A stretch of DNA of 64,000 nucleotides, from NCBI GenBank assembly GCA_964016885.1, contig OZ024740.1, forward strand, positions 265,422,001 through 265,486,000. Direction: 5' to 3'. The DNA comes from Eledone cirrhosa (Eukaryota). The notes beneath the pieces were generated by a model that was not told where the DNA came from, ran no database searches, and saw only the letters and a list, made by a program, of their open reading frames with translations. The position numbers were made by a program, and so were the translations under genes. How positions within the stretch are numbered: the stretch's first letter is position 1; each line of letters opens with the position of its first letter. Positions 1-64,000 of the stretch are shown piece after piece.

Positions 1-953
1 GATCTGGGACTTGTCTATTTCTTCTCACTTTCCGTTGCTTAAACCATTTTGTTTGTTACCCTAACGTCCCCTTTATTTACGTGTCCCAACGACTTTTTTT
101 AGCCGTTGTTCGCACCAACCTGAGGCATATGGCCCTTAAAGCGATGAAATGCCTGGGACGGTTGGAGGGTCACTGATGAAGGACTCACTTTTTCATATGC
201 ACCACCATTTGCAACGCGCAGCCATTATTATCATATTTACACATAATTTTTCTTCTACTGCTACCCGTCCGTTTCGTCCTTTGTACCTTTACCCTTTCTC
301 GTTCTTTGTACATTTTACCCTTTCTAGCAGTCTCTCTCTCTGTTAGCCTCCTCCTCAACTTTCACTCACTCATTCTCTGTCACTACCTCTCCTCCTCCTC
401 TTTCCTCCTCCTCCTTCAAGTTTGACCTGTGTGAAATTCTTTTCTCGCGCGTCCTGGTCAAGCTGGTATGGAATTTTTTTTCTCTCTCTCTTTCGTCTGC
501 GACTTCACAAAACTTATGTTTACCGAATTCGTAGACCAGACCCCTTCTTCTTCTTCTTCTTCTTCTTCTTCTTCTTCTTCTTCTTCTTCTTCTTCTTCTT
601 CTTCTTCTTCTTCTTCTTTCCCCCCCATTAGACTTGTGCGAAATTCCTTCCTTTCTCACATTTCAACCAGGTTTGATGGTCTTTTGTCTCTTGTTCACGA
701 TTTCACCGAGTTTATATTCATAGAGATCTGGGACTTGTCTATTTCTTCTCACTTTCCGTTGCCTAAACCATTTTGTTTGTTACCCTAACGTCCCCTTTAT
801 TTACGTGTCCCAACGACTTTTTTTAGCCGTTGTTCACACCAACCTGAGGCATATGGCCCTTAAAGCGATGAAATGCCTGGGACGGTTGGAGGGTCACTGA
901 TGAAGGACTCACTTTTTCATATGCACCACCATTTGCAACGCGCAACCATTATT

Positions 954-958
<5 letters not shown>
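1..958. repeat. Tandem duplication, period 724 bp (1-235 recurs at 725-958), with an internal (CTT)n tract
   Basis: GATCTGGGACTTGTCT at 1 and 725; near-identical ORFs 149..346 and 873..1076 reflect the duplication. Confidence 0.9.
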
Positions 959-1008
<50 letters not shown>

Positions 1009-1221
1009 TTCGGTTTGTTGGTTCACCACTGGATAGAACTGGTCATTTCGTATGGTCAACCTCGATGGAACATTAGGGATAGCACTCAATATATATAATT
1101 AGCAGATCGAGTTGCCATCACTTTGAAGACGACTGGCCGAGGTGAAGACGGCTAGTTGGTCAGTCGTCTTCTCTCTCTCTGATTTTTCGGACCCATGGTT
1201 TTTACATATACATATTCCTTT

Positions 1222-1295
1222 GTTATATTTCAAACACCTGATGATATCACCGGATTTATATGGAACCCGGTCATTGAAATGATCATAGTATAATA
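1222..1295 (+). ncRNA. Putative type-I hammerhead ribozyme with weak stem I
   Basis: CTGATGA 1238-1244; stem II ACCGG/CCGGT; GAAA 1276-1279; palindromic stem III ATGATCAT followed by A (AUA site). Confidence 0.55.
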
Positions 1296-1330
1296 AACCT
1301 TTCAAGGATATACACTAGTCCAGCCTCCTG

Positions 1331-1382
<52 letters not shown>

Positions 1383-1806
1383 TAAAAGCATTCACATGCG
1401 GCGAGAAGATAGATGTCTCAATAAATTATATCGACAATTTTATATAAATATATATTTGTTTTTGTGTGCAACCTTTCCTTAACTGCCCAATACTGTCTGA
1501 AGAAGCTGTGCAAGCCTATATTGCGATTACGTAAGCGCATGCAGAAACCACTGAAATACGCAAAATGCGATAAATTGAATTATGCAATAACCCAATCCTG
1601 TCATACTGTTTATTTGTATACGAATATTCCGTTTCGTATTATTCTACGTGATCCTATATCACAGTTGAGTGCATACAATCGACGTGTAGTGCTTACACAT
1701 GTTTACACCGTACTTTACGGATTGAGATGACGCAAACACTACATTAGCAATGAAATACAGGCATATATAAAAACAACTATATTTATGTATGATGCATGTG
1801 TTTGTG

Positions 1807-1885
<79 letters not shown>

Positions 1886-2317
1886 AGAGAGAGGCGGAGA
1901 GAGAGATAGAGAGACAGACAGACAGGCAGAGAGAGAAAGAGAGTCAGAAAGAGAGGGAAAGAGGAGATTGAGAAAGGAGTGAGAGCAGAGAGAAAGGGGA
2001 GAGAGAGAAGAAAGAGAGAATGGGAGAGTGTATGAGAGACACCCTTTTAGTGTTCTTAAGTGGAAAAAATGTTGATCAATTTAAACTTACTTCACTAACT
2101 AACAAGTTAATCGGTTATATTATCACTGATGAAATATGTTAGGAAAAGGAAACAATTGAATTAGTTAATTTATTCTCTGTTCCTTGTTAAAATACAAAGG
2201 TCAACATTCTAAGTTTTCACTACTCTGTCTCAACAACACAATCTCATTTCTGTATCTTTGTTCATAAAGTTTAGCAAAAAATACATTATTACCATGACGT
2301 CAGCATACTCCTATATA

Positions 2318-2400
<83 letters not shown>

Positions 2401-2404
2401 TTTC

Positions 2405-2530
2405 TGAATTTGTTTAGCAAGATTCTTTATCTGAAAACGTGTGTTGAAACCGATATTGTTATACTTTTGGAGGGTCATGTTGCCAATAAGAAACACACGC
2501 ACCAGTTGCTTTCACTTCAATTTATTATAA
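2405..2530 (+). repeat. pLTR-like fragment with a decayed hammerhead, related to 37660-37720 and 48200-48310 (both minus)
   Basis: TAT-CTGAAAA...GAAACCGATATTGTT-ATACTTTTGGAGGGTCAT matches the reverse complement of 48244-48310. Confidence 0.5.
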
Positions 2531-2606
2531 ATTAAATTTATAAATTTAGGAATTTATAAATGTCCGGTTGGTTGGTTGGTTGGTTCCACAACCAGACGAT
2601 TGTTCA

Positions 2607-2664
2607 TATATTATCAAAGTTCTTTCGTCACATATTATGTGACCTCTTCAGTGACTGAGAATAC
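2607..2664 (-). ncRNA. Type-I hammerhead ribozyme in an inverted pLTR upstream of a PLE fragment
   Basis: Minus strand reads TCA-CTGAAGA-G-GTCACAT aat ATGTGAC-GAAA-GAACTT-TGA; perfect 7-bp stem II. Confidence 0.7.
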
Positions 2665-2764
2665 TTTTCTTTATTTTTGTGCCTCTCCTTTGTTCTGTCC
2701 TACGCCATTTTGTTTGTGTGTGTGTTGTGACACACAATAAAAAAGGCATAAATAATAAAAAATA

Positions 2765-4065
2765 CTTTTAAATGGACTCGACACAAAGATTCAATTTACG
2801 ATGGAATACAGCCACCGACAACTACTTCTCCTCGACATGCTTATTATGAAAAGTAACAACAAAATAGAAACAGACATATACTATAAGCAACATCTTCCAT
2901 TCAACTCATGCCACCCGAGACACCAAAATGAATGTCCCTTACAACTTAGCCAAACGGATTTATACAATAATATCTGATAGAAACACCTGTTACATACAAC
3001 TAAAAAACTAAAGGACACACTAATCAACAGGAATTAACCACCACCCCTAATTAACAATGGATTCCAACGTGCCCTAAACCTCAGTATCCAGGAGTTTAGA
3101 AACCCTAAAGAATGAATTGAAACTGAAAGCCCTACCATACGTCTGCACACACAACCTCACTATCCAATGAAGCCTTCAACACCATCCTCCAGGACATGCT
3201 TTTACTAAAAAGAAATGATAGAAGTAACAAAACATTATAAAGCGTAAAAGACAACCCATTTCAATGAAAAATATCCTAACACAGGCCAAAGTCCAGTCGA
3301 TCATAACAACGAAACCAACAGTAAAAAAAATGCAGAAGACCCTACTGTTGTATATGCGCCAACCTAAAAGAGGTATCGGGAATCCTGCTTTAAAAAGGTG
3401 AAAAACAATTTCCCATACGCACCAGAAAGCCTGATAAATGTATTAACTTGCTCAGGCTGTCGAGAGCACTACATAGGACAAACTAAAAGCAGTCTGAGTC
3501 AGCGTATGACCGTTCATAGATCCCAAATTAAAATACGGGAACACAGAAAAGTAGCACTGAGTGAATGCATTGACACATACGCCTCTAATGAACTACCCAA
3601 CTTCAGAATGTTTCCCCACTATATATTTAAATACAATGCTACCCACATTCAACGCATTAGAATCATACTTTATCGCAAATTACAAACCCCGTTCAAATGC
3701 ATCCACCACAGGCGAAATTGCAACAAGCACCCAACAATAACACCAATGGACAAATTAAGAACGACAGTATTCCATACAGAAATACTAAAAAAGATATATT
3801 TAGTGAGAAACAATCACTACTACAAGTCATTTTTTAGGTAATTCTACCATTAAGCAGCATTACTACCACCACGCCACAAAGGTGAGCGGGTGAGAGAGAG
3901 AGAGAGAGGGGGGGGGAGAAAGGGATAAACGAAAATGGGAACTCTTTTATATGTATGTAAACAATGTTCTCTAATAGACTCTTAACTTTATTATAGATTT
4001 TTTATCATATTTCCTGTAGCATGAAGAAGCCTAAAGAATTATTGCCTAAAACCGGTACGATGATT
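2765..4065 (+). mobile_element. Degenerate 5'-truncated Penelope-like element (RT thumb plus GIY-YIG with Cys linker, Neptune-like)
   Basis: Frameshifted motifs IQFTME, FLDMLI..IETDIYYK, FNSCHP; ORF 3398..3841 has CSGCREHYIGQT..QRMTVHR; decayed HHR ATGAAGA...AAACCGGTA at about 4020-4060. Confidence 0.8.
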
Positions 4066-4724
4066 GCTTTTTTTTTAAAAATGATTTGCTGTTATTCTAT
4101 GAGAAAAAATGCCATTAGCATTTTCTACTGTTTTTTTTTGTATTTTCCTAATATATATCAACTCGTGTGTCATTTCACAAAATTTTAAATATATATATTT
4201 ACTATAATTAGTTTAAATCTATAGTTATCTAATTTATATTGATTAAGTTACTCAACAAAAAGCTCAATAAACATTAAGCGCAGAGCTACTTTGTACAAAT
4301 TTAGATGATATAGAAAAAACTCTTGCATATATCTATTTAAGAAACAACTTGTATCAAGTACATACATATAATGATAAATAAATGTACTCGCTCATAGAAA
4401 GAATCAAGCCCATATAATCTAAACCTCACTTATACGGCCGTTTAATGTTAAATTCCAGAATGATATCTATAATCGATCTAATGATTGGTTTCAATCACCA
4501 ATCATAGATCTTAGGAATAAGCATCATCAAGACCAGGGAATATCATTCATCAGTAAGTGCTTAAAATTTTACTATATATATCTCACTAAGTACAAGTTAA
4601 TCTACTACCTAAGGAAAATTATCGAATAAAATCAATGTTTCCCAGAAGTCAGGTATTACATGACTTTTCAATGTATATATACATATAGGAAATTATATAA
4701 TTTCAGACGTTCAATCATCTTGTA

Positions 4725-4780
4725 GGAAGGTATACGTTGCTGACGATAGCTAATAAGCTTGAAACTAGTACACCGTTCCT
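4725..4780 (+). ncRNA. Minimal type-I hammerhead, copy 1
   Basis: CTGACGA 4740-4746; stem II AGCT-aata-AGCT; GAAA 4761-4764; palindromic ACTAGT; GUA 4768-4770; distal GGAA/TTCC pairing. Confidence 0.75.
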
Positions 4781-5154
4781 TTGTCAGTGTTGAACAAATG
4801 AGCAACGATTGTTGCTAGACACTGTACGGCTTAATTCGGGATGTTTGTTTACAAACACACCGAGCATTATAATAAATGTTCAGTGAATCCATACGTATAT
4901 ATATATATATATGTGTGCATGTATATATATATATATACATACTACTGTACGTCTGTATACATATATGTATGTACGTATACATACTTATATTTAAGTAACA
5001 GCCGTACTAAGAGTGAGAAACGAAATTTCGTTTCATTTTTTCCGTTTATCGTTTTCGGTGCGCCCGGCCGATTAACTCATTCGATATGCAAATTAGGCTG
5101 CTCAGCCGTTAATATGCATAAGGAGAGTATAAACTTTCAGACGTTCAATCATCT

Positions 5155-5220
5155 GGCAGGAAGGTATACGTTGCTGACGATAGCTAATAAGCTTGAAACT
5201 AGTACAGCATTCCTTTGTCA
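5155..5220 (+). ncRNA. Minimal type-I hammerhead, copy 2
   Basis: Stem I GTTG/CAGC plus GGAA/TTCC; CTGACGA 5174-5180; GAAA 5195-5198; ACTAGT; GUA 5202-5204. Confidence 0.8.
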
Positions 5221-5415
5221 GTGTTGAAGAAATGAGCAACGATGGTTGCTAGACACTGTACGGCTTAATTCGGGATGTTTGTTTACAAACACACCGAGCA
5301 TTATAATAAATGTTCGGTGAATCCATACGTACATATATATATGTGTGCATGTATGTATATATATATGTACATACTACTCTACGTCTATATACATATATGT
5401 ATGTACGTATACATA

Positions 5416-5445
<30 letters not shown>

Positions 5446-5450
<5 letters not shown>

Positions 5451-5748
5451 ATGAAATCGAAAATGCAACTGGAGTCTTATTTAAAAAAATATATATATAT
5501 CTTCTGAAACTAACAAAGTCAATCTGACTTTGTTAGTTTCAGAAGATCCCGTTAAGGGTGAAGGCAGCGATTCTTTGCTTAAACTTTAATCTGTTATTTT
5601 AATAAATATATGTGAGAAAAACCACAGACCCTCCATCTCTACTCTACTTCTGAAAAGCAGAAGAACTGCGAAACCGGTAAAGGAACCAAATAAATATATA
5701 TATTTTTTTTAAAATAAGACTCCAGTTGCATTTTCCATTTCATCTTTT
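5446..5748. mobile_element. Fold-back cassette: about 50-bp inverted repeats around a hairpin and a decayed HHR (5647-5682, plus strand)
   Basis: AAAATGCAACTGGAGTCTTATTT / AAATAAGACTCCAGTTGCATTTT; hairpin 5499-5547; CTT-CTGAAAA-GCAG..CTGC-GAAACCGGTA-AAG with G8 changed to A. Confidence 0.65.
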
Positions 5749-6156
5749 TTTGTTTATACTTTCACTCGTGTAGGACACCTCGGTTATTTTTCATTTTGTA
5801 AAAAACCTCACTTTCTAATATATATATATATATATATATACACACAGTTCAAGAGTAACCAATCTTAAAGAGAGAGATGGAGATAGCAGAGGAGATAGGA
5901 GAGGAGAAGAGAGATAGCTGAATTTGTTAGAAGCCTAGCGTAAAGGCATGTGCTGAATGTGCAATATGAAGTGGAAGGCAGCTAGGTGGCTGGGTTCATG
6001 CAGAGGTTATGTGCACAGAGCTGGAAATATTCATTAGTTAAGCAAAACAAGACCACAAATTTCATAAGGAAGATATTATTAAAAGATTGTCAAGATAGTT
6101 TTAGTTTGATGTAAGGAATGTTGAGAATAATAATAATAATATTAATAATAATAATG

Positions 6157-6277
6157 TCCGTTTACAATTGTTTCACTACTCCATATAATGTTTCTGGATC
6201 AAATGATTATAGATCATTATTGATCTGGTTCAGTTGAAAATAATTAACTTAGGTACAATTAGACCAGCTCATCGGAA
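6157..6277 (-). ncRNA. Hammerhead with long stem II (inverted pLTR copy)
   Basis: Minus strand CCGATGA-GCT...AGT-GAAACAATTGTA; mirror of 9395-9524. Confidence 0.5.
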
Positions 6278-6976
6278 TATAAATTAAAATAAGGAAAGAA
6301 TGTTACATGAATGTAATGTTCCATATATTGGTATTTCACTATGGTGTCCTGGGTATATCTATTGTCTGGCATAGTCGAGCAGTATTCTTCTGTCGATGCT
6401 GCATTGTGTGAGATCTGCCTATGGGTAACACGATGGCCGTCAATGGACATATTGACCTTACTAATTACAGGGTGGTTTCAGGGGAAGTAACTGCTCGAGG
6501 AATTAGAAATTGTGGGTAGTTTATAGTTAAGAAGTGCTAATTTTTTAATTTTTTAATTGAGAGACAATGTAAGGGAGATACTTATAATTATCTAAGTTAG
6601 CTATAACTATTTAACGTATTAACTATAAGTAAAAATGGGGCTAGATGACTCTGTTGGGTCAAATATTCTGTTGGCGAAGGAATTAGCCCTTCGATGTTGA
6701 CATCTAATAGTTACCTCCGTTCTATCATTAATCGGTAGAGGTCGTGATAGAGTTATGTAATATGCTTCGGTAAGACAGAGGTCACAAGAGTTTCTTCATC
6801 CATTGAACGGTTGGTCCCTATCCAAGATATCCCATGTTAGTGAGTGTTCAAATGTTGGTTAATTTAAGGTTTTTAATGAGCCTAGCTAGAGATGTCGAAC
6901 ATCTGCTGTTAGGGTCTCGGAAGGAAAAAGAGTGCGCGTTATAGCGTACCTTAAAAGGGTTAGAGGTAGAGCCGAT

Positions 6977-9050
6977 ATAAAAAAAACTATACCCTCCAGT
7001 GTAAACTTACTTAACCGAAAAGCCCAGTCTTTGGTTAAGGGCTTGCATCTGGATAGATTTACCCACCCTTATGTACTTACAACCCCAAGGTTTTCTCTCA
7101 AGGATCACAAGCCAAACTTTATAGAGAAGCCATCTATTAGACTTATAAGCCCAACCACATACGACTTGGGTCGTATGAGTAAGTACATCCTTGATAGGAT
7201 CATCCCTGGGCTACGAGATGATATCACCTACAAGCTGTGGTCCAATACCGGCCAAGTCATTAGATGGTTCTCCGATCTAAGCTCCAAGGAATCTATGAGG
7301 TTCATCCAATTTGACATTGACAGCTATTACGCTTCAATTACCCAGGCACTGCTCAACAAAGCATTAACCCTATCCAGCACCAACTCTGACATAACCAATA
7401 ATGAGATTGACAACATACTGATGGCTAGGCAGACCATCATTGAATTCAACGGAGCACTCTGGACTAGAAGAGACAGAACAGACAACTTTGAAATCACTAT
7501 TGGCTCAAGTGACTCTGCGCAAATCACCGATTTAGTTGTAATTTACCTATAACATAACATCAGAGCTGAAATCCAACCCTTGCAAGGCGGAATATATAGG
7601 GACGACGCCCTATTTGCAGTCCAAAATTGCACTAATCGAGGCATTGACTTGCTCAAAAAACAATTACATAGATTCTTTAAAATTAACGGTCTCTCTATCA
7701 CCATCGAGCCGAACCATAAAGTAGTAAACTTCCTAGACGTTACCCTAGATCTTAACAATAACCTATATTACCCTTATCATAAACCAGGTGAAATACTTAG
7801 ATATATTAGCCCACACTCTAACCACCCAACGGCAGTCATCAGAGCAGTAATTAAATCTATCTCGTATTTGATCTCAATGCTATCAGCAAATGAGGAGATA
7901 TTTATAAACCATACGACATATTATAATAAGGCTCTTTCTGAATCTGGTTATGAACAGTCCATTTACTACATACCTAAATGCCATAACACAGCACTTCACC
8001 ACAACCATAATAAACTTAACACTAGAACTAGAAATACCTTAGCATATAGCCAGATTTGCCGGAATTTTAGCAGTAACAGCACCTATATAGGGAACCTTAA
8101 TGGTGGCAGTGGCCTACTTCCCACTCCAAGTAGCAAACTAAAAATCAACCCTAGAATAGGAATGAGCAATGGGATGACAAATAACAAATGCCCAGGTAAG
8201 AATACCCCTATGAAAGCCCCTACCAACTCCACTAGAACCCCTAGAAGGAATAGGCCTAGAAATATCACCTGGCTCAACTCCCCCCCCCCATACTCATCTA
8301 ATCTAGCCAGTAATATCCCTAAACGCTTCTCTATCCTATCTAAACATCCCCCCAACCGTAGATATTATAAACTCTTTAATAAAACATATCATTAAAATCT
8401 CATTCTCCACAACAGCTAACCTAGCTAGCCACATCGCATTGAGTAACCATCACAAACTAAGACAGTATAACTCCCACACCGCGGTACCCCCACCCCCATC
8501 AAATACACCACGCCACTACACCAGTACTTACTCTAGTAGCACACCTCCCCCAACTAATACTTCTAGCACGGACCAACCGCATAGTTTAAACAACCCTACT
8601 CTCACTAACCGTAGCAGTAACTGCAACTGCCGTTACCCTAATGCATGCCCACTAAATGGACATTGCCTGACACCCAATATAGTTTATAGGTGCACAGATA
8701 AAACTGCTTCGCATACCAGCTGCTATATCGACTCTACCTGTAACACTTTTAAGGTAAGCTATAATGCGCACTCTTTTTCCTTCCGAGACCCTAGCAACAG
8801 ATGTTCGACATCGCTAGCTAGGCTCATTAAAAACCTTAAATTAACCAACATTGAACACTCACTAACATGGGATATCTTGGCTAGGGCCAACAGTTCAATG
8901 GACGAAGAACCTCTTGTGACCTCTCTCTTACCAATGCATATTATATAATTCTATCACGACTTCTACTGATTAACGATAGAACGGAGGTAACTATTAGCTG
9001 TCAACATCGAAGGGTTAATTCCTTCGCCAACAGAATATTTGACCCAACAT
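6977..9050 (+). pseudogene. PLE RT plus GIY-YIG polyprotein, disrupted
   Basis: ORFs 6932..7552 (LKDHK, FIQFDIDSYY), 7580..8395 ([21 protein letters not shown]) and 8439..8948 (CNCRYPNACPL, IVYRC..YIDST). Confidence 0.9.
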
Positions 9051-9394
9051 AGTCATCTAGCCCCATTTTTACTAATAACTAACTTAGATAATGATAAGTT
9101 ACCTCCCTTAAATTGTCTCTCAATTAAAAAATTAAAAAATTAGCACTTTTTAACTATAAACTACCCACAATTTCTAATTTCTCGAGCAGTTACTTCCCCT
9201 GAAACCATTAGTAAGGTAAATATGTCAATTGGCGGCCATCTTGTTACCCATAGGCAGATCTCATACAATGCCATCTCGACAAAAGAATACTGCTCGACTA
9301 TGGCAGACATAGATATACCCAGGACACCATAGTGAAATACCAATATATGAAACATTACATTCATGTAACATTCTTTCCTTATTTTAATTTATAT

Positions 9395-9524
9395 TCCTTT
9401 TGAACTTCCGATGAGCTGCTCTAATTGTACCTAAGTTAATTATTTTCAATTGAACCTGATCAATAATTGTTTCTACTATTGATCCAGAAACATTATATGG
9501 AGTAGCGAAACAATTGTAAACGGA
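9395..9524 (+). ncRNA. Hammerhead with about 90-nt stem II domain and CCGAUGA core variant
   Basis: CCGATGA 9408-9414; GCTGCTC/GAGTAGC base of stem II; GAAA 9507-9510; palindromic ACAATTGT; GUA 9516-9518. Confidence 0.6.
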
Positions 9525-9647
9525 CATTATTATTATTAATATTATTATTATTATTCTCTACATTCCTTACATAAAACTAAAACTATCTTGACAATCTTTT
9601 AATAATGTCTTCCTTATGAAATTTGTGGTCTTGTTTTGCTAAACTAA

Positions 9648-9704
<57 letters not shown>

Positions 9705-9711
<7 letters not shown>

Positions 9712-10163
9712 ACTAGACCTGAAAAATGCGCAAGCTCAAAAGAGCCACAGAATGATATAATAAACCTTCAAAAGTGTGGGACTAGAGTTGTTGCTCAAAA
9801 ATATTGTAATCATTATCTATCGTACACTGTGTGGCATCCTTTTATAAGAAAGAGTCTCATAACGAACTCAAGACGACACGATAATCAATTAAGCTAATGT
9901 TCAATATCTCATATTAGATGTTTAGTAATGATTAATAGGAAATGCACTAAACCGAATTCTATATTATAAATTCACTTCAATAATTATCGTGTCATCTTGA
10001 GTTCGTTATTAGTCTCTTTTTTATAAAATGATGCCACAGAGTGTACGATAGATAATGATTACAATATTTTTGAGCACCAATTCTAGTCCCACACTTTTGA
10101 AGGTTTATCATAACATTCTGTGGTTCTTTTGAGCTTGCGCATTTTTCAGGTCTAGTTTAATAT
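9705..10163. repeat. Inverted repeat, arms of about 180 bp and spacer of about 100 bp, next to (TA)n
   Basis: AACTAGACCTGAAAAATGCGCAAGCTCAAAAG... mirrored by ...CTTTTGAGCTTGCGCATTTTTCAGGTCTAGTT. Confidence 0.85.
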
Positions 10164-10909
10164 TTTTTAAGGCAACGCTTGTAATAATTCTAATTAAACA
10201 TGATATATATTAATAATAAATTATAGTTGTAATGTAATTAGATTATATAATTGTTATTTTATAAATTATCTTATAAATATTATTGTAAGATGTACAAAAA
10301 TATTTTCAGATTTTAATATAAACTACAAAAAACAATCAAAATTAAATAAATATATTTTACATAATAATTGTTAGAGTTGAATTAATAAATATTAAATATT
10401 ACATACAAATAGTCTAACATAACAATAAAAGAATAATCTAACATAATAATAAGAACATAATCTAACATAAACGAACAATAATATGGACAAATATACAAGT
10501 AAATATGATACAACCAATATTATAAGCATGTTATAACGAACTGAAAAAAAATAGTTAACATAAATTTTAAAAATTCATATATAAATTAACAATATAACTT
10601 ACCATAACGAGAAAAATATTTTGATGAATAAACGACGAAATACAGGAGGAAGATTCGAAAGCGGGACGATAAATAAACGTGCAAACAAAAGGCGGATGCT
10701 TTTGAGCAACAATTACTCTCGTTGGTTGATTAGCCAATAAGACGCTGACATTAGCCAATAAGACGATACATTACAAAACATGTTTGGCACGCGATCACCA
10801 CGGCCAGCGACACCCCTTGATTTTTTTATTCACAAGCTACGCACATATGTCAAACACGCAGACTTAAAACATTCTGTTGATAGTCACTGCGTGTCTAACA
10901 GATATAGAA

Positions 10910-10961
10910 AAGCTTCTACAGGACTAGAACTGTTTCATTCGTGAGAAATCATCAGGAGCTT
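10910..10961 (-). ncRNA. Type-I hammerhead of the same family as 14765, 14809 and 33572
   Basis: Minus strand AAGCTC-CTGATGA-TTTCtcacGAAT-GAAACAG ttctagtc CTGTA-GAAGCTT. Confidence 0.75.
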
Positions 10962-11276
10962 CCTCATAATTTCTCACGTAACAAGTGCCGTAACTCTATG
11001 CCTCAAAGCATGGCATCCGATACTCTACCGATACTGCCAAATATAATAAAAGTAAGAAAGATCGGTGGTATAATTTCAGCGTCCTCCGTCCAGCGTATAA
11101 CGCACTCAATGAAACTGGCGAATTGCAGTAATCCAGCCGCAATCAGCTGTTCAGAGTGCACATATTTAGTTTATAGCAGATGCGTTGGCTGTTATTTGGT
11201 AGAGATGCAATTAAATATCTCATCTCCTGGATGACGTCGTTTCTTTCTAATATAATTTCACAAATGCAGATATTAC

Positions 11277-11310
<34 letters not shown>

Positions 11311-11314
<4 letters not shown>

Positions 11315-11563
11315 AAAAAATACTAATTTAAAACAATATGGTTTGCCTGACTCGATTTAAAGTAATAAATCAATAAAAATATCAAACCTATATCGGGCAA
11401 TAGCCTTTTATACCCGGACAGACCTAAATCTGTTTCGCAAGAATTATTAAGTAAAAGCCAGAATTCCTGTGCTCTTCTGCGATATAGGTTTGTTATGTTC
11501 ATTGATTTATTACTTTAAATCGAGTCAGGCAAACCATATTGTTTTAAACTAGTATTTTTTCAA
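11311..11563. mobile_element. Fold-back cassette: 85-bp inverted arms around a minus-strand HHR (11408-11487)
   Basis: Arms 11311-11395 and 11480-11563; minus strand TATATCG-CAGAAGA-GC..GGAATT/AATTCTTGC-GAAACAGA tttagg TCTGTC-CGGGTATA with U4 changed to A. Confidence 0.75.
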
Positions 11564-11723
11564 CCTAGCTAACTTGGTCATTTGCAATTGGAACACATAT
11601 ATACTTATATCTGTGTTCGTCTCTCCCATATATCCAATTATATTACACGGCTCGGAAAGATTCCCTTCTTTGTGGTATTTAATTGTATTATAAAAGACTA
11701 TTTTGAGCTTCTAACTCAATCTA

Positions 11724-11826
<103 letters not shown>

Positions 11827-12270
11827 AAAGGCTCCGTCGAACTACAGAGCTAGAATTATATACTGTAGTATGTGGAAGTGCAACCGCACAATCTAAGCCA
11901 CATGCGGGATTAGAAACCAATGGTATCATTGGAAATGTGTTCAGGATACTATATGTATGTGTAAATGTATGTGTATGTGTCTGTATGTATGTATATGTGT
12001 GAGAATGTGTGTATGGTGCACGCGTGTGTGTGTGTGGGTGTGTTGTTTAAGATCAATCCAGCAAATTTAGCAAGGAAAGGAACACAAATCTATTCTAACT
12101 TTTCATAAAATATTAATTTATTTCCTGATCAAACCTACAATCCAATGTTATTCACACCGTGAACATCCCCCCATGAATCATAAGAGATTAGAAAGAAATT
12201 TAGCCATGATTTCTAGCTTGTCGTGACAAAGTAGCAATCTTGACAAACAGGTTAGGTCCGTCATCTTGAA

Positions 12271-12426
12271 CAACGGTCGTCAACCGGTGATCCGAGAGAA
12301 TATTTTGGTGATCCGTAGAAAAATTTTAACGTATTTATCTTTTTAAGAAAATTCATATTAGTGGTCCACGAGGTTTAAATTTATGAATTTAGTGGTCCGT
12401 GAGGTCCGAAAGGTTGGCGACCACTG
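12271..12426. mobile_element. Non-autonomous hAT-type MITE, 156 bp
   Basis: Termini CAACGGTCGTCAACC / GGTTGGCGACCACTG; near-perfect 8-bp TSD ATCTTGAA (12263-12270) / ATCTCGAA (12427-12434). Confidence 0.75.
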
Positions 12427-13189
12427 ATCTCGAACGGCAATCATTTTAGTATTCTGATATGTACTTGTGTTAAAGAAACTTAATGAGATGTTTTTTTCAA
12501 ATATTTATTCAATTATCTGGGTTCAAATCACGCCAAAATCTACTTTGCTATTGGCACTCATAAAGAATGCTTCAGTAAGATAACTCAATCGATTACATTA
12601 TATCCTGTTCTTCTGTAACATCATTTCATTCTCTGCATCAGTAATAAGCTTTATGTTGGTTTTTCAGGTCTTAGCTTTTGTTGTTTTTGTTGTCATTTTC
12701 GTCGTCTTTTTTGTTGTTGTTCTGTTGTTTTTTTCGTCAGCGTAGTTTTTCTTGTTTTTACTGTTGTTTTTTCGGCATCGTCATTGTTTTTGTTGTTGCT
12801 GTTGTTTTGTCGTCGTCGTCGTCGTCGTCGTTCTTGTTTTTGCTGTTACTATTGTTGTTGTCGTCGTCTTTCTTGTTGTTGCTGTTAAGTTGTTGTTGTC
12901 ACCGTTTTCCTAGATATTATTGTTGCCATCGCCGTTGTCGTTTTTCTTGTTGTTGCTGTTAAGTTATTGTCGCCGATATTCTTGTGGCTGTTGTGTTAGT
13001 TCGTTATTTGTGAAGTTGGTGTTGAAGAAGTTGTTATAAATTGTTTCGCTAATGAGAAAACAATGTATACAAACAACACAGACATGACCATCTAGCCTTT
13101 TATCAAGTTTGAATATATTTAATACTACATTATACAATGTGTTATTCCTTTGTTTAAGACACTTTGGTGTGATTTTGTCTAGTATTCCT

Positions 13190-13380
13190 ATAATTGTTTC
13201 TACTTTTGGCACAAGGCCAGCAATATTCCCAGTGTGTTACTGGTACTTTATTTTATCAACCCCGTAAGGATGAAAGGCAAAGTTAACCTCGGCGGGATTT
13301 GAACCATAAAGGGCCGTAACTCTTTCCTGCAAAGCATGGCGTCCGACCCTCTATCGATACTGCCAATCCAATTCCTATAA
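13190..13380 (-). mobile_element. tRNA-derived SINE, octopus-type
   Basis: Minus strand GGTTCAAATCCCGCCGAGGTTAACTTTGCCTTTCATCC (B box plus core); second copy at about 40440-40600. Confidence 0.7.
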
Positions 13381-13513
13381 TGATGAGCAATCGTAGAAGT
13401 TCCCTTATTGATACGTAAGGCTACCACATCATACTCGACGCAGAATTTCACTGAGTAACATATTGTACATGCGTACATACACATACATACATTACATACA
13501 TGCATATATAAAT

Positions 13514-13740
<227 letters not shown>

Positions 13741-13849
13741 GTAATAATAATAAAATTGAAGACTAAAATCCAAAGAGGGCTCGATAAGGAAAATATATAT
13801 CAAATATATAAGAACCGTAGCTGTTATAGCGTATAATTTTTACATATTC

Positions 13850-14580
13850 TGGTATTTAGGGTTTGGCTATGTGTATTCGGGAGTTTTGCGTCCGCGTGAG
13901 TGTGCAGGTTCGTACGTATGGTGGGTGTGTGTATATGTGTACTTCTTGTGTTAGTTGACTTATGTCTCCGAGCATTCGTGTATTTATATGTAGGTATGCG
14001 TGTACGCTTGTTATATACGTATTTATTTACTTATATACGTTTATATAATTATTTATTTATCTGTACACAAGCATACACACACACACATATTTATATGTGC
14101 GTGGTTTTGTATACCCATGGTAAGGTTTTGCGTATGCTTGTGTATGTACGTATCTGTTTGCGTGTATGTATTTATTTGTTTCTATTATCTCTGTATTGTA
14201 TTTATTTACTTTGTTCTTAACTCTGTAGCGGAGATTCATTTGGTCTCCTAGTTAGAATTTTAGTCTACGATTTCTGCTATACCATTTACGTGGTTTTGTC
14301 TTTGCGTGCTATTGTTCTCCACGCTCCACATATGACTTATTATCTTCGTTTTTTCGTTCATTGCCAGAGAACGTCTCTATGCACCACCTAAGAGAACATT
14401 AGTCTACGACCTCTTTTATACCATAAACGTGGTTTTGTCTTTGCGCGTAATTGTTTTTCACCGCTCCTATTAATGACGTATTATTCGTTTTTTCCGGTTC
14501 TTTGCCAGCGAACGTTTCCACGAACCAAAGTATCGTCTTCCTGTCTTCCTCCGGTTGCAACGTTTTTTGAAATATCCAGT
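13850..14580 (+). repeat. Dispersed repeat with an inverted homologue at about 40210-41050
   Basis: TTAGTCTACGACCTCTTTTATACCATAAACGTGG and ATCGTCTTCCTGT..GCAACGTTTTTTGAAATAT match the reverse complement of 40215-40395. Confidence 0.65.
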
Positions 14581-14677
14581 TCTGCGTTTACAGATTGACT
14601 TTGTTAGTTTCAGAAGATCCCGTTAAGGGTGAAAGCAGCGATTCTTTGCTTAAACTTTAATCTGTTATTTTAATAAA

Positions 14678-14749
<72 letters not shown>

Positions 14750-14752
<3 letters not shown>

Positions 14753-14932
14753 TTAATATGGATGAGATTCTACAGGACTAGAACTGTTTCATTCTTTAGA
14801 GATCATCAGAGATTCCTGATGATTTCTAAAGAATGAAACAGTAGAATCTCATCTATATTAAAACTTATTATACTCTGCTATGTATTGAGTACCTTACTTA
14901 CTGTGGTTACCTCCGATTCAACCCGGAATAAC

Positions 14933-14934
<2 letters not shown>
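14750..14934. mobile_element. Solo pLTR with two head-to-head hammerheads (minus 14765-14809, plus 14809-14850) in (TA)n
   Basis: Plus strand GAGATTC-CTGATGA-TTTCtaaaGAAT-GAAACA-GTA-GAATCTC; mirror copy on the minus strand; ends in the module GTGGTTACCTCCGATTCAACCCGGAATAACGT shared with 29278-29314, 33675-33705 and 49037-49075. Confidence 0.8.
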
Positions 14935-15009
<75 letters not shown>

Positions 15010-15161
15010 TGTATATATATATGAATATATATATATACATGCATACATAAATATATATATATATACACACACATATATGTATATATATATATACATACAC
15101 ATTATATACATACATGTATACATATATGTATATATATATGTGTATTTGTGTGTGTGTGTGT

Positions 15162-15221
<60 letters not shown>

Positions 15222-16267
15222 ACGTGTGTTGCATTTGAGGCTGAAGTTTTCATTCAGAATTCTAAATGCTTACTTCATTCTCTTGCTTGTTTATATTTAA
15301 TTGGATGTGTAACTGTTGATTTAATTTTCTGTATTAATGTGTTTGTTTTCGGTATTAATCTATCTGTTTTGCAACAGCTTCAGGTTGTGCGTTACTTCTT
15401 TTAATAATGGTATTTTCGTTGTTGTTGTCTTATTCTGAACTTAGTCCCATTTCAGAACTTTTAAATACTTAAACATTAATGATGTCATAGAGCACATGCT
15501 AAATACGTTGTACGTTTTTCTCTTTCAATTTTCTAACAACGCTTATGTTTTAAAACAGAATTGGTAGAAACGTTACAGCAAAAGACAAAATGTTTTGTTG
15601 CATGCGTTGCATCACTCTGCGCTCTGTGTTCAAAGCCCAATAAGATAAACATCGCTGATCTTAATTTAAAGAGCCTATTAGGTGGCTGGACCTTGTCTGT
15701 AGCCCGCTGTAATACCACGGCCTAGCACCAACTTGAATATCCATAAGCGATGTTCAATATGTTGCAAGCATTCAAATCAGGGGTCCGGTTTATAAATGCC
15801 TTTGTCAGTCGCTTACACTATTCTCGAAGGCACTGCACGGTGTAGGAGGGAATAGATACCAAGCTTGCTAAACATTCGGTACCGGGAGCCACATATGGCC
15901 CTTCAACTTAAAACAGAAGCCAAGACGACATGAATTCTCACTTCTGTTGTGATTGCTGTCACAAAACAACAACCAGAACAACAATAACAGCTCTCTCAAT
16001 GAATGCTGAGATAAAAGTAGTAACAGTGGGGTGCAGCCTTCCCAAATATCACCCCAGTCGGGGGGTCAGAAGAGCATAGACCGCGGGAAGAGGAAGAAAA
16101 CAGTGAGTTACCAATGTAATGTACAAAACCACGACAGAGCAGCGAATACCAAGAACACGCAAGCCAACTATTCCCATCAGACATACTGCCCAGCATGACA
16201 TATCGTTATAATATTGTAATCCATTTTTCGCTTTAGCGAAGTGTTTTTATTCTTTCCCATATTAATG

Positions 16268-16530
16268 GGGTAAGTGTAATGGTCTTACGATCATAATATC
16301 GTGGGTTTGATTCCTGGACTGGGTTGTGCGTTATGTTCTTGAACAAAACACTTCATTTCACGTTATTCAAGAATACTCTGCTGCAAATGAGTACCAGCAA
16401 TAGTGGAGGCATTAACCCTGTGATGGATTGGTGTAATGCCCAGTGCGCATTCTTGTACTCTCAGTCACTTCACGCCACAACCACCCAGAAAACATCGGCC
16501 TAATGATCCTCCGGCCTCGAGGTACACTGT
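16268..16530 (+). mobile_element. Degenerate tRNA-derived SINE
   Basis: B-box-like GGTTTGATTCCT followed by TGTTCTTGAACAAAACACTTCATTTCACGTT, related to 58687-58802. Confidence 0.6.
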
Positions 16531-17889
16531 AAACTGACTATAGAGCATATGCGTGCAATGGAATCGAAACCAGACCTCTTATTTTCGCAGTAAATATTAG
16601 ATCACTTTCTTTTGTCAATTTCGGTGAAAGCTTCTCATTTTATTTTCAAAATTTGCAATCGTCATCGTATTCCAATTCACGTGTACTGTCATGACGATAT
16701 ATTGTTTTATTTTTGTTTACCTTACGAGACAATGTATATCTTAAACATTTTTTTCTATAAACCATAACAATATTCTAGTTTAAACGCTGGAGCACAGCAT
16801 TTTGAGCGTATAAATTTCTATTGTAACCACCTGTGGAACAGAGACCTATTGAAACACAAAACTACGATATGTATAAACATATTCATTGGCTATTCTACCT
16901 AAACAAAAATGTAAAGATTTCCTATAGTTAACCTAATATATTCAATTTTAAGGACTTGTGTTACATTTGATATTTAATTTAAGTATTATTTAGGGAAAGG
17001 AATGAACCTCCTATCATACTCGTTTTTGCTTCTTATCAAGTATAGGGTATGAGGAGAGGCTGTTAAGTAAGAAGTGATTTCTGATTCAACCGAGTCTTCT
17101 GCTAACCTTTTCGAATTTTACTCGAACAAATTAATTTCACGTTCTTTACTAATGTATTCAAGAAAATCATGAATGTCACGCAATCTTGTTTTCCTCATCT
17201 ACAAAAATTGAGGCCTAAGTAGGAAATTAATATTCTTAACGAAATTTGCGAAAGATATCCAAACTGTCATATCTGACATGATTCGATTTGAAACTTCGAT
17301 AAAAAATGTAAACAATGTCTTCCAGGTATAATACTATTGAGGCTGTTGATTTTCCAATTAATTTTCATCTAAATGAGTAGTTTTTAAGCTTTAGTTCTAA
17401 TTATGTTTTGCGGCTATATTTGTTTTATCTTCTGGTAGCGTTACTAAATGGATGAAGGAAAAGAAAACAAGACATGCAAGTTTTTAATTACAAAAGTTAA
17501 ACATCAATCAGTTCATTTATAATATATGTTAGAAATAATTACTTTCAACATTAGGAAAGAGATGCGGAAAGAGAATCAGAGAAAGGGAATATATGGCAGA
17601 GTGGTAGAATAAGACGCGTGTGAGGTAAGATAGAGAGATAGTAATAGATTTCATAATGTCCGACTAAGTTTGCTAAGCATTCAATCCAATTGGTTTAGAA
17701 AAATACATATATATAAAAATTATAGAACAAATATTTGGAAAGGAAAATGCGCCCGATGAGAAAGATAGAGATGATACAAACAAAAAGACAAATAAAAATA
17801 ACCCAAAGTGAACGCTTATGAAAACCTAGCAGGTGAAAGAGAGAAATGAAATGAAGTAAAATGCTATTCGGAAATACAGAAATTAAGTG

Positions 17890-18720
<831 letters not shown>

Positions 18721-19009
18721 TATTTGTCTGTGAGTGAATATATATGTATAGAGAAAGAGGGATGAGAGAGAGGAAATGAGAAAGGGAAGATATAGAGAAA
18801 GAGAGAGAGAGAGAGTGAGAACGAGAGAATATATTGGGCAATGACTGCACACGTAGATACGAAAAGGAAGAAAGTAATTATTATATCGGCGATCGTAGGA
18901 GAAAGAGTGAGGGGGGGGATGAACAATTGAAAACAGATAGAGATTAAATAGAAGATTATTTAAAAGAGCAATTTATTTCATAGTGGTGGGAGAGAAAATT
19001 AAGTGGATA

Positions 19010-19310
19010 TATCGCATACAATGATGGAATGTAAAATAATTATCGTGCTTGAATAATAAAGATGCCCAAAGAAGTGTATAAAATACGGATCAGCTGCAGT
19101 TTGTTCAGGCAGAGCTGGACATACAACGTTCAGCAGTAGGCCTCGAAATACCCTGCACGTAAATAAAATACATGTACAACGCCTTACAGCAGATTGTAAA
19201 CACATACAAGGGCATGAACGGTGAGACATAGCACAGAGTAACAACACGATGGAAAGCTTTCCACCGATTAAAGGTGTGCAGAACTTACCTCTAGACAAGA
19301 TCCCATGTTC
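19010..19310 (+). pseudogene. Highly degenerate RTE-like LINE reverse-transcriptase fragment
   Basis: Hand translation DQLQFVQAELDIQRSAVGLEI..IKYMYN..ET*HRVTTRWKAFHRLK resembles the RTE RT C-terminal pattern (VGLxIN..KTKYM; EIxRRIxxAWxAF). Confidence 0.5.
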
Positions 19311-19994
19311 CAATTACTTCAATAGCAATCAACATTATCCGGTAAATTTTGTAAAGAAAATTGAGGGTGGATAAAAGTAATGCTCTCTAGAAAGAGTGGA
19401 ATCAGGAGAGGTCATATGATTTAAATGTCTAAATGTGCCCTATCTTGCCAGAGTATATAATATTGTACTTGAATGCGATTTCAAACCTCTTAGGATGCTC
19501 TATCCTGCTAGATATTTAACCGACAGGATTTCCAGTTATGTGGCTATGTGGATTTAGACAAACCATCATGTAATTCAGATGGTATATAAAGTATTAGTTC
19601 AGTGGAAAAAAAATAGCGTCGGGCAAGTAAAGTTTTAGTATGGCAACTAAATAAAACACAAGCCATCTACAAGTTTGAATTAGATCCGGAGTATAGACAG
19701 TAGCCCATACAAATGTCATATATCCACAAAAAAAAGTTTTTAGTGGCAGATAAGAAGGAGAATTGATAGGATAGAGCAAAGAATGAAAAATAGAAAACAA
19801 TAGATTATCAAAAGCGTTAATCAGCACTTAGGTTCCTTAGCATAGTTGCGGTAAATGCTAACGGGGACGAGGTTATTGAAGCACGATGAGGTAAGCAAAT
19901 TCTAATTAGGTCTTGGAGGGATCGAAGGTTGTGTAGTATACAATTGTAGAAAGATTTGAAATTTATTTTTCAACACCATTGAATTATGTATATA

Positions 19995-20581
19995 TGTCGG
20001 GTCACTCTTGTGTGCTACTGGTAACATGTAACCCAGTACCACCTCTCGCATGGTCGGGTCGTCGGCGACTAAACCGGCAACCGCACCAAGTTTACTTGGT
20101 GAGGAGGGTGATTTTGGACACCCTACAGGATAAGAAACAAAACCTGACATAAGGTGAAAAAACTCATAAGAGTGTGTAAATATGTATGTACATATGTATG
20201 TATATGTGTATATACATGGGTGCATGTGTATGTATATGCGCGGGGACATAGAAAAAGTCGGGCTGGACACTCGATCACATGGTTAAACCACTGGGAGTGA
20301 AGGACCCCTAGCCTTTGTCAGAGCATTGTTCTAGGAGAAGGCAACTCAGGAAACTGGGATAACTCCGATATAAAACTTGCGGCTCAGTAGTTACCGATGA
20401 TGTTGATCTTTTCTCCTTTTCGGGTTATAGCTACTGTTGCACAGAGAGTGGGATTGGCACAGTCTTTCCTCACTTTAAAAAATATTTTCACGCACAGGCA
20501 TTGCACGATAGAATTAATTAATAATTATTAATAATGGTATAACGTGCAATGGCCATACTCGATAACGAGGGGGCAGCCATC
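19995..20581 (+). repeat. Dispersed SINE-like repeat with relatives at 21497-22000 (minus) and 48357-48563 (plus)
   Basis: Shared blocks GAGAGTGGGA(T/C)TGGC, GCACAGG(C/T)ATTGC and TGGCC(A/G)TACTCGA..ACGAG..GGCAG. Confidence 0.6.
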
Positions 20582-20608
20582 ATATATATGTATATATAGG
20601 AAAATGTT

Positions 20609-20706
20609 TAACTCCGACGGCGGAGCTCAAGCCGTTTCGACGGCTATTTCTGGACTAAATTAGAATTTTTAGCGTGGTAATAGATAGCCGAACTTTTCTA
20701 GGGGTA
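20609..20706 (-). ncRNA. Decayed hammerhead with mutated core
   Basis: Minus strand stem II CGGCTAT/ATAGCCG; GAAACGGC..GCCGTC-GGAG intact; the CUGANGA box has decayed to TAGAAAA. Confidence 0.45.
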
Positions 20707-21254
20707 ATTCCTTAAATTGGAAGATTGTAGTTGTCAAAAGGATTGGTCAAAATTTCTTGTAAACATAATTAAATCTTTCATGGCGGTGGGTGTGAGGTGG
20801 GGTGGCTGAACTTGCCTGTAGAACAATGAGGGAGTGGGTGGAGCCGGTCAAGCGTTGAAAGTGAATTCTATACAGCAAATTAAGGAGTGTTATGAAATTA
20901 GGTTAGGTAGAAAGCAGGCAAAAAAGATATCTGATAGTGGGCCGTTATAAGATTAAACGGTTAATAAATTGAGATTAAAAGAAAAAAGTATTTAAAAAAA
21001 TTAAATAGTAAAAATAATAAAAAAAATCTCTAGTGTCTAAAGCAGCTGGCATATTTTTAGCTGGTATTGCGTTTTCGGCCAATGCTATATAGAATTTACT
21101 GGGGTGGGGGTACTGAGGTTACAAAAGCCCGATGGGCTGCCTCAGAGTAGGCAAAAGAAGAAAGAGGAAAAGGAATAGGAGAGGGAGTGGAAGGAAGTGA
21201 TTGAGTACTCTGGTGCCTTATGGTCCATCTGGTTCCTTACCACACTTCCTTCGT

Positions 21255-21311
<57 letters not shown>

Positions 21312-21998
21312 GAGGGTATTTATTTTTTTTTAAAAAAGCATATATATATATGTATATATGGATATGTACACGTATATATATGTGTGTGTGTGTGTGTGTA
21401 AATACGTATGTATAAGTATTCATATATATATATACATATATATATATGAATATATATATTTATGTGTACATACGCACATACATACATATATATATATGGT
21501 GACTGCCAACTCGTTTTCGAGTACGGCCACTACTTTATATCCATGTAGGTGAACCCCTACCGATGCGCGGAACGAGTTTGAGTTTTAGTCCAGCCAGCGA
21601 CTTGAGGACTCTGGTACAAACATTACACTTGTGACAATTATTGACACAGTGCTGGGCCCATGGTACCATGTGACGACAAGTGCAGAGAGATCTCCAGATA
21701 TAAAGCAATACCTGTGCCGTGAAGCTTTTATAGTGAGCAAAGGCACTGCACAAAGCCAGTCCCACTCTCTTAACCAAGATGATATTTACCAAAAAGAAGA
21801 ACAAGTCAACATCATTGGATACCGTCAGGGTTGCAGGTGTTATATCAGAGTTTTCCTTCTCCTAGAATTCTGCCTTGACAAAGGCCAATGGGTCATCTCT
21901 CCCGGTGATTTTGGATGGCCATTGACTCTTAAGAGCTCCTTTGCCCTTTGACAGGTTTTGTTTTTAGTCCTGCAGGATGTCCAAAGTCACCGTTTTCA

Positions 21999-22041
<43 letters not shown>

Positions 22042-22352
22042 TGTTTTATGATATATAGCTCTGATTATTTAATTTATTAAATTTTCATTGAGCCACAAAG
22101 TGACCCGTTGCAAAATACGTATATGTATGTATATATATATATATATATGCAAACTTTTATATGTAATAATCTCCCATTAGGTTGAGATACAAATTTGGCT
22201 GTATTGTGCTGTGCTTTCTAGCAAAAAAGCCACCAGCCGTAAGCAACTACCACACCTCTTCCAACCTGACCGCTACTACGTCACGATTCTTAGCCATTTT
22301 GAATGAATTCTTGGCGCGATCACTTTGGGAAATTTAGTGTCTAGATCAGAGC

Positions 22353-22445
22353 AAATCTCCTGATGAATCGGATGCTCGAGTTACATAATTATCACATAAT
22401 TATTGGAAATCTCAAAATGCGGACGAAACCATGGTAGAGGTATTT
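22353..22445 (+). ncRNA. Type-I hammerhead with extended, partly decayed stem II
   Basis: CTC-CTGATGA (22360-22366)...GAAA (22425-22428)-CCATG-GTA-GAG; palindromic ACCATGGT. Confidence 0.6.
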
Positions 22446-22729
22446 AAATGTATTCTATTTTCTCCTAGTTTATTTTACACCTAATTCTGTTTAATTGACT
22501 GTATCTGGGCGATTACGCTGTCGAAATATTCGATAAATATTCCGTTGCGGCCGACGCGAAGGGCTAGTTTCGGTTATTTGCTGGAGATTTCTTCATAGAA
22601 GCCTCATTCTTATAGCCTGGTCTATTCGATTTTTTATATAGTTAATTATGCTAATTGGGAGAGGAAATGGTATATATTTTATCTTGTGATTCTATAGACA
22701 TGTTTTATGATATATATATATATATATAT

Positions 22730-25700
22730 ATAGTATTAGTTATACTATTTATGGTTATGTAAACACAAAACCTTAAGCAGTTGTAAGTATTTTACACACA
22801 CCCTAAATAGTGGTAGGCAGTAATGTATTACTACCTTATTACCAGTAAGTTAAGTAGCTCAATGTAAAAACATCAGATGATTTACAGAGCAGTTATATGA
22901 AATATAAGAATCAAAGAACTGTTCAAAACATTATTGTGCTTACAGCTGTTTCCTCCAAACCGAGGTTTGGATTCTTCGGAGCAATTTATTAATGCATGGA
23001 CAGTTATATGACCTCCTTTTCAGCCGAGAGACATACCAATACATATTCAAACATTGATACATATTCAAACATTGTGGGTCAACATTCATTACAGAATTTA
23101 CAGAATTTAGAGTGGCAGTACACACTTCGAGATTACATTTATATTAATAGGTACAATCAAAAATCAAAGATATAGGTTAAAATACAACATGAAGATAAGT
23201 GGTTATATAGTGCAAATGTTATATGTGTGGCACGCATGTGCGTCTTGTTTATATAGTGTGGCAGAGAGATATGTGTGGTAGAGGCACTTAGGTAGGTAAA
23301 TAAGAGTGTTAGGTTGGTAGATCTGGTGGCAAAGTCTTTATATGATTGATATAGTCTGTGTGTGGAGAAATATTATAAGCATTAAAGATAGTGCAAGCAT
23401 TAAAAGTGTTATAAGTATTGGAGATGCACAGCGCAGGGATGTCAAGTAATTCATGTACTTCGGTATTTTCATGGTCAAGGGAGTGTATATTTCGATTATA
23501 TGCCTTTCACATAATCCACGACAATCCAGTTAGAGATCGTAGTCTGGTGTTCTTTAGTTCGATACAGGAGGTTGTTACGTTTCGAGAGACGCCATTGAAT
23601 ACCGGAAGTGTGTGTGTGGCTAAGGGGAGTTAATGCATGCGGGGAGGTAACTCTGGGGTTTCTATATCTAGCCATTAAAATGTGTCCCAATATAGACCCT
23701 AAATTCTATGGTGAGGTGCACCTTCCAAGAGAGACTTTTAAAGCATAAAGTGTACTAACTATAGAGTAGTTTAACTAAATTATGCTGAAGGTGATCATAT
23801 TATTATTAAGGTGGATTAACCCATCTTAAGGTGCTACAAATGGAAATTATAGATGATGAGCGAGGATTCTAAATTAATGATCTCTGTGGTTGTAGTCTGC
23901 TCATATGACCAGGCGCGGTGACTGCAGGATTGCTTCAGGACCCAATGATCTCTGGTAAGATCTGGGTCATCGCTTGCTACATTGGATGTCGAAAGATAAT
24001 CATCCCCAGGTAGGCCAAAGGTCAATCCGCAGTCCTCGCGACCCCTCTCTGACCGTCAGATCATCCATATACGTACAACCCGCACGGCAGTTGCATTGCA
24101 TTCACTCACTGCGCTCAGCAGCCTGGTCCTACTGGTCAACAGCGCTACTCGATTAAATCATTTTAGATCTGTCTAAGGAGGGTGTTTCCTCTGCCCAACA
24201 CCATCCACCCGATCAATTCATGCTCAAATTACCCTTAGAGCGGTGTAGTGCCGTCCAGGTGGGTGGATGTTGTCACACCTGCCGTAGAGGTATAAATGGG
24301 TATTTTCCCTGCGAAGGGTTCCAGAGGGATGTCGTTGTTTGTGTTATAATGGATCAGCTAGTGTTGGGTATGTAGTATAGGGTGTGTCTCTGGTGTTTGA
24401 TGCTAGATGTGGTGTTAGGTTCCAGTCCGACATTGCTATATATGGGGCTTAAAGTTTTGGAAGGAATGTCTGAGTCGGTGCTGGCAAGTTGCAAACACCT
24501 CAGATTTTTTGTTAAGTAGGTTACGGTTGGAGAAGATAATATTGTGTGTCTCTAGTATACAGAGGTTACAGAATTTATTAGGTGGTTTGTACGAGGTCGC
24601 GCTGCCTATCACTTCCCATTTGAGTGTGTATGGTTTATTTTTAGATTTTAGATAGTGTATGTAGCTAGAAAGTGAGGTGGAGTTGGCTAGGCTGTGCTTT
24701 TTGAACGAGTGGATGTGCGAGTTATATCTAATTTTGAAGCAGTTAGAAGTGGAGCCTACATAGGTTTCTGAAGAGTTATTAGTCGTGACTGTGCATGAGT
24801 ATATGACATCCTTGGTTAGGCATTTTTTATCTAAAGGGCAGGTTCTATTAGCTCTACAGTTACAATTATTCTGTGCGTTAGTCCGCTGGTTATAATGCAA
24901 TGCGGAAGTCTGTGTGGTGGATATAGGATTTTGGGTGTTCAGGTTGACAACCCTGGTGTTATTACTTATACTAGTGTTATTTCTATTGTTACTGCCGTTG
25001 CTATTGTTGCTTGCTACAGTGGTATTTAGAGGGTTTGCATCCCGTTGCGATTTTGTTTGTTGGAAGTAAGAACTAATTTTACTATTATTGCTGCTAGCTA
25101 TGTGGTATGCTGAGTTAGGCGTCGTGGAGTATGAGATTTTAATGGTGTTTTTGTTTAAGAGGTTGTGGTACTTGTGTCCTAGAGGGAAGTTTTTATCCAG
25201 TAGTGAGAAGAAAGCCCTAGGTATGTTGGTGGAGACATTTAGGTTGAAAGGAGGGTTGAAAAATGTATTATTTCTTCTTCTATTTTTGCTTTTAGTGTTT
25301 GGTGTGTTGCTTCCTCCTAATGCCTCACAGTAGTTTCCATGGTAATGGTTACTTCCGGTGGCACCCTCCGCTTTGGTGTACTTGTGGTTGCTATTCCTAT
25401 TATTAGATTTCTTCATGGACATGTTGTGCGAGATGATGTTGTAGCTATGTGTTTTCTTAGGTAGGAACTCAATTTCTATATTATGGCCGGAGCTAGCTAA
25501 TGCTTGATTGTAATATTGTGAGTTTTTGCTAAATATGTTTGCGTCATAGGACAGACTAGAGATTCTATTGGACACCCCCTTAGAGATAGAGTTTAATATT
25601 GATCTAGGGTGATTAGACTCGGTATCTACGTAAATAAGTTTCTCATTAGGCTTATGGAAGGGTGTATATATTTTTGAGTCTAGGTATAGTGTGGCGTCTA

Positions 25701-25810
25701 GGAAGTTAACATTTTTAGTGTTTTTGTCCATGGTGATACTAGGTTAAAGTTTTTGAATGTCTTATGCAGTTGTTTTCTAGTTCTTTCTATATTAAATTTT
25801 TCATATTCTA
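22730..25810 (-). mobile_element. 5'-truncated Penelope-like element (Hydra-clade-like) with a long unique 3' UTR
   Basis: Coding region 24436-25810 followed by about 1.7 kb of non-repetitive sequence ending at (TA)n; the 3' boundary is approximate. Confidence 0.75.
24436..25731 (-). CDS. PLE RT thumb plus GIY-YIG endonuclease (truncated ORF)
   Basis: [53 protein letters not shown]. Confidence 0.85.
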
Positions 25811-25866
25811 TGAGTATATATATATATATACACACACACATACATATACATATATATATATATATA

Positions 25867-25934
<68 letters not shown>

Positions 25935-25977
25935 TACACACACCCACATATATACATATACATATACACATATATAT

Positions 25978-26032
<55 letters not shown>

Positions 26033-26122
26033 CACATACACACACATATATATATACACGCACACAAATATATACACATATATATCAACACACACACACA
26101 CATACACATGCATATGTATAAA

Positions 26123-26163
<41 letters not shown>

Positions 26164-26252
26164 ATATATATATACAAACATACACATACATACACAGGCC
26201 TATACATAAATATACACATATATATACAGACATATAACGCGTATATACACAC

Positions 26253-26321
<69 letters not shown>

Positions 26322-26391
26322 TATACACACACGCGCATACACACATACACACACACACACACACAAATATATATGCACACTCTCTCCCGCG

Positions 26392-26449
<58 letters not shown>

Positions 26450-26526
26450 CATATATACACACATACACACATACACATACACATATATATATATATACAC
26501 ATATATACACACATATATATATATAC

Positions 26527-26567
<41 letters not shown>

Positions 26568-26642
26568 TACATATACATATATATATATATATATATACAT
26601 ACAAATACACACACACATATATATATACACACCTGCCCACAC

Positions 26643-26687
<45 letters not shown>

Positions 26688-26732
26688 TACACACACACAC
26701 ACACGCACACACATACACACATACACACACAC

Positions 26733-26811
<79 letters not shown>

Positions 26812-27106
26812 CACATACACATACATATACATACACATATATACATAAACATACATACATACATACATACACATATATACACACACACACATACATATAC
26901 ACACATACAAACAAATATATACACATACAAATAAATAGGTACTCAATAAATATACGCATATACGCAGGCACATAAAGACACCTCTACAGGCAGAAAATGT
27001 AGATACGAAAGAGGTACTCACATAACCATAGTGGCCGTATTTCAGGTTGAGGGGGGTGGGGGTAGGGTGGGGAGGAGGTATAGGGGCCAATAGGGGGAGG
27101 TCGTTT

Positions 27107-29231
27107 TTAGCCATCGGGCTTTAACACTGGCTTAAAGTGTTTGAAGGATGCAAAGTTCTTGTGCATGCAGTTCGGGCAGTGTTCAGTAGCGGGCCCTTGG
27201 CGAATAAAATTTCGTAGCTCTCTGAAATACAAAGGTCGCAGCCCTTGTGTCCTCCGTTGTATGAGCGCGCCTTCTGGAGTATTTTCCATTTAAGCGTGAA
27301 GGGGGTGGAGTTCCTTTTGAGGTCCCAAACGTAGGAGGCGAGTGTTGTCTGATTTAATTTATCCGGTCTTCTGAAGGAGTGGGTATGGGCATACCAACGG
27401 GTCTTAAAATTGTTGGAGGTTATGCCGATGTAAGTTTTTTTGCAATCCTCGGTGCCTGAGATGACATCGCATTTGTATACGATGTCATTTGTGAGGTATT
27501 TGTTTTCAAGTGGGCATGCTTCCTTATTTAGGCAATTACATAGAGCCCCAGTCCGGGGATTGGTTTCGGAGGTGGTTGGCTTATTTAATTTAGAATTGTG
27601 GTTGGCTATATTCCTAGCTAGGTTAGGTGTGGTGGAGTAAGACAGTCTTATAGTGTTCTTATTAAAGATGGTGTAGTACCTATGTTGTATGGGGAAGTGT
27701 AATTTCAGTAAAGTGAAGAAAATCCTAGCTATCGGAGTAGATACCTCTCTATTGAAGGGAGGGTTATACCAGCTAATCTGCCTATGTCTATTCCTCCTCT
27801 GCAATCTTGCGGTGGTTTCTAGGTAAGTTATCTTATCTTTAAATCCGCTACGGGCGAGGGCGTCATTGTAGTAGGAGGCAGATGCATTAAAAATATCTTT
27901 GTTGGCGGAGAGGCCAGATATTCTAATAGAGACGCTTTTTACTAGGTTATCAGTGATGTTTTGGGGGTGGTTTGAATTAACATTAATATATTTAAGGGAC
28001 TCGTTAGGTTTGTGGTACGGGTAATAGAGGGAAGTATCTAGGTCGAGAGTGACATCTAAGAAGTTGGCCCTAGTCAAATTAGAATCTATAGTTATACTAA
28101 ATCCTAGATTAGAGAAGAAAGAGCTTAAGTTTTTCCGAAACCCATCGGTGGTTCTGGGGTTAACCTTATGCAGGGCGAAGAGGCCGTCGTCTCGGTATAA
28201 ACCTCCCGTTAGGCCGGTAAAGAGGTTCTTCAGGTTATGTAGGATGTCAGGCCCACAAGGTCGCTAATTTCAGCCGAGTCACTCGCCCCCATGCTAACGT
28301 CAAATGGGGTCTGAGATTTCTTGTTGATCCAGTAAGATCCATCGTGGTATAGAAAGGTCTTACGAGCGTGGAGGATAATAACTTGCTCAGCATCGGTAAT
28401 GGTGGTAAAATTCCTGGCAAAGTTAATTGCGTCCTTCAGGATGGGCTCCGAGATAGAGGCATAGTAGTTTTCTATGTCGAGTTGCAGGAAGCGAGTGTGG
28501 TGTTTATCGGGTAATTCTTGGAACCATGATATTGCCTCGGATGTTCTACTCCAGAGTGGAAGTGGTGAGGCTGCCCGCAATGATGGTAGAACTCTATCCA
28601 GGATCTTCTTACTGATAGAGCCGATGTCAGAACGAGTGGGGTTGATAAGTCTGACTGATGGTTTGTTGAGGAAATTTCCCTTATGGTCCTTCAGGGTAAA
28701 GTGCGGGGTCTTTACCCTTAAAGGTTCGGTTCGGTCATGTAATTTAAGGGACATGGCGATTTCTTTTCCGGCCGCGTTTGTCTCAGTCAGTGCCCTCTCT
28801 ATTACCTTTTTGTAGGTGGTCGTGATGGTATTTTTTGCCAGCTTATTGTAGGTCTGTGGGTCTACCTCATAAACGTTTTTGGTTTTATCGGAGGAGACAT
28901 AAAGATTAGGGGATTTTTTTATATTCCGTAATTCGGCATTTAAGTAGGCCTGGAATGGTGTGATGGCTCTACGGAATTTAATATCCTTGATCATCTTGAA
29001 GAGGTCTTCTTCAAATGGTTGGAGTAGGCTGTTGGTGGGTGGTGTCTTATTCGTTTTGAAGCCGAACTTCTCATCATTGGTAGATGCTACATCAGGGTTG
29101 TCGAGGAAGAAGGCCCTCCATTTAATTCGCTTGATGAACTCGTCGGTACGTCTGATGAGTGTTTTTAATAGTTTCCTTGGAGGGATAGCGATGTTCTTCA
29201 AGGAAATATCAAGGTCGAGTTTGGTCAGCAT
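27107..29231 (-). pseudogene. Near-full-length PLE ORF (RT plus GIY-YIG) with small frameshifting deletions near 28250 and 27183
   Basis: ATG at 29231; [73 protein letters not shown]. Confidence 0.9.
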
Positions 29232-29265
29232 GGTTTCTTGATGATGGTTATAAGGGGCACAAAGA

Positions 29266-30621
29266 GTGCTAAAATGTACGTTATTCCGGGTTGAATCGGA
29301 GGTAACCACAGTAATTACCGATGCTGAGCAAGTTATTATCCTCCATGCTCGTAAGACCTTTCTATACCACGATGGATCTTACTGGATCAACAAGAAATCT
29401 CAGACCCCATTTGACGTTAGCATGGGGGCGAGTGACTCGGCTGAAATTAGCGACCTTGTGGGCCTGTACATCCTACATAACCTGAAGAACCTCTTTACCG
29501 GCCTAACGGGAGGTTTATACCGAGACGACGGCCTCTTCGCCCTGCATAAGGTTAACCCCAGAACCACCGATGGGTTTCGGAAAAACTTAAGCTCTTTCTT
29601 CTCTAATCTAGGATTTAGTATAACTATAGATTCTAATTTGACTAGGGCCAACTTCTTAGATGTCACTCTCGACCTAGATACTTCCCTCTATTACCCGTAC
29701 CACAAACCTAACGAGTCCCTTAAATATATTAATGTTAATTCAAACCACCCCCAAAACATCACTGATAACCTAGTAAAAAGCGTCTCTATTAGAATATCTG
29801 GCCTCTCCGCCAACAAAGATATTTTTAATGCATCTGCCTCCTACTACAATGACGCCCTCGCCCGTAGCGGATTTAAAGATAAGATAACTTACCTAGAAAC
29901 CACCGCAAGATTGCAGAGGAGGAATAGACATAGGCAGATTAGCTGGTACAACCCTCCCTTCAATAGAGAGGTATCTACTCCGATAGCTAGGATTTTCTTC
30001 ATTTTACTGAAATTACACTTCCCCATACAACATAGGTACTACACCATCTTTAATAAGAACACTATAAGACTGTCTTACTCCACCACACCTAACCTAGCTA
30101 GGAATATAGCCAACCACAATTCTAAATTAAATAAGCCAACCACCTCCGAAACCAATCCCCGGACTGGAGCTCTATGTAATTGCCTAAATAAGGAAGCATG
30201 CCCACTTGAAAACAAATGCCTCACAAATGACATCGTATACAAATGCGATGTCATCTCAGGCACCGAGGATTGCAAAAAAACTTACATCGGCATGACCTCC
30301 AACAACTTTAAAACCCGTTGGTATGCCCATACCCACTCCTTCAGAAGACCGGATAAATCAAATCAGACAACACTCGCCTCCTACGTTTGGGACCTCAAAA
30401 GGAACTCCACCCTCTTCACGCTTAAATGGAAAATACTCCAGAAGGCGCGCTCTTACAACGGAGGACACAAGGGCTGCGACCTTTGTATTTCAGAGAGCTA
30501 CGAAATTTTATTCGCCAAGGGCCCGCTACTGAACAAACTCTCTGAACACTGCCCGAACTGCATGCACAAGAACTTTGCATCCTTCAAACACTTTAAGCCA
30601 GTGTTAAAGCCCGATGGCTAA
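29266..30621 (+). CDS. PLE RT (C-terminal half) plus GIY-YIG endonuclease, open reading frame; first 16 codons come from the inversion junction
   Basis: [70 protein letters not shown]. Confidence 0.88.
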
Positions 30622-30834
30622 AAACGACCTCCCCCTATTGGCCCCTATACCTCCTCCCCACCCTACCCCCACCCCCCTCAACCTGAAATACGGCCACTAT
30701 GGTTATGTGAGTACCTCTTTCGTATCTACATTTTCTGCCTGTAGAGGTGTCTTTATGTGCCTGCGTATATGCGTATATTTATTGAGTACCTATTTATTTG
30801 TATGTGTATATATTTGTTTGTATGTGTATATGTA

Positions 30835-30871
<37 letters not shown>

Positions 30872-31061
30872 GTTTGTTTGTTTGTGTGTATATGTGTTTT
30901 ATGTGTGTATATTTATGTATGTATATGTATGTATATATATGTGTATATATATGTATATATATATATATATGTGTGTATATATGTGTATGTATGTATGTAT
31001 GTATGTGTATGTATGTATGTATGTTTATGTATATATGTGTATGTATATGTATGTGTATGTG

Positions 31062-31148
<87 letters not shown>

Positions 31149-31183
31149 ATGTGTGTATGTGTGTGCGTGTGTGTGTGTGTGTA

Positions 31184-31220
<37 letters not shown>

Positions 31221-31291
31221 GTGTGGGCAGGTGTGTATATATATATGTGTGTGTGTATTTGTATGTATATATATATATATATGTATATGTA

Positions 31292-31356
<65 letters not shown>

Positions 31357-31529
31357 GTATATATATATGTGTGTGTATATATGTGTATATATATATATAT
31401 GTGTATGTGTATGTGTGTATGTGTGTATATATGTATATATATATATATATATATGTGCGTGAGAGAGAGTGTGTATATATATTTGTGTGTGTGTGTGTGC
31501 GTGTATGTGTGTATGCGCGTGTGTGTATA

Positions 31530-31592
<63 letters not shown>

Positions 31593-31681
31593 GGGTGTAT
31601 ATACGCGTTATATGTCTGTATATATATGTGTATATTTATGTATAGGCCTGTGTATGTATGTGTATGTTTGTATATATATAT

Positions 31682-31730
<49 letters not shown>

Positions 31731-31820
31731 CATATGCATGTGTATGTGTGTGTGTGTGTGTGTATATATATATGTGTATATATGTGTGTGCGTGTATATA
31801 TATATATGTGTGTGTATGTG

Positions 31821-31891
<71 letters not shown>

Positions 31892-32113
31892 GTGTGTGTG
31901 TATGTGTATATATATGTGTGTGTGTATGTATGTGTATATGTGTATATATAATATGTATATGTGTGTGTTTATATGTGTGTATATATATATGTATATATAT
32001 GTGTATATATATATATGTATATATATGTATATATGTATATACATACGTGTATGTATGTGTATATACATATTTATATATATGTGTGTGTATATGTATGTTT
32101 GTATGTGTGTTTG

Positions 32114-32154
<41 letters not shown>

Positions 32155-32210
32155 GTGTGTATGTATGTATATGTGTGTATATTTTTTATATATATGTATA
32201 TATTTATGTG

Positions 32211-32259
<49 letters not shown>

Positions 32260-32301
32260 GTGTGTGTATATATATGTGTATATGTATATGTATATATGTG
32301 G

Positions 32302-32341
<40 letters not shown>

Positions 32342-32344
32342 GTA

Positions 32345-32384
<40 letters not shown>

Positions 32385-32418
32385 GTGCTTTTTCCTTATA
32401 TATGTGTATATGTGTGTA

Positions 32419-32469
<51 letters not shown>

Positions 32470-32536
32470 ATATATGTGTGTGTATGCGGTTTTTTTTATA
32501 TATATATATATGTGTGTGTGTATGTATATATGTATA

Positions 32537-32573
<37 letters not shown>

Positions 32574-32616
32574 ATACGTATGTGTGTGTATATATATGTG
32601 GATGTATGTATGTGTG

Positions 32617-32675
<59 letters not shown>

Positions 32676-32840
32676 ATATGTGTCCGTGTATATGTATGTA
32701 TATATGTCTATATGTATTTGTGTGTATATGTATACACATGTATATTTGTGTTTGTATGTAGGTGTGTGAGTGTATTTATATGTGTATATACGTGCGTGTG
32801 TGTGTATGTATGTGTATGTGTGTGTGTATGTGTATATATA

Positions 32841-32873
<33 letters not shown>

Positions 32874-32876
32874 GTA

Positions 32877-32966
<90 letters not shown>

Positions 32967-33571
32967 TATGTATGTATGTGTGTATGTATATGTATGTATA
33001 TGAATATATTTTATATATGTGTGTGTGTTTTTATGTGTGTATATGTGTTTGTGTGTGTGTTTATGGTTGCGCGTAAGTGTGTGAGTGAGTATGTTTTTTT
33101 GTTTTTTTGTTTTTTTGTGAATGTGTCTGTTGATTTTTGGCATATAGTTGATTAGTTTAAGAGAATTTCGAAGATAATAGTAAGATATGCACTCAGTATT
33201 TTGAATCTGTCTGCAGAATTCTCTAGACCTTTGTCATTTAGTAGAACCTTAATGATTTTAGCTGTTAAACAATCTCCCTTTTCTTTAATTCTATCGACCA
33301 TGACTGACCCCCCACTGATTTTATAGACATCTGTTAGCTTAAGAGAAACTTAATGACAAGGAACGGTATGCCATCCGGAACCTGTTTATAGAATTCTGTC
33401 TGCCCTTGTTACTCTAAAAACATAAATAAATAAAAATAAACTATAGCTTTGTAGAATTAGCTTTTAATGAATTCCCTTTTGTATCAACCAATGACCTGCA
33501 CCCATCCCACTCCCCACCCTCTCCTACCACTTGTAGAGACCTATAAATACCATTTTTATTTTTTGATACCC

Positions 33572-33622
33572 AGATTCCTGATGATTTCTAATGAATGAAA
33601 CAGTTCTAGTCCTGTAGAATCT
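33572..33622 (+). ncRNA. Intact type-I hammerhead in the PLE 3' pLTR
   Basis: AGATTC / CTGATGA (33578-33584) / TTTCtaatGAAT / GAAA / ACAG ttctagtc CTGT / GUA (33614-33616) / GAATCT; 6-bp stem I. Confidence 0.85.
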
Positions 33623-33707
33623 CATCTATATTAAAACCTTTATACTCTGCTATGTATTGAGTACCTTACTTACTGTGGTTACCTCCGATTCAACCCGGAA
33701 TAACGTA

Positions 33708-33738
<31 letters not shown>

Positions 33739-33937
33739 ATGTGTGTGGGTGTGTGTGTATGTGTGTGTGTGAGTTTGTATGTATCTATTTATGTATGTAT
33801 GTGTAAATAAAAATTGAATGAGAAGCTTTGACCATATTCTTTCACTATAGCCTAATAACAGTGCATATAAAAACCCTAAACGGAAAAAATTAGGCATCAG
33901 CACACCAGCTCAAATAATGTTCTTTCAAATCGTCTCC

Positions 33938-33971
<34 letters not shown>

Positions 33972-34089
33972 CTCCCCTCCCCCCTCTTTCTCTCTTTGCC
34001 AAAGCCTCATTTTATGTTCAGTGGGCCTTTGTGCGCTGCTATTAGACTTATTCACTTTTCAAATTATATATATGTGTGTATCTATGTAA

Positions 34090-34145
<56 letters not shown>

Positions 34146-34339
34146 ATGTGTGCGCGTGTGTGAGTGTGTGTGTGTGTTAATGTGTATACATATTATTTTA
34201 ATATACACACAAATAGATATTCATATATATAAATATATATACATCTATGTATATGTATACGTGTATATATTAAATATATATGCATACACATTAACACACG
34301 CACGCACGCACACACAAACACATGTACACACACACACAC

Positions 34340-34421
<82 letters not shown>

Positions 34422-34444
34422 GTGTGTGTGTGTGTACATGTGTT

Positions 34445-34555
<111 letters not shown>

Positions 34556-35656
34556 GTAATGGAATAAAAAAATATATTGATATGGATATAAAGATATATA
34601 GTATAGTTTGTGTATGTTAGATAAGGAAATGTGTGAGAACCTTAGGTATGTTATATAGGAAAGTGAAAGAATGCAATTTATCGCTTCCTATCATCAATAG
34701 CTATTTAAATGGACTGAATTGTTTTTTGATTATTTTTCTTCAGTGGAATTTTATACAAGAAAATTGAAGCCAGAATACTTTCTGAAACTATACATAATTT
34801 GGAAATTTCTTCTTTTTATCTCTTTTATATATATATATTGTTGGTGTTCTTTTTTCATTAAGAAAAAAAAATGTGTGAAAATATATGTAGAAAATGAGAT
34901 ATTTAGCATAAATATTTTGGCGAAAAAACTTCTTCGATGAAAAGAAATGTAAACTTAAATATTTTTTCAATATGTCCCTATCATCATTTAAGTTTTGGTA
35001 TTAGCATTTTTAAAGGCATTTTTTCTCCAATTTTCATTCATCTTTATTTTATTATTTTTCATCAATGTCAACATCTTTTTTTTCAATCTATAGTTGTTGC
35101 GGTTAAGTTACTTGTTAGTGAAATTCTAGAACTCTTTAATTTCCATTGTAACCATATCCGTTCATTGTATTTCACATAATTTCCCGTATGTCTGTAGTAT
35201 TCTTTCTAGTTTTCTTTCATAGATGGATGAAAAAATTGTCTTTGAGGAACTGTAAGGCGACAAAATACACGGCTATTTGTATTTAGATCCCGTTCTGGGA
35301 TCTGACGCCTATTCTAATCAGAGTTATCTTTCATTTTCATTTCTTTAGGGTTGAATATTATGCATAATTGTATCTCAAGCTAATATCTGATCCTCACTTA
35401 TCCCGCTGACAATATCTTTCCTGGATGTATGTTAACAATATACATGGAGGTATGTTAAAAATGTGTTTACTGGATGTATGTTAACAATATCTTTCCCGGA
35501 TGTATGTTATCAACATACGAGTTCATTTTCAGTTCACGAAGCTGGAGATTTACTAGTTGGAGCCAGCTCAACTCAGTTTAGGCAAACACAGACACATTTA
35601 TAAGTATATTTACAAATGCTAATCATGTAATACAGATTTCGATACATTGACCAATG

Positions 35657-35820
35657 GCGCAGAGGTACCTGTGTGTGGTTAATGACATCACTTCGCAACC
35701 ATGTGGTTTCAGGTTCAGTCTCACCATTTGCTACTTGTCCAAGTGTCTGCCACTATAGCTACGACTTCACCGACACCTCGTGAGTAAAATTTGGTTGATG
35801 AAACTGCGAAATCCCGTCTT
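35657..35820 (+). mobile_element. tRNA-derived SINE, octopus-type, degenerate
   Basis: GGCGCAG..TGTGTGGT..CAACCATGTGGTTTCAGGTTCAGTC..CAAGTGTCT..ACTATAGC..GTGAGT..ATTTGGT..GAAACTG..CCCGTC followed by a microsatellite tail. Confidence 0.7.
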
Positions 35821-35854
35821 ATATATATAAACACACACACACTCACACACACAC

Positions 35855-35883
<29 letters not shown>

Positions 35884-35886
<3 letters not shown>

Positions 35887-36338
35887 TAGAATTGGAGCTC
35901 TTAAATAGCAATATATATATGGATGTATATATAATGTATTTTGCAATACACTTTATGCTTAATTAAAAGCATTTTGAAGACCGTATGCTATTGTTTTAGA
36001 GTAGTGACAAATTCACTTACTTTAATCTCAGCAAACAGGGGAGATAAGCCGACAAGGCCTTGTTTCACTTTTGTTGAAGCTTATCAAGGCTAACTATCCC
36101 TCCTGTCTACTGAGATTACTGATGTTATATTCTTATAGAATTCTAGTAAATAATCAGGAACTGATTATACAGAGCGATTGTTGGTCAGGCAGAAATTAAA
36201 AATTAGAATTGGAGATCTGAAATAGGAATATATATGTGGATGTATATATAATGTATTTTGCAATACACTTTATGCTGTTTGCTTAGATTAAAGTAAGTGA
36301 ATTTGTCACTACTCTAAAACAATACCATACGGTCTTCA
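35884..36338. repeat. Rearranged pLTR-like cassette: direct repeat 35884-35960/36202-36276 and inverted repeat 35975-36037/36275-36338 around an HHR
   Basis: Direct reading of both repeat pairs. Confidence 0.75.
36034..36107 (-). ncRNA. Type-I hammerhead with UUGAUAA (U3-A8) core
   Basis: Minus strand ACAGGAGGGATAGTTAGCC-TTGATAA-GCTTcaacaaAAGT-GAAACAAGGCCTTGTC-GGCTTATCTCCCCTGT. Confidence 0.75.
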
Positions 36339-36660
36339 GTGTTATGTTTGCTGGGTGACTAGTGTGTGTTTATGTGCTTGTTGTTATTGTGCTTGTGTAT
36401 GTATTTATTTATCTTATTTTATTTACATATTTATACTTCTCTTAGGTCAGTGTTGTTTGTTTGGGTGTTGTTGTGTTGTTATTCCACTCATTCTTTCTAT
36501 TTAGCTTTGGTCTTCTAATTTCTATTTCACTGGCCTCTCTGATTTGCCTATCTGCTGGGTCATTTCTATGTTTAGATATTATTCTAATTTCTATGTTGTC
36601 TATGTTACCGTCATGTTGTTGTCTAGCATGTTCGTATAGTACTGACCCGTTTTTTCGTTT

Positions 36661-37209
36661 GTGGACGCCACCCCTGGAGGGAAATTAGCTAACCAGTGTA
36701 GAAAGGTCCTGAGAAAGACCCACTTAAAAATAAAGGTGGTAGAAAAGCCAGGAACCACCTTAAAATCCCTGATCAGCAAAACCTACCCTTTTAAGAAAAC
36801 CCACTGTACCAATAGGAAATGTATCATATGTAAGGTGAACCCCCGGATAAACTGTAAAACTAGAAACGTAGTCTATAGCATAAGATGTACAGAGGGTACT
36901 TGCAGAAACATGACAACAACATACATAGGTGAGACAGCTCGTAGCATAGGTGAAAGGATAGACCAACACTGGGGGGAACTAAAAGGACGAAAAAACGGGT
37001 CAGTACTATACGAACATGCTAGACAACAACATGACGGTAACATAGACAACATAGAAATTAGAATAATATCTAAACATAGAAATGACCCAGCAGATAGGCA
37101 AATCAGAGAGGCCAGTGAAATAGAAATTAGAAGACCAAAGCTAAATAGAAAGAATGAGTGGAATAACAACAACACCCAAACAAACAACACTGACCTAAGA
37201 GAAGTATAA
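36661..37209 (+). CDS. PLE GIY-YIG endonuclease domain (fragment)
   Basis: CTNRKCIIC..NCKTRNVVYSIRC..C..YIGETARSIGERIDQH..HARQQH..RQIREA..LNRKNEW. Confidence 0.85.
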   Translation: MDATPGGKLANQCRKVLRKTHLKIKVVEKPGTTLKSLISKTYPFKKTHCTNRKCIICKVNPRINCKTRNVVYSIRCTEGTCRNMTTTYIGETARSIGERIDQHWGELKGRKNGSVLYEHARQQHDGNIDNIEIRIISKHRNDPADRQIREASEIEIRRPKLNRKNEWNNNNTQTNNTDLREV

Positions 37210-37463
37210 ATAAGTAAATAAAATAAGATAAATAAATACATACACAAGCACAATAACAACAAGCACATAAACACACACTAGTCACCCAGCAAACATAACA
37301 CTATACACACTAGTCACACAGCAACCATAACACTATACACACACGCAAACGCATGCGCAAAGAAGGCAAAATAAAATAAACAAACAAGCAAATAAATAAA
37401 TAAATATATAGACAGACTGAATAAAAAATGGCGTAGACATACAACACAACAGGAGGAAAATAT

Positions 37464-37535
37464 AACACCACTGACGATGTTGCAGATGTGCAACGAAAGG
37501 TTTATGTAAATTATGTAAACTATATATATATGTGT
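37464..37535 (+). ncRNA. Hammerhead in the family-B pLTR; stems I and III are ambiguous; decayed copy at about 48018-48060
   Basis: CTGACGA 37471-37477; perfect GTTGCA-gatg-TGCAAC; GAAA 37495-37498. Confidence 0.55.
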
Positions 37536-37714
37536 TTGTGTCTATATTGTATCTGTATTATTTTTGACCGTCGGTCAGTCAATGGCAACATTGAGGACCG
37601 AGTAAGTTAGATTACAGATATAAAAGACAGCGCGAAGCGAAAACCAACCAAACAGTGAGTGTGTTCTGTTATTAATTCTGGCAATATTACACAAATATGA
37701 CCCTCCCCAAGTAT

Positions 37715-37801
<87 letters not shown>

Positions 37802-37883
37802 TACATATATATATATGCATACATATATATATATATATATACACTATATTACTAAGTGGAAACTATATTTATAAAACCATATT

Positions 37884-37949
37884 TATTTTATTATATACAT
37901 TTCAAGGGCAACCAAGGTAAATTATGGTGCGCTTTCTTCAGATAAAATA
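37884..37949 (-). ncRNA. Type-I hammerhead of the same family as 61821 and 62053
   Basis: Minus strand TATTTTAT-CTGAAGA-AAG.GCA.CCA..TGG.TGC.CTT-GAAA-TGTAT-ATA-ATAAAATA; perfect 8-bp stem I. Confidence 0.75.
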
Positions 37950-38159
37950 CAGATTTGTTTTATAAATAAATATTGACATACCCGGAAAAAAGACAACCTT
38001 AACGGTTGGAGCTTCCTGGATAGTGGAGATAATATTTTATTGAGGGTAATACAGAGTTATGAGTGAGTATGCAAATGAGTGTCCGAAAAGTTGAAAAGAT
38101 AACGGTTTATTTAAATTAAAATGTTGGAAGAGGATGATATGTGAGGGAGAGAGAAAAAA

Positions 38160-39190
38160 ATTATTTTTTTAGATGTAACTTTAAACCTTAATACTCCTCT
38201 TTATTATCCATTTCATAAAATCAATGAGAATTTAAACTATGTTAACTTTAATTCCAATCACCCCAGATCCGTTAAAAACACTATTGTAAATTCTGTGCAG
38301 CAACGTATTTCTAGAATTTCAGCGAATAAAAATATATTTGAAATTAAGGCACAATATTATAACGAAGCGTTAAGTAGAACAGGCTATAGTAATGAAATTA
38401 AATACATTTATAATAAGGATGTGCCAATTAACCATAACTATAAATATAATTATAATAGGAAACCTTGCACTAACTCGAAAATCAAAAGAAGAAATAGAAC
38501 TAGAAATATATTATGGTTCGCTCCCACTTTCTCATTAAGTATTAAAACTCCTATAGCTAAATTATTTTTTAAAGCTCTAGATAAGTGCTTTCCTAAGACA
38601 CACAGATATTACTCAATCTTTAATAGACATACTATTAAACTCTCATATTCCACCACTATGAATTTAGCACAGAATATTATTAGAATTAATAATAGAAACT
38701 TAAAACCTAACCAGAATAAGCAATATCCAATATAATGTTACGGCTCCTAATAATATAAATTTAGATAAATGTAATTGTAGAAATAAATCTAACTGTCTTT
38801 TAAATAATAACTGTTTAGTTAAAAATATAGTATACAATTGTAATGTCAAAACCAATGAAAATTCCTTTAACTATGTCGGCTCTACTTCCACAGACTTCAA
38901 ATCTTGTTTCAATAACCATAAATGTTACTTTACGAATATTGGCAAAAAATCTTCAACTTCTCTATCCAACTTATTATGGAACTTAAAATCCAAGTATATT
39001 AACTATTCTTTATTTTAGGAAATTATCTCCAAAGCTCCTTCATACACGGCTCTATCCAACAATTGCTGCCTTTGCGTTGAAGAAATATTCTTGATCCTAA
39101 AAAGTAGGAACTCTATTAATTTGCGAAATAATTTATTTAGTTCTTGTAAACATCGTTTAAACTAAACTTTTAAATATATATATATAAAAT
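38160..39190 (+). pseudogene. PLE (Hydra-clade-like) RT thumb plus GIY-YIG, disrupted; AT-rich 3' UTR continues to about 40200
   Basis: FLDVTLNL, SNHP, WFAPTF, IKLSYST, CNCRNKSNC, YVGSTS, CCLC. Confidence 0.85.
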
Positions 39191-40439
39191 GTAATATATG
39201 GTTAATCTCCTTTACATAATGTTTTCTATATCCAACCACCTACAAATCATCTTTCAGATTATACCTATATATGATTCATATATAGTTAATTTACTTTCTA
39301 TTATCTCAACCTCATAAATATATTATTACACTTATCAATAGATTATAACCTTTTTTATATGACTACTTGAAATTATTTTAAGGAAAACTTTCCTTGAAAA
39401 ACTTTCGGAAGGTTTTAGAAAATTCTTTGAAAGTTCCTTTGAAAGATATGAAAATAACCATTAATTTCTTATTGCCAATATTTTTATATCTTCAAACATT
39501 TTTAATATATGTATCCAAATATTAATATATATGTGGAATAACATATGATTTTTATATATACATTTTTTATATATATGTGGAATAACCTATGGTTTATGGT
39601 TTAACTATATTCTTAAGATAAATTGTTTTTAAAAACTTTATAGCAAGTATGTCTTCTTATAAAATAACATATGGTTTATGTTTTAATTATATTCTTAAGA
39701 TAAATTTATGACTTTATAACATTTAATCCTTGGAATCATTTGAGATCTTAAAAAATCACTTCTAACTTCCTTTATACTTCCTTACTGTTTTTATAATATA
39801 ATTAAGTAGTTATTCCTTTGTAAACTCTCGTAAATTTTCATAAATTTAGAATTATTTGGATGTTTAAATTTTGACTTACAACTATTAATAAATATAATTT
39901 TGCCAAACTTACTTTAATAAATTAAACTATACTAGATTTTCTCTAATGTAAAATACTCTATATTTATTTTAATAATTTATAATCCTTAACATACACATCT
40001 AAACCAATATATTATTACTAATACATCTTAATATAATATAAATACTTCTGTTTTAATTTTAATATTAAGGCAAATTTTAATCTTTAATTTTGATTTCTAA
40101 TTTTTAATTTTAATATAATTTTTCAACCTATCATTATAAACATTATAATCACAACGTAATGAACCCTACATTCTAAATATTATTCTTCCATTCAATCTGT
40201 GAATGTAGAAGTAAATATTTCAAAAAACGTTGCAGCTGAATGAAAACAGGAAGACGATAGTTTGGTTCGTGAAGACGTTCCCTGGAAATGAACGGAAAAA
40301 AGCGAAGATAATGCTCAGTTATATGGAGCAGTGAGAACAATTACACGCAATGACAACACCACGTTTATGGTATAAATGGAGTCGTAGACTAATATTCTAT
40401 TTAGGAAACCGAATGATTCAAGGCTTCAGAGTTAAGAAT

Positions 40440-40600
40440 AATTGTTTCTACTGTTGGCACAAGGCCAACAATTATCCCAGTGTATTACTGGTACTTTAGT
40501 TTATGGACCCCGTAAGGATGAAAGGCAAAGTTGACCTCTGCAGGATTTGAACTCAGACCATAAAAGGACGTAACACTTTGCTGCAAAGCATGGCGTCAGA
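40440..40600 (-). mobile_element. tRNA-derived SINE, same family as 13190-13380
   Basis: GGCACAAGGCC..CCCAGTG..ACTGGTACTTTA..CCCCGTAAGGATGAAAGGCAAAGTT..GGATTTGAAC. Confidence 0.7.
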
Positions 40601-41269
40601 CCCTCAGAGTTAAGAATAATGTAAACAAATTAGTAGAACGAAAATGACAGAGGTTATTAAAATCATAAAAGTAATAATAATTAAATATAAACATACACGC
40701 ATCTATATACGTACATACACGTGCATACGAGAAAACACCCGCCATGTACACATAAACACGTTCACACATACATAAACCCGCGCGACATATGTACCCGAAC
40801 ACATACGAACGTATACACCAAATACACATAAAAAAATATATAGATGTGTGTCTGTGTACACATATAATTATATAAACGTATACACACATAAATACGTATA
40901 TAACGCACACACACACATACCTACAGGTAAATAAACATATGTTCAGTACGTCAACCAAAACACAATGTACACATATACACACCTTACATACCTGCAAACA
41001 TGCATACACGCATACTCACAAAATGCACATATACACATAACCATATACACACCACTATATATAATATAATATATACACCTATAACAAATGCAAGCATATA
41101 TAGGTACGAGAAAGTATACGTACCTTCACAAAACATATGGGTAAGGTATACTTACCTATACAAATAAGTAATGGTATAAACATAAAATATACTTAGCTAC
41201 CACATCAAGACATAAATTATCCGCGTATTGTTCGTACTATCCGTTAGGGTATAATGTGGGGCTGTAATA

Positions 41270-42445
41270 CAGGGGAGTGTTATGCAATTTGTGTTTACAA
41301 ACCGGAATTGCCTCACATTTTTTGTTTAAGATGTGATCATTGACGTAGAGTATTTCCAGGGCTTCAGCGGAGCAAAGATCGCATCGTCTTTTATTTCCGT
41401 TATACGATCTAGCTTTAGCTAAGATCTCCCAGTGTAACCTATATTGGGTGTGGTTGTCTTTTAGACTCCAGATATAAGCTGGAATGACGTCATATTCCTT
41501 CTTAAAGAGTTAAGAAAATAATGGGTGTGCATGTAAAGACGCTGCTTGAATCTGTTGGCAGTTAACCCTATGTAGGCCCTACTAGACGTGAGTGTTTCGA
41601 CCTGACATTTGTAGACAATGTTACTGGAGACGCATTTACCGGATAAAGGACAGTCAACCCGATTCCTACAATTACAGTTAGTACTAGCTACAGGGTTGCA
41701 GGTGTTCCTACGACTATGTAATTTAGCTACATTTGAAGCAGTGATGTTGTGTGCCATGTTAGGAGTCGTAGAGTAACATATTTTAATGGCAATTCTATTA
41801 AAAATGTTATTATTATTTTATTATTGTGCTGAGGGGAAATGCTTCTTAATAAGGGAGAGAAAGATGTTACCTAATGGTGTGGCCACCTCCATATTATATG
41901 GTGGGTTATACCATATAATGCGTCGGGATCTATTTTTCCATGGTTTATGCTCTTACTTAGTATATGCTACATTATCGACAAATTTACTCCGAGTAAGAGC
42001 TTCATTGTAACATGTGGAATGGTCGGTGAAAATATGCTCGTTTGTAGATAGACGGGCAAGCCTCAAAGCAACGTTTCTTATCAGGTTCTTGGTTATGCTG
42101 GCAGGATGGTTAGGATGCTTGCTTATGTAATTAAGCGTATCATTCGGCTTTCTATACGGGTTGTGCAAGCCATTGGACAAATTGAGGGTAACATCGAGGT
42201 AATTAACGACTGACAGGTTAGCCTCAACCTGTCTGGAGAGGCTGAAGCCTTTAAAGAAGGCTGTGAGTTATTTTCTAAATCTGTCGCAAGCGCGTGGACC
42301 GCACTTTGTCATGGTCAAAAGACCGTCATCGCGGTACAAACCACCGCCCACATTGGGGAGTTCTTCCTTGATAGAGAAAACTAGGAAAAGGCCGGTAAGA
42401 TCTGTAACCTCAGTTCTTAAAAGGCCGGTAAGATCTGTAAGTTCA
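41270..42445 (-). pseudogene. PLE (Hydra-clade-like) RT plus GIY-YIG, disrupted
   Basis: ORF pieces [46 protein letters not shown]; 33-bp tandem duplication at the 5' junction (42387-42441). Confidence 0.85.
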
Positions 42446-43538
42446 ATTCTTAAAAACTCGGAAATCAACCTGGTAAAAGCGATAAAATTATCGTTGTATT
42501 GCGGATGTTTAATGGAGTAAAATAATATTTTAATGAGTTTTTGTCTTCTTTTTTTTTTGTTTATTAAGAAATGATCACGTCTTTAAAGTTCATGAAATAA
42601 GTGATATAAATTCCAATATGTGAAACATTTGTTACAGAAGTTATTGGCTCCGCCGCCGCCGCAACCTACTTCTTCTTCTTCTTCTTCTTGGGGGATTGAA
42701 CTCTTTGCACAGTGTCGTTTAAAATTGACACCACTCAACCACCAAGAGAGTTCTATTCTCAAACGTTTTTTAAAGTGATGTTTTAATTGTTTATCTCTCA
42801 ATTCTTCATCGTTCAACCGTCTTTATATTTATGTGCGGATTTGCTTAAATATATTATTTACTTCGATACTGGGTTTTGGTTATTCTATCAATTATCAAAG
42901 ATTAATTTTAATACGATACATTTATTTATTCATTTTCATATTTTCCTAAATAAATAAGTAATTATTTAAGCTTGAGTATTCGGCAAACTCGTATATATTC
43001 TAAATCCTATTTTAATGTTACTTCTTCTTCTCGCCATTTTACCTAATTTTACCTTAGACTTTACCCTTTTTAGCATTTCTCTTGTTATTTCTTGGTTCAT
43101 TCTGAACCCCATAACATATTCTCCTAGTCTTACCCAGCCATTAGATTTTACTGGATATTTTTGTATTCCTACAATAGATATTTTATTTTGTGTGGTGTGT
43201 TCTAAACACAGTTTTTATACTTATTTGTTGTCTAGTGTTAGTAGTCCATTTCGTGTCAATTTAAGAATATTAACATTAACTTAGGACTGGGAGAGCTACA
43301 ATATTTGTTGTTTCAGTATTAATCTAAACGTCTTTAGAATTCCTACTTAAACATTTCTGTCATTTGTGTATATTGTATACTGATTATTCCACAGATTCAT
43401 AAATATTTCTCTGCTTGTGTTTGGTTAAAATCTCTTATCTCTGTTTCGTTAACATTAGCGATCCCTTGACACATATTCATGTCCGAAATTCATATCTAAT
43501 TATCTTGTAAATCCCTGTACTGTCTGCAGTAATGTTTC

Positions 43539-43597
<59 letters not shown>

Positions 43598-43738
43598 ATA
43601 TCAGCAGCTGTAGTAACTCTAAATGCTATTATTGTAATATTCTCTGAGTGCTGTTGTAGAGAAAACAGGCAAACAAGAACAAGTGATAAAATTATACGCT
43701 GGTATGTTGCGAGAAAGATTGGCGTCAAAAAATTATAG

Positions 43739-43877
<139 letters not shown>

Positions 43878-44121
43878 TATATATATAATGATATGCGATG
43901 TGTGTGTGGCATTGATTGTGTGTTTCTATGTATGTATATATATAAATTATACGTTTGCTTCAATGTATATATATATATATATATACTTTTCGCTTTAGTT
44001 CATAATGAAAAAAATATCAAATGTTTTTCCCGAATAAGAACTTAAATATTTAAACCACAGCTTCATTGTTTTTACGCATGGTTATCTATATACTTGAACC
44101 TATCATTACATTAATGTTTAC

Positions 44122-44194
<73 letters not shown>

Positions 44195-44229
44195 TTTTCT
44201 CACTATCTCTTTCTCTCTTCATGCATATA

Positions 44230-47200
44230 TATGTGTGTCTGTGTCTATTTATGTATGTCTACGCCATTTTTATTTAGTCTGTCTATATATTTATTTATTT
44301 ATTTGTTTGTTTATTTTATTTTGTCTTCTTTGCGCATGCGTTTGCGTGTGTGTATAGTGTTTTGTTTGATGTGTGTTCGTGATTGGGTGACTGTGTATCG
44401 GTTAATGTATTCTATCTTTACTAGTGTGTCTTTATATGTGTTTGTTGTTATTGTGCTTGTGTATGTATTTATTTATTTATCTATTTATTTATTTATTTAT
44501 TTATACTTCTCTTAGGTTAGTGTTGTTTGTTTGGGTGTTGTTGTTATTCCATTCATTCTTTCTGTTTAGTCTTGGCCTTCTAAGTTCTATTTCACTGGCC
44601 TCTCTGATTTGCCTATCTACTGGGTCATTTCTATGTTTAGATATTATTCTAATTTCTATGTTGTCTATGTTACCGCCGTGTTGTTGTCTGGCATGTTCGT
44701 ATAGTACTTACCCGTTTTTTCGTCCTTTTAGTTCCCCCCAGTGTTGGTCTATCCTTTCACCTATGCTACGAGCTGCCTCGCCTATGTATGTTGTTGTCAT
44801 GTTTCTGCAAGTACCCTCTGTACATCTTATGCTATAGACTACGTTTCTAGTTTTACAGTTTATCCGGGGGTTAACCTTACATGTGATACATTTCCTATTA
44901 GTAGAGTGGGTTTTCTTAAAAGGGTAGGTTTTGCTGATCAGGGATTTTATGGTGGATCCTGGCTTTTTACCACCTTAATCTTTAAGTGGGTCTTTCTCAG
45001 GGCCTCTCTACACTGGTTAGCTAATTTCCCTCCAGGGGTGGCGTCCACAAACATGACACTCTGGTATCTCTGGTTGTCGTACCATGAGGTGGCTTTGCCT
45101 ATCTTATGTCTAGCCTTATCTAAGCTATTCCATGATTTGCTCCTGTATAATGGGCAAATTCCTTTCATATCCAGTTCTATGAGGGTCTTATACTTCTCCA
45201 TGGCTCCTTCGTATACTCTGACTCTGTCGCTTTGGTTGTAGCCAGAGAACTGCATGCGATTGATGAAGTGTTGGATGTGTCTTTCCATTTCTGTTGGGTC
45301 GCACATGCGGGACACATTCTTCATCACTCGTACCAAATCTTCGATCAGAATATTAAACTTAGCACTACTGGACATTGATGAGTTTTTGAGTATCAGGTAT
45401 TTGGAGGCCATGGGTTTAGCATAGTGTGAGTGGATAATTTGGGCTCTCCCGTCTATAGTGTTAATCCAGAGTTCCGTGTCTAATACAGGTAGTCTATTGT
45501 TAGGGTGTTTGGAAGGGAAGTCGATAGTTACAGTTATACTCTGGTGTATGGAATTAGCTATCTGCTGGATGATTTCCATTGTGCTACGTTCTAAATCAAA
45601 CTTGTTAGTGCTCTCTAGTGGGGATGTTATTATAACTATATTGATATCGTCTACGTAACGAGAGTACATGATGAGGTTTATGGAGCTCTCATTAAGGAGA
45701 TCTTTAAGTCTCCTTTCCCACCATACCAGGAAAAGGTTGGCAACATCACCAGCTATGCTGACGCCAATGGCTGCTCCCTCATTTTGGGTGTAGATCTTCT
45801 CGTTGAACTTGAATATGTGGCCCTTTAGGGTAGTTTTCATACTAGCTCCTATTGCATGTGCGACCATTTTTCTTACCTAATCATTGTTTTGGGGGGTCCG
45901 TTTAGCTTTGGTCCACCCAATCCACCTTCCCATGGGAGTTTTTTTTGCCATTGAGGTTATGGTGGGGGGTCTACCTCTTATGGGTCTACTAGGGCAGAAA
46001 CGTCTAAGGTCATGGCTGTCTAGGTAGTCAGTGTCGTAGGTAAGTCTAAGTAGGAGGCCCAGTTCGTCTGTGTCGACGTCGCAGAACTCCACCTCACTCT
46101 CATCCATGCTGCCTATTATGCAGTTGGATAGGTTCCTGTTTTTGTTGCACTCACTGATTCTGCTGAGGAGGTCCTCTGTACTGTCACATACACCTGGGGA
46201 CATCGTGATTATGGGGCGTATAACTATTGAGAGGAAGTAGGAGATCCTGTAGTTGCTAGCTATATTAGCTCCGCATACGGGTCTTGTTGGTGGTCCTGTT
46301 GTCGGGTCGTCGACAGGTCTTGTGGTCTTTGCGGAGCCCATACAAGGGTGGTATGCCATTGTTAGAGGTCTGGAAGTTGTTGGCAGTGCGTCTGCTTGGC
46401 TTTAGGATGTCAGTCCACATCATCATGTGAGCTTTGAGGATTTTCTCTCTCCCATCATGTGTTTGCTGTGCAATTTTGCTCGTGTTGGTAATGTGGGGTT
46501 GCATAGCCTTGATGTAGTTCGGCATGCTATCTATTGACATCCTACCAGACTTATCCGTGGGTAGACATGCTACCTCACCATCCCTTGTGCGCTGCTTGAG
46601 GCTAACCAAGCCTTCTACAGGTTTCCTCCCAAGTTGTTGGGCCTCTGGTCTGCCCTGTCTCTTAGTATACCGGTCTACTATTTGTCTAATCTTATTTCTA
46701 GCTATTGTGAACTGTGCCTCCGTCTCGTCATCTATTTGCTGTGGTATGCAAACTCTTTTATTAAAGGGTAACCTCGTAGGATAGATATTACCCATCTTAT
46801 ATGTTTTGTCAGCTGGGTTGAAAAATAGTTTCTCTAAGGGGTTGTCATTATATCTATCGTCATAGTTGTGTGTGTTGCTATTGTTGTTATCATGGTGGTT
46901 GTTGTTGTTCCTATCATTTGCATTATTATTATTGTTATGATTGCTAGATGTATTGTTGTTTACTTCACCGTTATTGTTGTTGTTACTGTTATTTCTACCA
47001 TTGTGGTTGTTACTTTTATTATGTGTCTTGTTTTTGTTGTGTCTATCATTAATGTTGCTACATGTATTATTTCCATTATTACCACTGTGGTTATTGTTGT
47101 TGTTGTTCGTATTGTTACCGTTATTACTACTGTGGTCGCTGCTGCTGTGTCTGTGGTTAATGTTTCTATTATTATTATTATTATTGTGGTTGTTATTGTT

Positions 47201-48310
47201 GTTCTGTCTATCGTTAGTATTATTACCATTATTACTATTTCTCACTCTCCTATTAGTACAGTGAGTTTTCTTAAAAAGGTAGGTTTTGCTGATGAGGGAT
47301 TTTATGGTGGTTCCTGGCTTTTCTACCACTTTAATCTTTAAGTGGGTCTAGGAAATGTATCATATGTAAGGTTAACCCCCGGATAAACTGTAAAACTAGA
47401 AACGTAGTCTATAGCATAAGATGTACAGAGGGTACTTGCAGAAACATGACAACAACATACATAGGCGAGACAGCTCGTAGCATAGGTGAAAGGATAGCCC
47501 AACACTGGGGGGAACTAAAAGGACGAAAAAACGGGTAAGTACTATACGAACATGCCATACAACAACACGACGGTAACATAGACAACATAGAAATTAGAAT
47601 AATATCTAAACATAGAAATGACCCAGCAGATAGGCAAATCGGAGAGACCAGTGAAATAGAACTTAGAGGCCAAGACTAAACAGAAAGAATGAATGGAATA
47701 ACAACAACCCAAACAAACAACACTGACCTAAGAGAAGTATAAATAAATAAATAAATAGATAAATAAATAAATAAATACATACACACGCACAATAACAACA
47801 AACACATATAAACACACACTAGTAAATATAGAATACATTAACCGATACACAGTCACCCAATCACGAACACACATCAAACAAAACACTATACGCACACGCA
47901 AACGCATGCGCAAAGAAGACAAAATAAAATAAACAAACAAACAAATAAATAAATAAATATATAGACAGACTAAATAAAAATGGCGTAGACATACAATGTA
48001 ACGGGAGGAAACAATAGCACCATTGACGTTGTTGCAGATGTGCAACGAAAGAACTGTGATAAACTATATATATGTGTGTGTGTCTATATTGTATCTGTAT
48101 TATTTTTGACCGTCGGTTAGTCAATGGCAACATTGAGGACCGAATAAATTAGATTACCGATATAAAAGACACAGAAGCGAAAAGCGAAAACCCACCAAAC
48201 AGTGAGTGTGTTCTGTTATTAATTCTGGCAATATTACACAAATATGACCCTCCCCAAGTATAACAATATTTGTTTCGACACACGATTTCATATAATAAAC
48301 CTCGCAAAAC
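44230..48310. mobile_element. PLE family B: long minus copy (44230-47350) plus inverted 3' end and pLTR copy (47349-48310, plus)
   Basis: 47349-47990 mirrors 44250-44897; a linker fragment is duplicated at 47242-47350. Confidence 0.88.
44505..47240 (-). pseudogene. PLE family B polyprotein: Asn-rich N-terminus, RT and GIY-YIG, with frameshifts and deletions
   Basis: PTDKSGR, LYGLRKDHK, RPVCGA, IGSMD (motif A cut by a deletion), GAAIGVSIAG, YSRYVDDI, LPVLD, YAKPMA; endonuclease at 44505-44950. Confidence 0.88.
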
Positions 48311-48561
48311 TATATATATATGTATATATGTATATATATATTTGTATATATATATATGTCTTTGCTCACTATAAAAGAATCACGGCACAGGCATTGCTTT
48401 ATATCTGGAGATCTCTCTGCACTTGTCGTCACATGGCACCATGGGTCCAGCACTATGTGTCAATAATTGTCAGAAGTGTAGTGTTTGTACCAGAGTTTTC
48501 AAGTCGCTGGCTGGACTAAGAGTCACATTTGGGCAGCGCATCGGTAGGTGTTCTCCTACAT

Positions 48562-48635
<74 letters not shown>

Positions 48636-48739
48636 AAATGAAGTAATTCCGTCGGAAAAGTCCAGGAAAAAAGAGTGCTCTATGTAAGCAACAGAGCTTA
48701 ATTATTATTATTATGTAATAAACAACATAAGGCAAGTAT

Positions 48740-48797
48740 TCCATTTACCAGTGGTTTCTTAAAAGCAAAAGGTTTTGCTTTCAATCCTCAGAATGAA
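48740..48797 (-). ncRNA. Intact type-I hammerhead
   Basis: Minus strand CATT-CTGAGGA-TTGAAAGCAAAA/TTTTGCTTTTAA-GAAACCACTG-GTA-AATG. Confidence 0.8.
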
Positions 48798-48937
48798 AAA
48801 ATCCTGGTTTGTTTATTGAATTTGCATCTTAAAAACAAAAAAGCAAGCTATATGAAAGTGAGGCTGGAGAAGGAAGAAGGAAAGGAAAAATAAAATAAGA
48901 CTACACATACAACCACACATACACGAAAAAACATAAA

Positions 48938-49018
<81 letters not shown>

Positions 49019-49141
49019 ACACACGCATACACACACGCGTTATTCCGGGTTGAATCGGAGGCAGCCACAGTAAGCAAGGCACTCAGTACACCGCAGAGCA
49101 TGAAAGTTTTAATATAGATGAGAATCTGTATATGTATACAA

Positions 49142-49202
<61 letters not shown>

Positions 49203-49723
49203 CACACACACGCGCGCGCGCGCATGTGTATGCGCGCACGCACGCACGCGTATACAAATATAAATATATTTCCCCCATACACATGTGTGTGCGTGCATGC
49301 GCGCTTACGCGCATGCGTACGCGTGCCCATGGGTGCGCGCGAGTGTATGAGTGGGTATGTTCTGTTGAAAGTGTCTCGTGAATTTATGGCTACAGTTGTA
49401 TAGATTATACTTAGAAATTGTCTACAGAATTCCCTAAACCTTCGTCAATTTACTAGAATCTTTAAGAATTTAGCTTTTAAGGAATCTCCCCTTCCTCCAA
49501 ATCTATCTACCATGACTGACCCCATACTGATCTTACACACAAACATATCTACACACACACACGCATACATATATATATACACACACATACACACACACAC
49601 ATACACACACACATGCATATATACACACACATACACACACACACACATATATACACGCATATATATACATATATATATATGCGCGTGTGTACACGCATAC
49701 ACATACATACACATAGCCATACC

Positions 49724-49773
<50 letters not shown>

Positions 49774-50367
49774 CATACATTCACACAATCAAACATATAT
49801 ACACACTTACATGCATACACATACATAAATGCACTCCTCTACATATTCACACACGCAAATAAATATGAGAAAAAAAATATATATATATATATATATTATA
49901 AAAATATTGAGACCGTTACATAAGGCCGCAAACTGGACAGACAAGCGTGGTAAGAAACACACACAAAAGCACATATACATACGCACGAAATAGTCAACGC
50001 ATTCACACACTCTCACGCATAAAAAAAATTTCAAATACAAATACATAAACGCATACATACGCATACATGCATAACCACGCACAAGTGTACAATCTATACA
50101 CACACACATGTGTATACAACTATATGCACACACATACATATATGCATACATATACACACATATATATACATAAATACAAACGTACACACACACAATATAC
50201 ACGTACACATACACACACATATACATACATAGCTAAACATTTATACACATACAAATACGTATATATCATAAACACACACACATACACACACACACACACA
50301 TACACATACACACACACATACAATTATCAATATATACACACGCACATATGTACACACACACACATAT

Positions 50368-50410
<43 letters not shown>

Positions 50411-50580
50411 CATGCATATACACATATACACACATACACAACCACGCACACACACATGCATACGCATACACACACGTATATGCGTGTGTGTATGTAAAAC
50501 TCAATCTTAGATAAATCATAAGGACCTTACATATACGTATATATAGTAGTAAAGTATTAAAGCAACATAAGGCAATTATT

Positions 50581-50637
50581 CCATTTACCAAGGGTTTCTT
50601 AAAAGCAAAAAAATTTTTCCTACAATCTTCAGGATGA
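50581..50637 (-). ncRNA. Type-I hammerhead with partly decayed stems, mirror of 52161-52217
   Basis: Minus strand CATC-CTGAAGA-TTGTAGGAAAAA..TTGCTTTTAA-GAAACCCTTG-GTA-AATG. Confidence 0.6.
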
Positions 50638-50776
50638 GAGAAACCTGGCTTATCCACACATACACATATATACACACACACACAAATACATACATATATA
50701 AATACATACACACAGGCACACACACACATACGTATAAACATATATACATACACACATACACATACACACATATATC

Positions 50777-50830
<54 letters not shown>

Positions 50831-51039
50831 CATACATACACACAAATATACATACACATACAGATAGGTATGTGGAGGGCAAGGCAAAAAGAATATATGT
50901 GGGGGGGCGCATAGGAGAAGGTAAAATATAAGGGGAGGTAAGGGAGAAAAAATATATAATAAATGTAAATATACAAGAGTACAGAACGTAGAAACAGTAA
51001 AATAAAAACCGTAGCAGAAGTAAAGAGCGGGATAGGAGT

Positions 51040-51755
51040 TCAAGGCGGTTGATTTCTCATAGGAGTGTCAATCCAGTGACAGATCAGGTGCGGTCTCAGA
51101 TGAGGACAGCATCTGAAGATCTCAGTCTTTGAATTAAGGCAAGCAGAAGTGTCTCTCAAGTTTAGCAAAATCCTATACTTTTCTGTGGTACACAAAGAAC
51201 AATTCTTTGTGTCCCTTTGGTACTCCCTCGAATGGTCTAATATAGACCAATCAATAGAGTACGGGATGTTACTATCCTTGAGTTCCCACACCTTACTTGC
51301 GAGGGCCGTTGATGTTCGTTTATCGGAGTGCTTAAAAGAAGCGACATGTGAGTAAAATCTGGTTTTAAACCTGTCCTGGGTCATACCGACATATCGCTCA
51401 CTCCTGGCTGGCTGGTTGTTTGTCTAATAGTTCAAGGAAATTCCTTGAACTATTAGACAAACATTTTCCTCCTAATCATAGATATTATAAGATATTTAAT
51501 AGGAACGTAGTCAAGATCAGTTACTCTTGTTGCCCATCTATGAAGTCCAAAATCACCAGCTCAAACCGGACGGAAATTAATCCAGGATGCAGTTGCAGGA
51601 AGCCGGACGAATGCCCATTGCAGGGTAGATGTACCACTAAATCTGTCGTTTATGAGGCTACGATAACACCAGTAATCAACAACCAGCCAGCCAGGAGTGA
51701 GCGATATGTCGGTATGACCCAGGACAGGTTTAAAACCAGATTTGAACCGCCTTGA
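51040..51755. pseudogene. Head-to-head PLE GIY-YIG fragments (51040-51420 minus; 51421-51755 plus with an internal deletion)
   Basis: KISYSC, CSCRKPDECPLQGRC, VVYEA..YVGMT..FKTRF, IDWSIL, CSLC. Confidence 0.85.
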
Positions 51756-51977
51756 ACTCCTCTCCCGCTCTTTACTTCTGCTACGGTTTTTATTTTACTG
51801 TTTCTACGTTCTGTACTCTTGTATATTTACATTTATTATATATTTTTTTCTCCCTCACCTCCCCTTATATTTTACCTTCTCCTATGCCCCCCCCCCCCCC
51901 CACATATATTCTTTTTGCCTTGCCCTCCACATACCTATGTGTATGTGTATGTATATTTGTGTGTATGTATGTATATG

Positions 51978-52013
<36 letters not shown>

Positions 52014-52160
52014 GAGAGAGATATATGTGTGTATGTGTATGTGTGTATGTATATATGTTTATACGTATGTGTGTGTGTGTGCCTGTGTGTATGTATTTAT
52101 ATATGTATGTATTTGTGTGTGTGTGTATATATGTGTATGTGTGGATAAGCCAGGTTTCTC

Positions 52161-52217
52161 TCATCCTGAAGATTGTAGGAAAAATGTTTTTGCTTTTAAG
52201 AAACCCTTGGTAAATGG
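52161..52217 (+). ncRNA. Type-I hammerhead with partly decayed stems
   Basis: CTGAAGA 52166-52172; GAAA 52200-52203; GUA 52210-52212. Confidence 0.6.
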
Positions 52218-52390
52218 AATAATTGCCTTATGTTGCTTTAATACTTTACTACTATATATACGTATATGTAAAGTCCTTATGATTTATCTAAGATTGAGTT
52301 TTACATACACACACGCATATACTACGTGTGTGTATGCGTATGCATGTGTGTGTGCGTGGTTGTGTATGTGTGTATATGTCTATATGCATG

Positions 52391-52459
<69 letters not shown>

Positions 52460-53023
52460 ATATGTGTGTGTGTACATATGTGCGTGTGTATATATTGATA
52501 ATTGTATGTGTGTGTGTGTGTGTGTATGTGTGTGTGTGTTTGCGTTCTGTTGTGCGTGTTTATGATATATACGTATTTGTATGTGTATAATTGTTTAGCT
52601 ACGTATGTATATGTGTGTGTATGTGTACATGTATATATATGTGTGTATATGTATGCATATATGTGTGTGTGTGCATATAGTTGTATACACATGTGTGTGT
52701 GTATAGATTGTACACTTGTGCGTGGTTATGCATGTATGCGTATGTATGCGTTTATGTATTTGTATTTGAAATTTTTTTTTATGTGTGAGAGTGCGTGAAT
52801 GCGTTGACTATTTCGTGCGTATGTATATGTGCTTTTGTGTGTGTTTCTTACCACGCTTGTCTGTCCAGTTTGCTGCCTTATGTAACGGTCTCAATATTTT
52901 TATAATATATATATATATATATTTTTTTTTTCTCATATTTATTTGCGTGTGTGAATATGTAGAGGAGTGCATTTATGTATGTGTATGCATGTACGTGTGT
53001 ATATATGTTTGATTGTGTGAATG

Positions 53024-53063
<40 letters not shown>

Positions 53064-53237
53064 GGTATGGCTATGTGTATGTATGTGTATGCGTGTACAC
53101 ACGCGCATATATATATATGTCTATATATGCGTGTATATATGTGTGTGTGTGTGTGTATGTGTGTGTATATATGCATGTGTGTGTGTGTATGTGTGTGTGT
53201 GTGTATATATATGTATGCGTGTGTGTGTGTAGATATG

Positions 53238-53317
<80 letters not shown>

Positions 53318-53745
53318 TGTATGTATGAATGTTTGTATATGTTTGTTTTTAGAGGAACAAAGGCAGACAGATTTCTGTATTCAGATTGGAGCCAATCCTT
53401 ATCATTAGGTTTCTCTTTAGCTTACAGGTGTCTGTAAGATCAGTATGGGGTCAGTCATGGTAGATAGATTTGGAGGAAGGGGAGATTCCTTAAAAGCTAA
53501 ATTCTTAAAGATTCTAGTAAATTGACGAAGGTTTAGGGAATTCTGTAGACAATTTCTAAGTATAATCTATACAACTGTAGCCATAAATTCACGAGACACT
53601 TTCAACAGAACATACCCACTCATACACTCGCGCGCACCCATGGGCACGCGTACGCATGCGCGTATGCGCGCATGCACGCACACACATGTGTATGGGGGAA
53701 ATATATTTATATTTGTATACGCGTGCGTGCGTGCGCGCATACACA

Positions 53746-53814
<69 letters not shown>

Positions 53815-53912
53815 TTGTGTTTGTATACATATACAGATTCTCATCTATATTAAAACTTTCATGCTCTGCGGGGTACTGAGTGCCTTGCTTACTTAAACAA
53901 ACCAGGATTTTT

Positions 53913-53971
53913 TTCATTCTGAGGATTGAAAGCAAAACCCTTTGCTTTTAAGAAACCACTGGTAAATGGAA
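53913..53971 (+). ncRNA. Intact type-I hammerhead
   Basis: Stem I CATT/AATG; CTGAGGA 53919-53925; 11-bp stem II; GAAA 53952-53955; ACCA-C-TGGT; GUA 53962-53964. Confidence 0.82.
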
Positions 53972-53997
53972 TAATTGCCTTATGTTGTTTACTACAT

Positions 53998-54040
<43 letters not shown>

Positions 54041-54045
<5 letters not shown>

Positions 54046-55137
54046 CCACAAATACCATCAAATCTTAAATAGGTCTACAGTTAAATTCTCATACTCTACA
54101 ACAAATAACATAAAACAAAATATAAGTGCCTATAATGCATATAAATGTAAGAAAACCATAAGTATACCACCAGTACATCAAATTAACCATAATATCTCCT
54201 CAAATACAGAATTAACGAAAGGTTGTAACTGTAGAAACAAAGCAAACTGCCCATTAAAAGGGAATTGTCTTGTTAACAACATAGTCTATAAATGTAATGT
54301 TAAAACTAAAGATTCTATTTGCTCATATATAGGAGCTACCTCTAACAATTTTAAGACAAGGTTTAATACCCACAAGCATAGTTTTAAAAATGCCGCACTG
54401 GCTAATACAACATCTCTAGCAGAAAAAATCAATAGTTATAAAAATAAGAATATAGAATATGATTTGACCTGGAGTGTGCTCAAAAGAGCCACCCCTTATC
54501 AAAATAATAGAAATGAATGTAGATTATGTTCCCAAGAACTATTTGAAATAATGAAATCTAAGGATATCCTATTAAATAAACGACAGGAATTAATTATATC
54601 GTGTAATCATAAACTAACAAAAACATTTAAATATTATAAACCTAATTAATAACATTATTTTAGAAATTAATTTAATTTAAATGTTAGTTAACCTATAAAT
54701 TTAATTTAATTAAAATTCTATTACAGATGAGAATATAAAATATTGTGTAATCATAAATTGTGAAAAACCTTTAAATATTACTAATATATACTTAGTAATT
54801 TAATTTATAGATTAATTTTAATTTATTTAAACCTTTTATTAAAATTCCTTTACAGATAAAATATAACAAAATATCGTGTATCCAATGACAGAGAAATAAT
54901 TTTTAGTATTATAGACCTAATTAATATACATTTTAGAAATATATTTATAATTTGGTTTTAAATTTAGTCAACCTAAAAATTTAATTTAATTGGCTTAAAA
55001 TTAGTATCCTTATACAGACGGATTGCAGAATGTCATGTAATCATAGAATGGGATGTGTTTTGGATATATACCTAGTTAATATATTCTTTGCAATTTTTGA
55101 AAAAATATGTATATGTATGTATGTATATGTATGTGTA

Positions 55138-55186
<49 letters not shown>

Positions 55187-56014
55187 GTATATATATATGT
55201 GTATGTATATGTATATGTATATGGATTAATTTTGATTTCTATTTGCATATAATTATATTCTGCTATTGATAAAATACAATATCTGTTTTATTTATTATAT
55301 ACCTAATTAACATATACTATAGAAATTAATATATAATTTTTAATTTAGTTAACCTATAATTTATATTCTACTACCGATGTAATACTTTATTTGTTTTTTC
55401 CCTATTACTAAATTCATTTCCTAATATTGATACCATAACGTTATTAACTTTAATTTAGTTATACTATAATTAATACTCTACTACTATTTAACTTCAAAAT
55501 TCTGCTTCAAATATTATAAACCTAACTAATTTACACCTTAGAAATCAATATGTTAACTATCTTTAGTTTAGTTAACATATAATTAATGGTATACTTATTT
55601 ATTTTGAAATGCATAAATTTTGCCTTATTTCTTGTATTTCCTAACACTGAAACTATGTAAAAACATACATTGGATCCAGATACAGATAATATTCTATGTT
55701 TCTTGAAACATATATTTACTATAATCCCCTTCTCCACCCCCCCCCCCCTTTCCCCCATACTATTATCATCTGTGTTTGTAAGCGTGTATGTATGAATATA
55801 TATGTAGGTAGGTGTATATATGTTTGGGTATTTATATCTGAATATAAAAATACATATATGCGCATGCAAATAAGAATGTAAGATTGTGTGTATATATATG
55901 TGTGTATGTATATATATATGTGTATATATGCATGTGTATATATATGTGTGTGTGTATGTGTGTATGTATATATATATGTGTATATGTGTATATGTGTGTG
56001 GGCGTGTATGTGTG

Positions 56015-56055
<41 letters not shown>

Positions 56056-56296
56056 GTGTATGTATGTGTGTATATATGTGTGTGTATATATATGTATGTC
56101 TCTCTATTTATATGTCTATCTTCGTATCTATGTGGGTATATGTGTGTGTGTGCATGTATGCACATGTATGTGTTTACGTGTATATGTGTGTATGTGTATA
56201 TATGTACGTGTGCGCACATATATATATGAGTGTGTGTGTGTGTGTGTGTATATGTATATATATATATATCTATGTGTGTATATATGTCTATATTCG

Positions 56297-56371
<75 letters not shown>

Positions 56372-56943
56372 TATTATTATAATATAACTTATGTGTATGT
56401 GTGTATATGTGAGGGTGTGTATATGTATATATATGTGTATATATATGTGTAAAAAAGATATATGTGTATGTCTGTTTTTTGTGTGTGTGTATATATATGT
56501 ATGTGTATATATATGTGTATGTGTGTGTTTGTATGTGTGTTTATGGTTGTATGTGTGTGTGGGTGTATATATATAAGTGTATGTGTATATATATATGTGT
56601 ATATATATATGTGTATATATATCTCTATTAATGCGTGTATATATGTATATGTATATGCCTTTTTCTTGGTATGTCTGAGTTGTGTGAGGGTGTAGTGGTG
56701 TTTGTATGTATATACGCATATATGGATGCGTATGTATTTGTATATATGAGTATATGTAAGTGCGTATGTATGTATGAATATATATCTAATTCTATGTATG
56801 AGTATATATGTGTATGTATGTATGTTGTGTGTGTATGTATGTATGTGTCTATGTGTGTATATATATGTATATATATGTGTGTATTTGTATGTATGTATGT
56901 GTATGTATGTACATATATGTCTATGTATGTGTGTATGTATATG

Positions 56944-56986
<43 letters not shown>

Positions 56987-57178
56987 TTATTTTATATATA
57001 TGTGTGTGTGTGTATGTGTGTGTGTGTGTATATATATCTTTATATATGTGTATGTGTATGTTCGTGTAGGTGTATGTGTGTGTATGACTATATATGTATG
57101 TGTGTATGTGTGTATGTATGTATATGTATGTGTGTGTACATGTATGTATGTGTATGTATCTATATGTGTGTATATGTG

Positions 57179-57219
<41 letters not shown>

Positions 57220-57522
57220 ATATATATATATATATATATGTATATGTATCTCTATTTGTATATGTGTATGTGTATAGGTATATACCTTTTTCTTTGTATG
57301 TCTGAGTTGTGTGAGAGTGTAGTGGTGTTTGTATGTATATACCGATATATGGATGCGTAAGTATTTGTGTGTATGTATGTATGTATGTCTGTATGTATTT
57401 GTGTGTATATATAGGTATGTATGTGTATATCTGTATGTATATAAATATGTATGTGTATGTATATGTGCGTGTATGTGTGTATATATATGTGTGTCTATAT
57501 AGTATGTGTGATTATATGTGTA

Positions 57523-57577
<55 letters not shown>

Positions 57578-57697
57578 GTATGTGTGTATATGTATATGTT
57601 TATATATGTGTGTGTATGTATGTTCTAAGTGTGGATGTGTGTATATGTATGTGTGTGTTTATATATATATATATATATGTATATATATGTATATATG

Positions 57698-57733
<36 letters not shown>

Positions 57734-58554
57734 CTTGATATATTTCTTTTTTCTTTTTTCTTTTTCTTTTCTTTCCTTTTTAATTTTTATTTTTTATTTT
57801 CTTAGTTTATAGATACATCTATAATAAGCAGTCTGCCCAAACCGTTGAATACTGACCTCTCCCCCCCTCCCACCTAATATCTGTATCTTGATCTAAATGT
57901 GTGTGGCAGTGTTTATGTGAGTGAATTAATATCCATGTGCTTATGATATTATATCCACATATATATATGTGAGTGGGGATGTGTGTGTGTTTGTATGTTC
58001 GTAATTATGTGTATGTTTATGCATATACGCGCGCGTGTGTGTGATTGTACGGATATCTGTGAGTATGAGAATATGTGTATACACTTATCTCATATTTATG
58101 TGTCTATACGCATCTTATCTGTGCATTATAAACTTACAGAGACATTAACCTTGAAATTTTGTATTTGCATCCATCCTTTTGGTATGCGTATACATGTTGA
58201 GCATACATTTTTGTAAAATATGTGTAAGGGTAGTTACATGTATATACACACACCGAACTGCATAAAACCTTTTGTATTTTCATTGGTCAATTTTGTTCCC
58301 AAACGGACCTGAAATTTTGAATTGTTGTTATTATCAATAAATATATTTCATTATTTCTGAAGACGGCGTATATATGTGTTGGTATGTATATTTAATCTTG
58401 ATAGTTTGTATAATTTTGTATAATTTTGTACATAGATCTGTTGAATATGCATGCCAATTCTAACACATATATATCCTAGAAACGATCGTTAAATAATGAA
58501 CTTTTTTTGTTTAATATAAGGAACTGTTTCATTGTTTTATTCATTATTTGTTTA

Positions 58555-58560
<6 letters not shown>
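54041..58560 (+). mobile_element. 5'-truncated PLE (Hydra-clade-like): GIY-YIG ORF ending at 54649, then about 3.7 kb of AT-rich and microsatellite 3' region, then an HHR
   Basis: CNCRNKANCPLKGNC, IVYKC..YIGAT..FKTRF, LTW, CRLC; both ends lie in (TA)n; linkage of ORF to HHR is inferred. Confidence 0.7.
58347..58500 (+). ncRNA. Type-I hammerhead with about 115-nt stem II domain
   Basis: Perfect 10-bp stem I TTCATTATTT/AAATAATGAA; CTGAAGA 58357-58363; TATATATGTGTTG/TAACACATATATA helix; GAAA 58479-58482; palindromic ACGATCGT; GUU 58488-58490. Confidence 0.8.
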
Positions 58561-58640
<80 letters not shown>

Positions 58641-58649
58641 CATTCATAT

Positions 58650-58682
<33 letters not shown>

Positions 58683-58686
58683 GTGA

Positions 58687-58802
58687 AGGCGTGTGGCTGA
58701 CTGGTTAGAGAACTGAATTCGAATCGTGAGATTTTCAGTTCTATTCTTGGACCGGGCGTTGCATTATGTCCTTGAGAAAGACACTTTATTTCACGTTGCT
58801 CC
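58687..58802 (+). mobile_element. tRNA-derived SINE, 5' part
   Basis: A-box-like TGGCTGACTGG, degenerate B box GTTCTATTC, then TGTCCTTGAGAAAGACACTTTATTTCACGTTG. Confidence 0.65.
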
Positions 58803-58892
58803 TTCTACCTGGAGTTTCGACCGATAGATAGTATTAGCAATTGGAAAGACAAACGGAAACATTGTTTCCTAGGTCCGATTTGACGAAACTCG

Positions 58893-58947
<55 letters not shown>

Positions 58948-59184
58948 GGAGGTGAGTTTTATTGTAGTACAATAAAGCAATGCAGATATCGGATAAGAAG
59001 CACTCTACAGTTTGTAGGACTGGAGTATACATAATATATAAGATCAAAAGATGGTTAAAAAAGTTATAATAAAATACATGGAACTCTTTTAACCATCTTT
59101 TGATCTTATATATTATATATATATATACATTCATATATACATATATATATATGCATACATAAATATATATTATTGTTATTATTA

Positions 59185-59217
<33 letters not shown>

Positions 59218-59218
<1 letters not shown>

Positions 59219-61041
59219 TCCTTGAGTCTCAGTCATTGATGTTAGTTAACTGGAAAGTTTGTTGGAATGAATATCAATACACTACCTGCAGCCTCAGATA
59301 TTCAGGACGTATCGGAGGGTTCTTGCTGTTCCCAGCAAGCATGCCTATTGAAGCGTTCCAAAATGCGTGAAGGGGCCGATTTTCTTTAACCATCCCTGGA
59401 AACTTTTGGAGATAGTCCCCAGTGCGCCTATGACAATCGGGATCACTTTGACTTCATGGCAGTTCCAAATCCTTTTTACCTCCCACTTTAAGTCCTGGTA
59501 TCGGTTAATTTTCTCCCTCTCCTTCTCTTGCACTCTCGTGTCGAATGGGCAGGCTACATCTACAATCAGGCACGATCTTTTTTCTTTGTCCACAACCACC
59601 AAGTCAGGTCTATTGTGTTCCAGTTTCTTGTCCGTCTGTATCCTAAAATCCCACAGCACCTTCACCTGATCGTTTTCTATCACCGACTCTGGCTTATGCT
59701 CATACCATTTCTCAGAATGTGGTAAATTGTTTACTTTGCACAGGTGCCAGTGGATCACCCTGCCCATCACATCATGTCTCCAGCCCTTATAGTGGGTCTG
59801 GGCTAGGTGTTTACACTCGTATACAATGTGAGCCACAGTCTCCTCTCTCTCTCCACAGATCCTGCACAGTGGGCTAGCCTCCTCTTTGTAAATATGGTGT
59901 TTCAATCACTTCGTTTTGAGGGCCTGCTCCTGCGCAGCCATTAACATTCCTTCTGTAGCCTTTTTAAGGTCTCCTCTTTTCAACCAGTTCCATGTCTGTG
60001 GATCTCTAAATTCAGTTTTCTCAAAGAAGGTACTATGAAGGGATTTTTCCTGGAGGCTGCTCTTTTTCCTTGGTGTTATTTCCTCCTTGGACATCCCCTG
60101 GCCTATTGTCCCCTCCTTCAGTACAGTTCTGAGCATTGGCTCCTTACTATCAGTCACGTATTTGTGTAGGTTGTTTTTCTCCATCTGAACACAGTCCTCT
60201 ATGCTGATAAGACCTCTTCCACCCTCAGATCTCCTTAAGTAGAGTCTATCGACATCACTCCTCTTGTGGAACATGTTGTAGATAGTCAATAGCTTCCTAG
60301 TCTTCCTATCCATTTCTTTTTGTTCAGCAACATTCCATCTCAGAATTCCCGCACTGTACCTAATAATAGACACAGCTCGGGAATGTACTTCACTTATGGC
60401 ATTCCTACTGTTCTGATGTGAATTCAATACGCTCCTTACTCTCTGAATGTATTCAGTTCTTAACAATTCCTTCTTTTTTTTCTTCTTTATGCCATCAGCC
60501 TCCAGAACGCCCAAATACTTGTATCCCTCCTCAGAGTCAATTTCCTTTATCATCTCACCTGTTGGTATCTGGATTCCGTTACTTCTGCTAAACCTACCCC
60601 CTCCTCATCACAATGACTCCACACTTACTAATACCAAATTGCATACATATATCACTGCTGAAAATACGGACAGTGTCAACAAGCACATCCAACTCCTTCT
60701 CACTCTTCCCGAAGAGCTTAAGATCGTCCATGAAGAAGAGGTGATTGATGGTAAGCCCTCCCTTTCCCAATCTGTATCCTGCTCTCACTTTTCCCAGTAC
60801 ACTGGTCAGGGGCATCAGGGCAAGGACAAACAACAGAGGGGACAGGCTATCTCCCTGGAAGATACCTCTCTTGATCTTCACGCTCCCAAGGATTCTCCAG
60901 TTGATGTCAACTCTGTTTCCCAGGACCTCATACTTTTGCCCAACAACTGTCTGATGTTATCTGCCACCTTGAAGATCTCCAGGCTTTTGGTGATCCAAGA
61001 ATGAGGCACCATGTCAAATGCCTTTCTGTAGTCTATCCATC

Positions 61042-61042
<1 letters not shown>
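59218..61042 (-). mobile_element. 5'-truncated R4/Dong-like non-LTR retrotransposon (RT, CCHC, restriction-like endonuclease) inserted in a (TAA)n array
   Basis: WIDYRKAFDMVPH, GIFQGDSLSPLLF, FMDDLKL, YKYLG, CRICGEREETVAHIVYEC, RPDLVVVD..IVDVACP; (TTA)n on both flanks (59170-59218 and 61043-61110). Confidence 0.88.
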
Positions 61043-61109
<67 letters not shown>

Positions 61110-61402
61110 TCAAAACAGCAGCATCACCTTTGTAAGTAGTCCGATTATTTATTCCTCATACATGTAGGTAGCATGTGTCGATGAGAAGAACAATGGTGAC
61201 TGCCACTATTAATGCTAATAATAAGATAGCTCTCAACATTCCTACTAAAGATGTCGTTATTATTAGTGTTGTTTCTCATGCTTATTTGAGGTGGGGAGCG
61301 ACCATAATCGGTTTCGTGTAAACCCCAGCATGCTTTTAGAAATTGTCACTATATTATATCCCATCAACCGTCGCCATTGTGGCAAAGGGTCAGTCATATC
61401 AT

Positions 61403-61480
<78 letters not shown>

Positions 61481-61820
61481 GATGAGGGGGAGGAGAAGGA
61501 GGAGGAGAAGGAAAAGGAGGAGGTGTACATATATACATATAATTGTGTGTTGGTATATTTTGGTTGCAAGTATATATGTATAAATGGATAGGGAGAGTGA
61601 TATAAATAAATACATGTAGATATATGCAAATATATCTATCTATCTATATATATATATATATATATATATATGTAAAGTTATATTTAAATGTAAAGTTATA
61701 TTTAAAATTGTTGGGTTACAACTAGTAAATATTTATAACTGATATAAAAGCACTCGACAAATATTTGGAGTATATTTACAATATTAAATAAATGGAAAAC
61801 TATATTTATAAAACCATATT

Positions 61821-61886
61821 TATTTCATTATATATATTTCGGGGATATCATATTAACAATATGCTATGCCTTCATCAGACAAAATA
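61821..61886 (-). ncRNA. Type-I hammerhead, left arm of the palindrome
   Basis: Exact mirror of 62053-62118. Confidence 0.65.
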
Positions 61887-62052
61887 CAATATAAACAGTT
61901 TTATAGATAAATATATTCGACATACCGTAATAAACATCAACTTCATTTGAAGAGGTTTACGCTAGCAGTCTACCTAGCGTAAACCTCTTCAAATGAAGTT
62001 GATGTTTATTACGGTATGTCGAATATATTTATCTATAAAACTGTTTATATTG

Positions 62053-62118
62053 TATTTTGTCTGATGAAGGCATAGCATATTGTTAATATGATATCCCCGA
62101 AATATATATAATGAAATA
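62053..62118 (+). ncRNA. Type-I hammerhead, right arm of the palindrome
   Basis: Stem I TATTTTGT/ATGAAATA with G-U pairs; CTGATGA 62061-62067; CATATT/AATATG; GAAA 62099-62102; palindromic ATATATAT; AUA site. Confidence 0.65.
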
Positions 62119-62156
62119 AATATGGTTTTATAAATATAGTTTTCCATTTATTTAAT

Positions 62157-62212
<56 letters not shown>

Positions 62213-62311
62213 TGTGTGTTTGTGTGTGTCCAAATATATATACATATTTTAAATATAGAAATTTGTATAAATATTTTTCATTATTACCCACTTATACACA
62301 CACACAAGCAC

Positions 62312-62359
<48 letters not shown>

Positions 62360-62372
62360 TATATGTGTATGA

Positions 62373-62631
62373 GTGGTGAATGTCGAATGTACGTTCGTGT
62401 ATGTGTGTAAATGGTGAATGTGTAATGTACGTTCGTGTATGTGTGTAAATGGTGAATGTGTAATGTACGTTCGTGTATGTGTGTAAATGGTGAATGTGTA
62501 ATGTACGTTCGTGTATGTGTGTAAATGGTGAATGTGTAATGTACGTTCGTGTATGTGTGTAAATGGTGAATGTCGAATGTACGTTCGTGTATGTGTGTAA
62601 ATGGTGAATGTGTAATGTACGTTCTTGTATG
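62373..62631. repeat. 38-bp minisatellite, about 6.7 copies
   Basis: Unit ATGGTGAATGTGTAATGTACGTTCGTGTATGTGTGTAA at 62411, 62449, 62487 and onward. Confidence 0.92.
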
Positions 62632-63222
62632 TCTCTATTTCACTGTAATGTTGGTGTGTCATCTAAAATACTATTTTCTTGATAAAACTACACACACACA
62701 CACACAAACACACACAACCACCCACACGCACACGAATACTCACAAAGACACACACATACTCATACTCACATAGGCAATTAAATACATATATTCTGTAAGC
62801 ATATTCATATTATTCGAGGCCATACAAGAAGCATATTTATCATTGTAAAAGGACATACTTTAAAACATATACGATATATTTTTTTCATGTAAAATTAAGT
62901 TCTAAAGGAGAAATATTTCTAACAATACAACGTAAACTTGTTTTTTGTAATTGTTTTATTTATCTTTCTTTGCTATTTTTTTCATATGCTAAATCAAAAA
63001 TATTCTTGAAAATTTAGAATATATATTTAAATTTTTTTTCCTAAAACAAATGTATCTAGGAAAATGTCATATATTACAAACTACCCTTCAGTCCAGTGGC
63101 ATTTAAAAAATTGTTTTAAAACTTTATTACATATATGAAGGGTTTTTCTTTCAAAACTGATATTTATAATTATTTATATATTTTATGCGGTTTTATTTAT
63201 GTATGTATGAGATTGAATCCAC

Positions 63223-63390
<168 letters not shown>

Positions 63391-63542
63391 GATAACCATA
63401 CAACAACTATATATATATACAGATATGCATACATGCATGCATATCTCTCTCTATATATACATGAGTACATACATACATATATATATGCATGCGTACATAC
63501 ATGTATACATACATATACATAGTTAAATACATATATGCATAT

Positions 63543-63630
<88 letters not shown>

Positions 63631-64000
63631 GTGTGTGTGTGTGTATGTGTATGTATGTATGTATATATGCATATATGTATTTAACTATGTATATATGTAT
63701 AAATATATGTATGTATGCATGTGTGTATAATTGCTTTTCCTACTGCCTCTCTGTTTTGTTCCCGTTCCATTTTTCACTATATATGTATGTATATATGTAT
63801 ATATGCACTTATTAATGGAATATACAATTTTATTTATTTATCAATCATCTAGACCTGTCTAAATATAAGAATAAGTGTGTATATCGTAAATACATGGATG
63901 CATCACTATGCGCGTTGTATATAAATATATGTTTACGCAGATGTGTGTGAATGAGTGCGCGTGTGTGCAAGTTCCTTTGTATGTTTGGCTTTCTCTATAT

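Follow-up and report, generated by a model that had tools for sequence, protein, structure and literature searches.

The window, that is, the whole 64-kb stretch of DNA that was analysed, contains two arms of a PLE family (family A) inserted head to head into a TA tract. The following features were located at this site:

29314..33705, plus strand: plus arm of the head-to-head insertion (family A, a Hydra-clade PLE), with a 5'-truncated RT; its terminus is the long (tailed) 3' end
29316..30621, plus strand: 3' part of the RT/GIY-YIG ORF, open frame
30622..30706, plus strand: C-rich segment past the stop and 5' exon of the probable splice; in intron-less copies it adjoins 33574
30707..33573, plus strand: probable GT-AG intron of 2,867 bp that copies normally keep; it has a consensus donor and a pyrimidine tract
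30800..33059, plus strand: TA/TG/TATG mosaic inside the intron, with 17 tracts of at least 10 TA units
33572..33622, plus strand: type I hammerhead motif (pattern match), core from 33578, predicted cut after 33616
33638..33705, plus strand: 68-bp stretch from the short 3' end (33637) to the long 3' end (33705)
33706..33740, plus strand: (TA)n target flank
25812..29317, minus strand: minus arm of the same insertion, with tail, whole ORF, donor and partial mosaic, then cut off
22730..25811, minus strand: copy of another Hydra-like PLE (family B), truncated at its 5' side and abutting a TA tract in the mosaic of the minus arm

The first-pass annotation had placed the ORF stop at 30621 and the hammerhead at 33578, with about 2.3 kb of mosaic between them, and had listed three landmarks in the same order on both arms; the mosaic was measured at 2,260 bp and the landmark positions were right to within 1 base. 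Where one larger indel between the arms had been reported, the landmark offsets give two larger deletions in the minus arm, of ~145 bp and ~400 bp. The minus-arm ORF (29231-27121) carries a frameshift near 28247 and a 13-bp deletion near 27186. It is followed by the donor at 27021 and by the mosaic at 26942-25812, within which the arm ends at 25812, before any hammerhead; the rest of this arm was sought across the 64-kb window and was not found. Over 1,451 bp the two arms differ at 14 places (12 substitutions, one 1-bp indel and one 13-bp indel), and their mosaics were aligned with 1211 matches and 25 mismatches. The arms are products of one insertion and have a private variant in common, which was present in 0/40 other complete spans, so the inverted copy does not provide the independent evidence for which it had been taken.

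The single ORF of family A encodes an RT and then a C-terminal GIY-YIG endonuclease, and is intact (713 aa) in the copy at L075. A Pfam GIY-YIG match was obtained for one of eight fragments (E=2e-4, just under the cut-off), and 1170 homologues of the ORF were retrieved at E<=1e-50. The L075 protein has RWR, and DKT in place of DKG, the homologues having RWK or RWR; inspection of the alignment by eye revealed the CxCx5C linker and the CxxC and CxH motifs, and no CCHH motif. The two other Hydra-clade criteria, a hammerhead motif in the pseudo-LTR (pLTR) and insertion into (TA)n, were also observed. Assignment to the Naiad clade, which has an N-terminal endonuclease and no canonical hammerhead, was rejected, since here the endonuclease is C-terminal and the hammerhead motif is present. 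By comparison of its motifs with published descriptions, the element is classified as a young Hydra-clade PLE. In the part of Craig et al. 2021 (PMC8557442) that deals with this clade, the features in common are RT with C-terminal GIY-YIG, RW[KR], DKT, CxCx5C, CxxC and CxH, together with the hammerhead, the (TA)n target, the tail and the inverted and tandem copies. The Hydra consensi listed there measure 1.1-3.0 kb and have the hammerhead near the end, with no intron or internal microsatellite mentioned in that part; a length below 3 kb is given as a general tendency and not as a diagnostic motif. Unlike those listed consensi, the family A monomer reaches ~5.3 kb and that of family C 6.65 kb. 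The greater length is due to the microsatellite-filled intron, and without it a family A monomer measures ~2.4 kb, the size described for Hydra elements.

The mosaic is a T-purine sequence (50% T, 30% A, 19% G, 1% C). The two window arms had 164 rare 12-mers in common, 154 of them collinear, compared with 4-63 in common and 2-20 collinear for eight control mosaics from the window. Copies from other loci were fetched as the top-scoring ones, a sample biased toward young and similar copies, and in 40/40 that span the ORF end to the hammerhead the mosaic was present with its landmarks collinear (length 691-6524 bp, median 2551). These copies had a median of 202 rare 12-mers in common, 91% collinear, against control maxima of 63 and 20. 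Exact genome-wide searches with two mosaic landmarks gave 365 and 624 matches, and the reversed-pattern controls gave 0. In 45 copies with a 3' anchor, the 5' landmarks were lost stepwise, with 5'-truncation points within the mosaic; one of 38 ORF-end stretches (L062) lacked the mosaic beyond its first bases. These results support the earlier proposal that the mosaic belongs to the mobile unit and that the family A PLE disperses it. Comparison with an 84%-identical relative (L219) gave background landmark sharing only (13 common, 4 collinear), which indicates that the position of the mosaic persists whereas its sequence turns over.

Nineteen arms at 15 loci were found to be intron-less, with 30706 joined exactly to 33574 and no microhomology at the junction. 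All of them keep PLE-type ends (12 long, 7 short), and no acceptor of the unspliced type was present within 1.5 kb of any of them. An exact-motif count yielded 565 copies with the donor and 8 spliced ones; thus, ~98% of the copies that reach the donor retain the intron. The exact intron-less DNA copies would imply precise removal from RNA. Together with their PLE-type ends, they point to sense RNA, usually unspliced, as the template. The C-rich segment 30622..30706 may contain a promoter or transcription start. An acceptor-like site lies shortly before the ORF start, and none of 14 matches showed splicing to it. No intron-less family C copy was detected at the acceptor past its mosaic with a pattern that misses exons having A as the second-last base, and the intron reading appears to be demonstrated for family A alone.

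The acceptor falls in helix I of the hammerhead, which has 6 bp in the unspliced form and 4 bp in the spliced one. Core boxes and helices I-III were recognised by pattern in 95/100 rows, and a compensatory change in helix I was observed in L219. The Rfam scan gave 0 hits, leaving the hammerhead undetected, and free folding of the family A hammerhead gave a z of about 0. The motif is regarded as a putative ribozyme, with predicted cleavage.

As had been suggested, the element inserts into (TA)n: 61/61 long ends run into TA repeats, as do 41/43 short ends inspected by eye, and exact tail-plus-TA junctions numbered 5174 (control, 0). The terminal 39 bp of the stretch between the two ends are also present upstream of the ORF start. 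Head-to-head pairs were found 33 times in 74 fetched stretches, and 27 of the 33 combine one long and one short end. This pairing matches the two internal RT start sites that define the tail of Anolis PAc in the available part of Frangieh et al. 2024 (PMC11167929). There, cleavage and extension take place on both DNA strands, and the template is an uncleaved tandem RNA. PAc belongs to the Poseidon clade and is described with an AT-rich target and a 30-40 bp tail, whereas the two ends of family A are 68 bp apart. No more than 60-130 bases separate the RT start sites from the splice junction, yet only 19 spliced arms were found beside over 5,174 long ends; unspliced RNA thus appears to be strongly preferred.

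In view of these data, we consider it very probable that the mosaic occupies a spliceosomal intron of 2.9 kb; it is present in hundreds of dispersed copies, and the likely reason is that sense RNA, mostly unspliced, serves as the template for RT into (TA)n targets. The enzyme would nick a TA tract on both strands, two cDNAs would be primed at separate internal positions of a single transcript, and two mosaics could thus be delivered in one event. The intron would be spliced out of the mRNA of the tandem ORF that lies downstream, and its length would therefore cost the protein nothing, which would leave it free to gather slippage products and nested fragments; tract lengths would afterwards drift through DNA slippage. 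A retained intron would thus be one concrete way for a transposon to carry kilobases of microsatellite at no protein cost. Introns have been described, in the parts of the reports available, in the pLTR of D. virilis Penelope (PMC4209133, PMC2377424) and in the 5'-UTR of Chlamys-3_cRei (PMC8557442), measuring 75 and 398 bp. Like these, the intron of family A is spliceosomal, situated in the pseudo-LTR and genomically retained, and as in D. virilis Penelope the acceptor in helix I means that spliced and unspliced RNAs correspond to different ribozymes. Unlike them, it is mostly microsatellite, and intron-less genomic copies occur at 15 loci here, whereas none is reported for those two elements in the same parts of the reports.

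One question is whether the intron also produces microsatellites. It could be a microsatellite-making cargo bay, in which (UA)n hairpins are A-to-I edited and the edits fixed by RT, nested PLE ends captured in the intron are remobilised, and families of many ages together add up to a large share of the dinucleotide-repeat DNA; editing would explain why the mosaics are all of the TG type on the sense strand. Single interruptions of the mosaic were indeed 317 TG versus 23 CA, with TT (16) and AA (14) balanced. However, A-to-I editing as the TG source was not supported: the unique parts of the element showed no A>G excess (in the ORF, 0.0015 versus 0.0014 for T>C). Young family C mosaics had 46 G>A versus 24 A>G, as slippage would give. 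We regard this extended reading as unlikely.

The target-seeding effect on which a feedback depends was observed directly, and its size can be bounded. In agreement with the first-pass annotation, TA tracts of the mosaic are hit again: ~25 later insertions were counted in 92.9 kb of mosaic, against a single one in 76.5 kb of the element's unique sequence, and those in the mosaic include pieces of the same family and of other Hydra-like elements. That PLE-borne mosaics are the main microsatellite source, through a runaway target-seeding loop, is nevertheless unlikely. Two other Hydra-like families in the window have mosaics of their own, and mosaics were found in families A, C and D and at two more PLE ends from an arbitrary sample. 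In family D, the fossil hammerhead end of a relative is fixed inside the mosaic at 23/24 other loci. Against such a loop, a mosaic followed only 2/6 sampled endonuclease ends, and the longest sampled repeat blocks are almost pure TA arrays beyond PLE bodies. The genome is ~10% dinucleotide repeat, a sample-based estimate of 290 Mb, to which family A contributes ~1.3-1.9 Mb (~0.4-0.6%) and ~12,000 of ~3 million tracts. The earlier proposal that the loop explains the microsatellite richness of the genome is not supported; for family A, the target-supply feedback is real locally and small genome-wide.

The mosaic had originally been interpreted as part of the 3' UTR. Its location within the mobile unit and 3' of the stop was confirmed, and this would also fit an ordinary exonic 3' UTR, the intron-less copies then descending from one chance DNA deletion; the evidence above instead places it within the pseudo-LTR, in a spliceosomal intron that is normally retained. 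One hammerhead allele is common to 12/19 intron-less arms, and the intron-less label is somewhat clustered on the tree (24/500 shuffles as low), as a single deletion would give. However, the breakpoints coincide exactly with a consensus donor and with an acceptor after a pyrimidine tract, both splice sites are kept at matching places in L219, and the acceptor in helix I recalls the intron tested in D. virilis Penelope, as far as described in PMC4209133. Furthermore, strongly supported branches (2/46) force at least two origins of intron loss on a tree that is weakly resolved and took in only the 7 spliced arms that were long enough, and three hammerhead alleles are common to spliced and unspliced copies. 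A single deletion in an exonic UTR is, consequently, very unlikely.

An equally small probability is given to the possibility that intron-bearing copies derive from an antisense template by self-priming, and only the rare spliced copies from sense RNA. This model was proposed in PMC3846280, where it and the unspliced-sense model of PLE intron retention were both left standing, and it explains why so few copies lack the intron. Spliced and unspliced copies do not differ, however, in their two 3' ends, their (TA)n target or their head-to-head arrangement, and a single pathway is therefore favoured. The exactly spliced copies with normal ends point to the use of sense RNA and, with their rarity, offer a simple read-out for mechanism tests.

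It is extremely improbable that the mosaic is a host microsatellite, locally expanded and duplicated as DNA, or that the inverted repeat is an assembly artefact, which the first-pass annotation had named as a refutation: the private variants common to the window arms and the repeat content of the genome would fit local duplication, but collinear landmarks recur across many chromosomes, at dozens of loci, the mosaic itself contains truncation and inversion junctions, and the differences between the arms and the recurrence of such pairs speak against an artefact.

The mosaic of family A can also be compared with the microsatellites of other retrotransposons. Penelope elements with syntenic SSRs have already been reported in penaeid shrimp (Yuan et al. 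2021, PMC7878876), in a paper that asks how TEs carry SSRs; as here, young Penelope copies hold internal microsatellites whose length changes later, and the part of that report available names neither a clade nor an intron and describes no target feedback or mechanism. Lepidopteran RTE elements (Tay et al. 2010, PMC2887409) likewise spread SSRs with common flanks, their SSR being described there as short and 3'-terminal, in contrast to the kilobase internal intronic mosaic of family A. Elements of this type will be split at the mosaic and under-counted by repeat libraries, and will yield multi-locus microsatellite markers.

In the window, a single Penelope-like element (PLE), family A, is present as a head-to-head pair; its protein carries the Hydra-clade motifs as defined in section 11 of PMC8557442. 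The TA/TG mosaic and its landmarks were found where the first-pass annotation had placed them, between the ORF stop and the hammerhead.

Features of the family A insertion and related sites
29314-33705, plus: plus arm, begins mid-RT and closes in (TA)n
30621, plus: ORF stop of this arm
30707, plus: consensus splice donor
30800-33059, plus: TA/TG mosaic (2,260 bp), between the ORF stop and the hammerhead-bearing unique stretch
33197-33415: unique part of the intron, on the minus strand resembling a decayed coding fragment
33573, plus: acceptor after a pyrimidine tract, inside hammerhead helix I
33578, plus: hammerhead core, in the unique stretch 3' of the mosaic
29317-25812, minus: minus arm, entire ORF (frameshifted) and first part of the same mosaic
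29268-29277, minus: acceptor-like motif, also in the family C monomer
14750-14933: minimal head-to-head insertion of the hammerhead region only, one short and one long end

The minus arm contains a partial mosaic followed by a junction with a fragment of a different PLE. Its mosaic is shorter than that of the plus arm by two deletions (~145 bp and ~400 bp), not one larger indel as annotated. Over 1,451 bp, 12 substitutions and two indels separate the arms, which excludes an assembly palindrome. One variant common to both arms was absent from all 40 other spans, indicating a single origin event, so that the inverted copy is not the independent support it had been taken for.

The ORF end and the hammerhead region were used as queries against the own genome (3.0 Gb). 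Forty copies (98-99% identity) were scored with each, and 74 stretches were fetched around them, one short contig being left out and four places lying inside overlapping stretches. Of the spans holding both unique borders, 40 of 40 had the mosaic between them (691-6524 bp, median 2551), sharing with the window mosaic a median of 202 rare 12-mers, 91% of them collinear, as against at most 63 shared and at most 20 in order for control mosaics (n=8). It stopped after a few bases in one of the 38 ORF-end stretches (L062), and in six others it was present with the far border out of range. Exact searches of the whole genome matched the terminal tail plus TA 5174 times, the mosaic's 3' border 624 times, a landmark in mid-mosaic 365 times and the 5' border of the closest subfamily 96 times; each reversed control gave 0. 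Landmarks were lost stepwise from the 5' side in 45 copies anchored 3', and inversion junctions were located within the mosaic, a pattern expected of reverse transcription. The proposal that the element carries and spreads the mosaic thus holds family-wide, and a purely local duplication, with other copies lacking it, was not what the spans revealed.

Family A copies stop at either of two fixed positions, 33637 (short end) or 33705 (long end), which are separated by 68 bp. TA repeats adjoin 61 of 61 long ends and, on visual inspection, 41 of 43 short ends. In 27 of 33 head-to-head insertions a long end was paired with a short one, in agreement with in vitro work on an anole PLE, where RT started at two internal sites and both strands were extended (PMC11167929). 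Single interruptions in the target TA tracts (L061-L134) were balanced after long ends (CA 20, TG 16) and TG-biased after short ends (TG 22, CA 3). A large part of the 5174 tails probably comes from mini copies like that at 14750-14933. The hammerhead gave no Rfam match and was not recovered by free folding; pattern matching recovers the core boxes and three helices, and helix I shows a compensatory change in a relative of 84% identity (L219).

The mosaic had been assigned to the 3' UTR. It does lie 3' of the ORF stop and within the element, but on the genomic evidence it is inside a predicted GT-AG intron of 2,867 bp, whose donor and acceptor are both kept in the L219 relative. A genome search for exon-end motifs that lack the first donor base directly after them returned 14 matches, eight of which, at 6 loci, run straight on at 33574; the rest were five point variants and one entering TA. 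The donor is kept in 565 copies. When one mismatch was allowed, the junction of 30706 to 33574 was found in 19 spliced arms, spread over 15 loci and many chromosomes. These were cut without microhomology and end normally in (TA)n (12 long, 7 short); within 1.5 kb of each arm, no acceptor of the unspliced type was observed. In a 49-row tree, including the 7 spliced arms of sufficient length, strongly supported branches force at least two origins of intron loss and the best tree needs five, most branches being unresolved. Three hammerhead alleles are common to spliced and unspliced copies. The intron-less monomer (~2.4 kb) equals in size the Hydra elements described in the PMC8557442 supplement, and the intron layout is that of D. 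virilis Penelope, in which the intron also ends in helix I (PMC4209133). Helix I is predicted from DNA to shorten from 6 to 4 bp after splicing.

PMC3846280 did not decide between an antisense template and an unspliced sense one as the reason why introns are retained. The intron-less copies favour sense RNA as the template. Since the junction lies 85 nt past the stop, spliced ORF-bearing RNA would be exposed to nonsense-mediated decay, which we infer may contribute to the scarcity of spliced templates. Families A and C (~45% protein identity) carry a similar acceptor-like motif 35-37 nt before the start codon, possibly a second or alternative 3' splice site skipping the hammerhead. In all families with a mosaic, a C-rich run lies ahead of it (30622-30690, 51850-51930, 55720-55765; also L208 and L219); this run is a possible promoter element. 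The unique intron part matches at ~77% a piece nested in family D.

SSR-carrying PLEs have been reported in shrimp (PMC7878876), and (TA)n targeting by Hydra and pLTR introns are already known. A search of mainly open literature and part of the Hydra supplement found neither a PLE described with a kilobase-sized microsatellite intron nor genomic PLE copies described as exactly spliced.

Two further families of the window, C and D, have family-wide mosaics of their own; the mosaic is lacking in family B and in the family of L105.

Other PLE features of the window
48577-54004: family D head-to-head insertion
51434-53350 and its inverted arm: family D, mosaic-bearing
49038-49541, 53351-53893: rearranged pieces of a family A relative in both family D arms
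54042-58560: family C, mosaic in 18 of 18 rows listed
58345-58505: family C hammerhead-like fold, 10-bp helix I, helix II longer by ~110 nt (z -6.4)
6027-9654, 36435-37209, 38145-39177, 41240-41503, 44505-47738, 59345-61004: additional PLE pieces from several families, plus a LINE-like RT fragment

At least eight PLE insertions lie in these 64 kb. A relative's degenerate hammerhead end inside the family D mosaic is fixed in 23 of 24 other loci, showing a nested fragment carried onward. In the window's family D insertion, the family A-relative piece present in both arms was either copied into each as a nested insert or duplicated later. Family C is very young (99.5-100% identity), with an open ORF, and forms head-to-tail arrays of at least five 6.65-kb monomers closed by an inverted arm (G000:C6:49.52-49.57 Mb, L185-L189; also L190-L196). 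Units within one array have private variants in common, consistent with a single RNA template that was long or circular, or with DNA amplification afterwards.

Inserted pieces of at least 60 bp numbered 28, in 20 of 40 family A spans. With a TC run set aside, and with two pairs counted once each as the halves of an inverted insertion, ~25 net insertions remain in 92.9 kb of mosaic, most adjoined by TA tracts. Among them are a mini copy of family A itself and fragments of other Hydra-like PLEs. In the unique element sequence outside the parts used to select copies, 76.5 kb in total, there were one insertion and one repeat expansion. Alternating dinucleotide repeat made up 9.8% of forty arbitrary 10-kb stretches, and long TA tracts numbered 1040 per Mb; scaled up from this small sample, in which two stretches weigh heavily, these values give ~290 Mb and ~3 million tracts. 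Mosaic-bearing family A arms were put at roughly 565-830 (exact counts corrected by the exact-match rate), or ~1.3-1.9 Mb of mosaic. The microsatellite fraction within PLEs was thus estimated for family A, at 0.4-0.6% of dinucleotide-repeat DNA. The suggested target-seeding loop is real, but family A does not account for the microsatellite richness of the genome. TG-type mosaic followed 2 of 6 sampled endonuclease ends.

Each of the five mosaics observed (in A, its relative, C, D and L208) was TG-type on the sense strand. An editing origin was tested and is unsupported; intronic U/G richness with slippage is the simpler candidate explanation of the bias. Nearly pure kilobase TA arrays with TT/AA interruptions, interspersed with short PLE ends and with other miniature inverted repeats (L237, 1237-10000), are of a different kind from the intronic mosaics.
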